A DNA stretch of 64,000 nt from Spirochaetia bacterium (lineage in GTDB: Bacteria > Spirochaetota > Spirochaetia > SP-2023), in assembly GCA_965225855.1 (NCBI GenBank), contig CBDDCK010000005.1, forward strand, positions 1,728,001-1,792,000, written 5' to 3'. Of this stretch, positions 1 to 64,000 are shown piece after piece. The notes below the pieces were generated by a model, which worked only from the letters and a program-made list of their open reading frames with translations, had not been told where the DNA came from and made no database searches. Each line of letters starts with the position of its first letter. Position 1 is the stretch's first letter. The position numbers and the translations under genes are program-made.

Positions 1-964
1 TCACCTAGTTTATTTGCGCGGCGTTCAAATAAAAATTGTGAACTTTCTAATGGACGGCCTGTTGCATCTAGCCCTAGGCCAGAGACATTGGCCCCCGACC
101 AGTAGACATCGAGATTTTTGCTAGGAAGGCCAAACACGCCAAAGTATTTGCCGCTGATACCTGCCCAAATAGAGCTAATATCTAAGCGTTTATCACGACT
201 TGAACGCCCTAGCGATACGGTTTTGCTTTTTTTACCATTATAATACACATAGCTGCGCATATCAGCAGCGGTTCGGTTGCTGCCAATATGATCGACTTCT
301 GGCCCAATTTGTGGACCATAGTATATACTATAAACTACTTTACGCTTATTTTGTGCCAACAGCCCACCCGACTCCCGTAAAAGCCTTAGGCTTACTTTTA
401 TCATGTATTCATCTTGAGTGAATTCTAAAGTTTTCTTTAGGATATATGGCTCTGTATCATTATTTAAAGTAAACTCTGTGGTAAATTGGTAGACTAAATT
501 TCCAATTTTTTTAAAGTCGTGAGGCATTAAAATTGGTTGGCCATCATTATAATTGCCCAAAAAAACCGTAAACGGATAAAGTCCAGAATCAACACTTCGA
601 ACCATTTCCAATGGTAAGCCATTATTGTTATGTTGTTTCAGAACTAAAGAACGCATAACCGCTCCTTCCAAACTAAACTCGGCGCGATAGACATCGGTTT
701 CTACAATTATTGGATTTTGATTTTTTTTTGTAACAGAAGAATTATGAGGGCGAAGCTTAGCCTGCCCTAAGTCGGAAGGATTGATTTTTACTTTTTTATC
801 TACAGTATTTAAGTCAGACTGCCCTAATATTTTTTGTTGTCTAGCCCCCTGCTGTTTCGTCTCTTGTTGTTTCGAAGCTAACCAACTTTGATAATAAAAC
901 CATCCACCAAATAATACGGTTAGTAATAGCAAACCGATTGTTTGCATTTTTTTCGCATGGTCAT
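1..964 (-). CDS. yidC: membrane protein insertase YidC (5' part; runs off the left edge)
   Basis: Manually read minus-strand ORF from ATG at 964 (MTMRKKMQTIGLLLLTVLFGGWFYYQ...) with an N-terminal TM anchor. It lies directly downstream of rpmH-rnpA-yidD, the canonical order. Absent from the ORF track because it is incomplete. Confidence 0.85.
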
Positions 965-986
965 TTTTACTCATTATTATTTCCTT

Positions 987-1307
987 TTAAAAATTTAGCT
1001 TTTCTACTATTTTTGAGTCATTTTTATTTTCATTTTTTTCGCATACGGCTGGATCATAACCACCTAGATTCCACGGATGGCAACGCAATATACGCTTCAA
1101 ACCAAGCCACATTCCTTTTTGTAAACCATAGTACTCCAAAGCTTTAATACAATATGAAGAACAACTAGGATAAAAACGACATCTTTTGGGAAAGAATGGA
1201 GACAATGTATATTGATATAATTTGATAGCCTTTATGAAAATATTTTTAATAATATTTATCATATTAGATACGGGTATCTCAATGTAATATTTCCGATTGC
1301 TTTGCAT
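987..1307 (-). CDS. yidD: membrane protein insertion efficiency factor YidD
   Basis: YQYTLSPFFPKRCRFYPSCSSY...KRILRCHPW..GGYDP signature. True start may be a little downstream. Confidence 0.95.
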   Translation of the reverse strand: MQSNRKYYIEIPVSNMINIIKNIFIKAIKLYQYTLSPFFPKRCRFYPSCSSYCIKALEYYGLQKGMWLGLKRILRCHPWNLGGYDPAVCEKNENKNDSKIVEKLNF

Positions 1308-1893
1308 TTCTCAAAAACTCAAACCATTGTTTACGCAATGATTTTTCTAAATGCGACAATAGAAATTGATACCGCTGAATTTCTCCCAGAAATAAAGGAT
1401 CGCTAGCTCCCTGCCAAATGCGAAAAGATTCGAGCAATTCTATATTTTCTACAGGGTAAGCGGGCCGATAAATAACAAAGGCCCAGTGGTAAACAAGCTG
1501 TTGCTCCAAATGTAAAATATTCATTCGGAAGTCTTCTTTTTCACAATGAGCATTTCCATACATAAAATGTTTTGCCTGCAATATATTCAGAGCAGATATG
1601 GCTACACGCCAAGAAATATGACGCAATTGCTGTTTGCTGTGGCGGTAGAATTCACGCTGTAGGCGTTTTGCTCGATTCCTTTGAGCAGCAGAGCCCAAAC
1701 GCTTTACCGGACTGAGAAACAATTGATCATCTGCCCCAATGTCTGATCTGGTATTAAAAATCAATTTTAAGCCTGCATGCTGTACACTGCCACGAAATTT
1801 CAATTGAGTATCGTCATTTCCAGAATGCTTAAACAATTCTGCTATTTGATATTTATTGCGCAATATCTCATTCTTAGTAAGGTTTTTTCTCAT
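1279..1893 (-). CDS. rnpA: ribonuclease P protein component (unusually long)
   Basis: Lies between rpmH and yidD; N-terminal LTKNEILR and RNR motif ([18 protein letters not shown]). Confidence 0.8.
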
Positions 1894-2029
1894 CTGAAAT
1901 GCTCAATTTGTGCCGACCTTTTTTGCGGCGGCGGCGTAAAACATTTTGCCCGCCTTGTGTGGCCATGCGGGCACGAAAACCAAATTTACGATTGCGCTTT
2001 ACGCGACTAGGATTATAGGTTGGCTTCAC
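1874..2029 (-). CDS. rpmH: 50S ribosomal protein L34
   Basis: Manual translation from GTG with [59 protein letters not shown] (51 aa, below the ORF-track cutoff). Confidence 0.97.
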
Positions 2030-2196
2030 GACATTCTCCTTTTAAGGCTATCTAACTAAAACTGCAATGGAATAACCTATCTTAAAGTAAGACTAGGGAT
2101 TGTACTTTATCTTTATTTTTTGTCAATAAACAATTTATTTTAATATTATTCTTTCTGTCTAAGCAACTATGGTAAGCTCTGGCTGATTTTGTTAAA

Positions 2197-2760
2197 ATGA
2201 TGGAAATGTTTGGTATTATTGGATTTTTATCTAAATTTAGAACAACACTAATGTTGTTGTGTTTTTTCAGTTTATTTTTTATTAGTAAGGCTTTGTTCAA
2301 TAGTGATAGGGTTTATATATTGTTGTTTCCTGGGGCCGATAGTGAATATAACGGCTTGGGAAATTTTAGCCAACTGTACATAGAACAGCGCAAAGTACCT
2401 ATTCCTAAAGTATTACCCACTGGCTGGGATCAACAAGAGCGCGAAATTTATTATTTGTTAAAAGAACTTGTTTATGGCCCCGGCCCACGCATCATTCATT
2501 CATACCCTTTTATTTCTACTGATACCAAAATCAATAATCTTGTAATAGAGCAACAAAATTTATACGTGGATTTCAATGCCAAGCTGGTGGAAGGGAAATC
2601 GGAACACTACTTTGGTACAAATGAAGTATTAGCACTGACGAAAAAGGTTGTTCGCTTAAATTTCCCTCACATCAAAAATATTTTTTTTACTGTAGATGGC
2701 CTCGATATTCGCTTATTCCGTAGTAACCTAGAAAATCGTCCAACTATGAAAAAATCTTAA
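2197..2760 (+). CDS. GerMN-domain protein
   Basis: N-terminal TM; LLKELVYGP...TKINNL...LYVDFN...IKNIFFTVDG pattern typical of GerMN. Confidence 0.65.
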   Translation: MMEMFGIIGFLSKFRTTLMLLCFFSLFFISKALFNSDRVYILLFPGADSEYNGLGNFSQLYIEQRKVPIPKVLPTGWDQQEREIYYLLKELVYGPGPRIIHSYPFISTDTKINNLVIEQQNLYVDFNAKLVEGKSEHYFGTNEVLALTKKVVRLNFPHIKNIFFTVDGLDIRLFRSNLENRPTMKKS

Positions 2761-4050
2761 TTATTGGTTACGGGATATCACTTGTTCACGCTTAGGTCCG
2801 TTGGAAATCCAAGTGATCGGCACGCCTAATTGTTTTTCTAAAAATAATATGTATTCTTGAGCTTGGGCAGGTAAATCCGCAAATACCCGCACAGAGCTAA
2901 TATCTTTTTTCCAACCGGGTAATTTGACAAAAACAGGTTTCATTCTTTGCTGCAAAGTCTGGCATGGAAAATCGAATACTTCTTTTCCGTTTTTTTGATC
3001 GCGATAAGCCACACAAACGGGAATTTTATCAAGATCGTCTAATACGTCGATATTGGTCAGAGCCATTTCTGTAGCTCCTTGGATTTCTGCGCCATAACGT
3101 GTAGCCACTGCATCAAACCAACCCACTCTACGGGGCCGCCCTGTGGTTGCACCATATTCTCCACTATCTCCGCCACGTTGGCGTAGCCATTCTGCTTCGG
3201 CACCATGCAATTCTACCACAAAAGGCCCTTGTCCCACACAGGAAGAATAGGCTTTGGTTACCGCTAAAACTTTTTGCAATTCACGAGCTGAAACCCCAAG
3301 CCCAGCTGGGGCAAAAGTTGCCAATGGAGAGGAGGAAGTAGAGTAGGGGTAAATACCATGAAAAATATCACGCAAGGTGCCTAATTGACCTTCTACTAAA
3401 ACATGCTTATTTTGCCGTAAAGCATTATTTAGCAGTGCTCTGGTATCACATAAGTAAGGCGTAAGGACTTCACGTGCAGCACGTGCTTCTATGAGCAGGT
3501 TTTCAATCTCTAATTCTGGCTTTCGGTATAGTTCTCGAAACAATAAATTTTTCTGTGGGAGAATTAATTGAAAATGGTTTTCCAACGCAGCCTCATCAAA
3601 TAATTGATGCAGTTGGATGCCGGTTTTTGCATACATATCACTATAAAAAGGTGCTATACCAGAACGGGTTGAACCAAAGTTTGCTGAAGCCCGCCGCTCT
3701 TCTTCTAGGGTATCAAATTGTTTATGGTAGGAAAATAGTAGATGCGCTCTATCGGAAATGAGTAACTTTGGTGTACTCACGCCACGCTGTTGCAAATTTT
3801 CTAATTCTTTGCGCAAAGCATCTACGTTGACGGCAACACAAGGCCCTAAAATATTTGTAGTATTTTGATTAAATACCCCAGAAGGGAGTAAGTGTAGCGC
3901 AAATTTGCCATACTGATTTATGATGGTGTGCCCAGCATTACTCCCGCCCTGAAAACGTGCGACAAAATCAGAATTACTAGCTAAAAAGTCTGTAAATTTG
4001 CCTTTTCCCTCATCTCCCCAATTTGCTCCAACAATGGCTGTTATAGGCAT
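2761..4050 (-). CDS. purA: adenylosuccinate synthase
   Basis: GANWGDEGKGK, RFQGGSNAGHT and EYGATTGRPRRVGWFD motifs. Confidence 0.99.
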   Translation of the reverse strand: MPITAIVGANWGDEGKGKFTDFLASNSDFVARFQGGSNAGHTIINQYGKFALHLLPSGVFNQNTTNILGPCVAVNVDALRKELENLQQRGVSTPKLLISDRAHLLFSYHKQFDTLEEERRASANFGSTRSGIAPFYSDMYAKTGIQLHQLFDEAALENHFQLILPQKNLLFRELYRKPELEIENLLIEARAAREVLTPYLCDTRALLNNALRQNKHVLVEGQLGTLRDIFHGIYPYSTSSSPLATFAPAGLGVSARELQKVLAVTKAYSSCVGQGPFVVELHGAEAEWLRQRGGDSGEYGATTGRPRRVGWFDAVATRYGAEIQGATEMALTNIDVLDDLDKIPVCVAYRDQKNGKEVFDFPCQTLQQRMKPVFVKLPGWKKDISSVRVFADLPAQAQEYILFLEKQLGVPITWISNGPKREQVISRNQ

Positions 4051-4123
4051 TTGCCCTCCAAACTAGTACACTGTAATTTTGATAAAATAAAATTTGCTGG
4101 ATTCATATGGCTGTACTGGATTC

Positions 4124-5242
4124 TTAAACTCCGGCAAATTTAGCAAAATACATATAAACTCGGTTCATAAATTCAGTTTGAATATCTTTATTTAATAATC
4201 GTTTTAATGTAGTAACAGTGCGCAAACGCGATATACCGGATTCTCGCCCACTTTTACTAAAATCTAATAGTGATGTTTTGAAACCACTGCCATCTACATT
4301 TTGCATTTGTGTAAAACTAAGCTGTAAGTCCCAAGCCAAGTTGATATAACGGTTGTTGGTTTTTATATCGGAAAGCTGCAATGACACTTTAACAACTAGA
4401 GCATTATTGCCTTGCTTTCGGGTAAAACCTAATTTGGTAAATTGTTCTGCAATATTCTCACCCAAAAATCGCAGCTCTGCAGCACCATCATAATTAACGG
4501 TGAATGACAGCCCCCGAGCAAATTCACTACGCTCTTCAGACAGTTTTACAGAACTATAAGTAATACTCGAAGAAATGCGTTCATGCATTGACTTATTAAT
4601 AATTTGCAATTGCTCTAACAAAAGCTGGTTGCGCAGAGCTAAATCAACACTGTAATCATATAAAATAAAAGCAGATAGTAATTTTTCTGTATTATTATCT
4701 AATGGGTTAAATTTTTGAGCACGGCTGTGTAATTCTGTAATTTTGTTGCGCCGATCGGCAATGCGTTCTGAATACAGCGTACCTACCTTTTGGCGTTCGA
4801 GATAGGCAACAATATAAACCCGCCCTTCTGCACGAAACGGCTCTGAATATTCGATACCATAAATCTTTTGGGCACTGTGAATATTCACCGTTTGTTCCAC
4901 ACTACGGTAAGAGTTATTGGGGTTTTCCGATTCCGAATAGCGAAAATTTGTAGTCGAATCGTAATTGATTTGGGCTGTAAACAGGGTCGCTAGTTCGCCA
5001 GCGGCATCACGCTTTGCCTCTCGTTCTGTACTGCCTCTACCACGGACGGCCAAATAGTCTCGATCTGGGTATACTTTATTGGTATCCAGATACCAAGCGG
5101 GAACAATACCATTGGCTAAATTGGTGCGACTATTATTGCTAGTGGCTAGGCAGCCGGAAAAGAGCAAGAGACTGCCAAATAAAATAAAAAGTGAAGTAAA
5201 AAAGAATCTTTTTGTATTATTTTCTTCACTGTTCTTCATCAA
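4124..5242 (-). CDS. LPP20-like lipoprotein
   Basis: Lipobox LFSGC; VPAWY...YLAVRGRG...AKRDAAGELA pattern of the LPP20 family. Confidence 0.7.
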   Translation of the reverse strand: MMKNSEENNTKRFFFTSLFILFGSLLLFSGCLATSNNSRTNLANGIVPAWYLDTNKVYPDRDYLAVRGRGSTEREAKRDAAGELATLFTAQINYDSTTNFRYSESENPNNSYRSVEQTVNIHSAQKIYGIEYSEPFRAEGRVYIVAYLERQKVGTLYSERIADRRNKITELHSRAQKFNPLDNNTEKLLSAFILYDYSVDLALRNQLLLEQLQIINKSMHERISSSITYSSVKLSEERSEFARGLSFTVNYDGAAELRFLGENIAEQFTKLGFTRKQGNNALVVKVSLQLSDIKTNNRYINLAWDLQLSFTQMQNVDGSGFKTSLLDFSKSGRESGISRLRTVTTLKRLLNKDIQTEFMNRVYMYFAKFAGV

Positions 5243-5321
5243 TTCAAAATCTTTCTTTATTCACAGCAGTTAGGAATTTTACAGTTCCTCTAGCTGCTGT
5301 GAAATTTGATTCAAAAAATAT

Positions 5322-5999
5322 TTATTCAGATTCAGCGATAAAAGGATTAAAAGCTACTTCCGATAATTCACCTCTGCTATCTTCTAAGCCATAGGCGGAA
5401 GAACTTAAATCATCTTTTAACTTAGCAATAGTAGCATTGTCTTCGTCTGTTAGATTTTCTTGGCTTGCAGCAGCTTGTTTTATGGCATCATCCATGAATT
5501 GATCTAACAAAGACTTTTTAATGGCATATACGGCAACGTACTGAAAATCTTCTTTGTCATCGTCATATTTTAGCTTAATCCACCAGTCATGCTGCATTTG
5601 TAGCCCTGAAATATTTTGTTTAGAGACAATTTCTGTGGTGATATTCATTACTTTTGTTATAGAATCTTTATCGCCACTAACAGAGCTCTTAGCCATAAAA
5701 TCAACACTGGTTTGAATGCGTTTGGCTACTTCCGATTGAACTTCAAAATTCTTTGACCACATTATCAAACCATCTAGGTTGCGGCCTTTTTGATTGGCTA
5801 TAAAAACATAGCTATCGGGAAAATATTTGCGAGATAACGCTTCTGCAGAATCGGTCAGTGCAGCTTGAATAAGTTTGGGCACTTTTGCACCAGCTAACAC
5901 GCCTTTGTGATCAATAATTTTATAATTGGGTCGTACATTTTGGTTTAATGTAGTACAAGCCGTTAATGCAAACACAACCATAATTATAATTTTCTTCAT
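5322..5999 (-). CDS. lipoprotein, unknown function
   Basis: AGGAG RBS before ATG 5999; MKKIIIMVVFALTAC lipobox. Confidence 0.75.
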   Translation of the reverse strand: MKKIIIMVVFALTACTTLNQNVRPNYKIIDHKGVLAGAKVPKLIQAALTDSAEALSRKYFPDSYVFIANQKGRNLDGLIMWSKNFEVQSEVAKRIQTSVDFMAKSSVSGDKDSITKVMNITTEIVSKQNISGLQMQHDWWIKLKYDDDKEDFQYVAVYAIKKSLLDQFMDDAIKQAAASQENLTDEDNATIAKLKDDLSSSAYGLEDSRGELSEVAFNPFIAESE

Positions 6000-6687
6000 A
6001 GAAACTCCTATTTTATAAAGAATAAAAATATAATAACCGATTGTAGTGATTGCTTGAAAAAGATGCAAGAGACTATAAGTTAAGTTATAAAAAACCCGCT
6101 ACTTTCAAAAAATAGTCAGCTGTCTTTTTAGAATTTAATTTGCTATAGTGTATCCTGTGTATCCTCTTGTATCCTGATAAGTTAGCCATACTATGCTATG
6201 GCAAAAGGCCTTGAATGAAAAGCAGTGCGATGCTCGCATTTTTGTTTTTTCTTAATAAAAAGCTTACCTTCATTGGGGACTATAAAGGCTTTAGGCTAGC
6301 TCCGCCAGTTTGTCGCTGTACTCGCAATAACCCAAGCCCCCAACCAATCATTGAAAACAGCAAAGGCCAACCACCCCCCCAAAAAAAAAAAAAAGCAACA
6401 AGCCCAAAACACTGTATGGCCAAAGTTGTTTGCCAAAAGCGCTTTCGGTATATACCCAGAAGAGCCGCGACTAAATAGTGATAAGAGACCCGACTAAATA
6501 CGGGAAGCCAATATAGCCAAAACTATTGAATTTGCCTACAAAACTAAGGACCTAACAAAGGTATCTCAAGGTATCTCAAATAATCTATTGGCTACGAACC
6601 ACCGTATTTGCTTACAACACTAAACACAAATAAGACACAGAAAAGTGCCAAAACACAAAAAAATTTGTAAAAAGTTTAATAAGTACC

Positions 6688-6716
6688 TTGACTCACCTAC
6701 CCCCTCCTAGCATAAT
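6688..6716 (+). promoter_or_regulatory. sigma70-like promoter TTGACT-17-CATAAT with a C-rich spacer
   Basis: TTGACT 6688-6693 and CATAAT 6711-6716; homologous to the promoters at 18173-18199 and 55642-55668. Confidence 0.6.
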
Positions 6717-6764
6717 AGTAGACTATACCGCAGCCCATATGGGTTTGCTATTCTCATTCTCTTT

Positions 6765-7237
6765 TTGGATGTATTGCTTATTAATAAGCAGAAATTATTT
6801 TTATTGCCTGTAGCGTTGCTACTGGGCCTTACACTGGTGTTTTCCTGCGACCCAGCCGATGACGATGATGCAAAGCCGTCTGGGCCTAGCATCACTGGTG
6901 CAACCTATGATAAGGTTAGTGCTCTTTTAGCCTTAGAAGGTTCTAACTTAGGTAATGCTAAAGCAGCGGACATCGCAAAAATCATGGTAGATGAAATAGC
7001 CTTAAGTGGCTATGTTGCAGATACCGAAGCCAAAGGGGCAGCTAGTACTGGTCTTACTGCAGGTAAGTACAGAATTAAAAACGATGGCAAGATGATTTGG
7101 ATCGTGCTTACAAGTGGAAATAAAGGTTCTCTTAATACCAAGTCCGGTATGAATATGGATGGTAAAAAACCGGTAAGCTTACTGGTACTTGGGCGGGTTT
7201 AAGTAAAGAGAAAGACTTAACCGTTACTGGTAATTAA
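6765..7237 (+). pseudogene. decayed single-repeat paralog of the modular surface lipoproteins
   Basis: Leader KLFLLPVALLL..FSCDPADDDD matches the paralogs, but ATG TAT AAG has become ATT AAT AAG and the RBS GGAGG has become GGATG. A frameshift near the A-run at ~7164-7169 moves the repeat tail (TGTWAGLSKEKDLTVTGN*, stop 7235-7237) into another frame. Confidence 0.7.
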
Positions 7238-7260
7238 TGGCTAATTAAAGCTGGCGGGCT

Positions 7261-7311
7261 GCCAACCAAGTAAATGGTTTTCGTTATTGCCATAAGCAAT
7301 GCTTGGTTGGC
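7261..7311 (+). terminator. hairpin downstream of the lipoprotein pseudogene
   Basis: GCCAACCAAG...CTTGGTTGGC inverted repeat, homologous to 15526-15569; weak U-tract. Confidence 0.5.
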
Positions 7312-7390
7312 CTATTGTTAGCTCTTAGAGCATGCGCTTACTCGGCAAGCAAGGCTTGGGTTTTAGACCAAGTCTTGCTTGCCTTTTTTG

Positions 7391-7601
7391 TATGGGCCCG
7401 AACTACTCGAACAGCATGGTGCGGGTGGAAGAAGAGCTCAAGCACCAAAGGGAACTGCTTAAAACCTTTATGCAGCAAATGGACAAGCGCTTTGAAGCTA
7501 TGCAGCAAAACATGGACAAAAGGTTTTTGATGTTGCAATGGTTTATAGCAACAGGCATTGGCCTAGTTATCGGTATCTTGGGCTTGCTTAAATTGATGTA
7601 A
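7391..7601 (+). pseudogene. DUF1640-like/CCDC90-like coiled-coil membrane-anchored protein fragment
   Basis: MVRVEEELKHQRELL..QMDKRFEAMQQNMDKRF plus a C-terminal TM. The upstream YGPELLE lies 1 nt out of frame (family pattern ELLERMVRVEEELK). Confidence 0.55.
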
Positions 7602-7891
7602 GCCCTACGGTTGCTTGGTTTTTTTGTGGGCAACTATTAGTTTGCTAATGATTGGCTAATTACTGGGTTGCCCTGTATTGAATATTGAGAAACAACCTAG
7701 TAGATAACTATGGGCCGACCTAATTCGTAACTATGGAATTACCTATTATGTTTTTTGTGTGTGGCCTTTGGGTTGAGTTATTGGGCTTTGGTTTTTAAAG
7801 CAGGCATTGGTAAAGGCCTGCATCACTTTTATAGCAATGATAAAGACCGCTACGCCAAATAGGCTTTATGTGGCTCTTTTGGTTTATGCCT

Positions 7892-8977
7892 TTAATCCAA
7901 GCGGACTTCTCGCCCAGTTTGAGCCGATTCTTTAATGGCATCTAAAATGCGTTGCACCTGCAGTGATTCTTCCAGTTTAACTCCTAGCTCTTCTTCACCA
8001 CGGACAGCCCGAACGAAATTGACAAACCGGTCGCAGTGTGGCCACGGCAGCGGTAAACCCGCAAAAGATGATTCTTGCGTGGCACCCCCTTTTAGCTCTA
8101 CATTTAGATTGCTGCGTAAAACCTTATCAAAAGTAAAAATCTTGGCAGGATAGCATTGAGCACCCGCTTCACTGCCGTAAATATCTACATTGTGGAGATC
8201 ATCAAGTTCAGTGTGAGAAGACCAAGAAACATCTAAGGCAACGGTTGCGCCCCCCTTTAGCTTTATCAAAGCGCAAGATAAATCATCGACATCAAAAGCT
8301 ATTCCTGTGTCATCAGACATACCCCAACCACCAAAGCCTATACCGCGATGGGCTAGCTTACTATAAGTAGCACCACTCACCGATTCAGCCTCAAAATTCC
8401 CCATAATGTGGAGGGAGAGGTCTAACATGTGTACGCCTATGTCTAAGATGCAGCCGCCGCCTGCGAGCTTTTGCGAGCCAAACCAAGTACCTTTTTTAGG
8501 GGCACCGCTGCGCCTTCGCCAATAAGCTTTTGAATGGTAAATTTCGCCAAAATAACCTTGGTCTGCTAAGTATTTAATTTTTTGTGAATCCGCTTCAAAC
8601 CGTTGATTTTGGCCAATCATAAACTTCAGCTTTTTGTTTTTCTCTAAAGCTTGGGCTATTTGCTGGCCTTCAACGAAATTCATTGCCATTGGCTTTTCAC
8701 AAATTACATGCTTTCCTGCTTCCAAAGCGGCCAATGATACCGGGATATGATATTTATTGGGCAATGCGATATAGACAACTTCAATATCTTTGTCGCCCAA
8801 TATTTCTTCTACATTCTTATAGATACGCGTGACATTATATTTTTGGGCAAAATCTTTAACCCGCCCTTCATGAATATCGGCTACAGCCAATAGTTCGGCG
8901 ATGTCACTATTATTGTGGAAACCTTCGGCAACACTGCTGGAAATCATTCCCGCGCCGATAATTCCTACTTTGATCAT
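7892..8977 (-). CDS. Gfo/Idh/MocA family oxidoreductase
   Basis: GIIGAG Rossmann motif, CEKP, GGGCILDIGVH; AAGGAG RBS before ATG 8977. Confidence 0.93.
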   Translation of the reverse strand: MIKVGIIGAGMISSSVAEGFHNNSDIAELLAVADIHEGRVKDFAQKYNVTRIYKNVEEILGDKDIEVVYIALPNKYHIPVSLAALEAGKHVICEKPMAMNFVEGQQIAQALEKNKKLKFMIGQNQRFEADSQKIKYLADQGYFGEIYHSKAYWRRRSGAPKKGTWFGSQKLAGGGCILDIGVHMLDLSLHIMGNFEAESVSGATYSKLAHRGIGFGGWGMSDDTGIAFDVDDLSCALIKLKGGATVALDVSWSSHTELDDLHNVDIYGSEAGAQCYPAKIFTFDKVLRSNLNVELKGGATQESSFAGLPLPWPHCDRFVNFVRAVRGEEELGVKLEESLQVQRILDAIKESAQTGREVRLD

Positions 8978-9052
8978 TCTCGTCTCCTTTATTTGATTGT
9001 TAAAAGCCATTTTTGCCTGTATAAAGGAAAATGGAAAATGGCTTGTTGGTTT

Positions 9053-9871
9053 TTAGCCATTATATTTTTTGAATAGCGTTTGGACTAAAGCAATCCCACT
9101 ATCGGCAAAAGAATCAACATCTTCAGGGTTGTCATTTTCCAAAATGAAAGTGCTTATACCCAGCTCCTTGGCTGCACCAAATATATCTTCAAAATCGACA
9201 ATGCCATCACCTATTCGTGAAGGTTGGCCCCCTTTTTGGGCTGTGGTATTCACCACAACTTCAAGGCCGTCTATCGTTTGCGTTTTTGTTTCAACAGAAT
9301 CTCCACTGTCTTTTTGCAGTATATCTTTAATGTGCAGCAAGGATATACGCTCTTTCCATTGGTGCATTCTCTCGGATACAATGGCCCCACCTGCGGTAAC
9401 CCAACCCACATCTACTTGCCAATGGAGGTCTGGAGCTAGCTCCAACAACCAATCCATAAAACATTTGTCTTCAAATATTTTAGTAATTTCATGGGCATGA
9501 TTATGGTAGTGGAACTGTACCCCAAGACCTTTCAATTTTTGGGCTATATTTTGTAAGCTAGCAGCTAATTCGCGCACTTCCGCTAAACTGTTTGCATCGG
9601 CATAAGGCATGACCAAATCTCGAGCACCGCAGGAAGGTAGTACCTTACCAAGCTCTTCCCAATTTTGCTGAAAAACGTCTAATCCAAAATGAAAAGATTG
9701 GGCTTGCAAGCCATGCTCTTTTAATTTAGCGACAATCTCTTGGGGGCTAAACCCATAAAGCCCCCCAGGTTCTACATAGGAAAGCCCTTTGTTTTTACAA
9801 AAAATTAGCATTTGTTCAAAGGGCATAAAATCCCTAAGTGAGTATGTTTGTAAACTCAATATCATAATCAC
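9053..9871 (-). CDS. sugar phosphate isomerase/epimerase (AP endonuclease 2-like TIM barrel)
   Basis: SLQTYSLRD, YHNHAHE, DVGW, LHIKD and ILEND motifs. Confidence 0.9.
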   Translation of the reverse strand: MIMILSLQTYSLRDFMPFEQMLIFCKNKGLSYVEPGGLYGFSPQEIVAKLKEHGLQAQSFHFGLDVFQQNWEELGKVLPSCGARDLVMPYADANSLAEVRELAASLQNIAQKLKGLGVQFHYHNHAHEITKIFEDKCFMDWLLELAPDLHWQVDVGWVTAGGAIVSERMHQWKERISLLHIKDILQKDSGDSVETKTQTIDGLEVVVNTTAQKGGQPSRIGDGIVDFEDIFGAAKELGISTFILENDNPEDVDSFADSGIALVQTLFKKYNG

Positions 9872-10172
9872 CTCTTGGTATGATTTTATATATTATCCAT
9901 CAATTGCTGATAGAATCTGCTAAAGTATGATTGAATTTTGTACTTCGTCAAGTTAAATTTACTTTCTATGGTTTACTTTTTATAAATGGAAAAATACATA
10001 GTGCCAGCACAATTATAAGAAGAAATACATGCCGATAAATTTTCATATTGGCCCAACATTGAAGGAATTCCTATATAGCGATATATTACCGAATCACAAT
10101 TTACGAAATAATAACCAAATTCCAAAGAAATGCCATGGTTTCTTATAACGGTGTCTAAAACAGGAATAGAAC

Positions 10173-11603
10173 ATGCAAATAGCAAAATTTGGTGGGACGT
10201 CTTTGGCTAATACCCAAGCCATGATGCAAGTACTGAAAATTATTCAAGCAAAGCTGCAAAAATGTTCAACAAATATAACGCTAGTGTTATCGGCAATGGG
10301 TGGGGTTACCACAACATTGCAGGATTTAGCGGTTCTCAGTTTCCATCATACTAAAAGCAATAGCGATATACGCAAAAAATTATTATTAAAAGAATTAAAG
10401 CCACTGCGAGACCAACATTTTGATACGGCTCAGGCACTATTAACAGAAGGTGCTTATTGCAGCTATTGTGTTTTTGCCGATGAGATTTTTGCCAACATTG
10501 ATTCCATCTTAGAAACCATCGCATTGCAAAATGAATTGACTATTGAATTGCAAGAACTTTTGCTGCCTCAAGGAGAGCTATTATCTTCTAAGCTATTTGC
10601 TCTATATTTGGAAGATAGCGGGATCGATAGTGCATGGTTTGATAGCCGTCATTTTATTATCAGTAAAAAATATAGCGACCGAACAGATGTCGATTTAAAG
10701 GCTTGCCGTGCCAACTGCAGTGCAGTGCGAAAGCAATTGCGCAAAGTAAATGTTTTTCCTGGCTTTATTGCCTCTACTCCTAACGGGCGTACTACCGTAT
10801 TGGGGCGAAATGGTAGCGATTATTCTGCAACTATTTTGGCTTATGCTTTGGAAGCGGTGCTGGTGGAGATTTGGACCGACGTCAGTGGCATTTTGACAAC
10901 AGACCCTCGTATCGTGCCAGAAGCCACCATCATACCGGAAATGAATATTGAAGAAGCTATGGAAATGGCTTATTTTGGGGCGAAAGTAATTCATTCGCAA
11001 ATGTTATTGCCCTTGATTCATTACCCTTGCCCCGTGCGTATTTGTAATACTTTTCAGCCAGAAGAACCCGGCACCATGATTTGGGCAAAAAACTCGAGTG
11101 GAAAGCGTTTGCTAACTGCGATTAGTTATGTCGATGATGCTAGCTTGCTTTTACTAGATGGTATGTTTCTTAGTTCGGTTAAATTTTTATCGCGTGTGTT
11201 TCAAGCTTTTGAGCAAAATAAAGTAGAACCCATTATGATAATACGGGTAACAGCAGATAATAAACTTTGCCTCTCCATTTATAAAAGCCAAATAGAAATG
11301 GCGATTTTAGCCATTTCCAATGAATTTGAGCGCGAATTGAATAATGGCGATTTTGCTCCTCCTACAGAGGAACCGGATATTAGTATTATTTCTATTATAG
11401 GGGAGCAGATGCGCGGTAAAGTTGGTACAGTAGGGGGGATATTTAGTGGTTTGGCTGAATTGGGTATTAATATTTTAGCAATAGGACAAGATGTTACGGA
11501 AAACAATATTTCTTTTATTATTAAGCAGAAAGATCAAGGAAAAACTATACGGTTTTTGCATCATAATTACCTTGGCAAACGCCCTGTGGATATGGTAGAT
11601 TAG
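10173..11603 (+). CDS. lysC: aspartate kinase with ACT domains
   Basis: KFGGTS, LSAMGGVT, LGRNGSDYSA and WTDVSG..TTDPR motifs; C-terminal ACT domain; no homoserine dehydrogenase domain. Confidence 0.92.
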   Translation: MQIAKFGGTSLANTQAMMQVLKIIQAKLQKCSTNITLVLSAMGGVTTTLQDLAVLSFHHTKSNSDIRKKLLLKELKPLRDQHFDTAQALLTEGAYCSYCVFADEIFANIDSILETIALQNELTIELQELLLPQGELLSSKLFALYLEDSGIDSAWFDSRHFIISKKYSDRTDVDLKACRANCSAVRKQLRKVNVFPGFIASTPNGRTTVLGRNGSDYSATILAYALEAVLVEIWTDVSGILTTDPRIVPEATIIPEMNIEEAMEMAYFGAKVIHSQMLLPLIHYPCPVRICNTFQPEEPGTMIWAKNSSGKRLLTAISYVDDASLLLLDGMFLSSVKFLSRVFQAFEQNKVEPIMIIRVTADNKLCLSIYKSQIEMAILAISNEFERELNNGDFAPPTEEPDISIISIIGEQMRGKVGTVGGIFSGLAELGINILAIGQDVTENNISFIIKQKDQGKTIRFLHHNYLGKRPVDMVD

Positions 11604-14455
11604 TGGAAAATTATTATAACAATCGTGCCTATGTTGTCGGTTTGGAAATTTTCTTTCTCAACAAGTTGTATAAACTGCGGCACAATATCCTTGCAAAATA
11701 TTTAGAGCAAATTCAGTTAGCTGCTGCTAAGTTTGACTTGGACTATGAAGAATATATAGAATCGAGTTACATACTGTTTAAAACAAAAAACACACGATTG
11801 AGTAGTTTAATTAAAGTATTAAAATTTGCTTTGAAGTTAAAAGAAGTTTTTACAGATTCTAAGAGTATTTTTGAATTTAATATTTTAATATTTAAGACAA
11901 GTATGAATTCTCGATTGATTACGCAAAAAATCCGTAATTATGTACTTAAAATTCCTTCTGATAATAAAGTATGGTTATTATCAGAACATAACCCTGTTAT
12001 CAATTACAATGCTCAGTTATCCGCTTGCGATCAAAATATCCAAGAAGTTTTAGCCATTACGGAAAGGCATTCCCAACAAAATTTATTGGAAAAACTTCAA
12101 GAAGAAATTTTGCTTCATGTTGACCTAATTCATATTGTCAATAAATATTTAGAAAACAAACAAACATGTATTGTGGGGATTTTGGGCAAACCGAATACAG
12201 GGAAAACAGCATTTTTAAAATGGTTTTGTCGTCAAAATAAAATGATGAGATTTGTTTATTTAACAGCACATAGTCCATATCAAGAAGCATGTTATCCATT
12301 TGTGATGTTGTTGTACCAAATGAAAAAATATTTTTCCCCTTGTTTTCGAGATAGCCAAAAAGAGCGGCTGGAAAATCTACTACAACAAATCCAATTAACC
12401 AATGTATTGAATTATAAACAGCTTGAAGTGGATATTTATGATTTACTGCAATATTTAGCAGAGCAAAGCAATGTCGTTCTAGCTTGTGATAATTTAGATA
12501 ATTGGCCTATCGAATCTGTAGAATTATTGAAATTGCTCTACCAAAAACTAAGTGATGCTAAAATCCCATTGAAACTGGTTTGTAACATGACGGGGGATTA
12601 TTATCCCATGATAATAGATGAGACTATTCATTTCCCTCAGCAATATTTTGAACGTATCAGTGGTAATAATGGGCAGAGGCCTATTCCATCTTTGGTTAAA
12701 TGCGGGCTTTCGATTAAGGAAAAGCTTTTGGCTATATTGCCTAGCGAAAGAAAAGATATACGCAAGTATTCCAATTTTGGGACTTTATTGATGGAAGGAT
12801 TGAAAAAACAAGAATTGATTATTTTAGCCATTATTCAAAAATATCCCTATGTTTTTAATCACAAAATATTAGCAGAAGTTTTTCAAGACTCGATAATTTA
12901 TGAAATAGTTGATCATTTATTGGACTATTACTTTTTATTAGAAGTAAAAGACCATTTCGGTAGGCATTTATTTTGTGTCTTAAATAATGGAATGTACTCC
13001 CTAGATATTGATATACCCCCCCATATTAAAAATAATATAATCAACTATTTTCAGCATGAAATTTCTTATGCCAAAGCAAACATCTATTCTCTATACATAT
13101 TAGCTCAAAATAATATTTTCTTTTATGAAATTTTGGAATACTATCTTTATCAAATGTTGTCTTATGGATTTCCTAAAACAGTACAACATTTTATCAATAG
13201 TAATATTTTCCAAGATTATGACTCTTCAATCAAAATATGGGATTTGATGTATAAAAAAAGCCGAGCTGATTTAATTCAGTTTCAAGATTTTTTTGGCAAT
13301 TATGCGTTAGATAAAAGTAACATCCGTTTTATGTTGCCTCTATCTTATTATTACTATGATATTTCAGATTATGAAAAGGCATTGGAAATAAATAGAGAAT
13401 CAATTTATTTGTTTAATAATAATCCGCTATACAGTATTTATATTAACAAGGTCTTTTTTATTCAGGCTAAAATATTTATTGCAAAATGTATGTTTAAAGA
13501 AGCTATTGAGTATATCAATATCGGGCAAGAATCTTTACAACATGAAAGGTCGTCTCCTCTATTTTATCAATTTATTTATTTAAAAGTACTTTGCTTGTTT
13601 TTTGAGAAAGAATTACATTCTGCAATTTCTATTATTGAAAAATATAATTTCAATGAATATTTAGAATTATATGGAGAAATAGAAAGTTATTTTCAAATTC
13701 AATTGCTAATTATGAGAATATATTTTGAAATCGGTGAATACATGATGGCAAAAGAAATATTGATAAGATTGATCGATTTGGCAGAATATTATCATTATGA
13801 AAAATATTTTCAGTCAATCAGCTGTTGGGTAGCAAGGCTCTATTTTTATGCAGGAGATTTTCAGCAAGGGTTTGGATTTATAGAATCTATAGAGGATTGT
13901 GAAGAGAAATTATATTTTTTGAGTGAAGGCTATTATTTTTCTGGTGGGAAATCCAAGGCACTCCAGTATGCAGTATTAGCTTTAAAGTTATCTCTTGGAA
14001 AATCTGCAGAAAGAAAAAATGTAGGTTCTAAGGAGTTTGATAATATTTATTCTCTTCAAGAAGGTGTTTTACTTTGCTGTGATGGCAAAAAAGACCCATT
14101 GTTAGTTTCTATAAAAGGTATAGCTGCTTATTTCCATACTTTTTATGGAAATAAAGATACGGCGAATAAAATATTAAATCAAATTACAGAGCGACCATCT
14201 GCAGTATTTAGCCCATTTCAGCATATTTTCCATTATTTTTATTATTTGTATTTAAATGAGCATTCTGAAAATAATAATCGCGAAGATATTTTATATTTGA
14301 GTTATGCTATTTCTATATTACAAAATGAGTCTTCAAAAATTTTAAATACGAAAATCCGCTATCATTATATATATAAAAATTATTGGAATAATCTACTTTC
14401 TAAAAAAGGTGAAGAGCATAACTTGTTGATTTTAGGTAATTCTCGCTCTAGGTAA
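11603..14455 (+). CDS. large P-loop NTPase + TPR-like helical protein
   Basis: Walker A GKPNTGKT, Walker B-like VVLACDNLD, and a Tyr-rich helical-repeat C-terminal half. Confidence 0.6.
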   Translation: MENYYNNRAYVVGLEIFFLNKLYKLRHNILAKYLEQIQLAAAKFDLDYEEYIESSYILFKTKNTRLSSLIKVLKFALKLKEVFTDSKSIFEFNILIFKTSMNSRLITQKIRNYVLKIPSDNKVWLLSEHNPVINYNAQLSACDQNIQEVLAITERHSQQNLLEKLQEEILLHVDLIHIVNKYLENKQTCIVGILGKPNTGKTAFLKWFCRQNKMMRFVYLTAHSPYQEACYPFVMLLYQMKKYFSPCFRDSQKERLENLLQQIQLTNVLNYKQLEVDIYDLLQYLAEQSNVVLACDNLDNWPIESVELLKLLYQKLSDAKIPLKLVCNMTGDYYPMIIDETIHFPQQYFERISGNNGQRPIPSLVKCGLSIKEKLLAILPSERKDIRKYSNFGTLLMEGLKKQELIILAIIQKYPYVFNHKILAEVFQDSIIYEIVDHLLDYYFLLEVKDHFGRHLFCVLNNGMYSLDIDIPPHIKNNIINYFQHEISYAKANIYSLYILAQNNIFFYEILEYYLYQMLSYGFPKTVQHFINSNIFQDYDSSIKIWDLMYKKSRADLIQFQDFFGNYALDKSNIRFMLPLSYYYYDISDYEKALEINRESIYLFNNNPLYSIYINKVFFIQAKIFIAKCMFKEAIEYINIGQESLQHERSSPLFYQFIYLKVLCLFFEKELHSAISIIEKYNFNEYLELYGEIESYFQIQLLIMRIYFEIGEYMMAKEILIRLIDLAEYYHYEKYFQSISCWVARLYFYAGDFQQGFGFIESIEDCEEKLYFLSEGYYFSGGKSKALQYAVLALKLSLGKSAERKNVGSKEFDNIYSLQEGVLLCCDGKKDPLLVSIKGIAAYFHTFYGNKDTANKILNQITERPSAVFSPFQHIFHYFYYLYLNEHSENNNREDILYLSYAISILQNESSKILNTKIRYHYIYKNYWNNLLSKKGEEHNLLILGNSRSR

Positions 14456-14457
14456 GA

Positions 14458-15279
14458 TTGATGCTTGTTATTAAATGTGGTGGTGCTAGTTTGCCAAAAT
14501 TAAGCCAGAGTTTTGCTGAATTTGTGGATATTTGGTATAGGCGGGAGTCTGTTGTGCTCGTTCATGGTGGTGGCCCAGCTATCAATGAGTTAGAGCAAAA
14601 ATTGTGTTTGTCTCCTCAATTTAGCCATTGTGGCCGGCGGATTACCAATACAGAAACCCTCGATGTTGTTATTCAAATTATTTGTGGTAAAATAAATAGC
14701 TGGTTAGTATCGTTGCTTGTAACTAGTGGAGTGCCAGCTTTTGGGCTATCTGGTTTCGATGGTGGTTTGTTGCGGGCCAAACTGAAAGATTATCATTCAT
14801 TAGGTTGGGTTGGGGAAATAGTTGAGGTTCGGACTGAAATATTGGAAAATCTTTGTCAGCAAGGTTTTTTACCTGTAGTTGCTCCCGTATCTTTACAAAT
14901 GGCTGGAGTAAATAGCGAAAAAAATAGTTTTATATCTCCAAGAAATTTACTAAATGTAAATGCTGATGATGCTGCTATTGCTATTGCTATTGCATTGGGT
15001 GCTAAAAATATGGTTTTCATTAGCGACATACCGGGAATTTTGAATAGAGAAAAAAAATTACAAACCGATGTAAGTGAATTACAAATTAAAGAAATGATTG
15101 GATCCGGTGAGATATATGGAGGAATGATTCCAAAAGTAAAAGGGGCGCTGGCCGTGTTAAAAGATAAGCGCAATTCTTTAGAGAAAGTGTATATTATTGA
15201 TGGAACTGCAAGTTCATTACTGCATGGCTATTCTTCTGATTTATTCGAGTGCCTTAGAGGAACGTGTATTCATTTGTGA
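14458..15279 (+). CDS. argB: acetylglutamate kinase
   Basis: IKCGG, VHGGGP, NVNADD and GGMIPKV motifs. Confidence 0.95.
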   Translation: MMLVIKCGGASLPKLSQSFAEFVDIWYRRESVVLVHGGGPAINELEQKLCLSPQFSHCGRRITNTETLDVVIQIICGKINSWLVSLLVTSGVPAFGLSGFDGGLLRAKLKDYHSLGWVGEIVEVRTEILENLCQQGFLPVVAPVSLQMAGVNSEKNSFISPRNLLNVNADDAAIAIAIALGAKNMVFISDIPGILNREKKLQTDVSELQIKEMIGSGEIYGGMIPKVKGALAVLKDKRNSLEKVYIIDGTASSLLHGYSSDLFECLRGTCIHL

Positions 15280-15379
15280 TATTTTCAAAAATTTATTATT
15301 TATTGTATATTACAAATTTTTGAATTCTAATAGCCCTAATTGGCTTCCCGTATTTACCAAGGCTATAATTGGCAAAAGC

Positions 15380-15450
15380 AGCCTTAATAAAAAAATTTAC
15401 AGCCTTGACAAAAAAATTTGTAGCCTTAATAAATTTTTTTCCAGCCTTGG
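15380..15450. repeat. degenerate 21-bp tandem repeat (AGCCTT...AAAAAAATTT) flanked by CCAAGGCTATAATTGGC direct repeats
   Basis: agccttaataaaaaaatttac / agccttgacaaaaaaatttgt / agccttaataaatttttttcc; related sequence at ~20376-20425 and ~53400-53480. Confidence 0.7.
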
Positions 15451-15525
15451 TATTTTCTCCATACCAAGGCTATAATTGGCCAATGCAAGCATTGCAACAA
15501 CAAGATACAGCCTAATAAGCCCAAC

Positions 15526-15569
15526 AAAAAAGCCAACCAAGCATTGCTTACCGCATTTACTTGGTTGGC
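15526..15569 (-). terminator. rho-independent terminator of the 15620-18109 lipoprotein gene
   Basis: GCCAACCAAG/CTTGGTTGGC stem followed by T6 on the minus strand. Confidence 0.7.
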
Positions 15570-15619
15570 CGCCAGCCAGCTTTCACTTAGCTGCTATAAG
15601 AGCTATTGGGCAAGCGCAG

Positions 15620-18109
15620 TCAAAAATTATTAACAATAATATAATTTAATGTTGTGTCTGCTGGACTACCAATTACAAATCCTGCTGCTGCTTCAAGGTT
15701 GTATTGACCATTAGCATTTTGAGCACCAATCGTATCAAGTATAGCATTGGCTTTGGCTTTTTCAGTACCGCTTAAAGTAATCGTTAAGCTGCCTCTACTT
15801 GCACGAGAACCTGTGGCTCTGTTTTCACCTACAGTTGAGTGCCGTGGTAATGTGTATTTCTTCTTACCATCACCGGATACAATCGTCAATTTGCTGAAGT
15901 CCCACTCTTCAACTGTTGTCGGTAAATTACTACCGTAAATCACTAACACGCCTGTACGATAATTGTATGATAAGTTATTGATTATGGCTACACGCCTACC
16001 ACTAACGGTAATAGGGTTATTGCTTGTGTCTGCTGCCCTACCACCGGCAAATCCTGCTGCTGCTTCCAGGTTGTATGCACCAGTATCATCACTATCACCA
16101 TTCTTAACCAATATATCTATGGCTTTCGTGAATTCACTACTATTTAAAGTAATCGTTAAGCTTGTTGCACTTGCTGCAGAACCTTCGGCTCTGCCTTTAT
16201 TAAAGGGCCAGGGGGGTAATGTCAATCTCTTAGTACCATCACCGGATACAAGCGTCAATTTGCTAAAGTCCCAGCCTGTAACTGCTTTTGGTAAATTGAC
16301 ACCTGTAATCACTAACACGCCTGTAACAACATTGTAGGTTGCACTGGTAATTGCGGGTGGGTTTCCACTAACGGCCAAGGCTTTGGCTGTATCTAAACCC
16401 GCCCAAGCACCAGTGCCAACGCTAAGCAACCCATCTTTTAGACCATTGCTATCCATACCTGTTTTGCCATTCAGAGTAGCTTTATCGGCATCGGTAAGTT
16501 TCAGCCAAAGCGCTGTGCCAGCGCTATGCAGGCGGTACTTACCTTTTGCAAGACCGCGACTATCTGGCCCAGTGGCTGTGGCATCTGCAATATAGGAACT
16601 TAAGGCTAGGCCATCTACCACGATGGTTTGGATTTGGGCTTGGGTCGCACTACCTAAGTCAGTACCTTGTACAGTTAACAGCGCCGTGCCAACATTGTAG
16701 CTTGCACGGGTAATTGCGGGGTTACCACTAACGGCCAAGGCTTTGGCTGTATTTAAACCCGCCCAAGCACCAGTGCCAACGCTAAGCAACCCATCTTTTA
16801 GACCATTGCTATCCATACCTGTCTTGCCATTCAGAGTAGTTTTATGTCGATCGGTAAGGTAAAGCCAAAGCTCTGTGCCAGCGCTATGCAGGCGGTACTT
16901 ACCTTTTGCAAGACTGCGACTATCTGGCCCAGTGGCTGTGCCATCTGCAGTATAGGAACTTAAGGCTAAGCCATCTACCGTGATGGTTTGGATTTGGGCT
17001 TGGGTCGCACTACCTAAGTGAGTACCTTGTACAGTTAGCAGAGCCGTGCCAACATTGTAGCTTGCACCGGTAATTGTAGCTTCGGGGTTTCCACTAACGG
17101 CCAAGTCTTTGGCTGTATCTAAACCCGCCCAAGTACCAGTGCCAACGCTAAGCAACCCTTCTCTTAGACCATTGCTATCCATACCTGTCTTGCCATTCAG
17201 AGTAGTTTTATGTTGATCGGTAAGGTAAAGCCAAAGCGCTGTGCCAGCGTTTGCAATGCGGTATTTACCTTTTGCAAGACCACGACTATCTGGCCCAGTG
17301 GCATCGTCATCTGCAGTATAGGAACTTAAGGCTAAGCCATCTACCGTAATGGTTTGGATTTGGGCTTGGGTCGCAGTTGTAGCACTTAAGTGAGTACCTT
17401 GCAAGGTTAACAGCGCCGTGCCAACATGGTAGGTTGCACGGGTAATTGCAGCTTCGGGTAGTTCAGGCGACTCTTCTTCGACTTCTTCAGCTTGTTCGAC
17501 TTCAGTTTGCTTAGGCGACTCTTCTTCAGCTTGTTCGACTTCAGTTTGCTTAGGCGACTCTTCTTCAGCTTGTTCGTCTTGTTCGTCTTCTTCAGCTTGC
17601 TTAGATGGCTGATTGTCATCGGATACTTTAGACTGCTTATTTTCGGGTACATTCCTAACGTCCAAGTCTTTAGGTGTATTTAAACCCGCCCAAGCACCAG
17701 AGCCAACGCTAAGCAACCCATCTTTTCTACCATTGCTACCCACCTTGGCCTCAAGAACAGCTTTATGTCGATCGGTAAGTCTAAGCCAAATCGCTGTGCC
17801 ATCGCTTTTAATACGGTACTTACCTTGTTCAAGACCGTTACTATCTGGCCCAGTGGCTGGGTCATCTGCAGTATAGGAATCTAAAGCTATGCCATCTACT
17901 ACGATGGTTTGGATTTGGGCTTCTGTAGGACTTAAGTCAGTACCTTGTACGGTTAACAGAGCCGTAGCAAAGTCGTAGATGGCATTATTGATAGACGGCC
18001 CAGAAGATGGCCCAGAAGATCGATCATCGTCATCGGGTGGTGCGCAGGCCAAGGCCATAAAGGCCAGTAGCAGTGCTACAGGCAATAAAAATAGTTTGAG
18101 CTTATACAT
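15620..18109 (-). CDS. modular surface lipoprotein, 4 type-A + 2 type-B ~120-aa beta-rich repeats (adhesin-like)
   Basis: GGAGG RBS, ATG 18109 and lipobox MALAC; near-identical internal DNA repeats; E/Q-rich linker. Confidence 0.85.
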   Translation of the reverse strand: MYKLKLFLLPVALLLAFMALACAPPDDDDRSSGPSSGPSINNAIYDFATALLTVQGTDLSPTEAQIQTIVVDGIALDSYTADDPATGPDSNGLEQGKYRIKSDGTAIWLRLTDRHKAVLEAKVGSNGRKDGLLSVGSGAWAGLNTPKDLDVRNVPENKQSKVSDDNQPSKQAEEDEQDEQAEEESPKQTEVEQAEEESPKQTEVEQAEEVEEESPELPEAAITRATYHVGTALLTLQGTHLSATTATQAQIQTITVDGLALSSYTADDDATGPDSRGLAKGKYRIANAGTALWLYLTDQHKTTLNGKTGMDSNGLREGLLSVGTGTWAGLDTAKDLAVSGNPEATITGASYNVGTALLTVQGTHLGSATQAQIQTITVDGLALSSYTADGTATGPDSRSLAKGKYRLHSAGTELWLYLTDRHKTTLNGKTGMDSNGLKDGLLSVGTGAWAGLNTAKALAVSGNPAITRASYNVGTALLTVQGTDLGSATQAQIQTIVVDGLALSSYIADATATGPDSRGLAKGKYRLHSAGTALWLKLTDADKATLNGKTGMDSNGLKDGLLSVGTGAWAGLDTAKALAVSGNPPAITSATYNVVTGVLVITGVNLPKAVTGWDFSKLTLVSGDGTKRLTLPPWPFNKGRAEGSAASATSLTITLNSSEFTKAIDILVKNGDSDDTGAYNLEAAAGFAGGRAADTSNNPITVSGRRVAIINNLSYNYRTGVLVIYGSNLPTTVEEWDFSKLTIVSGDGKKKYTLPRHSTVGENRATGSRASRGSLTITLSGTEKAKANAILDTIGAQNANGQYNLEAAAGFVIGSPADTTLNYIIVNNF
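17465..17600 (-). repeat. in-frame 39-bp VNTR (EQAEEESPKQTEV) in the lipoprotein linker
   Basis: Two exact 13-aa units plus partial units are visible in DNA and protein. Confidence 0.85.
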
Positions 18110-18172
18110 AAGCAATACCTCCAACAATGGATAAAGATTAACCAACCCATACGGGCTAGTCTGTAAATCCCC

Positions 18173-18199
18173 ATTTTGCTAGGGGGGGTGTTGCGTCAA
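18173..18199 (-). promoter_or_regulatory. promoter TTGACG-15-CAAAAT with a C7 tract in the spacer
   Basis: Plus strand reads attttg ctagggggggtgttg cgtcaa; identical copy at 55642-55668. Confidence 0.55.
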
Positions 18200-18299
18200 G
18201 GCCTATACAAGCTTTTTGTAAGTTTTTTTATGTTTGGGCACTTTTTTTGTGTGTTAGTGTTGTAAGGTGGTTCAAAATCCATGCCAATCAAAAGGCTTG

Positions 18300-18535
18300 A
18301 GGGTATGCGATAGCAGGCGCAACGCCAACCATGCCAACCATTGGGCGGTATCAATATATCGCAGTTGGGGTCATCGGCCCGCAATATATAGCCAGATATT
18401 GTGCAAGTCGTCTAAAATGCCAGCATTGACGCTGTGGGCTACGGTGAAAGAATGGACATACTGGCCCTATTTGAGGTCGTCCCAGTTTTGGCTTTTTACG
18501 ATGTTTTTGGGTTTTAGCAAGTCTATGGCCTGCTT
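18300..18535 (-). pseudogene. Mu-like phage minor head protein (gpF) remnant
   Basis: KQAIDLLKPK..QNWDDLK*GQYVHSFTVAHSVNAGILDDLH (TAG at 18467-18469) joined out of frame to GYILRADDP..PPNGW(HGW)RCAC; the middle of the gene is deleted. Confidence 0.7.
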
Positions 18536-18555
18536 ATTTTTATGGTTTTTAGTGC

Positions 18556-18694
18556 CTTGCTATGATATAACTTTCCGCCTTCGATCAATACCTTACTCCA
18601 ATGTGGATCAAGGCCTTGATCCAAGTTGGAAAGTTATATTGCACCAATGCGGAACAAGACTTTATACCAAGGCGGAAAGCTATATTGCAGCAAG
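18556..18694. mobile_element. MITE-like element with 26-bp imperfect terminal inverted repeats
   Basis: cttgctatgatataactttccgcctt ... aaggcggaaagctatattgcagcaag (4 mismatches); internal perfect 20-bp palindrome at 18604-18623. Confidence 0.4.
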
Positions 18695-18971
18695 ACAGGC
18701 GATGACTTGTAGATTGGCATCGGCAAACCAATTGCCCAATTGCGTTTGTATGGCTATTTCGGTTTGTTGCTTTGGATTGTTGGTTGGGGCTGGGGCAGTT
18801 ATTGGGTGGGGACGGTGGGGTGGTGCTTGGGGGTGGGGCAGTGATTGGTTTGGTGTTGGGGTGGGCTAACACCCAACAAGCGTAATGCATATTATATGGT
18901 AGTGGAGATACAGAAAGTAATTGGGTTTATGTATATGTTAGATAGTTCATTGATTCACATTTTTCTCATAC

Positions 18972-19000
18972 AGGCAGTTTCTTACGAAACCGCCTTTTTT
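18972..19000 (+). terminator. rho-independent terminator-like hairpin
   Basis: AGGCAGTTTC-TTAC-GAAACCGCCT followed by a T-run on the plus strand. Confidence 0.55.
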
Positions 19001-19039
19001 GTTTGGATTGCTGTTTTTTATTGTTTAGGTGTTTGTTAC

Positions 19040-20182
19040 TCAACTTAGAAATTCCACTTCAGCATCACTATGCAAATGCTTTGGAGATTTGTGAACAATC
19101 TCTGTGGGGTGTAAATCTTTAGGGTTGGACAACAAAGCTTCATCGTTGGACAACAAAGCTTCATCAAATTCGTCCATAAACTCATCTACTTGAAACTCAT
19201 CTACTTGAAATGGCTGTGTGGGTTGTGCATATTGTGGAGTTGCAAAATATTCTTTTGTAACGGCTTGGCTGGCAACCGGGTTTGTCTGACTCTTTTGATC
19301 TACCGGATAAGCGTCCGTATCAATAACAGTATTAGGCTCGCCATGCATTCGATCGGTTTGAGTCGTATCAATACTGTGTTGGCCCTGTGGGTCGGTAGCA
19401 ATAACTTCTGCCCCATTCTGCTGATTGTAAAAAGCAATCGCCTGCTTGTACCATTCAATTGCTTTTGGGTAGTCTTGTAGCTTAACCTCATACAGTTGGC
19501 ATAGCAAATTGATCGCATATAAACTCTTGCTCTTAGCAGCTAAAGAATACCATTCAATTGCTTTCGGGTAGTCTTTCTGCGTATTTTCATAAAACTGGCC
19601 AAGTGCAATTGCACTGCCCAAATCACCCAATTGCACCGCACGTTTATACCACTCAATCGCCATATCAAAATCTCGATAGCAATGCATATAAATTCGGCAC
19701 AAATGGGAAATAGCCCGCAAATTATTCTGCTGCGCAGCTTTACGATACCAAGCAACCGCTTCATCGTAATCTTCAAAATAAAATTCCAGCAGGTAACCCG
19801 CACGAATCATAGAGAATTGATCGCCATAATGCCCCGCTTCAGAATACCAATCAATAGCATTGTCAATATCTTCTAAACTTTGTTCATAAATAACCGCAAT
19901 GCGGCACATATAATGTAAATAATCATGGTTGGCTTGGTTATCGTGAATAGCCAATTTCTGGTAGTGCTTAATCGCACTCGGATAATCCTGTTGGTATTCC
20001 GCATAGGCCGCCAATTCCGCTATAGCCCATTTTTTACCCTGTTCTGCAGCCCGCAAAACTTGCTTGTAGCTAATATCAAATTCACGGTCGCGCGTGTTTC
20101 CATCTTTGTTTTTTAACTTAAACCAGCTATTGCGCACCTTGGGCTTTGTTTGTATCCCCATATATAGTTCCCCTTCAAACAC
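19040..20182 (-). CDS. Sel1-like repeat (SLR) protein with a disordered acidic tail
   Basis: Repeated DY.KAIEWY..AA..G motifs at ~33-aa period. Confidence 0.9.
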   Translation of the reverse strand: MFEGELYMGIQTKPKVRNSWFKLKNKDGNTRDREFDISYKQVLRAAEQGKKWAIAELAAYAEYQQDYPSAIKHYQKLAIHDNQANHDYLHYMCRIAVIYEQSLEDIDNAIDWYSEAGHYGDQFSMIRAGYLLEFYFEDYDEAVAWYRKAAQQNNLRAISHLCRIYMHCYRDFDMAIEWYKRAVQLGDLGSAIALGQFYENTQKDYPKAIEWYSLAAKSKSLYAINLLCQLYEVKLQDYPKAIEWYKQAIAFYNQQNGAEVIATDPQGQHSIDTTQTDRMHGEPNTVIDTDAYPVDQKSQTNPVASQAVTKEYFATPQYAQPTQPFQVDEFQVDEFMDEFDEALLSNDEALLSNPKDLHPTEIVHKSPKHLHSDAEVEFLS

Positions 20183-20524
20183 GTGCTACAATTTTGCTTG
20201 CAGCACCAAGTTCTACTGGGATTCTATTGAGATCGCCCAAATTATCAATCATTTCCCATGTTGTTTTCTCCGTTGTATTGAAAAATATAAACAAAGAACA
20301 GCACAAAATAACAACCAGCTAGAATTTACTGCCATATAGACAAATGTGAAAATCTTATAGCCTCCATTTAATTGCAGCCTTGGCTTTCAAAAATTAGAGC
20401 CTTGACTTTCAAAATTGCAGTCCTTATACCATAAAATATAACCGCTGGATAAAGCAATTACATACCACAAAAAATAACTTTAAATGGCTAGACAAACACA
20501 GTCTATCTGCCACAATTCCCAACT

Positions 20525-21613
20525 ATGGAATTTATAGACTTAAAAAGCCAGCAACAAAAAATTGCAACCGCATTGCAACAAAAAATTGCAACCGTATTAC
20601 AACACGGTAAATACATTGACGGGCCAGAAGTAGCCGAGCTAGAAACTCAGATAGAAAGTTTGCTGAATAAAAAAGTCCATGCTATAGCTTGTGCTAACGG
20701 CACGGATGCCCTGCAAATAGCTTGTATGGCCTTGGGCTTAAAAGCTGGGGACGAAGTCATCACCACACCACTCAGTTTTATGGCCACCGTCGAAGTCCCC
20801 GTTTTATTGGGTTTAAAGCCGGTGTTTGTCGATGTGGAAGCACAAACAGGCAACCTAGACTCAAACAAATTAGAGGCTGCCATTACCCCCCAAACCAAGC
20901 TAATTTTACCCGTAAGCCTTTATGGCCAATGCGCAAACTATACAAAAATCAATCGTATTGCTGCAAAGCACCAGATTCCGGTGCTAGAAGATGGCGCAGA
21001 AAGTTTTGGTGGCCAACACCACGGTTGCCTTTCTGGCACGCTAACCGATATAGCAACCACTAGCTTCTTTCCAGCCAAGCCGTTAGGCTGCTATGGCGAT
21101 GGAGGCATGGTTTTTACCAAAAATTCAAAACTAGCTACGGTAATTCGGCGCATTTGTCGGCACGGTCAAAGCGCACGCTATCAGCATAGTCTAGTAGGCG
21201 TCAACAGCCGCCTAGATACAATTCAAGCAGCCGTGTTATTGACAAAATTAAATGTATTGCAAAGTGAACACCAAAAAAAGCAGGAAATCGCAAAATACTA
21301 CTACTCTGCTTTTAAAAACAAAACTGGCCTATTGCCAGCCCAACCCGAAAATGAATCTGCTCACGGTTACTTTCCCATTTTAGTAGAGCACCGCGACAAT
21401 ATGAGGCAAGCTTTTGAGCAAGCACAAATCCCCTATAGTTTACACTTCCCTTGCTTGCATACGCAAACCGCAATAGCCAACCTCGGCTACCTCCAAGGGG
21501 ATTTTCCCATCGCCGAGCGTATTTCCCGCCAAGTTATGACTATACCGATGCACGCTTACCTAACGGATACAGAAATAGAACAAATTGTTTCTTGCATCGT
21601 GAAAAATAGCTAA
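20525..21613 (+). CDS. DegT/DnrJ/EryC1/StrS family PLP aminotransferase
   Basis: ANGTDAL, SFFPAKPLGCYGDGG and NSRLDTIQAA motifs. Confidence 0.95.
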   Translation: MEFIDLKSQQQKIATALQQKIATVLQHGKYIDGPEVAELETQIESLLNKKVHAIACANGTDALQIACMALGLKAGDEVITTPLSFMATVEVPVLLGLKPVFVDVEAQTGNLDSNKLEAAITPQTKLILPVSLYGQCANYTKINRIAAKHQIPVLEDGAESFGGQHHGCLSGTLTDIATTSFFPAKPLGCYGDGGMVFTKNSKLATVIRRICRHGQSARYQHSLVGVNSRLDTIQAAVLLTKLNVLQSEHQKKQEIAKYYYSAFKNKTGLLPAQPENESAHGYFPILVEHRDNMRQAFEQAQIPYSLHFPCLHTQTAIANLGYLQGDFPIAERISRQVMTIPMHAYLTDTEIEQIVSCIVKNS

Positions 21614-21616
21614 AAA

Positions 21617-22309
21617 TTAACGGTAGACTAAACGATAATGCTTTTCTCGTTGCAACAGGGCAAATTCCAACAGGCTTAGCCGAAAAACCACAGTATTATT
21701 GCTTTCCATACTACCGCCAGTTTGTGAGATTACCTTGCCCGGAACTTGTACATAGATCACCGCTTTTGCTTGTTGTATATCTCGGCGGGCATCTGAACCA
21801 AAGCTATATTCAACCATATCTAAATAATCATTCTGGTTCATTCCATTGGTTGTTGCCGGCCCATAAAGCTGCAGCAAAGGATTATCGCGCATAGCCGGAA
21901 AACGGCGTTCTAGCTCTTGATACGTTTTGCGGTTAATCGTAATGGAAAGGCGCTTATCGCCATTGGGCTCGGTACTCCAGAAAAAAATATCTTGCTTGTT
22001 TCCAGCAAAATTGGCAAACCGAAATCGAATATTATACGAACCTTCTTTTTCTGAGGTTACCACCGGCTGTAAAATATCTTTACTAGCTTTCAGCCCCCTA
22101 GCAATGCTTTCTGGCTTCAATAGCTCCTCTCCACCGGGAATACTAGCCGCTATAATATTGATATTCTCCAGCATATAGGGTGGCAGCTCAAAGCTTAAAT
22201 CCATACTACCTTGGCCAACACCATCTAATACAATTTTATTTTGTAATTTGCAGGAAAGCATAGTTACAAAAATTACAGCTATGGTACAGTACCACAATAT
22301 TTTATTCAT
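21617..22309 (-). CDS. lipoprotein (LppM-like fold possible)
   Basis: Lipobox MLSC; VQVPGKVISQTGG pattern. Confidence 0.65.
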   Translation of the reverse strand: MNKILWYCTIAVIFVTMLSCKLQNKIVLDGVGQGSMDLSFELPPYMLENINIIAASIPGGEELLKPESIARGLKASKDILQPVVTSEKEGSYNIRFRFANFAGNKQDIFFWSTEPNGDKRLSITINRKTYQELERRFPAMRDNPLLQLYGPATTNGMNQNDYLDMVEYSFGSDARRDIQQAKAVIYVQVPGKVISQTGGSMESNNTVVFRLSLLEFALLQREKHYRLVYR

Positions 22310-22386
22310 AAAAGTCCTATTTCCTTTTGGCTCAAACCCCCAGTAGCCTCGCTACCACTATTGAGCAGAGAATACTCAAAATTCCG

Positions 22387-23505
22387 TTATGGTTGTATTT
22401 GATTTATGCTAATGTATCGCCCTTGTTGTTCATCGGAAACAAAACAAGCATCAAGCACGCGCTGGATTTCTGCACCGCGGGCAAAATCGGGAGGCTCCGC
22501 ACAACCAGTTTTTATGCTGTGGACAAAACGCTGATAGTTACTTGGCGTTTGTGGGCAATACACGGTATACCAATGGGCCCTATCTTTGTTTTGTTCATCG
22601 CAAAGCTGTAAAATATTCGGGCTGGCATCTAAATCTATTTTGAGGCCGCCTTTCGTTCCATAAATCCCCATATACAAAGAATTGGTATGTCCAGTTGCCC
22701 AGCGGCTAGTGTTAAGATTTGCTAGTGCTCCAGAAGCGAAAGTCAAATTAATCAAGGCTGAATCATTTGCATCTAAAGGATATTCGCCAAGTTGTTTGCC
22801 TTTGACGAATTCAAAAGTCTTTAAGGTACAGTGAACAGCCTCAATAGCGCCAGTTTCTGTAGCAACCGGAAAACTCGCAAAGTCTAGGATATGTACACCT
22901 ATATCGCCTAACACCCCTTTGCTACCGTGCTGGGTAGAAAGCCTCCACAACCAAGCTGGATTACTACGCCAGTCTCCCCAAACTTGGGAACTCAACCAAC
23001 TTTGGAAGTATCGGGCCTCAATGTGGATAATTTCGCCGATTTCTCCACTGGCAATAATCTGCTGAGCCTGCTGTAGCGCAGGGGCATTGCGATAACTAAA
23101 GTTTACCATATTCTGCAAGCCAGTAGTTTTTGCTACAGTAACCATACGCTGGGCATCGCCATAGCTTAGGGCTAAAGGTTTTTCACACAATACATGTTTA
23201 CCCGCTTCCAATGCTGCAATACTCAACTGTGCGTGGCAAGCATCTGGTGTTATTATAGAAACAGCATCAAGTTGTGGGTCTGCCAATAAATCTTCAACGT
23301 TGCTATAAGTATTCGCAATTTGAAAGTTATGGGAAAATCCGGCTAATGCCTCGGCCTTTAAATCACAAGCTGCAATTAATGTGCAGCTTGTTTTTTCCAT
23401 TTGCTGAAAAGCTTGAGCATGGGCCGAAGCCATAAGGCCGGTGCCGATAATTCCCAAGCAAACACTAGAGGGAGCATCGGAGTTGAAGATAGCAGCCTCT
23501 GCCAT
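22387..23505 (-). CDS. Gfo/Idh/MocA family oxidoreductase (ThuB-like)
   Basis: GIIGTG, CEKP and GVLGDIGVH motifs; translationally coupled to thuA. Confidence 0.92.
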   Translation of the reverse strand: MAEAAIFNSDAPSSVCLGIIGTGLMASAHAQAFQQMEKTSCTLIAACDLKAEALAGFSHNFQIANTYSNVEDLLADPQLDAVSIITPDACHAQLSIAALEAGKHVLCEKPLALSYGDAQRMVTVAKTTGLQNMVNFSYRNAPALQQAQQIIASGEIGEIIHIEARYFQSWLSSQVWGDWRSNPAWLWRLSTQHGSKGVLGDIGVHILDFASFPVATETGAIEAVHCTLKTFEFVKGKQLGEYPLDANDSALINLTFASGALANLNTSRWATGHTNSLYMGIYGTKGGLKIDLDASPNILQLCDEQNKDRAHWYTVYCPQTPSNYQRFVHSIKTGCAEPPDFARGAEIQRVLDACFVSDEQQGRYISINQIQP

Positions 23506-24272
23506 TAACGAAGCCCTTTTTCGCTTTTGTGAACATAACCAAAAATCGGTATTATCGGTGCCCCATTTGGTGCATCTTCAACATCTTTCCAAGGATTATC
23601 ATTATAAACATAACGCACTGCATTCGTAATAATTTTCTGAATCATAGGCTGCTGATAAATAGGATAGCTCTCGTGCCCGGGTTGAAAATAAAATATTTTA
23701 CCCGCTGCGCGCCGATAAACCAAGCCCGAGCGAAACACATTACCACCTGAAAACCAACCCATAAAAACGGTTTCATCGGCTTCTGGAACAACAAATGGTT
23801 CGCCATACATTTCTTCTTTTTCAAGAATAAAATGGGGTGGTACGCCTTTGGCAATCGGGTGACTAGGGTTTACTGTCCAAATTACTTCTTGTTCGTCAGC
23901 TTCGCGCCACTGCAAGGCACAACTACTGCCCATCATACTGCGGAATATTTTAGAAAAATGGCCTGAATGGAGCACAATCAACCCCATTCCTTGTAAGACT
24001 CTTTCGCGCACGCGAGCCACTACTTCATCACTTACTTGGCCATGGGCCGCATGTCCCCACCACAACAATACATCACAGTTGTCCAAGCGAGACTGAGGCA
24101 AACCATGTTCTGCTTCTTGCAAAGTAGCCGTTTCAGCCTGTATATCTGGTTCTTTATTCAAAAATTCTGCTAAGCACCTGTGAATCCCTTTAGGGTAATT
24201 ATCTCGCACGGTTTGCATTTCAAGTTCGTGAATATTTTCATTCCAAGCAATAACATTGATTTTATCGGGCAT
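23505..24272 (-). CDS. thuA: trehalose utilization protein ThuA
   Basis: WNENIHE, WWGHAAH, LHSGHFSK, EEMYGE and FQPGHESYP motifs. Confidence 0.93.
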   Translation of the reverse strand: MPDKINVIAWNENIHELEMQTVRDNYPKGIHRCLAEFLNKEPDIQAETATLQEAEHGLPQSRLDNCDVLLWWGHAAHGQVSDEVVARVRERVLQGMGLIVLHSGHFSKIFRSMMGSSCALQWREADEQEVIWTVNPSHPIAKGVPPHFILEKEEMYGEPFVVPEADETVFMGWFSGGNVFRSGLVYRRAAGKIFYFQPGHESYPIYQQPMIQKIITNAVRYVYNDNPWKDVEDAPNGAPIIPIFGYVHKSEKGLR

Positions 24273-24374
24273 TCTATCACCTACATTTTATTTATGATTT
24301 TGAACTTCCATTATCTAAGATATTTTATTTATATAAATAAAATTATATGAATCCACCACACGGAAGCTGGTTCG

Positions 24375-24410
24375 ATCCTACTTGTTTATAGTACTTTGTC
24401 AACCGTTTAC
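24375..24410 (-). promoter_or_regulatory. thuA promoter TTGACA-16-TAGGAT with an overlapping LacI-type operator-like site
   Basis: Minus strand GTAAACGGTTGACA resembles the LacI-family TGNAANCGNTTNCA operator and overlaps the -35. Confidence 0.4.
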
Positions 24411-24602
24411 GATAGTTTCATATTCATTCATGGAATTTCTTGGTTTACACAAATAATCCATATCTTGGATTTACAAGTAGAATTGATCAGAGTAGGATTG
24501 AGGCTTTTGGTAGTGTATTCTGAAAATATAAAGATCATTGATAATACTAATAGTACATGACTATGGTTATATTTCATGAATATTACTATGTGAGGGGAAT
24601 AT

Positions 24603-26525
24603 ATGGATGATGCAAAGCAGCAGTCTTTGGAAAATCAAAATTCGCTTGAAGAAGAAAAGCTTGACTCTCCTTTGAACGATAACGATGCAAAAGCTTACGA
24701 TTATGCGGCTCAAAATTTATTGCAAATTCCAATTGAAAAAACAAATTTGAAAAATTCTGTACAAAATACTTTGACAAGGGGAGGGCTTAGAGTTCGCAGT
24801 AAAACCAAACTGCCTAAATCCGCCAAACCCAAAAAATCCGCCCCAAAAAATAGGCAAACTGCAAAATTGAAAACATTTTTAACTGGGTTATTAATTGCGA
24901 TATTTTGCTTTCTAATTAGTTACGGAACTTTGTTTTATTTGAATCAACAAGAATATTCTTTTTTACGGCTAAGTCAGACATTGAAAGAAAATATTTGGCT
25001 GATGTTATTCATTATAGCAATCGTATCTTGTGTAATGACGATATTGCTGGTTTTTCTATTATATATAATCAAATTTTTGAACTCTTGGGTTACGAGCGGC
25101 CAATTGCGCCAAAAAAATGCAATAAAAAAAGATAAAAGGCCTTCAGCTCTGGCTTCCCAGCCTTCACCAGCTAATTTTTCTAATAATTTAGCTACAGAAA
25201 AAACAGAAGAGCAAACTACTGCTCAAACCAAAGCTTCGCCATTGCAGCAAGGGCAGCCAAATGCGCATCTTCAAACCGAAGTAAACATAGAAACGGCGGA
25301 AGAAAAAATTCCAAAACCTCTTGGAGCAGAAACACTTGTAAAACAATATGATGACTGGAATAGTTGGCAATTTCATTTTAGTTTACAATTCCTTCTACGT
25401 AGAAAATTAGTTTATCGTTTGCAAAGTTTAGCTGCGATTTTTGTTAGTTTATTGTCTATAGTTTTAGCTATGAGCTATGTTGTAGATATACTCCCTATCG
25501 CATTGTTATTTTTTGCGTTATTTTTATTGGCTGGTATTTTCTTTTTAATTTATTTGCGCAATCAATATGTGACCAATCAGGAACATATTTTTCAAAGTAT
25601 GTTGCAACAGATTTACCAATATTCTAGCCCAACCAATTCTTATAACCAATTAAATGCAGTCAATATGCTATATGCTTTAGCTTTTACCGAAGCCCGCTAT
25701 TTTCAAAAACGGGTTATTATAGAGTTTCAAAATATTTTGAAACTGACTCGCAGTTCTTGGTATCAAACAAAATACAATAATTCTCCATCTATATTAGTTG
25801 AAGAAGTTTTGCGTAAATTGCTTTCAGCAGTAAATTTTCGGCAGCTATTAGCCTATAAGCAAATTATCCATATACCGATGTTTTTTCGCTGTAATTTACT
25901 GCGTGAATATTTATATCATGGCTTATTTCTAAAATCTTTCCAGAGTTTTCAAGCTTTTCGCTCTCAGGCCACGGTTAGTTTATTGAGCCAAATGGGAGAA
26001 GAAAATCAACCTCGGAAAGAGAATCGGCGAGCAAAGTCACCGTTTGTGCTTGAAAACTATTATTTAGTTGGTATGAATTTGTCTAATCTTCGGGTAAAAG
26101 AAGCCCATTTTCAAAATTGTCAATTGAGTCGTAGTAATTGGGCCAATAGTGATTTAAGTGATTGCAATATTTCTTCCTGTCGCCTAGAGCAAGCCATATT
26201 TTACCGTTCCAGTTGGAGGCGTTTTTTGTGGACGGCAAATACAGCGTGTGATCTTGAATTCGAGCATTGCCTTTTTTTACAAGGTAATCTGAAATATTGC
26301 AATTTAGGAGGGATTCAAAGCAATAATTCTTGGAAGCTGCAGCACTGTTTGTTGCAAGAATGTGATTTGAATCATTCGGTTTTGTACATAGAGACTTGGC
26401 AAAGTGTCAAAGCTTCCAGTTGTAAATGGAATGGCGCTTTGCTCTACCTTGAGGCAGAGTTTTATACGGTAGATACAGAAAATCTAGCGAATATTTTGGG
26501 GAACCGTTTACAAATTAAAGCTTGA
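24603..26525 (+). CDS. membrane protein with C-terminal pentapeptide repeats
   Basis: Four TM segments; C-terminal 5-residue periodicity (NLSNL, CQLSR, SDLSD, CRLEQ). Confidence 0.7.
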   Translation: MDDAKQQSLENQNSLEEEKLDSPLNDNDAKAYDYAAQNLLQIPIEKTNLKNSVQNTLTRGGLRVRSKTKLPKSAKPKKSAPKNRQTAKLKTFLTGLLIAIFCFLISYGTLFYLNQQEYSFLRLSQTLKENIWLMLFIIAIVSCVMTILLVFLLYIIKFLNSWVTSGQLRQKNAIKKDKRPSALASQPSPANFSNNLATEKTEEQTTAQTKASPLQQGQPNAHLQTEVNIETAEEKIPKPLGAETLVKQYDDWNSWQFHFSLQFLLRRKLVYRLQSLAAIFVSLLSIVLAMSYVVDILPIALLFFALFLLAGIFFLIYLRNQYVTNQEHIFQSMLQQIYQYSSPTNSYNQLNAVNMLYALAFTEARYFQKRVIIEFQNILKLTRSSWYQTKYNNSPSILVEEVLRKLLSAVNFRQLLAYKQIIHIPMFFRCNLLREYLYHGLFLKSFQSFQAFRSQATVSLLSQMGEENQPRKENRRAKSPFVLENYYLVGMNLSNLRVKEAHFQNCQLSRSNWANSDLSDCNISSCRLEQAIFYRSSWRRFLWTANTACDLEFEHCLFLQGNLKYCNLGGIQSNNSWKLQHCLLQECDLNHSVLYIETWQSVKASSCKWNGALLYLEAEFYTVDTENLANILGNRLQIKA

Positions 26526-26540
26526 ATTTTCTTACTTTTT

Positions 26541-26993
26541 ATGAGAAAGATTATTTTTGTTGGTATCAGTTTTTTATTGATAGCTTTGTTTTTACTAAGA
26601 TTTTTCCCTTTTGTGCAGGTGCGGGAAAATTCTATGAGCCCGACTCTAAAATCTGAAAGCTTGCTGGTGTTAAACCGTTTATCCTACATATTTTACGATG
26701 TCGGTATGGGAGACGTGCTAGTTTTTTTCAGTGATAAAGAGGAACAAATAATTAAACGTTGTGTTTTGGTGCAGCGGGCACCTTTGTATTGGCAAGGAAA
26801 ATATCTTTATATACCTTATTTAGGAATCTCAATAGAAGTCAATGAAACCGTGCGCAGAAAGCTGGTCATTTTCGATAGCGTGCCTGATGGGTTTATTTTC
26901 GTACTGGGAGACAATCTTTCCCAGTCAATTGATTCTCGCAACTACGGTTTGGTTTCCCTTGCCCAAGTTCAGGGCAAGATTTTGTGGCTATAA
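26541..26993 (+). CDS. lepB: signal peptidase I
   Basis: SMSPTL, IIKR and GDN...SIDSRNYG motifs. Confidence 0.92.
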   Translation: MRKIIFVGISFLLIALFLLRFFPFVQVRENSMSPTLKSESLLVLNRLSYIFYDVGMGDVLVFFSDKEEQIIKRCVLVQRAPLYWQGKYLYIPYLGISIEVNETVRRKLVIFDSVPDGFIFVLGDNLSQSIDSRNYGLVSLAQVQGKILWL

Positions 26994-27136
26994 TTGCATT
27001 TACTTTCGCGTAAAAGATCAACAAATGTTTTGGTTATTAGTGAAAAAGCAAAAGCCGATATTCCATTGGTTTTTCTTGATTCCTCATGTTTTTCCAATGC
27101 ACTATTATTCATAATGCTTCCTGTACTATAAAATGT

Positions 27137-27814
27137 CTAGCCAATCTTTGCTTTCATTGCTGCTAATTTGTCAGCAACGGAACTAGAAATTTCTTTTGAT
27201 TCCAAATTGTCAAATTCTTTTTCAAGGGAGTCCGTACCATTGTTTTTTAGCAATTCTCCTGCTGCATCTGCTTCGTAAGAGTTTTGTTGAGCTTTGGCTC
27301 GCATACGTTCAATTAAATCATTGGTGCTGGATTTACCAATTTTCGCTTTCGCATTGTAAATATCTTTTTTTACATCAGCTGCTTTGCTTTGGGCTATAAT
27401 TAAATTGCGTTCACGTTTTAAAGAAGCAAAGTCATTTTCCATTTCTTGCAGAGATTGTTTTAGTTGGCCACTTTCACCATGTTGTAATTGCCATTGCTGT
27501 TGATAGCTAGCTGCTTCTCTTTCATGTTCTTCTGCACGCTGTAAAGCTTGGGCTGCCAAATCTTCTTTACCGGCTTTTAATGCAAGTTCTGCTTTATTTG
27601 TCCAATCTTTTTGGTTACTCAAAGCTCTATCGAGTTCTGCTTTGGTTTGCTTTTCAGTTGCAATTACTTTTACGATTGCAGCACGAGCTTCCGCAATTTG
27701 TCGTTCTCGGTCCCGGATTGCTTGATCAATCATCTTTTCTGGTTTTTCCAGTTTATCGAGTAGCTGATTGGCCTCTGCCTGACCAATTTTAAACATGCGG
27801 GATAATAGACCCAT
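27137..27814 (-). CDS. pspA: PspA/IM30 family protein
   Basis: LLDKLEKPEKMIDQAIRD, AELAL..GKEDLA..AL; coiled coil. Confidence 0.9.
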   Translation of the reverse strand: MGLLSRMFKIGQAEANQLLDKLEKPEKMIDQAIRDRERQIAEARAAIVKVIATEKQTKAELDRALSNQKDWTNKAELALKAGKEDLAAQALQRAEEHEREAASYQQQWQLQHGESGQLKQSLQEMENDFASLKRERNLIIAQSKAADVKKDIYNAKAKIGKSSTNDLIERMRAKAQQNSYEADAAGELLKNNGTDSLEKEFDNLESKEISSSVADKLAAMKAKIG

Positions 27815-27853
27815 AATTATACCTCTTTCTATTGTTTTGTTTGGTTATTATCG

Positions 27854-28255
27854 TTAATCGAATAATTGCTGTACTCGCAAGCAAGCTAAGCCCATACTTT
27901 CTAATACGGACAGGATTTCATTGCTATCTAGGTTTTCACCTTCCAAGCGTTCTACTAAACATAACTGGTTGGCTTGGCTGTTAATCGCTACGCTAACAGG
28001 GGCAATCTCACTATTTAGGTCTAGCAATTTGTATAGAACAGCTGCATTTTGCCTAAGGTTGCCTAACTCACCAAGACTTAGTTCAAAATACAAAGTGGCT
28101 GCTTGGTCTAAGTTTTCTAAGGCGATATAGATACTAGGCCCACCGATGTTTTTTACCGCAAGAATATTATCCTTAAGAGTCTCAACCAGATAATCATGGT
28201 TTTCCAGAAATTCGGTAAGTGGTTGTTGTGTTGTACTACGTATAGTTATATCCAT
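27854..28255 (-). CDS. YjfI/DUF2170-like (T3SS-chaperone-like fold) protein
   Basis: Small acidic protein with LLDLNSEIAPVSVAI, directly upstream of the pspA-like gene as in yjfI-yjfJ. Confidence 0.5.
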   Translation of the reverse strand: MDITIRSTTQQPLTEFLENHDYLVETLKDNILAVKNIGGPSIYIALENLDQAATLYFELSLGELGNLRQNAAVLYKLLDLNSEIAPVSVAINSQANQLCLVERLEGENLDSNEILSVLESMGLACLRVQQLFD

Positions 28256-28559
28256 CACTATCTCCTGCTGATGTTTCACTGTAATAATAAGCAAAAATTG
28301 TTTAATGTACAATAAAAATTTGGGGCATTTCTTAAATGCATCTTCTTATTTACGACTTTTAAACACCATAACATTTATAGAATATTCTACTAAAGGCTAT
28401 GTATTTATTAGCCGTTGTGAATTTATGCCAAACAGAATAAAAGATAATGAAAAAAGTATACTTGCTTATTCACAAAATAAGAGTATTGTTTTATTCAATC
28501 AAGAAATATTTAGGTATGATAATATTTCTTGATTGAATAATTTATTTTAGGAAGGATTT

Positions 28560-30518
28560 ATGCCAAACCCTGAAATGGCTCTACTTGTGTTGCGCAAAAA
28601 AATGCAAGAAAAATACTTAGACTACTATTTAGTCGGTAGCTCTGACCCGCATAATAACGAGTATGTTCCAGCTCATTGGCAGTATTTGTTTGAAGTTTCT
28701 GGCTTTAGTGGTAGTCTTGGCTATTTATTAGTGAGCCATAATTTTGCCGGACTGTGGGTCGATTCTCGTTACCATGTTCAAGCTGACCGTGAATGCTCTA
28801 CCCAAATCGAAATATTTCGCATAGGTCAATGCAATGTTCCTTTACTTCATGAATACTGGCAACAACTTTTAGATAATTCGGAGAAACCTTTGCAGCTGGG
28901 TTTTGATGGTTCATGTTTTTCTTATGGCAGCTTGAAGAAATTACTTTCGGTAACGTCTTCTGCTAATGGCTTAGCTGATGGCAAACGTTTACTTATAGAT
29001 GAACTTTGGTCTGAAAATACAGAGCAAACAGAAACACCATTTTTGTTAGAATGTTTTCGACCACCGCTGCCTAAAACTTTTGTATATTCTTACAAAATAG
29101 AATATTGTGGTCAAAATCGTTTAGAAAAGATAAAACAAGTGCGCCAATCGATGTATAAGTTTGGCTATGATTATTACCCCATCATGATGTTAGATAATAT
29201 TGCTTGGTTGCTGAATGTACGCGCAAGTGATATTGATTATAGCCCATTGCCGATTAGTTACTTGCTCTTAGGGCAAAATAGCTTATGCTGGTATATTGAA
29301 ACCGATCGCATCTGCTCTGATTTAGCCCATGAGCTTAGTGGTGAGCTAAAGATAAAGCCCTATAGTCAATTTTATGAAGATTGCCGAATTTTGGCAGCAT
29401 TGCCTGCTACTCGCTTTTTATTGAGTGAACACTGTAATATGCAGCTGTTAGATATTTTGCTTTTTAATAGGCAAGTTGCAGCATGTACAGAAAACCCAAG
29501 AGCGCAAAAAGCACAACAGAATAATTGGGCTCGCGATATCATCAACGATATGAAAACGATTAAAAATCCAACAGAACAAGAACAGTTACGAAAAATTATG
29601 TCTCTTGATGGTGCTGCGATGGTAGCTTTTCATACATGGTTACGGCCACAAAATGCGCTATGCCAAGGAACGGTTGAAGGTTCAGAAATAAATGATCAAG
29701 CGATACTAAACGAATATAAATTAGGGCAAAAAATAACACAATGTCGCAAGCAAATTGCGGGTGAATACGGACGCGGTGAAAGTTTTGAGCCCATAGTGGG
29801 TGTTGCTGATAATAGTGCATTGCCCCATTACAGTGCTGGTGCTGAAACCAGTCGTTCCTTACAAAAAGATGGGCAAAACAGTTGGATATTGCTCGATAGT
29901 GGTGGCCAATATCTGGGTGGTACCACCGATATGACCCGTTGTTTCGCGTTGAGTTTTGCTGCTCCGCGTTTGCGCCCTGATAGCCCTGATTTGCGCTTTC
30001 TTTATACCTTGGTTTTACGTGGTCATTTGCAGCTACAAAATGCCCACTTTCCTGCAGGCACTGTGGGGGCCCAGCTCGACACTTTAGCTCGCAACCCACT
30101 GTGGTCGGAAAGCCTAAATTATCATCATGGGACAGGACATGGGGTCGGCAATTTCCTAAATGTTCACGAATGGCCTGTTTCCATTAGCCCCCTTGCCTTG
30201 AATGAACCCCTTAAAGCAGGAATGTTACTTTCCAACGAACCCGGTTTTTATCTGGAGGGCCATTTTGGCATTCGTATTGAAAATTTGTTGTTGGTACAAG
30301 AAGATCGAGCAAAAGCCAATTGGCTGTATTTTGAACCGATAAGTATGTTCCCATATGAGCGCGAATTGATATGTATAGAAGAACTTAGTAAGCAAGAAAC
30401 GCAATGGATTGACGATTACCATGCTTTGTGTTTAAAACGAATTCTTTCTTGTCATAAGCTGAATGCCGAGCAAGAGGCCTGGCTGCGCTGGCGTTGTGCA
30501 CCGCTTAAAACATTTTGA
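28560..30518 (+). CDS. aminopeptidase P family (M24B)
   Basis: SDPHNNEY, DSGGQYLGGTTDMTR, HGTGHGVG..LNVHE, SNEPG and GIRIEN motifs. Confidence 0.95.
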   Translation: MPNPEMALLVLRKKMQEKYLDYYLVGSSDPHNNEYVPAHWQYLFEVSGFSGSLGYLLVSHNFAGLWVDSRYHVQADRECSTQIEIFRIGQCNVPLLHEYWQQLLDNSEKPLQLGFDGSCFSYGSLKKLLSVTSSANGLADGKRLLIDELWSENTEQTETPFLLECFRPPLPKTFVYSYKIEYCGQNRLEKIKQVRQSMYKFGYDYYPIMMLDNIAWLLNVRASDIDYSPLPISYLLLGQNSLCWYIETDRICSDLAHELSGELKIKPYSQFYEDCRILAALPATRFLLSEHCNMQLLDILLFNRQVAACTENPRAQKAQQNNWARDIINDMKTIKNPTEQEQLRKIMSLDGAAMVAFHTWLRPQNALCQGTVEGSEINDQAILNEYKLGQKITQCRKQIAGEYGRGESFEPIVGVADNSALPHYSAGAETSRSLQKDGQNSWILLDSGGQYLGGTTDMTRCFALSFAAPRLRPDSPDLRFLYTLVLRGHLQLQNAHFPAGTVGAQLDTLARNPLWSESLNYHHGTGHGVGNFLNVHEWPVSISPLALNEPLKAGMLLSNEPGFYLEGHFGIRIENLLLVQEDRAKANWLYFEPISMFPYERELICIEELSKQETQWIDDYHALCLKRILSCHKLNAEQEAWLRWRCAPLKTF

Positions 30519-30593
30519 TTATAACTTATTTGACATGCTTATAATTACATTTAGTTTACTTGGCAATTTCTTGTCAATTTAGGGGATTTTGCT

Positions 30594-31250
30594 GTGATTT
30601 TTCAGTTACCAGCTTCGCAAATAATTGCTTTGGTTTTAACTTTGTTGTTGAGTTTAAGTTTACATGAATGGGCCCATGCCGGTGCTGCCTACTTGATGGG
30701 CGATGATACAGCCAAGAAGCAGGGCCGATTAAGCCTAAACCCTCTCAATCATATTGATTTATTTGGCTTTATGGCCATTTTGTTCGTTGGTTTTGGCTGG
30801 GCTAAGCCGGTTCAAATAGATGTGCGCAATTTTAGGCATCCTGTTCGCGGTGAAATCTTTGTGGCAATGGCTGGGCCTTTTAGCAATTTATTGCTAGCAA
30901 GTTTATTACTAGCTGGCTATTTGCGCGATTGGTTTCCCTATTCAGTATCTATTATGGGTTTTTTTCGTATCCCTGTTGTTTCGATGTTGCATTTGGTGAT
31001 ACAGCTCAATTTGGTATTGTTTGTATTTAACATGTTGCCGATTCCACCGCTGGACGGTTCTCACCTAGTTACAGCAATGATACCTAAGCATTTGGAACAA
31101 ACTCGGCGTAGTTTTCAGTATTATGGCCAAATATCTTTGCTAGTTATTCTTTTGTTGGGTGCGGTTTTTAACTACCGTTTTTTGCCGATTTCTGCTTTGA
31201 CGGAAAAATTGATCGATTTGTTAGTGCCTTTTTTAACACCTAGAGCTTAA
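30594..31250 (+). CDS. site-2 protease (M50) family
   Basis: HEWAH and FNMLPIPPLDG motifs; multiple TM segments. Confidence 0.93.
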   Translation: MIFQLPASQIIALVLTLLLSLSLHEWAHAGAAYLMGDDTAKKQGRLSLNPLNHIDLFGFMAILFVGFGWAKPVQIDVRNFRHPVRGEIFVAMAGPFSNLLLASLLLAGYLRDWFPYSVSIMGFFRIPVVSMLHLVIQLNLVLFVFNMLPIPPLDGSHLVTAMIPKHLEQTRRSFQYYGQISLLVILLLGAVFNYRFLPISALTEKLIDLLVPFLTPRA

Positions 31251-31306
31251 GATTGGCTGCCTTATTTTGAACTTGGATAAAATGTGTTTTGTTTTTATAG
31301 AAAACA

Positions 31307-32221
31307 GTGAGAGGGGATGCTATGCAGATTTTTTCTATTGGTAACGTTTTACTGCAGTTTTTTGTTGTTTTGAATTTTCTTGCTTCGCTTGAAGCTTTAG
31401 AAGATGAGGTTTTAGCAGAAGAAGTTGAGCCTTTGGTTGTGGGTAAAGAAGGGCTAAACTATCATTACAAGAATTTGTTTCGCCGAACCCATGATTATTA
31501 TGAAAATTTTGTTATTGAAGGTCAGCAAGTGCGTATCCAAGAAAAAAGAGTAGATACTCCTAATCAGCTTCAGTTTATGCCAGAATTTAGCCAGAAGGAA
31601 GCTTTGCTTTCGGATTTTCGCAATTATGCGGCCAATGATTTTGTAGAGCTGTTGTTTAAAATGGAGGATTTCCCGCGATATGCAGATACTTTGTATATTC
31701 TAAATCGTCTGCTGCAAATGGAAACGATGACTGGTATTGAATATTTTTCGACTCGGCAGCAAGAGATGACAACTTATATAACCTCTAGCTATATTGTCGA
31801 TGAGGCTGGTAGTAAAAAGAAATTAATTGCACCACAATTTAAAGGCCTGCCTTTAGAGCCAATACGCTTGGTTATTCGTATGGACGATAATCGCTTTACG
31901 GCTACTTGGTATGCAGTGGTTATCCGTGTGGGAAAAGATGGGTCGCTGCGCATGACTATGGATAATATTACGCCAATGTATGTGCGCTTTATTTTTTATT
32001 TTAAGGCTGTCGATGCACTAAAGGTACGCCATGAAATTGTGATTTTACCGCAAGGAAAGCCTGATGGTAAAAATAAGAGGCCAGCTCCTATACTCTATGC
32101 TTTAAGTCAAATTCACAATGAGCGCACCCATGTTTTGGGTATTCCGTTGGATTTGGGTAATTCTTTTAACCGAAGGGTAAGTGCAATCCAAGGTTGGATC
32201 TGTCAGAGGATTTATCATTAA
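31307..32221 (+). CDS. secreted conserved spirochaetal protein (DUF6675-like)
   Basis: Signal peptide; TMTGIEYFSTR and SFNRRVSAIQGW patterns. Confidence 0.5.
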   Translation: MRGDAMQIFSIGNVLLQFFVVLNFLASLEALEDEVLAEEVEPLVVGKEGLNYHYKNLFRRTHDYYENFVIEGQQVRIQEKRVDTPNQLQFMPEFSQKEALLSDFRNYAANDFVELLFKMEDFPRYADTLYILNRLLQMETMTGIEYFSTRQQEMTTYITSSYIVDEAGSKKKLIAPQFKGLPLEPIRLVIRMDDNRFTATWYAVVIRVGKDGSLRMTMDNITPMYVRFIFYFKAVDALKVRHEIVILPQGKPDGKNKRPAPILYALSQIHNERTHVLGIPLDLGNSFNRRVSAIQGWICQRIYH

Positions 32222-32330
32222 GGTTATTTGCTAGGAATTTTTAAGGTCTAAACAATTTTAAAGAGATTTTGGCACAGAATTTTTAACAAAATCTGATATA
32301 AATCTGTTTCTTCTTATGCAAGAATCATAG

Positions 32331-33374
32331 CTATTGCAAGTCTTGAGAACCTAAGTTACCCAAAATCTTGTTTAGAAGCTGCATTTTATTCTTTACTTTG
32401 GTTTTACGATAAATAGAATAGATATGGCTTTTTACCGTTGCTAAAGAAATATATAAATGTTCTGCTATAGCAGCATAGCTTTGGCCGCCAATCAACTCAA
32501 CTAATACTTCGCGTTCACGTTTAGAAATATTATAACAATTAAAGAACTCATCTAAATTTTCTACATCAAAACCATTATTGATATTGCCAATGGTATTGGA
32601 GCCAGCTATCACTTTTGCTACCAGATGCTGATTTCGTTGCAATACCAAAGTATATAATACGTGGATAAAAAACGGCATTGTAAATAAAGTATAATAAATA
32701 GGCATAAAGTTTATTCTATAAAATGGTGGATCATCATTTATATAGCGAATCTTCGCATAATCTTTAGTATTTGAAAATGGAGGAAAATAATACATATAAA
32801 GAGGTATAAACAACACAATTTGCAAAATAGCGCAAAATATAAAACTCATAGCTAAAGACTTATACCAAAATCGTAAAGCATGATTTTTAATTGTATTGGT
32901 AAAACCAAGCTGAAGGCAAATTATCGGTGCTACTATCGCAGACAAAGCTACCACCAAATAGATTACAATCTCCAAAGTTTCTAGCGCAAATGCCCATTTT
33001 GGCAACAATAAAACTATTCCCGCATAAAGGCAACTGAAGCAAATAGCATAAACAATGGTCCCACACTGTAAATTTTTCCAGCCAACTTTTAGAAGGCAAG
33101 CGCACAGGCTTTCTAAAGCCCATGGCAACCAGCAGAGCAACAAAATCCGCAAAAAGCGCAAAGTCTCAAAGTTGAATGCTATAATTCTAGTTAAGCCAAA
33201 ATGATTAAAGTAAGTAGAAGAAACATTCAATGACAATATACCCAACAACCCTATTAACTTTATTGCTTGTGCAATTTCTTTTGAGTGGAAACTTGTGATC
33301 CCACCCAAAACCAATAGGCACCAAATGTAATGGGAAAGTAAAATACTGTAGCTGTAATGAATATTTTGTAACAT
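32331..33374 (-). CDS. membrane-anchored LuxR-type HTH regulator
   Basis: Multiple TM helices plus ISKREREVL...IAEHLYISLATVKSHIYSIYRK. Start placed at ATG 33374 to avoid overlap with miaB. Confidence 0.88.
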   Translation of the reverse strand: MLQNIHYSYSILLSHYIWCLLVLGGITSFHSKEIAQAIKLIGLLGILSLNVSSTYFNHFGLTRIIAFNFETLRFLRILLLCWLPWALESLCACLLKVGWKNLQCGTIVYAICFSCLYAGIVLLLPKWAFALETLEIVIYLVVALSAIVAPIICLQLGFTNTIKNHALRFWYKSLAMSFIFCAILQIVLFIPLYMYYFPPFSNTKDYAKIRYINDDPPFYRINFMPIYYTLFTMPFFIHVLYTLVLQRNQHLVAKVIAGSNTIGNINNGFDVENLDEFFNCYNISKREREVLVELIGGQSYAAIAEHLYISLATVKSHIYSIYRKTKVKNKMQLLNKILGNLGSQDLQ

Positions 33375-33390
33375 GGCTTTATCTATCTCT

Positions 33391-34824
33391 TTAAGCGTTT
33401 GCCTTGAGTGTTTCACCCACAAGACTATTTTCTCTTAAACCGTCTTCCTGAATATGGCTCCCAAGAGGATTACCCCCAAGAAGATTGCCCCAAAGCGTAC
33501 GGCCCCGCAGCTCTTCAATACGGACTTGCACAAAATGGTTTAGCAAACTTTGGGGCTCAAATCCTTCTGGCACTGGAAAGATTACCATCTGGTTGTATTG
33601 ATTGCGGCACAACAATTCGTGCGGGTTCTGCTTGGAAGGGCTTTCCACCAAAACATCTTCAAGCTTGCCTATCCTCTGCCTCAAATTCTCCAAAGTGATG
33701 CGATCTTGTATAGCTTGCAGGCGGTACAAGCGTTCTTTCTGCACCGGCTCGGGGATCAAATCATCGCGTTCAAAAGCCGGGGTTCCGGGAATAGGGTTGT
33801 AGTAATAGGTAAAAGCTGAATCGTAGCGTACTTCCTCCACATAATCCAGCAATATCTGTAAATCGCGCTCGGTCTCGCTGGCAAAACCAACCATTAAGTC
33901 TGAAGTCAAGCTTACATCGGGCAGAGCGCGGCGCAGACGCAAAACTAAACTGCGGTACCATTGCAGGGTATAACCGCGATTCATTTCTTCTAGCACGCGG
34001 TCAGAAGCATGTTGCAAAGGCAGATGAACATGATTACAAATCCTTTTGTTATTGGCTATTAAGTCGATAAACTCATCACCAAAGTCCGTTGGATGTGGCG
34101 TAATAAAGCGAATACGCGGAATATCTGTTTCTCGCAGAACAATGCGTAGCAGCTCATTAAAGTCCACTTCTTCATAATTGTATGAATTTACATTCTGGCC
34201 AATTAGAGTAATGTCTTGATAGCCTTTCTCCTGTTGGCTTTGGGCCTCGGCCACAATTTGAGCAACTGGGCGCGAAACTTCTTTGCCTCGCACAAACGGG
34301 ATAATACAGTAACTACAAAAGTTGTCGCAGCCATGCATAATAGGAATCATACCCTGTACTGAATTATGGCTGCTGTGGTCTTTAAAAAAGATATAGTTTT
34401 CTTTCTTTAGAACCTTTGGAGGCTGCTCTTTAGGATTTTCTACTTTAGGGTTTACCTCGCCAAAATTCTTGGCAATAAGTTTGGGAATTTGGTCTTTCGC
34501 CATGGAGCCAATAATATGGTCTACCGCTGGGCAACGCTGTGGAATTTCTTCTGCCAAACGTTCGGCCATACAGCCCATTACGATTAGGCAAAATGCTCGG
34601 CGTTGTTTCATCGTAGAAAAATGCACCAAGCGGCTCCACAAGCGGTTTTCTGCACTGATGCGCACCGAACAACTGTTGAGAATAATGGCTTGGGCCGTAT
34701 CTTCGCTGGGGGCTTGCTGCCAATCCATGGCTTTCAAGCTATTTTCTAAAGCGTTTGCTTCTGCCAAGTTCATTTGGCAGCCGTAATTTTCGACCCAAAA
34801 GGTCTTATCTATAGTTTGTAACAT
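33391..34824 (-). CDS. miaB: tRNA-2-methylthio-N6-dimethylallyladenosine synthase MiaB
   Basis: YGCQMN, radical SAM CDNFCSYC, C-terminal TRAM domain. Confidence 0.95.
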   Translation of the reverse strand: MLQTIDKTFWVENYGCQMNLAEANALENSLKAMDWQQAPSEDTAQAIILNSCSVRISAENRLWSRLVHFSTMKQRRAFCLIVMGCMAERLAEEIPQRCPAVDHIIGSMAKDQIPKLIAKNFGEVNPKVENPKEQPPKVLKKENYIFFKDHSSHNSVQGMIPIMHGCDNFCSYCIIPFVRGKEVSRPVAQIVAEAQSQQEKGYQDITLIGQNVNSYNYEEVDFNELLRIVLRETDIPRIRFITPHPTDFGDEFIDLIANNKRICNHVHLPLQHASDRVLEEMNRGYTLQWYRSLVLRLRRALPDVSLTSDLMVGFASETERDLQILLDYVEEVRYDSAFTYYYNPIPGTPAFERDDLIPEPVQKERLYRLQAIQDRITLENLRQRIGKLEDVLVESPSKQNPHELLCRNQYNQMVIFPVPEGFEPQSLLNHFVQVRIEELRGRTLWGNLLGGNPLGSHIQEDGLRENSLVGETLKANA

Positions 34825-34850
34825 ATACGTTCCTATTTTTTAGTGTTGAG

Positions 34851-35855
34851 TTAAGGCAATAATTGCCGAGCTTCGTCCAATATTTTGGCCATAACCTTAT
34901 GTACATCGTCATGTTGCTGGCGCAATTCAAGCCGATGGCATAAAACGGCTGTGCCCAGCATAAGCAAATCTTGATCAATAACATAATTGCGCCCTTGGCA
35001 CAGGGCATAACCGCGGGCACAAGAAAGCCACATTAATATCGCACGGGTGGAAACCCCTAACCGCACTGCAGGGGTATCCCGTGTTAAACGCGCTACTTGA
35101 ACCGCCCATTCTTCCAGTTTGGGCGCACAATATACTTGCTTTGCCAATTGCTGCAAGGAGAGAATTTCGTTTTGGCTCATCACTGCAGTAAAATTGGGTA
35201 AGTTGCGGTGGCTTGGGTCGTTGCGCACAACCGAAAGTTCATGTTCAAAATCCGGGTAGCCTAGGCTCAATTGCATGCTAAAGCGGTCTAACTGGGCTTT
35301 GGGTAAGATGTACGTTCCTGCCATTTCTACTGGGTTTTGCGTTGCAATCACCCAAAATGGTCCTGGCAAAACATGGGTTTCTTTGCCCACGGTAACCTGC
35401 TGTTCGGCCATAACTTCCAACAAGGCGGACTGGACTTTAGGCGTAGCGCGGTTGATTTCATCAGCCAACAGTAGGTTGCAAAACACTGGTCCGGGGTGGA
35501 ATTCAAAGCAATGCTCATCGGGCCGCCAAACTTCCACCCCCGTAACATCGTAGGGCAATAAGTCTGGTGTGAACTGAATGCGGTTGTAATGGCAACCAGT
35601 CTCACCACCGCCAGTGGCTTTGGCTAAAGCTTTTACCAATGTGGTTTTGCCAACCCCAGGTAAGTCTTCCAACAAGATGTGACCACAAGAGAGCATGCAA
35701 GCGATGATCATTTGTAGTACTTCCCGTTTGCCACAGATTACTTGCTCTAAATGGTTGAGCAGTTGTTCTACTTGCTTGCCTGCGTGTTGATATGGCTGGC
35801 AAGGTTGCTGGGCTTGTTCGGAATTTTCGACTGATGATACTGGTAATTCATTCAT
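34851..35855 (-). CDS. moxR: MoxR family AAA+ ATPase
   Basis: EDLPGVGKT, RIQFTPDLLP, DEINRATPKVQSALLE and AQLDRF motifs. Confidence 0.95.
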   Translation of the reverse strand: MNELPVSSVENSEQAQQPCQPYQHAGKQVEQLLNHLEQVICGKREVLQMIIACMLSCGHILLEDLPGVGKTTLVKALAKATGGGETGCHYNRIQFTPDLLPYDVTGVEVWRPDEHCFEFHPGPVFCNLLLADEINRATPKVQSALLEVMAEQQVTVGKETHVLPGPFWVIATQNPVEMAGTYILPKAQLDRFSMQLSLGYPDFEHELSVVRNDPSHRNLPNFTAVMSQNEILSLQQLAKQVYCAPKLEEWAVQVARLTRDTPAVRLGVSTRAILMWLSCARGYALCQGRNYVIDQDLLMLGTAVLCHRLELRQQHDDVHKVMAKILDEARQLLP

Positions 35856-36208
35856 AAAGCGTTTCCTAAAAATGGCTACGATTATAGTTTAAATAGCCAC
35901 TTTTGTCTAACCTACAAAAAACAACAAGAAGGCCCGCTTGTTGGCAAATATCTTGAAATAATGGACCTATCATATTATGGTAAGAAGAATTATTTAAAAG
36001 TTATATATATAATATGGACAACAGCCATAAGCATTACACTGTAATGGTGGCTATATTTTATTGGTACGAATGGACCTTGTGTTTGCATCTTGCAAACCCT
36101 TTGACGAATTTTTAGAAGAATCACAAGCACAAGAACAAAAAATAGTAAAGCCCAAAACCAAGGCCGAGCTAAAGGCATTTATATGGAGAATCAACGCCAT
36201 GAATAAAA

Positions 36209-36612
36209 TTTAATGATCGATGGCGAGGGCAACCCGAATACCGCACATTCGTTTAAAGATGCCGTGGAAGCCTTGTTTCTCCTTGCGTACAAGCTAAAAT
36301 TTATAGCCAAGAACAGGATGCTAGCCACTGACTACGCAGTGATGCCGTTAGAAGGGCTATGGTGGGCGTAAGATATATCTTCGTTTAGTATGGAAAACAA
36401 AGACAACTGGAAATGGACTTTGATGATTGCGCAGCCACCATTTATTATTAGCTTGACCATGGTGGAAGAGGCCAACGGTAGCCAAGCTTCATGATTTTAT
36501 CGAACAAAGCGGCCACCAAAGGCGCGATAAGCACCATGAAATATATCTAAAGGATATGAGAAGAGTCTCTCCTGAAAACTGGAAGACCGTTATCCGCCAT
36601 CCGATCGTCTAG
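36209..36612 (+). pseudogene. GyrI-like small-molecule-binding domain pseudogene
   Basis: LMIDGEGNPNT..DYAVMPLEGLWWA*(TAA 36369-36371)..WKWTLMIAQP, then an internal deletion/frameshift to KHHEIYLKDMRRVSPENWKTVIRHPIV*. Confidence 0.8.
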
Positions 36613-36719
36613 TGCACCGTTCTAATTTTCTTCCATTGAAGCGTGGAAAAACCCCTATCTTATTTGTGTGATTTTGACTATGCTTAGGGCAAATAACCCA
36701 AACTCCATGGTAGCTGACT

Positions 36720-37502
36720 ATGAATCAACACCCAAACAGTATAAGACCTTCACAAGACCCAAACTTAAAACTGCTGCGTACCCCACAGGAATCTCACAGA
36801 TTAAAAGTAGTGCTGTGCCAACCCGATGGTAGCCGCAATGTAGGTGCCACCTGCCGGGCTATGGGCAGCATGGGCTATAGCCAGCTCTACATAGTCGGGC
36901 GGGAAAAAGCCTTTTTTAACCATGAACAAGTGGCCACAATGGGCCTAAACTCCAGCCACCTATTTGAACAAGCCCATTTCTTGCCCACCTTAGAAAGCAT
37001 TGTAGCCGATTGTAGTATAGTCGTGGGCCTAACACGGCGGCGGGGCTCACGGCGTAAATATTTTTCTATCACGCCCGAGCAACTGGGCCAACGCATAGCC
37101 TCAACCCCCGGAAACCTAGCCCTACTCTTTGGCAATGAACGGGTGGGCCTAAATGATGAACAACTAAGCTACTGCAACCTAGCCTGCCATATCCCCACTC
37201 ACCCACAACAGCCTTCCTTAAACCTATCCCATGCTGTGCAAATTATATTGTATGAGCTCTCCAAACTACAGGAACACCAAAGCGAGCTAACCGCTTTAAC
37301 CCAAACAGAGTTAAGTCAACTTAGCGGGGTCCTAATCGAGCATATGCAAAGCATGGGCCTAACAGACAAGCTAGGCAACCAACGCACCCAAAACTTTTTA
37401 CATGATATTCTAAGTCGAGCAACCCTTTCCCAAAGGGAAGGCCAACGCCTATTGCGCATGTTTGAGACTTTACGCTATAGCCACCAGCCAGAGAAACTAT
37501 AA
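36720..37502 (+). CDS. trmJ: TrmJ/LasT family SPOUT tRNA methyltransferase
   Basis: NVGATCRAM, FGNERVGL and PSLNLSHAV motifs. Confidence 0.88.
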   Translation: MNQHPNSIRPSQDPNLKLLRTPQESHRLKVVLCQPDGSRNVGATCRAMGSMGYSQLYIVGREKAFFNHEQVATMGLNSSHLFEQAHFLPTLESIVADCSIVVGLTRRRGSRRKYFSITPEQLGQRIASTPGNLALLFGNERVGLNDEQLSYCNLACHIPTHPQQPSLNLSHAVQIILYELSKLQEHQSELTALTQTELSQLSGVLIEHMQSMGLTDKLGNQRTQNFLHDILSRATLSQREGQRLLRMFETLRYSHQPEKL

Positions 37503-37573
37503 CAAGCTATCATTAAGATAAAGGCTTTATTCTGTTCTGTTATCGCCGTTGGTATAGCTATACCGTTTCTATC

Positions 37574-40500
37574 TTGTTGGCAATGCTAAGCCTAAAGTCG
37601 CTGACTGCTTTTACCCTACTGCCCAATATAGCCATAAGTACAGAAGTCAGAGTACAAGCCGATACAGGAGCAAAGCAAAAAACCAAGCAAGCAATCCAAT
37701 GGTTGCAAAGCATCACCCAGCTATTAGCCAGTCAATCCCATCACCAGCCCGGCTACCAGTCCAATCCCGCTACTGGGCCCACTAAGGGTGGTTTAAGCTT
37801 GCGCGAAGCATCAAACCAAGAGCAGACGCTATTACTAGCTATTAAGAAACTCGCAGCCTACTATGGCTTCCCAGCCAAGCTCTACTCGCTCGACAAAATC
37901 CAAACCATGCATTCGTTCTCCAGCAATTTAGAAGTACAGATACCCGCTAGCACTTTTAGCGACTTTAGACAAAGCAAGTCCACCAGACTGTCTAAGCAAG
38001 AAGCACAGCGATGGTACAAAGTACAGCAAAGCAAGCGAGAATTAGTATTTCTCACGGCCATCTCTGGCAACTCTGTTTTGGACATTGTAACCTTACTGCT
38101 GTTGCTTGAAGCTAGTGCTAAGCAGACCCCACCCCTAGCCCTGCGCCTAGTCTTCTTAGGTTCGGAGCTAGAACCCAAGGCTATGGCCCAGCTAAAGCAA
38201 AGCTTGCCAGCGGGCCGTTATCCTCGATATAACCAAAGATATACTCAAGCATACCATCAAGAATACCCTATAGGCTTGCGCAGTTTTATCTATAATTACC
38301 CACTGAAACAGCCCTATAGCCTAATCTACCTATACCACGGCCAGCAAGATTCATTGGCCAACTACAGCTTCAGCTATAATGCCATAGCCCCCATCATACA
38401 GGGGCTAGCCGAAGTAGTGCAACAAAGGCTACTGCTGCTAGATCGTTTCAACCAGCTACAAGGTGGGAATACCTTGCTAGAGTATTGGTCCTTTGTTGCC
38501 AATCTAAGTGCTTGGAAGCAAGCTTTCTGGCAAGGATTTCAGCAAGGCAGCCATAGCCAAGCTACAGTACAAATCATGCACCACAGTAGCCAGAGCAACA
38601 TCGTAGCTCCCCTGCACTTAGGACATGCCTTCCAAAGCGTCCAGCTACCGTTTAGTTACGGCAACGGTATGCAACTACAGCCCATGGCTAGCTACCAGCG
38701 CACAGCCATACGAAAACGATTAAGGCCATTTATAGAAAAACAATGGCCCATACTGGCACTGGCCCAACCAACGCTAAACAAGCAACCAAAGCAAGGCTAC
38801 AAAAGGGCCAAAGGCAGCCACACACAATTAATCTATTGGGCCCAGCAAATTAAGCAGTTGGCTGCGGGCCTAGAACAATTCATGTGGCTAATGCTAGAAC
38901 AAGCTCTACAAGCACAGCAACAATCCCCTACTAGCGATAAGATCGCAGCACCCGCCGATTCCAGCGTAAAGAATCATCTAACAAATAGCCTAATCCAATG
39001 GCTTGAATGGCTACAATCACTTCAATCACTTGGCCCGCTAGCGCCTGCAATGCAGACCAAAGGCCATTCGGGCTATCACTATTGGCTATGGAACAACCAG
39101 AATCTATGGCCATTCGAGCTTGGGCTAGTCTACATTTCAGAAAACCAGATATTGCTAATGCTACTATTGGCTATCTTGCTGTTTGCCTTATTTCAGTTGC
39201 GCTGGCATACTCGGTTACAGCAGTTGCAAGTGCTGTACGGGCTAAGCCGAGCTAGCCTAATCAAAATGCTACTTGTGCCACTAACATTGCTGGCAAGCTA
39301 CTTTGTTTTTGCCTATCAAGCACAGGCCTTTATATTAAAGCTTGTAGGGCATAAGCCTTTCTCGCAATTGTGGCTAGAATCGCTGCTGCCTATTGAGGGT
39401 CCTTTACCGCAAGGCTTTTTAGCGCAGTTTACTACTTTATGGGCTATCATCTTGCTGCAGCTCAACATACTCTTGTTGTTTGTCTATGGGTTTGCAGCCA
39501 GCTTTAGTGTCGATAAAAGGCCCACCATATGGCTTTTGCCTTATTTTAGCCACAGCTTTACTTTTATTTGGCTGTGGCTACTGGCATGGCAAAGCTTCCG
39601 CTTGGCACTGTTGGGCCTATATTTCTTTGCACTACAGAGTGTATATATCATCTTACCTAAATCTTATAGCCGCTTTTATCTGCTGCGCATCTTACAGAAA
39701 ACCAGCTTGTATTGTGTTATTGGTCTACAGTTTGTGCCATCTATTTTGTTGCTAATATCTTTGCCTTTGCCCTTTGCTCTATTTGGGTTCTCCAGCCAAG
39801 GGATTCCCAGTCAAGCTCTATTGACCATACTGTTCTTGCCGGGCCTGCTACTTCATTACAGCCAGATTCTATACCGCCGTTTCTACCATGGCCAAAGCTT
39901 TTATCGCTACCTGCTGCGCCATATACTCTTGTATATCCTGAATATTCTGGCTTGTGTGGGGCTATTATATTTTGGCAACCAGCAAAGCCAAAATTCTCCC
40001 CAAAAAGGCAAGGTACACCTGCTAGAATCCTATATTCTCCAGCCCCAAGGGAAACCCAAGGGGCCAGAAGGCCCAAGCACAGCATACCAAATTTGGCAAT
40101 ACTATAGTGGCAATAGCTACCCTAGTTCATTGCCAATTGGGCAAGATATTCCACCCCAGTACTTCCAGCGCCCCCTCACAACACAAGAAATATCTGTTCT
40201 GGAAGCTCTGGGGCAGACACTCTTCTCAGCCGATGGCAGAATGATTCAGCAACAATATTCTAGTATTTTGCAACTGCAAGCGGCTGTACCGCTTAGCCAT
40301 ATTTCCGTTGAAATTAGGGGCTCAAAATTATTGTTCGCCAACTTTCCATTTACTCTACCCTTGCCTGCTGGCGATACCGTATATCAAGGCAGCTACAAAA
40401 GCCATCTAGTTATGGGCTTTTGGCCTCCAGCAGGTCAGAAAATAGAGCTGTTATTTGCCGGCACAACTGGCAAGCTTATCTATGATATTATCTGGCAAGC

Positions 40501-40666
40501 CCCTAGCGAGCATGATAGTCCTAGGTCAGGGCCTATAGGCGATCCTATCGAAAAATATTTACTGCCTCTGGTCCGCAAAAATACTCTTAGCTTCTACAAG
40601 CGAAAAGAATATAGCATAACTGAGCATACCGTAGTCGTGCGGGGTTTAAAGCTGAAACTGCACTAG
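37574..40666 (+). CDS. large multi-pass membrane protein, unknown function
   Basis: 1030-aa open frame; extracytoplasmic N-terminal region, central TM cluster and soluble C-terminus. Confidence 0.7.
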   Translation: MLAMLSLKSLTAFTLLPNIAISTEVRVQADTGAKQKTKQAIQWLQSITQLLASQSHHQPGYQSNPATGPTKGGLSLREASNQEQTLLLAIKKLAAYYGFPAKLYSLDKIQTMHSFSSNLEVQIPASTFSDFRQSKSTRLSKQEAQRWYKVQQSKRELVFLTAISGNSVLDIVTLLLLLEASAKQTPPLALRLVFLGSELEPKAMAQLKQSLPAGRYPRYNQRYTQAYHQEYPIGLRSFIYNYPLKQPYSLIYLYHGQQDSLANYSFSYNAIAPIIQGLAEVVQQRLLLLDRFNQLQGGNTLLEYWSFVANLSAWKQAFWQGFQQGSHSQATVQIMHHSSQSNIVAPLHLGHAFQSVQLPFSYGNGMQLQPMASYQRTAIRKRLRPFIEKQWPILALAQPTLNKQPKQGYKRAKGSHTQLIYWAQQIKQLAAGLEQFMWLMLEQALQAQQQSPTSDKIAAPADSSVKNHLTNSLIQWLEWLQSLQSLGPLAPAMQTKGHSGYHYWLWNNQNLWPFELGLVYISENQILLMLLLAILLFALFQLRWHTRLQQLQVLYGLSRASLIKMLLVPLTLLASYFVFAYQAQAFILKLVGHKPFSQLWLESLLPIEGPLPQGFLAQFTTLWAIILLQLNILLLFVYGFAASFSVDKRPTIWLLPYFSHSFTFIWLWLLAWQSFRLALLGLYFFALQSVYIILPKSYSRFYLLRILQKTSLYCVIGLQFVPSILLLISLPLPFALFGFSSQGIPSQALLTILFLPGLLLHYSQILYRRFYHGQSFYRYLLRHILLYILNILACVGLLYFGNQQSQNSPQKGKVHLLESYILQPQGKPKGPEGPSTAYQIWQYYSGNSYPSSLPIGQDIPPQYFQRPLTTQEISVLEALGQTLFSADGRMIQQQYSSILQLQAAVPLSHISVEIRGSKLLFANFPFTLPLPAGDTVYQGSYKSHLVMGFWPPAGQKIELLFAGTTGKLIYDIIWQAPSEHDSPRSGPIGDPIEKYLLPLVRKNTLSFYKRKEYSITEHTVVVRGLKLKLH

Positions 40667-40761
40667 CACAAAATGCCAAGCACAACCAGCTAAAAAGCGA
40701 AATTACTTTACCCAATAGCTAATTTTCATTCTGGCCGACTTTTATGCGTACCTAAAACTTG

Positions 40762-41820
40762 TTAAGAATTCTTTCTGTTTACTGCCATATAACGGACAAT
40801 TAAAAAAAATAATAGTGCACCTATAACGCCTACAAAAACCCCTGCATGCACCATTATGGGAGCAAGTAAAGTCCGCCCAAGGGTATCCGCCCAGCTAGTG
40901 ATAATGGCCCCAAACAGCATACTTACTACACCTAACTCACTACCGCGATAACCAATAATGTTTTTCGCAAGAAATGTAGCAATCAAACCAATAAAACTAA
41001 TGCTTCCCGCCAACGCCACCACCGGTGCCATCGCGATAATTGCCAACCCAACCAAAGCAAAACTAAACGTTTTAGCACAGACCCCCAAGCGTTCTGCTAC
41101 TTGATAGCCAAGGCTCATAGGATTAATAGCGCGGCTAAAAGCAAAAAATAAACCGCCACAGATAACAGCCATAGATAGCAAAAAATTCATAGAAGCAAAA
41201 GTAATACTGGCAAAACTACCCGCTAACATAAGCTGCACCATAACCATACGTTCCATATCTAAACTAGATAAAAGCACATCGGTTATTGCAGAAAACACCG
41301 TACCAACAGCAATTCCCACAAGCAAAATAAATTTGCCCTGCATGCGCCCTCGTGCCAGAAACAAAATTAGCAAGCCCGTTAAAATAGCACCTATTGCCGT
41401 GCTCAAGCTAGCATATGCAGGTGGCAATGTGGGCACCATAAAATACAGCAAAATAGCCGCCATTGTAGCCCCATTAGTCAATCCCAATATGCCAGGGTCC
41501 GCCAGCGGGTTACGAGACAAAACCTGCAACATGTAGCCAGACAAAGCCATTAAAGCCCCTGCACACATACTACCCACCACACGCGGCAAACGGATTTCAT
41601 AAATAGTTTCACTAGAATTATTTGTATCTACATGCCCTTGTAGCACTAGCCAGACATCTTGCATAGTAACTTCAATAGAACCAAGTTTAAGCCCCATTAA
41701 AAAGCTAAACAGCAAACCAAGCACCATGGCAAAAGTTACCCAAAAACTACGCTTATAAATAGGCAGTGCAATGTTTTTAGCATTACCTACAATATAATTC
41801 TTTTCAATAATGTTCTGCAT
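40762..41820 (-). CDS. FecCD-family iron-chelate ABC permease
   Basis: IRLPR, RNPLADPGILG and GSISFIGL motifs. Confidence 0.95.
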   Translation of the reverse strand: MQNIIEKNYIVGNAKNIALPIYKRSFWVTFAMVLGLLFSFLMGLKLGSIEVTMQDVWLVLQGHVDTNNSSETIYEIRLPRVVGSMCAGALMALSGYMLQVLSRNPLADPGILGLTNGATMAAILLYFMVPTLPPAYASLSTAIGAILTGLLILFLARGRMQGKFILLVGIAVGTVFSAITDVLLSSLDMERMVMVQLMLAGSFASITFASMNFLLSMAVICGGLFFAFSRAINPMSLGYQVAERLGVCAKTFSFALVGLAIIAMAPVVALAGSISFIGLIATFLAKNIIGYRGSELGVVSMLFGAIITSWADTLGRTLLAPIMVHAGVFVGVIGALLFFLIVRYMAVNRKNS

Positions 41821-41823
41821 AAC

Positions 41824-42870
41824 CTATAACCTTTTGTTGCGTAGAAACAACAATATCAAAAAAAATAAGCCACCTAAGCTAGAAGTCACCGCCCCGACTA
41901 ACAGCAATTTAGGAGCAATCAAAATACGGGCAATACCATCGGCTATTGCTAATATTATCGCTCCCACAATGATAGCAAGTAATGCCCCATGGATACCCGT
42001 TTCGTTGACAAACAGCTTAACTATATGTGGTACAACCAAGCCCACAAAACCAATAGGGCCAATTACCGCTACCGATAATGCAGACAAAATAAAAATGCTA
42101 CCAATAGTAATAAAACGAATACGCTTTACATTAGCCCCCAAAACGGTTGCTTGGCTATCACCCATCATAAGTGCATCTAGCGAGTAAGATTGCGAAAATA
42201 AAAGTATCGCAAACAAAATAAAAGCAGGGTAGCTAATTTTTAAGCCATTAAAGTCAGAAGGATTGATTGTGCCCAAAAGCCAGTCTTGTATGCCCTGAAA
42301 GCCCAATGGGTCGATAGATAGAACAAATGTTTTTACCGAGCCAAACAGCAAACCCACCAAACTACCCGACAAAACTAAATGCACTCCCTTAGCCACATCA
42401 GATTTAGAAATTATCTTAGTTAAAGAAAATGTACAGAGCCCAGCCAAAACCGCCCCTAAAATTGCTGGTAAAAATAAGGCCGTATCATCTGCACGAAAAA
42501 AGTAAATAGCCAAAACAACAAATAAAGATGCTCCCGATACCACCCCCAAAGTCGTAGCCGATACCAATGGATTTTGGAATAACTTTTGCGCTTGAAAGCC
42601 TGTAAGCCCTAAACTAGCACCACAAACAATAGCCACATATAAGCGTGGCATACGCTGATTTACAATAATATGGTGAGCAAACTGGCTAGGGTCAAAATGA
42701 AAAATAGCTTGGTAAATGGTTGCAAAAGGTATTTTTACTGCACCTAAACTAATATTCCAAATAACTACAAACACAAAAGCTAAGAGGCAAATTGCCCAGC
42801 TACCTATGCTTTTAAAGCAGCTTTTTGCCGAAAGGTTTTTATTGGACAAGATATTTGGGCACATAAACAC
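41824..42870 (-). CDS. FecCD-family iron-chelate ABC permease
   Basis: RMPR, QNPLVS and GPIGFVGLVVPH motifs. Confidence 0.95.
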   Translation of the reverse strand: MFMCPNILSNKNLSAKSCFKSIGSWAICLLAFVFVVIWNISLGAVKIPFATIYQAIFHFDPSQFAHHIIVNQRMPRLYVAIVCGASLGLTGFQAQKLFQNPLVSATTLGVVSGASLFVVLAIYFFRADDTALFLPAILGAVLAGLCTFSLTKIISKSDVAKGVHLVLSGSLVGLLFGSVKTFVLSIDPLGFQGIQDWLLGTINPSDFNGLKISYPAFILFAILLFSQSYSLDALMMGDSQATVLGANVKRIRFITIGSIFILSALSVAVIGPIGFVGLVVPHIVKLFVNETGIHGALLAIIVGAIILAIADGIARILIAPKLLLVGAVTSSLGGLFFLILLFLRNKRL

Positions 42871-43612
42871 CTACCTCTTGCGAACCAATATTTTTCACGT
42901 CCACAGTAAAAACATCTAAAATTGCCTTAGGCGTAATGACCTCTTTCGGCCTGCCCGATGCGTAGACTTTGTTATTGTATAAAATACTTACATTATCGGC
43001 ATATAGCTCTGCATGTATCAAGTCATGCAAAATGGCAACAACCGTTTTACCTTCTGCACTCAAACGCTTACCCATATCCAATAAAGAATACTGGTGGTGA
43101 GGGTCCAAGTGAGAAGTGGGTTCATCTAGTAGTACAATATCGGCTTCCTGCGCCAACAACATAGCCATGCGGCAACGTTGCAATTGGCCACCTGAAAGTT
43201 GAGAAACTTGCTTGCCAGCTAGTTCACTTACCTGCATTACGGCCATAGCTTCGGCCACAATCGCTAAATCGCTCTCGCTATAACGGGATAGAAAGCTTTG
43301 GTAACAATAACGCCCCTGCATAATCATATCATGAGCCGTCATAAATTCTGGGGCATGCATGGTCTGCGGCAGTACCGATAAATTTTGGGCTAAACTTTTT
43401 GCGTCATAATCATGGATAGATCTGCTAGCTATTTCAATCTGGCCGGACTTCAACGGCAAAACTCGGCTAATTAAGTTAAACAAAGTGGTTTTACCACAGC
43501 CGTTTGGCCCTAAAATTGCAGAAAACTTCCCCGTTTCAAAATCAATGCAAATATCTGTTAAAACGATATTTTCTCCATAACAATGGGAAACATTCTGAAC
43601 CGAAATAGCCAT
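42839..43612 (-). CDS. iron-chelate ABC ATP-binding protein (FecE/FhuC-like)
   Basis: GPNGCGKT, LSGGQ and LLDEPTSHLD motifs. Confidence 0.95.
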   Translation of the reverse strand: MAISVQNVSHCYGENIVLTDICIDFETGKFSAILGPNGCGKTTLFNLISRVLPLKSGQIEIASRSIHDYDAKSLAQNLSVLPQTMHAPEFMTAHDMIMQGRYCYQSFLSRYSESDLAIVAEAMAVMQVSELAGKQVSQLSGGQLQRCRMAMLLAQEADIVLLDEPTSHLDPHHQYSLLDMGKRLSAEGKTVVAILHDLIHAELYADNVSILYNNKVYASGRPKEVITPKAILDVFTVDVKNIGSQEVGVYVPKYLVQ

Positions 43613-43653
43613 ACCGCCTACTACCCCAAATATTGCGCAAAAATATCCAGCAA

Positions 43654-44676
43654 TTACTTAGCGACCTGTACAAACTGGTCTAGTATCCAGTCCAAAGCCT
43701 TAAAAGTCATAGGATCTGCCATTTCACGGCTTAATACGATCATCTGCTCGTTCTTATAAGCACTGTTATACTCACGCCAGCCGGGGGCAATATCGTCAAA
43801 ACCTGCATAAATTGTTTCAACAGTTTCACCTGTTTGGTTACGAAAGGTGGACAGCAGCCAATCGGAGTTCATTTGTACAAATGTTTCAGCACTTAATTTA
43901 CGACAAGCTTCTGTTGGTTTGTATTGTTTTTCTAGGAACGATAATTTTTTGAAACCTAAATCATAGGCAACACGTGAAAACGCACCATAGTGGATACAAG
44001 CATAATACTGCGCTTTGCCCCGAAATGGGTGGGCATAAGCAATAATCTGTTTCTCAGGTGCGACAGAAAATTTTTCCTTAACTTGTTGAAGGCGGGCTTG
44101 ATATTTTTTATAGCTTGCATTGAATTGTTCCGATTTGCCTACCCAGCCTGCTAGATCTCTAAAAACAGGTAATGGGTCTGGTCTGCCGGCCTCAATAATA
44201 ACCGTTGGAGCAATGATAGAAAATTGTTTATAATTTTTGAGATGATATTCTGTGCCCACGATTAGGTCTGGTTTTGATGCTTTAATTTGCTCTATATCTT
44301 CGCCAAATGCGCCATAATTAGCCAGATTGAGGTCTTGGAATTTCACCCCATACACTTCCTCTACTCCGCGAATATAAGGGCGGTTATCTTCATCTCCTTT
44401 AGCTCTAGTTGCCGTACCGATTAGCGGCGCGCCTAAATCCCACAGCATGGCTGTTGTAGACAAAGTGTGTAGCGAAGCAATACGCTGGGGGTTGGTGGGA
44501 ATTTCCACAACATTCCCTACGTTATCGGTAACCGTTTTCATTGCAACCGTTTTAGCTGGGACATCCGTTTGTTGAGATTTGCCGGCATTGGCCGCTTTGG
44601 TATTCTGCCGCGTACAACTCACTTGGGTTAATATTAACGAAAAAGTGAATAGCAGCATTTGCTTATATAGTTTCAT
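43654..44676 (-). CDS. iron-siderophore-type ABC substrate-binding lipoprotein (array gene 7)
   Basis: Lipobox VSC; EIPTNPQRIASL, DIEQIKASKPDLI and IAPTV class III SBP motifs. Confidence 0.92.
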   Translation of the reverse strand: MKLYKQMLLFTFSLILTQVSCTRQNTKAANAGKSQQTDVPAKTVAMKTVTDNVGNVVEIPTNPQRIASLHTLSTTAMLWDLGAPLIGTATRAKGDEDNRPYIRGVEEVYGVKFQDLNLANYGAFGEDIEQIKASKPDLIVGTEYHLKNYKQFSIIAPTVIIEAGRPDPLPVFRDLAGWVGKSEQFNASYKKYQARLQQVKEKFSVAPEKQIIAYAHPFRGKAQYYACIHYGAFSRVAYDLGFKKLSFLEKQYKPTEACRKLSAETFVQMNSDWLLSTFRNQTGETVETIYAGFDDIAPGWREYNSAYKNEQMIVLSREMADPMTFKALDWILDQFVQVAK

Positions 44677-44715
44677 AAACTACTCCTGAAAAAATATAAT
44701 TTTTTGTCAATAACA

Positions 44716-45738
44716 TTATTTTGCGTATTTCTGAAACTGATCTAATACCCAGTTCATAGCGGTAAAGCACATGGGGATAGCCTTTTCACGATTTACAGCA
44801 ATAATCTGATTTTGCTGGTAGGCCGTGCTGTTGGCTTGCCAGCCGGGTGCGACATCGTCAAAACCTTTATATATATCTTCAACCGTTTGGCCTATTTGGC
44901 TTTTATATGAAGTCAAAAGCCAGTCGGGGTTGTTCTGGGCAAACGTTTCTGCGCTCAATCTGCCTCCAGTTTCATCTGCATTAAATAACTCTGTTAAAAA
45001 CGGTAGAGGCTGGAAGCCTAAATCGTAAGCAACTTTTGTAAAAGAACCATAATGGATGCGCCCGGCATACTGTGCTTTGCCCGGATATGGATGGACATAG
45101 GCAACAGTTTGCTGGCTGGGCGCCTTAGAAAATTTTGTGCGAACCTCCGCCAATCGTTGCCGATATTCGGCTTCTTTGGCCGCAAAGACTTCACTTTTAC
45201 CAACCCAAGAAGCTAGGTCTGAAAAGGTGCTAAATAAATCAATGGTAGAATCATTGACAACAATAGTAGGGGCAATGGCTGCGTATTTTGCATAATTCTT
45301 GGAATTTTCCATATTGGCCACAATTAAGTCAGGCTGCGAAAATTTCACTTGCTCTATATCACTGCCCATCCTGCCATAACTGGCTAATTGTGTGTCTTGA
45401 AACCGTAGATCATAGACTTCTTCGACAAAACGCATATAAGTTCGTTTATCCTCGTTGGCCTTAATGCTAGTAGCTGTACCTATAAGCGGTGCGCCTAAAT
45501 CCCACAACATAACGGTGATGGTCATAGCACGCAGCGAGGCAATTCGCTTGGGGTTGGTAGGAATTTCTACTTTGTTGCCAAAATGGTCGGTAATGGTTTT
45601 CATCTCAACTGTTTTTTCAGCTGGAAGATCTCCTCCTTGTTTGCCATTATTGGCTGCTTTTGTATTTTGACGCGTACAACTAAATTGTGTTAATATTAAC
45701 AAAAAAATAAATAGCAACATTTGCTTATATAGTTTCAT
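44716..45738 (-). CDS. iron-siderophore-type SBP lipoprotein (array gene 6)
   Basis: Same class III SBP motifs and same leader family as gene 7. Confidence 0.92.
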   Translation of the reverse strand: MKLYKQMLLFIFLLILTQFSCTRQNTKAANNGKQGGDLPAEKTVEMKTITDHFGNKVEIPTNPKRIASLRAMTITVMLWDLGAPLIGTATSIKANEDKRTYMRFVEEVYDLRFQDTQLASYGRMGSDIEQVKFSQPDLIVANMENSKNYAKYAAIAPTIVVNDSTIDLFSTFSDLASWVGKSEVFAAKEAEYRQRLAEVRTKFSKAPSQQTVAYVHPYPGKAQYAGRIHYGSFTKVAYDLGFQPLPFLTELFNADETGGRLSAETFAQNNPDWLLTSYKSQIGQTVEDIYKGFDDVAPGWQANSTAYQQNQIIAVNREKAIPMCFTAMNWVLDQFQKYAK

Positions 45739-45828
45739 AAATTACTCTTTCATTTTCTAACATGATAGATTCTTTTTTGTCCATGTTGTTAACGGATTAT
45801 TGCAATTTGGGGCGTCCCAATACATGAC

Positions 45829-46806
45829 TCATGATATATAATGAACATTCATATTTAAAACGCCAAAAGAGGGGGATATATAAGACCTCGGCATGATAAT
45901 AAGCTGACCTTGGGCACAGGCTTTTAAATTTTTACAGTAATTTTTCATCAAGGTCTGCCACTCTTCTCGTGATTTCAAAGGGCCATAACCATCGGTAAAG
46001 TCAATGTACGTTCCAAAAACGAAATCTGCCTCTTGTTCGTTTAAAACCTCAGCACTAATGGGTTGTTGCCATTTACCAGCAGAGCGCATATCTTTAATCA
46101 TTTTCGAGGGCTTGAATCCCAAATCATCCAAAACCTTATGTAATACGCCCAATGCTTGATAGGCAAAAATTTTACCATCCCACGCCTCTAAGATACCATA
46201 GATGTATTCGCGCCCACGCAACCAAGTCTTACCCTTGTCAATTAGAGTGTTATACAGTTTCATTTTGTCTTTATAGTCAGACAATGTACCAGACACATCG
46301 GCTAAATCCTTGAAATAGTCTAAAATATTGGCTTGTCCATCATCTAGCAAAACCGTAGGAGCAATTTTTTCCAATTTAGGCAACATCTCCTCTTGCCATT
46401 TTAATAAGACAATCAAATCAGGCTTGATAGCAGCAGTTTTTTCAAAATCAATTGCATCGGCTGTGCCAATAAATTCAATGTTTGCATTTTCGTAGCTAAT
46501 ACCCAAAATATCACGCACAGAACGCATAAATGGATTTTTATCTTTATCAACACGACCTTGTGAACCGGCAATTTTTGCTCCTAAATCCAACAAAGGCAAG
46601 GAAACAAAGTGGTCTGACAACGAAATAATACGTTTAGGCTGCACAGGAATTTCTATTGTACGGTTAGATGAATCTGTATAAGAACGGAAATCTCTTCCTT
46701 GTTTACCATTATTGGTATTGGCTGCTTTTGTATTTTGGCGCGTACAACTAACTTGGGTTAATATTAACAACAAAGTGAATAGCAACATTTGCTTATATAG
46801 TTTCAT
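45829..46806 (-). CDS. iron-siderophore-type SBP lipoprotein (array gene 5; divergent; possible C-terminal frameshift)
   Basis: IPVQPKRIISL, KPDLI and KIAPTV motifs. Confidence 0.9.
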   Translation of the reverse strand: MKLYKQMLLFTLLLILTQVSCTRQNTKAANTNNGKQGRDFRSYTDSSNRTIEIPVQPKRIISLSDHFVSLPLLDLGAKIAGSQGRVDKDKNPFMRSVRDILGISYENANIEFIGTADAIDFEKTAAIKPDLIVLLKWQEEMLPKLEKIAPTVLLDDGQANILDYFKDLADVSGTLSDYKDKMKLYNTLIDKGKTWLRGREYIYGILEAWDGKIFAYQALGVLHKVLDDLGFKPSKMIKDMRSAGKWQQPISAEVLNEQEADFVFGTYIDFTDGYGPLKSREEWQTLMKNYCKNLKACAQGQLIIMPRSYISPSFGVLNMNVHYIS

Positions 46807-46844
46807 AAACTACTCCTGAAAAAATATAATTTTTGTCAATAACA

Positions 46845-48725
46845 TTATTTTGCGTATTGTTCCAACTGATCTAACACCCAATTTAAAGATTTAAAAGTCA
46901 TCGGATCTGCCATTTCACGGCTTAATACGATCATCTGCTCGTTCTTATAAGCACTGTTATACTCACGCCAACCAGGGGTAATATCGTCAAAGCCTTTGTA
47001 AATGTCCTCTACGGTTTGCCCAAATTGGTTACGGAATGTGGACAAAAACCAATCTGGGTTCATTTGCCCAAATGTTTCTGCACTTAACTTACGGCAAGCT
47101 TCTGTTGGTTTGTACTGTTTTTCTAAGAACGGTAATTTTTTGAAACCTAAATCATAGGCAACACGTGAAAACGCACCATAGTAGATACAAGCATAATATT
47201 GCGCTTCGCCCGGAAGTGGTTGGGCGTAAGCAATAATCTGTTTCTCAGGTGCGACAGAAAATTTTTCCTTAATTTGTTGAAGGCGGGCTTGGTATTTTTT
47301 ATAGCTTGCATTGAATTGTTCCGATTTGCCTACCCAGCCTGCTAGGTCTCTGAACACAGGTAATGGGTCTGGTCTGCCAGCCTCAATAATAACCGTTGGA
47401 GCAATGATAGACAATTGTTTATAATTTTTGAGATGATATTCCGCACCCACAATTAGGTCTGGTTTTGATGCTTTAATTTGTTCTATATCTTCGCCAAAAG
47501 AGCCGTAATTAGCCAAGTCGAAGTCTTGGAATTTCACCTCATACACTTCCTCTACCCCGCGAATATACGGGCGGTTATTCTCATCTCCCTTAGGTCTAGT
47601 TGCAGTGCCGATTAGCGGTGCGCCTAAATCCCACAGCATGGCTGTCGTGGATAGAGTGTGTAACGAAGCAATGCGCTGGGAGTTAGTGGGAATTTCTGCA
47701 ATATGTTGAAAATGATCTACTACAATTTTCGTAGTCGCTTTTCCTTTTTGAGCAACCTGAAAAAACTCATCAAGAATTAGGTCATAAGTTTTAAAACTGG
47801 TTGCAAAACTGGTTTCACGATTGCCGAGTATAAAGGTATTGTTTTGATAAGCCTTTGTAAATTTTCTCCAACCGGGCATTGCTATATCTAAAGTTTCAAA
47901 AAATTTTTGCTTGCTCACTCCGTACTGTCCGCGATAAGTGCTCAACAAATAATCAGCATCCAGAATTTCCCCCAGCACCTCCATACTAAATTTTCTGCTA
48001 TCAGTTATCTTACCGTTGTTAAATTCTTTGACGTAAAACGGATGCGCTTTGATTTCTAAATCGTAAGCCACTTTCGTCATGGCGCCATAATGGAAATAAC
48101 CAGAAAACAGGTCTCCTTTCAAACCTGCAAAATAGGCAATTGTCTTCTGACTGAGATCTTCTGGGAACTTAGCTTTGACTGCTTCGAGTTTCTCTTTATA
48201 GGATTTTTCTTTGGCATCAAAAAAATCTTTTTGCCCAATCCATTTGGCTAAATCGCCATAATGCTGATGTTTGTAATCTATCAAGATCGTTGGAGCAATT
48301 TTGGAGAGTTTCTCATAAAATTTTTGATGATAGAGTCCACCGATAATCAAATCCGGTTTAGAAGCTTTGACTCGTTCCAAATCTTCACCCATAGTACCAT
48401 AATCTGCCCAGCCTTTTTGAGAAAAATCCAAGCCAAACAATTCATAACCTGAACGAATATAGCGAATATTTTCAGGTTTTTTTATTCTGGTTGATGCGCC
48501 AATGATAGATGCTTTTATTTCATACAGCATTACTGTGATTGGATAGTGCAGTGAAGCAATGCGCTTAGGGTTGGTGGGAATTTCTACTTTGTTGCCCGCA
48601 TGATCGGTAATGGTTTTGGTTGCAGTTGGTTGCGCCGAAGGCTCTGCTATTTGCTTGCCTTTGCTGGGATTTTGTCTTGTGCAGCTCATATATAGCAATA
48701 AAAATATGTAAATATAGAGTTTCAT
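46845..48725 (-). CDS. double-domain iron-siderophore-type SBP lipoprotein (array gene 4)
   Basis: Two complete SBP domains; the second is near-identical to 43654-44676. Confidence 0.92.
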   Translation of the reverse strand: MKLYIYIFLLLYMSCTRQNPSKGKQIAEPSAQPTATKTITDHAGNKVEIPTNPKRIASLHYPITVMLYEIKASIIGASTRIKKPENIRYIRSGYELFGLDFSQKGWADYGTMGEDLERVKASKPDLIIGGLYHQKFYEKLSKIAPTILIDYKHQHYGDLAKWIGQKDFFDAKEKSYKEKLEAVKAKFPEDLSQKTIAYFAGLKGDLFSGYFHYGAMTKVAYDLEIKAHPFYVKEFNNGKITDSRKFSMEVLGEILDADYLLSTYRGQYGVSKQKFFETLDIAMPGWRKFTKAYQNNTFILGNRETSFATSFKTYDLILDEFFQVAQKGKATTKIVVDHFQHIAEIPTNSQRIASLHTLSTTAMLWDLGAPLIGTATRPKGDENNRPYIRGVEEVYEVKFQDFDLANYGSFGEDIEQIKASKPDLIVGAEYHLKNYKQLSIIAPTVIIEAGRPDPLPVFRDLAGWVGKSEQFNASYKKYQARLQQIKEKFSVAPEKQIIAYAQPLPGEAQYYACIYYGAFSRVAYDLGFKKLPFLEKQYKPTEACRKLSAETFGQMNPDWFLSTFRNQFGQTVEDIYKGFDDITPGWREYNSAYKNEQMIVLSREMADPMTFKSLNWVLDQLEQYAK

Positions 48726-48762
48726 AAAATCTCCCTAAAAATATATTTTTTTGTCAATAATA

Positions 48763-49758
48763 TTATTTTGCGTGCTTAGCAAATTCATCTAGTACAATAT
48801 CCATGACTCTAAAGGACATAGGGCGAGAACTTTCACGCGGGAATACCACAGTTTTTTGTGCTTGATAAGCAGGAATAAAATCTTTCCAGCCGGGAGCAAT
48901 ATCATCAAAACCGCTATAAACCGTTTCAGGAGTTTCGCCCCGCTGATTGTTGTAAGTTGAAAAAAGCCAGTCTGCTTGTATTTGGGGTAAATATTCGGCA
49001 CTAAGTTTGCCTCCTACATCATCTTCTTTTGGGAATTGTTGCGCAGTAAATGGTTCTATTTTAAACCCTAAATCATAAGCAACATGCGTTAGCGCACCAT
49101 AATGTTTGCGGGCTTCAAACATGGCTTTTCCCGCAAGAGGCAAAGCATAAGCAATAGTCTGCTCACTAGGTGGCTGAGAAAACATAGCTTTTGTTTTGGC
49201 CAGTTTGTTCAAATATAATTTTTTCTTTTGTTCAAAGACGGCTGTTTTGTTTACCCATTCCGCCAAATCTCGGTATATCTCAAACATATTATAAGTGCCT
49301 TGACTAATAATGATGGTGGGGGCAATGGCTGCTAGCTGTTGATATTGTTTGCTGTGTTCTTGGGTACCAACAATTAAATCTGGAACCGACTTTTTAATTT
49401 GTTCTATATCCTGACCTTTTTTACCATAGTTAAAAAGGTTTGTATCCTGAAATTTAACGTGAAACACTTCTTCTACCGAGCGAATATAAGGGCGGTTATT
49501 ATCCTCTGCTTTTAGCCGTGTAGCTGTGCCTATAAGCGGGGCTTCTAAATCCCACAACATATGCGTTGTAGATAAAGTGTGCAATGAAGCAATTCGCTTG
49601 GGGTTTTGGGGTATTTGTACTGTATGCCCCGCATGATCGGTAATGGTTTTGGTTGCAGTTGGTTGCGCCGAAGGTTTTGCTATTTGCTTGCCTTTGTTAG
49701 GATTTTGTCTTGCGCAGCTCATAGATAGCAATAAAAATATGTAAATATAGAGTTTCAT
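48763..49758 (-). CDS. iron-siderophore-type SBP lipoprotein (array gene 3)
   Basis: Class III SBP motifs; MKLYIYIFLLL-type leader. Confidence 0.92.
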   Translation of the reverse strand: MKLYIYIFLLLSMSCARQNPNKGKQIAKPSAQPTATKTITDHAGHTVQIPQNPKRIASLHTLSTTHMLWDLEAPLIGTATRLKAEDNNRPYIRSVEEVFHVKFQDTNLFNYGKKGQDIEQIKKSVPDLIVGTQEHSKQYQQLAAIAPTIIISQGTYNMFEIYRDLAEWVNKTAVFEQKKKLYLNKLAKTKAMFSQPPSEQTIAYALPLAGKAMFEARKHYGALTHVAYDLGFKIEPFTAQQFPKEDDVGGKLSAEYLPQIQADWLFSTYNNQRGETPETVYSGFDDIAPGWKDFIPAYQAQKTVVFPRESSRPMSFRVMDIVLDEFAKHAK

Positions 49759-49826
49759 AAAATCTCCTTAAACAAGACTTTAAATATATGCTAACTTCAA
49801 ATACGAAGGCTCTAAGTTATTTGGAA

Positions 49827-50819
49827 TTATTTGGCAAATTTTTCAAAAACATTAACAACCTCATTTAATGCCTTAAAAGAAGTCATCGTTTTGGCACGGT
49901 TCATGATAATAATTTGCTTATTTTTATATGCAGCATTGTAGTTTTTCCAACCAGGCGCAATATCGTCTAACGCGCTGTAAACATCGGAAGTTGTTTCACC
50001 AAACTGGTGATGATATGTAATTAATAACCAATCAGGATTAAATTGACCAAAGGTTTCAGAACTTAATTTGCTGCAATTTGCGTTAGGGTCGGACAACTGT
50101 TGTTCTACATACGGAAGATTTTTGAAACCAAGGTCATAGGCAACAATGGTAAACGCACCGTATCCACGGCATGTGAGGTACTTTGCTTTGCCTTTATAAG
50201 GATGCATATACGCTACAGTTTGATTCTTCGGATCTTTAGAAAATTTAGCTTTCAAAGACTGAATACGTTTCTTGTAAGACTTTTCTTTTTTTCTGAACTC
50301 ATCTTCTTTGCCCACCCAAGAGGCAAGATCTTTGAATACACCGTACGTAGCGGTCATCTCAGTATTAATCAAAACTGTCGGAGCAATGTCAGAGAGCTTT
50401 TCATAGTTTTTCAAATTCTTCAAACGACCGACAATCAAGTCAGGTTTTGACAATTTTATTTGTTCAATATCTTCTCCAAATTTACCGTAGTTAAAGAGTT
50501 GAGTATCGTGGAACTTTACGCCATAAAGCTCTTCCACACCACGAATATGAGGACGGTTATTTTCGTCTTTTTTCAAACGTGTAGAAACCCCTATTAGATC
50601 AGCTTCCAGATCAAACAACATAACCGATGTTGTAAGGGTGTGCAAAGAAGCAATACGCTTAGGATTTCTTGGTATTTCTACTTTGTTACCCACATGATCG
50701 GTAATGGTTTTGGTTGCAGTTGGTTGCGCCGAAGGTTCTGCTATTTGCTTGCCTTTGCTGGGATTTTGTCTTGCGCAGCTCATAGATAGCAATAAAAATA
50801 TGTAAATATAGAGTTTCAT
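49827..50819 (-). CDS. iron-siderophore-type SBP lipoprotein (array gene 2)
   Basis: Near-duplicate of 50888-51880. Confidence 0.92.
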   Translation of the reverse strand: MKLYIYIFLLLSMSCARQNPSKGKQIAEPSAQPTATKTITDHVGNKVEIPRNPKRIASLHTLTTSVMLFDLEADLIGVSTRLKKDENNRPHIRGVEELYGVKFHDTQLFNYGKFGEDIEQIKLSKPDLIVGRLKNLKNYEKLSDIAPTVLINTEMTATYGVFKDLASWVGKEDEFRKKEKSYKKRIQSLKAKFSKDPKNQTVAYMHPYKGKAKYLTCRGYGAFTIVAYDLGFKNLPYVEQQLSDPNANCSKLSSETFGQFNPDWLLITYHHQFGETTSDVYSALDDIAPGWKNYNAAYKNKQIIIMNRAKTMTSFKALNEVVNVFEKFAK

Positions 50820-50887
50820 AAAATCTCCTTAAACAAGACTTTAAATATATGCTAACTTCAAATACGAAGGCTCTAAGTTATTTGGAA

Positions 50888-51880
50888 TTATTTAGCAAAT
50901 TTTTCAAAAACATTAACAACCTCATTTAATGCCTTAAAAGAAGTCATCGTTTTGGCACGGTTCATGATAATAATTTGTTTATTTTTGTACGCAGAATTGT
51001 AGTTTTTCCAACCAGGCGCAATATCGTCTAACGCTACATAAACATCGTCCACTGTTTCGCCGAATTGATGGCGATATGTTGATAGCATCCAATCTGGGTT
51101 AAACTGCGCAAAAGTTTCAGAACTTAATTTAGCGCACTTTGCATTAGGGTCGGACAACTGTTGTTCTACATACGGAAGATTTTTGAAGCCAAGGTCATAG
51201 GCAACAATGGTAAATGCGCTGTACCCACGGCATGTGAGGTACTTTGCTTTGCCTTTATAAGGATGCATATACGCTACTGTTTGTTCTTTAGGATTTTTAG
51301 AAAACTTAGCTTTTACAGATTGTAGACGATTTTTGTACAGCTTTTCTTTTTTGTTAAACTCAGATTCCTTACCTACCCAAGAAGCAAGGTCTTTGAATAC
51401 CCCATACATATTGGGTCGCACCCCATCAATTAATACTGTTGGAGCAATGCCAGAAAGTTGTTTGTATTTTTTAAAATCATTTAATCGACCAACTATTAAG
51501 TCCGGTTTTGACAATTTTATTTGTTCAATATCTTCTCCAAATTTACCGTAGTTAAATAATTGGGTATTCTCAAATTTTACGCCATAAAGTTCTTCCACAC
51601 CACGAATATAAGGACGGTTATTTTCGTCTTTCTTCAAACGTGTAGAAACCCCTATTAGATCAGCTTCCAGATCAAACAACATAACCGATGTTGTAAGGGT
51701 GTGCAAAGAAGCAATACGCTTAGGATTTCTTGGTATTTCTACTTTGTTACCCGCATGATCGGTAATGGTTTTGGTTGCAGTTGGTTGCGCCGAAGGCTCT
51801 GCTATTTGCTTGCCTTTGCTGGGATTTTGTCTTGCGCAGCTCATAGATAGCAATAAAAATATGTAAATATAGAGTTTCAT
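50888..51880 (-). CDS. iron-siderophore-type SBP lipoprotein (array gene 1)
   Basis: Class III SBP motifs; first intact gene after the promoter. Confidence 0.92.
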   Translation of the reverse strand: MKLYIYIFLLLSMSCARQNPSKGKQIAEPSAQPTATKTITDHAGNKVEIPRNPKRIASLHTLTTSVMLFDLEADLIGVSTRLKKDENNRPYIRGVEELYGVKFENTQLFNYGKFGEDIEQIKLSKPDLIVGRLNDFKKYKQLSGIAPTVLIDGVRPNMYGVFKDLASWVGKESEFNKKEKLYKNRLQSVKAKFSKNPKEQTVAYMHPYKGKAKYLTCRGYSAFTIVAYDLGFKNLPYVEQQLSDPNAKCAKLSSETFAQFNPDWMLSTYRHQFGETVDDVYVALDDIAPGWKNYNSAYKNKQIIIMNRAKTMTSFKALNEVVNVFEKFAK

Positions 51881-51918
51881 AAAATCTCCTTAAAAGATAT
51901 ATTTTTTTGTCAATAACA

Positions 51919-52005
51919 TTATTTTGCGTGCTTAGCAAACAGATCTAATACCCAGTTCATAGTGGTAAAGCACATGGGGATAGCCTTTTCGCGATTTACA
52001 ACAAT
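51919..52005 (-). pseudogene. orphan 3' tail of an SBP gene
   Basis: Translates IVVNREKAIPMCFTTMNWVLDLFAKHAK*. It matches the end of gene 6 (NREKAIPMCFTAMNWVLD) joined to the end of gene 3 (FAKHAK). Confidence 0.85.
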
Positions 52006-52031
52006 AAAAAATAATCAAAGGTTAAAATAAC

Positions 52032-52050
52032 GATTATGATTATGGTTATC
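52032..52050 (-). promoter_or_regulatory. Fur-box-like operator
   Basis: Minus strand GATAACCATAATCATAATC, a 16/19 match to GATAATGATAATCATTATC, just downstream of the predicted -10. Confidence 0.7.
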
Positions 52051-52064
52051 GAAAATAAAATTGG

Positions 52065-52093
52065 ACTATAAAGAAGTAATATTTTTAGGTCAA
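52065..52093 (-). promoter_or_regulatory. sigma70 promoter of the iron-uptake operon (TTGACC-17-TATAGT)
   Basis: Plus strand ggtcaa 52088-52093 and actata 52065-52070. Confidence 0.65.
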
Positions 52094-52192
52094 TAAAGTT
52101 TTGCGATTTATTTATATTCATAAACAAATAAATCACAATTATTTTAGAACCACTTGACAATAATCCAGAATATTACATGATGTACCCAACTT

Positions 52193-52265
52193 TCCTCTGT
52201 AGCTCAGTTGGTAGAGCAGGTGGCTGTTAACCACCTTGTCGGGGGTTCGAGTCCCTCCGGAGGAG
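52193..52265 (+). tRNA. tRNA-Asn(GTT)
   Basis: Cloverleaf; anticodon arm GGTGG-CT-GTT-AA-CCACC; GTTCGA T-loop; no encoded CCA. Confidence 0.97.
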
Positions 52266-52267
52266 TT

Positions 52268-52292
52268 GCCACACTTTGTGTGTGGCTTTTTT
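52268..52292 (+). terminator. terminator after tRNA-Asn
   Basis: GCCACAC-TTTGT-GTGTGGC followed by a T-run. Confidence 0.75.
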
Positions 52293-52346
52293 ATTTGCCA
52301 TCGCAAGTACACTATCACAAGTTATAAAGGCTGGTCTTACAAACCC

Positions 52347-53192
52347 ATGCACCGAATTATAAACCAAAGGAACCAAAGTACTCTAACTGCCATATATCAA
52401 AAACTTATAAAAATAGGATTCCTCGCCGCATTAAATTTAAAACCAGAAAATTTGCATATCATAGCCAGCTCCAAACATAAAACGATAGAATTACAAATTT
52501 GTTGCAATGGCCAAATTTGCCTGCGCCTCCCAAAGCATATATCTCAAAAAGAAATCTGCCAATTTTTAATCAGGAAACGAGATTGGCTGGCAAAACATAC
52601 TCCAAACAATACCCAACAGTTATTGGAAATTAACCAGAAAATCGGTGCTGGGCAGGAATTATTACAGCTACTACAACAAAATTCCCTAAAGATAGGAAAA
52701 CCATTTCTATTCTTAGGAAAGAGTTATATACTACAAACTCATTCTGTAGAAACTTCCAACAGCTTAGAAACAATCCAAAATGATATGCAAGGTCAAATTA
52801 GTTACCCTACCTGCACTGGCAAAAATTTAAAACAAGATTTAGAAAAAGCATTACGCCAAGCAGCACTAAAATTATTCCAAGTTCGTTGCGAGCAATACTA
52901 TGAACAATATTTCAAAAATTTATTGGCACTGCAACCGCTTAAAAAAATCAAAGTACGTAAATACAAAGCCCGCTGGGGTTGCTGTTCCCCAACAGGGGAC
53001 ATTACTTTTAACTGGCAATTAATTTTTGCCCCACTGCAAATTATCGACTATGTGGTGGTACACGAATTAGCCCATCTAATCGAATTTAATCATTCCCAAT
53101 ATTTTTGGGCGCTAGTAGAACAATTTATGCCAGATTATAAAAAATACAAACAATGGCTTAGATACTGTGGACACTACTTACTGCGCTTTTAA
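52347..53192 (+). CDS. YgjP/DUF45-like (M48/SprT-like) zinc metalloprotease
   Basis: KARWGCCS and IIDYVVVHELAHL..NHS..FW motifs. The ORF-track start (52236) overlaps the tRNA, so ATG 52347 is used. Confidence 0.88.
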   Translation: MHRIINQRNQSTLTAIYQKLIKIGFLAALNLKPENLHIIASSKHKTIELQICCNGQICLRLPKHISQKEICQFLIRKRDWLAKHTPNNTQQLLEINQKIGAGQELLQLLQQNSLKIGKPFLFLGKSYILQTHSVETSNSLETIQNDMQGQISYPTCTGKNLKQDLEKALRQAALKLFQVRCEQYYEQYFKNLLALQPLKKIKVRKYKARWGCCSPTGDITFNWQLIFAPLQIIDYVVVHELAHLIEFNHSQYFWALVEQFMPDYKKYKQWLRYCGHYLLRF

Positions 53193-53505
53193 AATCTGAA
53201 TATCCAAGATTTTCGTTATTGGTTAATTTTATTATTATTTCATCATTTGATTGCCGGTTTGTGCCAATGCCCAAACCAGAAAAAACAAGCTCAATGTAGC
53301 TTTGGTAATAATACCTTATGAGCCACCCAACTCTCAGCCAAAATTATATGATGCAGGACGTGATAACTTTGTGCCATCGGACGTGATAACTCGATTTTTT
53401 CTCCATACCAAGGCTATACCTTGGTAAAAGCAACCTTGATAAAAAACTTACCAAGGCTGCAATAGGCCAATGCAAGCATTACTTACAGAAACAACCAAAT
53501 CTTAC

Positions 53506-55578
53506 TTACCAACTTGTAACTTGAATACTAGTGGTTAGGTCTTCTGGACTACCAGGTACAAATTCTGCTGCTGCTTCAAAGTTATATGCACCAAACTCAT
53601 CACTTTTACCAACCTTAACCAGTATCTTCTCGGCTTCGGCTTTTACACTACCGCTTAAAGTAATCAATAAGCTTGTTTCACTTGCACTAGAACCTGTGGC
53701 TCTGTTTACACCTACAGTTGAGTGCTGGGGTAATGTGAATCTCTTACTACCATCACCGGATACAAGCGTCAATTTGCTAAAGTCCCAGTCTGCAACTGTT
53801 TCCGGTAACTTAGCACCTAAAATCTGTAACAAGCTTCTCTTAGTATAGTAGTATACGGTGTTGATCTGGCTTACGTACCCACTAACGGTAATAGGGTTGG
53901 TTGGGTCTTCAGCGCTACCACCTACAAAGCCTGCTACTGCTTCCAGGTTATATGCACCGTTAGCATCACGAACACCAGCCTTAACCAGTATCTTCTCGGC
54001 TTCCGCTTTTACACTACCGCTTAAAGTAATACTTAAGTAGGTTGTACCTGCACGAGAACCTGTGGCTGTGTTTTCACCTGCAGTTGTGTGCTGGGGTAAT
54101 GGGTATCTCTTACTACCATCACCGGATACAAGTGTCAATTTGCTAAAGTCCCATCCTGCAACTGCTCTCGGTAACTTGATACCTGTAATATATAACTCGC
54201 CTGTATTAGCATCGTAGGTTGCTTTGTCGATGCTGGCTACATACCCCCTAACGGTAATAGGATTGGTTGTGTCTTCTGCGCTACCACCTGCAAAGCCTGC
54301 TGCTGCTTCAAGGTTGTATGCACCATTAGCATCACGAACACCATCATTAACCAGTATAGCATTGGCTTTGGCTTTTACACTACCGACTAAAGTAATCTTT
54401 AAGAATGTTGCACTTGCTTGAGAACCTATGGCTCTGTTTCTATTTTCAGCAAGACCTATGGCTGTGTTTTCTTTCCGGGGTAATGTGAATCTCTTAGTAC
54501 CATCACCGGATACAAGCGTCAATTTCCTAAAGTCCCATTCTGCAACTGTTTTCGGTAAACGGCTACCACTAATATATAACACGCCTATACCAACATCATA
54601 GGTTGCACTGGTAATTGCGGGTGGGTGTCCACTAACGGCCAAGGCTTTGGCTGTATTTAAACCCGCCCAAGTACCAGTGCCAACGCTAAGCAACCCATCT
54701 TTTAGACCATTGCTATCCATACCTGTCTTGCCATTCAGAGTAGCTTTATGTTGATCGGTAAGGTAAAGCCAAAGCGCTGTGCCAGCGCTATGCAGGCGGT
54801 ACTTACCTTTTGCAAGACCGCGACTATCTGACCCAGTGGCATCGTCATCTGCAGTATAGGAACTTAAGGCTACGCCATCTACCGTGATGGTTTGGATTTG
54901 GGCTTGGGTCGCACTAGCTAAGTGAGTACCTTGTACAGTTAGCAGAGCCGTGCCAACATGGTAGCTTGCACCGGTAATTGCAGCTTCAGGCGACTGATCT
55001 TCAGCTTGTTCGGCTTTAGGTTGCTTAGGCGACTGCTCTTCGGCTTGTTCAGCTTGTTCAGCTTTAGGTTGCTTAGGCAACTGCTCTTCGGCTTGTTCAG
55101 CTTGTTTGGCTTGCTTAGATGGCTTATCGGGTATATTGCTAACGGTTAAGTCTTTGGCTGTATCTAAACCCGCCCAAGCACCAGAGCTAGTAAGCAACCC
55201 TTTTTTTAGACCATTGCTACCCACCTTGGCCTCAAGAGCAGCTTTATGTTCATCTTTAAGTTTCAGCCAAAGCTTTGTGCCATCGGTTGCAATACGGTAC
55301 TTACCTTTTGCAAGATCGCTACTATCTGGCCCAGTGGCTGGGTCATCTGCAGTATAGGAACTGAAGGCTACGCCATCTACTACGATGGTTTGGATTTGCG
55401 CTTCTGTAGGACTTAAGTCAGTACCTTGTACGGTTAACAGCGCCGTAGCAAAGTCGTAGCTTGCACTGGTGATTGCAGGCCCAGAAGATCGATCATCGTC
55501 ATCGGGTGGGGCGCAGGCCAAGGCCATAAAGGCCAGTAGCAATGCTAATGGCAATAAAAATAGTTTGTGCTTATACAT
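53506..55578 (-). CDS. modular surface lipoprotein, 2 type-A + 3 type-B repeats (paralog of 15620-18109)
   Basis: Near-identical leader and lipobox; same repeat units; KQPKAEQAEQAEEQ VNTR linker. Confidence 0.85.
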   Translation of the reverse strand: MYKHKLFLLPLALLLAFMALACAPPDDDDRSSGPAITSASYDFATALLTVQGTDLSPTEAQIQTIVVDGVAFSSYTADDPATGPDSSDLAKGKYRIATDGTKLWLKLKDEHKAALEAKVGSNGLKKGLLTSSGAWAGLDTAKDLTVSNIPDKPSKQAKQAEQAEEQLPKQPKAEQAEQAEEQSPKQPKAEQAEDQSPEAAITGASYHVGTALLTVQGTHLASATQAQIQTITVDGVALSSYTADDDATGSDSRGLAKGKYRLHSAGTALWLYLTDQHKATLNGKTGMDSNGLKDGLLSVGTGTWAGLNTAKALAVSGHPPAITSATYDVGIGVLYISGSRLPKTVAEWDFRKLTLVSGDGTKRFTLPRKENTAIGLAENRNRAIGSQASATFLKITLVGSVKAKANAILVNDGVRDANGAYNLEAAAGFAGGSAEDTTNPITVRGYVASIDKATYDANTGELYITGIKLPRAVAGWDFSKLTLVSGDGSKRYPLPQHTTAGENTATGSRAGTTYLSITLSGSVKAEAEKILVKAGVRDANGAYNLEAVAGFVGGSAEDPTNPITVSGYVSQINTVYYYTKRSLLQILGAKLPETVADWDFSKLTLVSGDGSKRFTLPQHSTVGVNRATGSSASETSLLITLSGSVKAEAEKILVKVGKSDEFGAYNFEAAAEFVPGSPEDLTTSIQVTSW

Positions 55579-55641
55579 AAGCAATACCTCCAACAATGGA
55601 TAAAGATTAACCAACCCATACGGGCTAGTGTGTAAATCCCT

Positions 55642-55668
55642 ATTTTGCTAGGGGGGGTGTTGCGTCAA
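55642..55668 (-). promoter_or_regulatory. promoter TTGACG-15-CAAAAT with a C7 tract in the spacer
   Basis: Identical to 18173-18199. Confidence 0.55.
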
Positions 55669-55819
55669 GGTCTATATAAGCTTTTTGTAAGTTTTCTTGT
55701 GTTTTTTTAGTGTTGTAAGGTGGTTAAAAATCAATGCCAATCAAAAGTCTTGGGTGGGGTGGGGTGTTGGCCTTTGTTTGGCCTTTGGGGGGTGGGAAAG
55801 TGTAGAATTGAATAAAATA

Positions 55820-55852
55820 CTTGATTACACCTTGATTACACCTTGATTACAC
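55820..55852. repeat. 11-bp tandem repeat CTTGATTACAC x3
   Basis: Three exact copies. Confidence 0.9.
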
Positions 55853-55853
55853 T

Positions 55854-55966
55854 ATGGGGCAATCTCCAAAAGGTGAAACATTTAATGAAAATGAAAACGG
55901 GATATTATTCTTTCAGGGGCGTTCAGAATTTGGGCGACGATTGCCGATGATTGTTGTATAGGTCCT
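55854..55966 (+). pseudogene. type I restriction HsdS target-recognition-domain fragment
   Basis: MGQSPKGETFNENENGILFFQGRSEFGRR, followed out of frame by IADDCCIG. Both motifs are typical of one HsdS TRD class; the intervening segment is missing. Confidence 0.7.
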
Positions 55967-56009
55967 TGATTATGTGCCGATGTAGAAAATTTCATTAAAG
56001 ACTAGGGTA

Positions 56010-56170
56010 TCAATAGGTGGGAGGTAATTCTATCAATAGATTTAGGTCAATTCTATCAATAGGTGGGAGGTAATTCTATTAATAGATTTGGGTCGATTCT
56101 ATCAATAGGTGCGAGGTAAATCTATTAATAGAATTAGGTCGATTCTATTAGATAGGTGGGAGGTAATTTT
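56010..56170. repeat. 46-bp tandem repeat (~3.5 copies) made of alternating 23-bp subunits
   Basis: Units start at 56010, 56056, 56102 and ~56148; palindromic CTAT(C/T)AATAG recurs every 23 bp. Confidence 0.9.
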
Positions 56171-56408
56171 ATGGGTAGAGGGGGCTGGAATATTTATTTA
56201 TCGGTATTGTTCTGCTTTAGCCTTAGCTAAAATTTCTTTTACCAGCCTATCATTAATAATAGTTTGGCTATGTTTTAGGCTTTTTTTATCTGAAGCCCTT
56301 TGGCCTTTACCTTGCGGCTCTTCTGGGTATTTAGTCGGGGCTCTTCACGCAAACAATTTTGGCCATACAGTGTCGATCGGGTTTGTTGGAAAATCCCCAG
56401 GTTGCAAA

Positions 56409-56452
56409 TCAAAAAGCTAGTAAGGTTTTCAGAAACCTTACTAGCTTTTTGA
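56409..56452. repeat. perfect 20-bp inverted repeat with a 4-nt loop
   Basis: TCAAAAAGCTAGTAAGGTTT-TCAG-AAACCTTACTAGCTTTTTGA. Confidence 0.9.
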
Positions 56453-56811
56453 GACCGTGGCCCGTTACCATGATATTTTGAAAGCATATTGTTGCCCAAT
56501 TACTGCCGACAATGACCCATATGCCGAAAAACAAAAATTTTTTACTTGTTCCATTTGTGGATTCAGCCGAAAGGCATAAAAAAAGCGGTGCATGGTTTGG
56601 TTATCCTAGCAACGCTTTGGCTTTTTGAAGTTTTGAGCGTTTTTGCTCTGGTTTGGTGTTAAAAATGGATTCTGGCTTTTTCTCGTGCAATGAAAATTTT
56701 TTTACTTTTTTATTTTGGTTTTACTTTTTTATTTTGGAAAGTAAGCCAATTTTACCTTCCCATTTGTTCCAAAAAATTCCGAGTTATCACCTCTTATCCC
56801 GTTAAGTTATC

Positions 56812-57216
56812 ATGTCCTCTTTCAATTATATGAAAACTACCGCATATTGCGCAAACAGCTTCGCCGTAAAGCAAAAGGCCGTCCCTATCAAACTACATTT
56901 TATCTATTGGGACAAATTCCAACAGCGCAAAAATTTTTACGATGCAGTAATTTATATTTTATTAAATTACGCTTTTCCTCAACGCAGCCCGTTGAAAATT
57001 TTGAAAGCTCCCGTGTGCGATCAATTTAGTGGACCACACCGTCTACTCTGGTTTTTGTTTGAGCAACCCGCTGAACTGAATAGTTTCCGGCTACTCTATC
57101 CAAGAGAGCAAAGAGGCTCAAATGTCCCAAATCAATTATATTTATCAAGTAATATCAGCCCTTTGGCCTTGCGCCGATTTTTTGAGATAAGACTATATCC
57201 TTTCTCTTGCGCTTGA
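56812..57216 (+). CDS. hypothetical protein
   Basis: 134-aa ORF directly upstream of and co-oriented with the class IV aminotransferase; no motif recognised. Confidence 0.45.
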   Translation: MSSFNYMKTTAYCANSFAVKQKAVPIKLHFIYWDKFQQRKNFYDAVIYILLNYAFPQRSPLKILKAPVCDQFSGPHRLLWFLFEQPAELNSFRLLYPREQRGSNVPNQLYLSSNISPLALRRFFEIRLYPFSCA

Positions 57217-57229
57217 AGGAGCTATATTT

Positions 57230-58225
57230 TTGATTCCGTTTGCCTTGGAAACCTTGCCTTTGCATTACACTGGAGTGCCACAAAAACTGAAACACAGTGC
57301 ATTATCCTTCCTAAATACTCCCGCTATTTTCCCTGCAGTCTTCCCTAAAAAATCAACTTTGGTTTTTTGGCATCGCCGTAGGCTCTGCTACAGTTGCCGC
57401 CTATTAGGCCTGCCTAATCCGCCTGTATCTCTATGGGAAACACTAGATGCATTGCGAATGCAATTACCTACTTCTACTCAATTTATCTATAGCTTACGCT
57501 ATTTTGGCACTGCTGAAATAAGAAAAATTTGGCAAGATCAAAATTCTATGAATTTACAACAAGGCCCAAAATCTCAAGTAGACTTAGTAGCGAAAGGTAA
57601 AACTTGGCTACTATTAAGGCGCAAAAATCTTTATAACTTTGATTCTTCAAATACTACCAATCATTTACCTGTGTGGGCTAGCTTGAAGCGTGTTGCTCTT
57701 GCGCCATTGAATTTAGCATGCCACCAGCCAACTTTATGGCGGGTTAAATGCCATTGGCAAGTACAACTGGTTGAAAAACTCCGCACATTGCAACAGCAAA
57801 CGGATTATGCCACCTGCGAAGATATACTGCGACTTTGCCCTGAAAATTTCGTGCTGGAAGGTATAAAGACCAATTTCTTTCTTCTAAAGAATCAAAGACA
57901 GCGATGGCATTTATCTACACCATGCAATAACAATACAGCAAATCCATTACTTTGTGGTACCACGCGCAACTGGTTGTGCCATAATGCCACAAAGCTAAAT
58001 TTAAGCCTAACTTTGAAACAACAAAACATAAGCATACACAATATGGTAGAGGCCGATGGCTTGCTGGTTTGCAATGCTGCTATGGGTTTGCGCCTTGTGC
58101 ATGAACTAAAGCTATTCCCCTGTTATAGCCGATCAACCAATTGTTATATACATCAATACCAATATGAAAACCTAGGTTCTGCCATTCGCCAACTGCTAGC
58201 CATGTACTGGCTAGCTCCCTTTTAA
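57230..58225 (+). CDS. divergent PLP fold-type IV enzyme (aminodeoxychorismate lyase/aminotransferase class IV-like)
   Basis: VLEGIKTNFF, LLCGTTR and ADGLLVCNAAMG match class IV motifs. Confidence 0.7.
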   Translation: MIPFALETLPLHYTGVPQKLKHSALSFLNTPAIFPAVFPKKSTLVFWHRRRLCYSCRLLGLPNPPVSLWETLDALRMQLPTSTQFIYSLRYFGTAEIRKIWQDQNSMNLQQGPKSQVDLVAKGKTWLLLRRKNLYNFDSSNTTNHLPVWASLKRVALAPLNLACHQPTLWRVKCHWQVQLVEKLRTLQQQTDYATCEDILRLCPENFVLEGIKTNFFLLKNQRQRWHLSTPCNNNTANPLLCGTTRNWLCHNATKLNLSLTLKQQNISIHNMVEADGLLVCNAAMGLRLVHELKLFPCYSRSTNCYIHQYQYENLGSAIRQLLAMYWLAPF

Positions 58226-58311
58226 AATACGTTTTTAGTTGCATAGCTGGATTTTACATCTTTTAATACTTAAATGGTTTCAAAAAACTTAAATGGTTTC
58301 AAAAAAATATT

Positions 58312-58812
58312 TTAACGATAGTCATAGAGAAACAATTCTACAATAATAACATCTGTTATTCTAGCTTCATCGTTGGGGTCTGGGGCTATCATTTTGTTGA
58401 TTAAGCTCAAAATATCGTTTTCAATTTCTTGGCGATTATCCAAATTACCTAGATACACTTTTGTTTTGGTAGCCATATCTTGGCGTATTTCTCCAGCAAT
58501 TTTTATTCCAAATTTACTTAACTTCTCCAAAGTTTTTACATCACCCACCTTATAACCTAAATCTATTTTCAAATTAAAAATCAAATTTTCTCGATCATTG
58601 GTTACCCCACTCATACGTGGAACTTTCTCATAATACTGATAAACAGGCATATCGCTATTAAATTTTGAAAGCGGATCATTTTCAAGTGTTTTTTCTGTAG
58701 AGTCTGTGAGAATATTTTCGTTTGCTTGTTCATTTTTATTTTTGGCAGAGCAAGCAAAAGTTAATATACCCAAAAATAACAACACAATTTTACCTTTATC
58801 CACTATAGCCAT
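58312..58812 (-). CDS. fliL: flagellar basal-body-associated FliL family protein
   Basis: N-terminal hydrophobic anchor; KIDLGY, EIR....K, IENDILSLIN and ITDV pattern of spirochaetal FliL. Confidence 0.65.
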   Translation of the reverse strand: MAIVDKGKIVLLFLGILTFACSAKNKNEQANENILTDSTEKTLENDPLSKFNSDMPVYQYYEKVPRMSGVTNDRENLIFNLKIDLGYKVGDVKTLEKLSKFGIKIAGEIRQDMATKTKVYLGNLDNRQEIENDILSLINKMIAPDPNDEARITDVIIVELFLYDYR

Positions 58813-58892
58813 CAATTCTCCTAAACTCTTACTATAAATTTCCAAGAGTTTTTTAGTATTATTTATTATAAAATTTAAGTAAAATAAAAAGT

Positions 58893-60821
58893 TTAAGCAC
58901 AAGTTTTAGCTGCGTAAAAACGGTTGTAACAAGCAATCACAGCTAAAAAATTCGCCATAGTTGTGTCTGTATCACGGCCAATTCCCCAAAATAAATGACG
59001 CTCATCTTGATGTTCCAAAGCGACAAAAGTGCAAGCCTCACTATCCTCGCCAGATTGTACCGCCTGTTCACTGTACGAAGACAGTTTCAGCTTAGCTGCG
59101 TGTGGTAATTCTTCTTTCATACAATGAAGCAAAGCATCTATCGGGCCGTTACCTACACCGCGGAGCTGGTTCTGTTGTGAAAATGCAATAAAATCAGCAT
59201 TAAAGCCAAAGCGAAATAAACATTCTGTATGTTGTTTTTCCATATTGTAGTTGCTTTGGTAACTAAGAATGCGCAAGGGCTCACTAATATTTACATAAAG
59301 ATTATGGAAATGTTGGTATACCTCGCTTTTTTTCAATTCTCGCCCTAATGCGTCCATAACCTTGGTAAAATCTCTGCTCAATTCTGGCCCCATCAGTTTC
59401 GGTATAATAATGCCAAATTCAGCCTGTAAAATATAAGCTAAACCACCTTTACCACTTTGGCTATTGACTCGGATAATATCACTGTAAGAGCGCCCTAAAT
59501 CATGCGGGTCTATAGGTAAGTACGGCACGTCCCAAGGGATAGAATTTTCCAGCAGTGAATGTAGCGGATTTACCTCGGTTTCTACAATTTCATTTTTTTG
59601 CAGCCAATAATCTCTACACAAATCTTGAACAGCTAAGCTACGCTGATCATCTATGGAAACCGAAGGGGGCCAGATTTCATTGCTCAACTGGCGCACATGC
59701 TCACTGAAATCCGATACTTTGCCACTAATTTTTCGTTCTAAATTTCGGTATTCATCTAACACCAAAATTTTGTTTATTAAATGTTTACGTTTATCTAGGC
59801 CTTTTTTTATGGCATCTTGATGGCTACCCGAAAAAGCTGTAAAGACTAAATCCCCTGCATAAGGGTGACGTGCTGGAACAGACAAACGAGTAAATTGTTC
59901 ATACATTTCCACAATGCTTTGAAGGTTTGAAAAATCCAGCCCCGAAACCAGCCCATGGCTATCACAATTTAAGGCTAAAGTCAATAAATCGACATTACCG
60001 GTTCGCTCACCGTTGCCAAATAATGTACCTTCAATACGATTGGCACCCGCTAGTATTCCCAATTCGGCTGCGGCAACACCACAACCTCGGTCATTATGGG
60101 TATGGACACTGATACAGGTTTGCTCGGTATAAGCAAATTCACGGCAAAATAATTCTATTTGATCGGCGTAGATGTGAGGCCCAAATAGCTCCACAGTTGC
60201 CGGTAAATTGATAATTAAAGGCAAGCCACTTTTATACCATTCTTCTGCTACAGCATTACAAATTTCTATAGCAACGCGACTTTCTGTTCCCGTAAAACTT
60301 TCGGGCGAATACTCTAAAGTAATTTTGGTCCCATTGGCCGGTAAGTAAGCTAAGCCGTCCATCACCATTTTCACCCCATCTACAGCAATTTGGCGGATTT
60401 CCCGAATATTCTTACTAAAAGTAATACGCCGTTGTTGTTCTGAAGTAGAATTATATAAATGTAATATAGCTTTTGGCACAGACTCTAAAGATTTTATCGT
60501 TTTATCAATCAAATGCTTGCGGGCCTGGGTCAGCACTTGGACTTGGCAATCTGCAGGAATTTGTTGATACTCGACAAGATGCCGCAAAAAGTTATATTCT
60601 GTTTGCGAAGCTGCCGGAAAACCCACTTCAATTTCACGGAATCCAACAGCATATAATTTATCAAAAAATAAACTTTTCTCTTCTACTCCCATCGGTGATG
60701 GCAAAGCTTGGTTACCATCGCGTAAATCTACACTACACCAACGGGGAGCATTTTGTAAAATTTTGTCCGGCCAAGTTCTATTTGTTAATGAAATGGGGCG
60801 ATAAGTTTGATATTTTGCCAT
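58893..60821 (-). CDS. leuA: 2-isopropylmalate synthase (yeast/actinobacterial type)
   Basis: WCSVDLRDGNQAL, YSPESF, HTHNDRG, GNGERTGN, SGSHQDAIKKG and IRVNSQSGKGG motifs. Confidence 0.97.
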   Translation of the reverse strand: MAKYQTYRPISLTNRTWPDKILQNAPRWCSVDLRDGNQALPSPMGVEEKSLFFDKLYAVGFREIEVGFPAASQTEYNFLRHLVEYQQIPADCQVQVLTQARKHLIDKTIKSLESVPKAILHLYNSTSEQQRRITFSKNIREIRQIAVDGVKMVMDGLAYLPANGTKITLEYSPESFTGTESRVAIEICNAVAEEWYKSGLPLIINLPATVELFGPHIYADQIELFCREFAYTEQTCISVHTHNDRGCGVAAAELGILAGANRIEGTLFGNGERTGNVDLLTLALNCDSHGLVSGLDFSNLQSIVEMYEQFTRLSVPARHPYAGDLVFTAFSGSHQDAIKKGLDKRKHLINKILVLDEYRNLERKISGKVSDFSEHVRQLSNEIWPPSVSIDDQRSLAVQDLCRDYWLQKNEIVETEVNPLHSLLENSIPWDVPYLPIDPHDLGRSYSDIIRVNSQSGKGGLAYILQAEFGIIIPKLMGPELSRDFTKVMDALGRELKKSEVYQHFHNLYVNISEPLRILSYQSNYNMEKQHTECLFRFGFNADFIAFSQQNQLRGVGNGPIDALLHCMKEELPHAAKLKLSSYSEQAVQSGEDSEACTFVALEHQDERHLFWGIGRDTDTTMANFLAVIACYNRFYAAKTCA

Positions 60822-60945
60822 AATTAACCATATTAAAGAGCTGAAAAAGAAAAGTAAAGATAGACTTGAGTATTTACTTTTAAGCTGAAAACAGCAATAT
60901 CAGTTTTAAAGAAAACGATGGATATTAAATTTAAGGAAAGTTTGA

Positions 60946-61338
60946 ATGAAAGCCCTAACAATATTACTGAATATAGTTTTGATAACGCTATCTATAATTT
61001 CTTGTACAAATTCTAGGGTGGTCTCTTACAATTTATCTAAGGACGCAGAACAGTTTAAAATTAATCGGAGAATTGTATTCTACAATGGTATTACGGACAA
61101 TTATATGCTTACTATTACCGGTCTATGTGCTATCAAAAAAGATAGAAAAGATAATCAACTAGAAGTTACTTGTAAAACAGGCCCAGATGCTTATAAAAAG
61201 CATTTCTTAGGTATATCGGATAACGTAACTTATTTTGTTGAACAATTAGAATACAGCAAGGTAGATATATATCATTACAAAGTGATATTTAAACCACAGT
61301 TGATAATACCAAATATTGAGTTAAGCACAGAATACTAA
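60946..61338 (+). CDS. small lipoprotein of a family common in phages
   Basis: Lipobox IISC; SYNLSKDAEQFKINRRIVFYNGITD...VTCKTGPDAYKKHFLGISDNVTYFVEQ. Confidence 0.65.
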   Translation: MKALTILLNIVLITLSIISCTNSRVVSYNLSKDAEQFKINRRIVFYNGITDNYMLTITGLCAIKKDRKDNQLEVTCKTGPDAYKKHFLGISDNVTYFVEQLEYSKVDIYHYKVIFKPQLIIPNIELSTEY

Positions 61339-61398
61339 TTTCATAAAACAACGACTACATGCTATAAACCCAGAATATATCTGAACACTCTTATTATT

Positions 61399-61469
61399 AG
61401 CGACTGGCGGGAATCGAACCCGCGTCATTAGCTTGGAAGGCTAAGGTAATACCATTATACCACAGTCGC
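61399..61469 (-). tRNA. tRNA-Gly(TCC)
   Basis: Anticodon arm TTAGC-CT-TCC-AA-GCTAA; GTTCGATT T-loop; acceptor stem GCGACTG/CAGTCGC. Confidence 0.97.
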
Positions 61470-62254
61470 AAACGCTGGAGTATATTATATAGATTTTTTA
61501 TTTTGTGTCAACACGCGAGCGATTTTTGTATCGAGTAGTGGATATTTTATCGTATTCAATTTTGTCTATTGTGGTTGTAATTATATATTATATATCTTTT
61601 TATTAGAAGAAATTTGAAAAAGGGCCTTGTTAGCATAAAACCAACTTTTCAACGCTTATGGCTAAATTCTAGTGACAATTATTACAAGGTTCTTACAATA
61701 GATATTGTAAGGATGGAAAAACAAAGCAATTGGCAAGTAATTGCCAATATTTCATTTGTGGGCTTACTCGAGGATTTTGAAGGTGCAATCTTAGTGGCCA
61801 ACGCTTGGGTTATGAGCTTTATTATTCTACCAAGGAAGAGATGTTTTAATGTCCCTCTGTCTTTAACCAAGATATAAGTGCTTGGAATACTTCTTGCACT
61901 TATTATTGTGTTGGATTCATCAATAGAGCTTGGGCATTACATCATGCAATTATTCCTAAGTTTAGTAACTGTTGGTTCTAATTAAAGTCAGCTAACTACA
62001 GCATAACAAAGCTTTTTCGCAAAATAAAAGCTGGGGAAGCGTTTTGTTATATAAAACCAATTTTCAGTTAAAGGCTATACCAACATACACAATAGTGCTA
62101 GTGCACTCTGCAACCAATCGGTAATATGGCTTGGTGGCAAAGGCTTTTACTTTTTAGTGGTTTAGGCTACTTGTAAGTACATTGATTTTGTTATATGATT
62201 TATTGCCTTTCCATAAAACAGGTTCGATAGAATTCCAATGTAAAAATAAAATTT

Positions 62255-62869
62255 ATGGGGTTATATATGGTAAAGTATCTTTTTGGTATCGTTTTGCTGA
62301 GTGTAGTGTTATTCAGCGGTTGCCTAAGTTTAAAAATTAATTTGCTTTTACCAGATAAAGAATCTGAAAAGGGCAAATTAGAACTTGAATATCGCTTGAG
62401 TAAACCTTTACAAAATATCTCAAATTATCCAGCTCCACGCGATGATATTGCACCCATGCCCCTACCTTTATGGGAATGGGATTTCCGAGCAATTGCAGCA
62501 CAAAGCCCTAGTATTCAATTAGAATACTATTCTTTTATACCAGCTAAAAAGGTTAGGCAGGGTATTGTACGGGCTACCTTGAGCTTTGCCAGTGAAAGTG
62601 ATTTGCGTTTATTGTTGGGCCCTGAATTAAATTGGCAAAGCTCAAGGTTTGGCTGGCAGCTTTCTGCTGTCGGTATTGAAGCTGCAGATGCTAGTTATCC
62701 CCAGCTTGATGCTAGTTTAAATTCAGAGGAAATGGCCCTATTACAACAAATCTTTGCCGGTGAAACGCTGGAACTTACAGTGAAACACGGTACCGTTGAA
62801 AAAAAACAGCAGCTACAGCTTGTAGACTTTTTCAGCGGCAAGCAAAATATAAATTTGAAAATAGAATAG
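62255..62869 (+). CDS. lipoprotein, unknown function
   Basis: Lipobox LFSGC. Confidence 0.7.
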   Translation: MGLYMVKYLFGIVLLSVVLFSGCLSLKINLLLPDKESEKGKLELEYRLSKPLQNISNYPAPRDDIAPMPLPLWEWDFRAIAAQSPSIQLEYYSFIPAKKVRQGIVRATLSFASESDLRLLLGPELNWQSSRFGWQLSAVGIEAADASYPQLDASLNSEEMALLQQIFAGETLELTVKHGTVEKKQQLQLVDFFSGKQNINLKIE

Positions 62870-62897
62870 TCTAACAACAAGTTGAATAAGGAAACCA

Positions 62898-63359
62898 TTG
62901 ATGGCCGTAATATTTTGCAGCGGTTTTGATAAAAACATCTATCCCACAGTTTTTGTTGAAGGTGGAATAGACCGCAACACAGAAATTCACACCTTAACAA
63001 AAGCAGACTTACCCTTGCGTTTGCAAGAGTTGGTTGAGCTTTGTGAACAAAAAGCCAAGTCAGAAGAGCACCAAAAACAAACTATTTATCATGTAAATGA
63101 AGGCAAAGATAAGAGCCAAGCTAGTGAGTTACTGGAAAAACAGCGTTATGTTATTTTTAATGGGGAACGAAGTGCTTTAGATTCAGTGATGAAAGGTTTT
63201 AAAAAAGCCTATAAACCGGCAGCGGGATCGGTTATCTATGCCATGCTTACGCCTACAGCTAAAACATGGACACTAGAAAAATATCTAAGCGAACTTGCTC
63301 AAGAACATATAGAAATGCGCACCAATGCACAGAACATGATACATACAACAAAAAAATAG
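62898..63359 (+). CDS. DUF3783-domain protein
   Basis: C-terminal IYAMLTPTAKTWTLEKYLSELAQEH motif. Confidence 0.7.
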   Translation: MMAVIFCSGFDKNIYPTVFVEGGIDRNTEIHTLTKADLPLRLQELVELCEQKAKSEEHQKQTIYHVNEGKDKSQASELLEKQRYVIFNGERSALDSVMKGFKKAYKPAAGSVIYAMLTPTAKTWTLEKYLSELAQEHIEMRTNAQNMIHTTKK

Positions 63360-63448
63360 AGTTATTACTAAAAGTATTATCAAGAATTGGTAGAAGACCA
63401 ACAGAGCAAATAATCAACCGTTTATCAACCATTCGCTATAGAATGTAA

Positions 63449-63535
63449 CGGAGAGAGAGGGATTCGAACCCTCGGTACCATTGCTGATACAACTCCTTAG
63501 CAGGGAGCCCGATTCAACCACTCTCGCATCTCTCC
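63449..63535 (-). tRNA. tRNA-Ser(GCT)
   Basis: 87 nt with a long variable arm; anticodon loop CT-GCT-AA; GTTCGAAT T-loop. Confidence 0.96.
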
Positions 63536-63689
63536 AAGGAACTATTAAATAGTGTGGAGAACATAAAAGAATATTGATAAAGTGTCAATAAGTTAGTAAG
63601 AATAATTGTATAAAAATTGAATCTTATATTGACAGGTCTCTAACAAGGCTGTACAGTCCGTAAAAATTAAAATTTACTAGGAGTATTTT

Positions 63690-64000
63690 ATGAACAAAAT
63701 GTATGTGTTCGGACTGTTCGTCCTTATTTCACTTTTTTCTTGTGGCAAAGCAAAAGATGATGGTGCAATGACCATTCTCAATGCGATGGGCTACGGGGAT
63801 AATTCCAATCAAGAAGGTTTGAGTTGGGTACGTATCCTTCAAGAATTTGAAGAGGCCAACCCTGATACAAAAATTGAATCGGAATTGCTTTATGATGAAG
63901 CCTATCACCAGAAAGTAGTTGCCCGCCTTGCTTCAGGAGATGTACCTGATTTAGCTTATATGGGAGCCGATGCTCGTTGGGGCGCACCTTGGAAAAACGC
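63690..64000 (+). CDS. sugar ABC transporter substrate-binding lipoprotein (5' part; runs off the right edge)
   Basis: AGGAG RBS; MNKMYVFGLFVLISLFSC lipobox; FEEANPDTKIE...LASGDVPDL motif. Confidence 0.85.
   Translation, partial: MNKMYVFGLFVLISLFSCGKAKDDGAMTILNAMGYGDNSNQEGLSWVRILQEFEEANPDTKIESELLYDEAYHQKVVARLASGDVPDLAYMGADARWGAPWKN

What the first reader, a model, noticed from the sequence alone, without database searches (positions are those of the whole stretch)
15620..18200. Dispersed family of modular surface lipoproteins with several hallmarks of a variation system
Seen: three loci (6765-7237, 15620-18109, 53506-55578) share a promoter and 5' leader and have related signal peptides. They are built from two ~120-aa modules in different counts (1A; 4A+2B; 2A+3B). 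Type-A modules are near-identical at DNA level within and between the intact genes. Type-B modules keep a scaffold (WDFSKLTLVSGDG, YNLEAAAGF) around variable segments. Known: spirochaetes diversify surface lipoproteins by recombination (Borrelia vls/vmp, Treponema tpr). Inference: an uncharacterised adhesin family diversified by module gain/loss and gene conversion. I do not recognise the A module as a named family.
Basis: partly seen in the sequence, partly recalled or inferred. Interest (0 to 1): 0.8.

Follow-up and report, generated by a model that had tools for sequence, protein, structure and literature searches.

The report
Hundred-gene shuffled surface lipoprotein repertoire
A spirochaete spends about 8% of its genome on 104 scattered lipoprotein genes, built from two predicted Ig-like modules and patchworks of one another; they likely form a variable surface coat in which most copies are kept off by a too-short promoter that would switch on when a run of C's lengthens.

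Summary
Confirmed and far larger than seen. The three loci belong to a family of 104 intact core genes (211 kb, 7.8% of a 2.71-Mb spirochaete genome), dispersed singly. Each has a signal peptide, module A, an acidic linker of variable length, then A(n)-B(n). Copies are fine mosaics: PHI p<0.001 in 4 of 5 module classes, and other assemblies hold new chimeras. B modules show piN/piS 1.3-1.7 against 0.2-0.4 in control paralogues. A and B are homologous, predicted Ig-like domains without a Pfam name. B resembles stalk repeats of giant RTX/DUF4347 proteins. Not found in 3 congeners or 400 phylum genomes.

It gives a 14-15-bp spacer in 101 of 104 genes, while this genome's promoters peak at 16-17. 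Only 3 copies reach 16-17. Best reading: a mostly silent, recombining repertoire with a few copies on (0.55). Against: C7 slips slowly, MutS/MutL are intact, C9 was not seen in short-read contigs, and no RNA data exist. The scan noted analogous tract-promoter families in other genomes, but not this sequence family. New variant of a known kind.

The parts
15620..18109 (-). Intact family gene (g102), 829-aa lipoprotein: signal peptide, A, linker, A, A, A, B, B
18044..18109 (-). Signal peptide ending in the lipobox MALA-C (Cys22); 73 of 104 core genes have MALAC-AP, 27 MAFAC-AP
17648..17998 (-). First A module (own subclass)
17453..17647 (-). Acidic E/Q/K/A/P/S linker of short repeated units; 0-186 aa across the family, 94 distinct among 104
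16361..17452 (-). Three inner A modules (17087-17452, 16721-17080, 16361-16720), 88-93% identical in DNA; predicted stalk
15629..16357 (-). Two B modules (16001-16357, 15629-15988); the last is the most variable class
18173..18199 (-). Promoter-like site: -35 TTGACG 18194-18199, C7 tract 18182-18188, -10-like CAAAAT 18173-18178; spacer 15 bp
18110..18172 (-). Shared 5' leader with a small stem-loop (AGCCC-GTAT-GGGTT) and GGAGG RBS
18200..18950 (.). Phased A-tracts and a mosaic of repeated upstream elements; homology among copies fades over 200-900 bp without a sharp end
15280..15619 (.). Shared downstream repeated and palindromic elements
53506..55578 (-). Intact family gene (g103), 690 aa: A 55132-55479, linker, A 54625-54984, B 54244-54621, 53878-54237, 53512-53871
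55642..55668 (-). Promoter-like site of g103: C7 tract 55651-55657, spacer 15 bp
6780..7237 (+). Degenerate divergent member (g101): one A module, ATT at the start position, altered RBS, module end in another frame
6688..6716 (+). Promoter-like site of g101: TTGACT, interrupted C tract, 17-bp spacer, CATAAT

Best explanation
This is a 104-gene lipoprotein family whose copies are recombinant mosaics of one another, and it likely works as a mostly silent surface-variation repertoire in which only the few copies with a 16-17-bp promoter spacer would be expressed. SHOWN: dispersed, intact, single genes on all contigs; fine-scale exchange between copies; variable module number and linker length; excess amino-acid diversity in the distal B modules; a poly-C tract of 6-9 bases between -35 and -10 in every core gene; 101 of 104 spacers shorter than this genome's working spacing. 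PREDICTED: A and B are Ig-like beta-sandwiches in a beads-on-a-string stalk, with hypervariable residues alternating along strands of the tip domain. INFERRED: surface exposure; exchange by RecA/Ruv-dependent segmental gene conversion and unequal crossing-over, using the shared promoter, leader and flanks as homology; OFF at C6/C7 and ON at C8/C9; the ON allele arising by slippage and, more likely given the short tract, moving between loci by the same gene conversion; selection by a host-recognition or phage pressure, or for varied host ligands.
For: Size and layout: 115 ORFs, 104 intact core genes, 210,939 bp; median spacing 16 kb on C5, both strands. Recombination: PHI 0 of 1000 permutations in A_first, A_inner, B_mid and B_last. 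Clonal simulations on the same tree were not significant for A_inner and B_first. Incompatibility saturates within ~30 bp in A. Median gene 96% tiled by exact matches to ~22 other copies, best donor 19%; same nearest neighbour for two modules of a gene in only 5-25 of 84-102 genes. Private differences 0.04-0.12 against 0.05-0.32 in clonal simulations. Four full-length proteins from other assemblies are 92-94% tiled by G000 pieces, e.g. P0072 = 117 aa of the window gene plus pieces of others; P0042 = 290 aa of g086 plus g002-like pieces. Selection: piN/piS B_last 1.68 (95% 1.34-2.11), B_mid 1.49, B_first 1.26 (0.99-1.64), against 0.2-0.43 for 10 pairs of tandem solute-binding paralogues. Promoter: C7 84, C6 18, C8 1, C9 1; spacers 15 x84, 14 x17, 16 x1, 17 x2. 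Among 267 non-family TTGACN sites, TAnnnT peaks at 16 and 17 (38 each, 11.3 expected) and is depleted at 15 (3). 84 of 136 C7/G7 runs and 2 of 3 longer runs of the genome lie in these promoters. Tract length differs on otherwise identical promoter haplotypes, and C6 and C7 both appear in short-read contigs. Divergent members g041, g047, g055 and g101 have interrupted or short tracts and 16-17-bp spacers. Precedent: T. pallidum tp0126 and meningococcal porA need the 17-nt spacing (PMC7864442 passages). RecA and RuvB are present.
Against: No transcript or protein data. The -10-like hexamer starts with C (CAAAAT/CACAAT), and CAnnnT is barely enriched at 16-17 in the genome's other promoters (13 against 9.6 expected). 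C7 is short: in mismatch-repair-proficient meningococci G7 switched at 6.5e-10 and G8 at 2.4e-8 (PMC4085013 section 17), and MutS and MutL are intact here, so slippage alone looks too slow for classical phase variation. No listed short-read contig spans the C9 of g061 without a gap and no C8 row appeared (113 pieces not shown, contigs drop rare variants), so C9/C8 could be assembly errors. g061 is no more mosaic than the average gene. PHI was not significant for B_first on all sites (686 of 1000; 22 of 1000 on third positions) nor for A_inner on third positions (60 of 1000). piN/piS in A modules is 0.86 with intervals spanning 1. The fold matches are middling (Z 6.5-7.8). The Asp run after the lipidated Cys gives no proof of surface exposure. 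The chimeras in other assemblies could be assembly chimeras.
Confidence: 0.55

Rival explanations
1. Co-expressed binding repertoire: all or many copies are transcribed from a non-canonical 15-bp promoter under a common activator or repressor (an inverted repeat, CCCTA-N6-TAGGG or CCCC-N9-GGGG, brackets the -10). The cell displays a mixed coat of varied adhesins or decoys, diversified by the same recombination.
For: The 15-bp spacer is kept in 84 of 104 genes and all keep RBS, signal peptide and open frame. The inverted repeat is in most promoter classes. Phased A-tracts lie upstream. Tip residues vary among Tyr/Arg/Ile/Asn as in binding surfaces. C7 slips slowly. In M. gallisepticum, vlhA genes with non-optimal repeat numbers are also expressed (PMC6258824 passage).
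Against: Spacer 15 is depleted among the genome's other TTGACN promoters. Divergent relatives use 16-17 with interrupted tracts. Conversion alone can keep silent copies intact. No regulator was identified.
Confidence: 0.25
2. Fixed expression site with an archive (Borrelia hermsii vmp or Anaplasma msp2 type): one locus such as g061 (C9) or g107 (17 bp by a 3-base insertion) is permanently on and receives coding segments from ~100 silent donors, with leader and downstream palindromes as crossover arms.
For: Only 3 of 104 promoters have a working spacing. Shared upstream and downstream homology flanks every gene, as UHS/DHS do in B. hermsii (PMC6011951, search listing). Mosaicism is segmental.
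Against: Every copy keeps its own promoter and RBS. No locus has a unique strong promoter. g061 is not unusually mosaic, and g107 has no B module. C9 was not seen in contigs of the same sample or of a second strain (inconclusive).
Confidence: 0.13
3. Largely neutral or selfish expansion: a cassette copied round the genome by ectopic recombination between flanking repeats and homogenised by conversion, without a variation function.
For: Flanks are mosaics of repeated elements. GC skew is scrambled. The family is lineage-restricted.
Against: 104 intact frames over 211 kb with few broken copies. Hydrophobic core positions are conserved while alternate strand positions are hypervariable. piN/piS exceeds 1 in B. 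No terminal repeats or sharp ends.
Confidence: 0.05
4. Diversity-generating retroelement or site-specific DNA inversion drives the variation.
For: Hypervariable C-terminal domain; two tyrosine recombinases in the genome.
Against: No RVT_1 match in the 94%-complete genome (the control rang in 3 of 14 genomes). No adenine bias in variable sites. Congeners lacking the family have 2-4 tyrosine recombinase matches too. The genes are dispersed, not clustered.
Confidence: 0.02

Closest known systems
Mycoplasma gallisepticum vlhA family
   Same: [quoted passage not shown]
   Different: vlhA genes lie in tandem clusters, use GAA repeats upstream of the start site and lack a sigma-70 consensus. Here 104 genes are dispersed singly, the tract is a homopolymer inside a sigma-70-type spacer, and the protein is an unrelated Ig-like string.
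Treponema pallidum tp0126 / tpr and Neisseria porA spacer-tract phase variation
   Same: Homopolymer between -35 and -10; 17 nt permissive (PMC7864442 passages).
   Different: Single genes or a few, with longer tracts (tprL 7-11 G, mostly 9). Here the tract is C6-C7 in 102 of 104 genes and switching is untested.
Neisseria opa family
   Same: Dispersed complete copies, each switched separately, with hypervariable regions exchanged by recombination (PMC4534519 passage).
   Different: About 11 copies, beta-barrel proteins, translational CTCTT switch.
Borrelia hermsii vmp / B. burgdorferi vls
   Same: Spirochaete surface lipoproteins varied by gene conversion; flanking homology (PMC6011951 and PMC2780311, search listings).
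   Different: One expression site and ~60 silent genes. Here every copy has a promoter and RBS. No Vlp/Vsp/VlsE Pfam match; their helical fold is recalled.
Unnamed tandem repeat domain of giant DUF4347 / RTX (hemolysin-type Ca-binding, DUF4214) proteins of Proteobacteria
   Same: B is homologous (hhalign 97.4%, E 1e-11 to P0092; 607 clusters at E<=0.001; 4-15 copies per protein).
   Different: There it is a repeated stalk unit inside 1,000-7,000-aa proteins. Here it is the variable tip of a small lipoprotein. A has no such outside match above 40 bits except in 7 closely related proteins.
Leptospira LigA/LigB (recalled)
   Same: Spirochaete lipoproteins made of tandem Ig-like domains.
   Different: Few genes with named Big domains (recalled); no Big-family Pfam hit for the window proteins or for 49 B modules.

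Membership tests
Spacer-tract phase-variable genes (porA/tp0126 type) | Homopolymer between -35 and -10 hexamers | tested here: met
   104 of 104 core promoters
Spacer-tract phase-variable genes (porA/tp0126 type) | Tract length differs between otherwise identical sequences | tested here: met
   C6/C7/C8/C9 on identical haplotypes between paralogues; C6 and C7 in short-read contigs
Spacer-tract phase-variable genes (porA/tp0126 type) | Reversible length change at one locus within a population | tested here: inconclusive
   Contigs cannot be assigned to a locus and drop rare variants; C9/C8 not listed
Spacer-tract phase-variable genes (porA/tp0126 type) | Transcription depends on tract length | not testable with these tools
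   Only the genome's own spacing statistics
Gene-conversion antigenic variation (vls/vmp/msp2 type) | Segmental exchange among paralogues | tested here: met
Gene-conversion antigenic variation (vls/vmp/msp2 type) | Single expression site with promoterless or truncated donors | tested here: not met
   104 copies are full length with promoter-like site, RBS and signal peptide
Gene-conversion antigenic variation (vls/vmp/msp2 type) | RecA/RuvAB machinery | tested here: met
   RecA, RuvB; dependence on them untested
Borrelia Vlp/Vsp/VlsE, Treponema Tpr/Msp, Mycoplasma VlhA, Leptospira Lig protein families | Sequence match to the family profile | tested here: not met
   No such Pfam or NCBIfam hit at E<=1 for the window proteins or at E<=0.1 for 49 B modules
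Ig-like beta-sandwich (S-layer / IPT-like) | Structural match of the model | tested here: inconclusive
   AF2 pLDDT 90.4 (A) and 92.6 (B), mostly strands plus one helix. Best VIA matches SbsC domain Z 7.8, rmsd 2.6, 92 aligned (B) and EA1 Z 6.5, rmsd 2.7, 77 aligned (A). Foldseek had no E<=0.001 match; Z under 8 may be a common arrangement
Spirochaetal lipoprotein | Signal peptide with lipobox Cys | tested here: met
   Cys22 after a basic N-region and hydrophobic core in 104 of 104, by inspection; no predictor run
Spirochaetal lipoprotein | Surface exposure | not testable with these tools
   Inferred from the variability pattern and from homologues in giant RTX-type proteins
Diversity-generating retroelement target | Reverse transcriptase and adenine-specific variation | tested here: not met
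Insertion sequence / MITE cassette | Sharp ends with terminal inverted repeats | tested here: not met
   Homology fades gradually over 200-900 bp upstream and 200-400 bp downstream; target-site duplications not tested

The most novel reading that the evidence does not exclude
A default-off repertoire with no fixed expression site: ~100 complete genes are silenced by a two-base promoter mis-spacing, the rare ON promoter allele is handed from locus to locus by the same gene conversion that scrambles the coding sequence, and the product is a binding protein with an antibody-like hypervariable beta-sheet face built from a stalk domain taken over from giant proteobacterial adhesins.
Probability: 0.25. 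Interest if true: 0.87.

Novelty: new variant of a known kind. Interest (0 to 1): 0.72.

Why it matters
It would be one of the largest bacterial repertoires of complete, separately promoted variable surface genes (104 against up to 70 vlhA and ~11 opa in PMC4534519), in a spirochaete lineage whose three congeners show no match. It joins three known tricks in one family: segmental conversion, module and linker size change, and a spacer tract. It makes a sharp test of how a cell could express few of many complete genes without an expression site: three named loci should dominate the RNA. It also defines two unnamed Ig-like domains; B occurs in 607 protein clusters and lacks a Pfam model.

Tried and rejected
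Pfam/NCBIfam: no credible family for the genes or B modules. PDB sequence search: nothing. Foldseek: no E<=0.001 match. ESM Atlas: unnamed clusters at 0.90-0.93, the same for A and B, and a PF13753 SWM-repeat lead at 0.87-0.90 that no HMM confirmed. Pattern scan of genome contigs with the B alignment: 47 candidates, none confirmed, although profile searches later found relatives. No RNA holder listed. Rfam: 3 tRNAs only, no hit on the leader. The leader's consensus fold has one small hairpin without compensatory changes, so no RNA switch is claimed. A sigma-54-like motif ~150 bp upstream lacks the -12 GC (read from the sequence; consensus recalled) and was rejected. Link between family genes and genome rearrangement: the GC-skew test was uninformative (sign switch 0.42 at 86 genes against 0.46 at random sites). 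The gene after argB in two congeners maps 1.5-3.1 kb from family genes in G000, but the neighbours of the second marker gene map 5.5-8.6 kb away; inconclusive. Read test of the C9 tract: inconclusive. Lineage below phylum was not established (searches gave nothing); 'spirochaete' rests on three FlaA matches. DGR, invertase and IS models rejected as listed. No complex prediction was run, as no partner is known.
Full report
Observation. The three loci exist as described: 15620-18109(-), 829 aa, 4A+2B; 53506-55578(-), 690 aa, 2A+3B; and a degenerate single-A member at 6780-7237(+), with ATT at the start position and the module end in another frame. Inner A modules are 88-96% identical in DNA. The first A is a separate subclass.

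Genome-wide extent. The window is C5:1728001-1792000 of a 2,712,625-bp, 5-contig assembly, 94% complete with 0.68% contamination. Three FlaA matches mark it as a spirochaete. Profiles of A and B hit 115 of 25,909 six-frame ORFs, and rebuilt profiles found no more. I set aside 11 rows: 2 B fragments, 4 divergent genes (g026, g041, g047, g055), 3 truncated (g065, g101, g106) and the two halves of one split gene. That leaves 104 intact core genes, 442-1003 aa, 210,939 bp or 7.8% of the genome. Two further 5' stubs or pseudogenes and one gene with only the related signal peptide exist. Core genes lie singly on both strands, median spacing 16 kb on C5. All begin signal peptide, Cys22, A, and no B precedes an A. 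There are 14 architectures (AABB 35, AABBB 20, ABBB 16, AAABB 14, AAAABB 9, others 10) and an acidic linker of 0-186 aa, 94 distinct among 104. Family sequence lies within 4 kb of 6 of 10 contig ends. Short-read contigs confirm high copy number in the same organism (X1, X3) and in a second, ~99% identical strain (X5).

Recombination. A PHI-type test of my own gave 0 of 1000 permutations at or below the observed value for A_first (106 sequences), A_inner (139), B_mid (42) and B_last (103). B_first (102) was not significant on all sites (686 of 1000) and weakly so on third positions (22 of 1000). A_inner on third positions gave 60 of 1000. Five clonal simulations each for A_inner and B_first were not significant. 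The median gene is 96% tiled by exact matches of 15 bases or more to other copies, in 39 segments from about 22 donors, the best donor giving 19%; I ran no clonal control on this tiling. Distance matrices of modules from the same gene barely correlate (rho -0.01 to 0.19), the nearest neighbour is shared in 5-25 of 84-102 genes, and similarity does not follow chromosomal distance. Private differences and segregating sites are fewer than in clonal simulations in all five classes. Of 12 ENA proteins examined, 4 full-length ones are new chimeras 92-94% tiled by G000 pieces, 5 are shorter or partial members (77-86% tiled) and 3 are distant relatives. Assembly chimeras cannot be excluded.

Selection. 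Counting-method piN/piS is 0.86 in both A classes (intervals span 1), and 1.26 (0.99-1.64), 1.49 (1.09-2.05) and 1.68 (1.34-2.11) in first, middle and last B, against 0.2-0.43 for the window's solute-binding paralogues. piS is only 0.11-0.16, so homogenisation of silent sites contributes to the ratio. In the last B the most variable columns (5, 7, 16, 18, 62, 69, 117, 119) alternate along predicted strands and carry Tyr, Arg, Ile, Asn and Thr, while the WDFSKLTLVSGDG and YNLEAAAGF segments are nearly fixed. That these columns form one face is an inference.

What the modules are. No Pfam, NCBIfam or PDB sequence match. A and B are homologous over their first 70 columns (hhalign 87-89%). AlphaFold2 models are confident (pLDDT 90.4, 92.6). 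The best structural matches for both are Ig-like S-layer domains (SbsC Z 7.8, EA1 Z 6.5), a middling level that shows no function. B is homologous to an unnamed repeat found 4-15 times (up to 31 stretches) in giant DUF4347, hemolysin-type or DUF4214 proteins named from Methylobacter, Nitrosomonas, Marinomonas, Acidovorax and Magnetospirillum. In a 74-row tree (35 G000 modules, 39 outside), G000 modules and five near-identical outside rows form one branch (99/97). The divergent genes g047, g055 and g041 branch deepest within it, and small lipoproteins P0097, P0098, P0116 and P0174 lie between it and the giant proteins (midpoint root, 124 columns, so no donor is claimed). Neither profile matched three congeners (89-92% complete) or two further genomes of the order, and B matched none of 400 other phylum genomes: not found in those searched.

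The promoter. Every core gene has TTGAC(G/T/C), five bases, a C run, three bases and CA(A/C)(A/G)AT. Tracts are C7 84, C6 18, C8 1 (g087), C9 1 (g061); spacers are 15 in 84, 14 in 17, 16 in 1 and 17 in 2 (g061, and g107 by a 3-base insertion). At 267 other intergenic TTGACN sites, TAnnnT peaks at spacers 16 and 17 (38 each, 11.3 expected), is at background at 14 (14) and is depleted at 15 (3). These promoters hold 84 of the genome's 136 C7/G7 runs and 2 of its 3 longer runs. Length varies on identical haplotypes. The window's own g101 differs from the core promoter by two extra spacer bases, one interrupting the C run, giving 17 bp; g041, g047 and g055 likewise have 16-17 bp and no long pure tract. 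This is the anatomy of tp0126 and porA (PMC7864442, passages). Against the switch: the -10 starts with C; G7 tracts switch at 6.5e-10 in repair-proficient meningococci (PMC4085013, abstract and section 17), although a meningococcal C5/C6 tract varies between strains (PMC5084427, passages); MutS and MutL are intact; and short-read contigs showed C6 and C7 but no listed C8 or C9 (contigs drop rare variants, 113 pieces not shown). An inverted repeat brackets the -10 and could be an operator.

Mechanism. Most likely (0.55): a surface repertoire, renewed by segmental gene conversion and unequal exchange through RecA/Ruv (present), in which mis-spacing silences most copies. A longer tract, made by slippage or copied in by conversion, would turn on a few. 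Rivals: co-expression under a regulator (0.25), fixed expression site (0.13), neutral expansion (0.05), DGR or inversion (0.02). The recombinational diversification is well supported whichever expression model holds. The selecting agent is unknown. The runs holding the organism are mostly other DNA (up to ~1.1 Gb of contigs), which fits a host association but does not show it.

Comparison and novelty. It works like M. gallisepticum vlhA (many complete, separately promoted genes; PMC6258824 and PMC4534519, passages) and Neisseria opa, with a tp0126-type tract and vls-type mosaicism (PMC6011951 and PMC2780311 seen only as search listings). It is a member of none of these protein families. Searches found no description of this family; subscription papers and supplements were not searched. 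The scan's notes hold no look-alike sequence but several analogous poly-G/C promoter families in other genomes (unchecked AI notes), so the tract design alone is not new. Verdict: real, new variant of a known kind, interest 0.72.

Noticed in passing
window 43654-51880 (-): Tandem array of seven related solute-binding lipoprotein ORFs (one with two domains) upstream of ABC ATPase and permease genes, iron-siderophore type by inspection; under ordinary purifying selection (piN/piS 0.2-0.43, five used as control).
   Followed up: partly
window 7332-7601 (+): 89-aa coiled-coil ORF with a C-terminal hydrophobic segment, no Pfam match; 24 tblastn hits in the genome, 15 within 2 kb of a family gene.
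   Followed up: partly
window 56008-56195: Array of ~23-bp units upstream of g103; the exact unit occurs 15 times in the genome.
   Followed up: partly
L017 (G000:C5:206269-209289): g041: 981-aa lipoprotein with ~800 residues of 11-aa S/N/Q/T/P repeats (mucin-like stalk) ending in a single B module; 16-bp promoter with interrupted C tract.
   Followed up: partly
L018, L020 (G000:C5:353640-357599, 571721-574798): g047 and g055: divergent members with interleaved A and B, two further N-terminal module types also seen in P0116, and a canonical 17-bp promoter; they branch deepest in the family.
   Followed up: partly
whole genome: GC skew has no two-replichore pattern on any contig; no link to family genes could be shown.
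   Followed up: partly
whole genome: C/G runs drop abruptly above 7 bases (136 of length 7, 3 longer), while A/T runs fall smoothly.
   Followed up: no
window 52193-52265 and 52236-53192: tRNA followed by a YgjP-like metallopeptidase gene, convergent with g103.
   Followed up: no
window 18554-18697: Long imperfect inverted and direct repeats (46-47 bp) in the upstream repeated element of g102.
   Followed up: no
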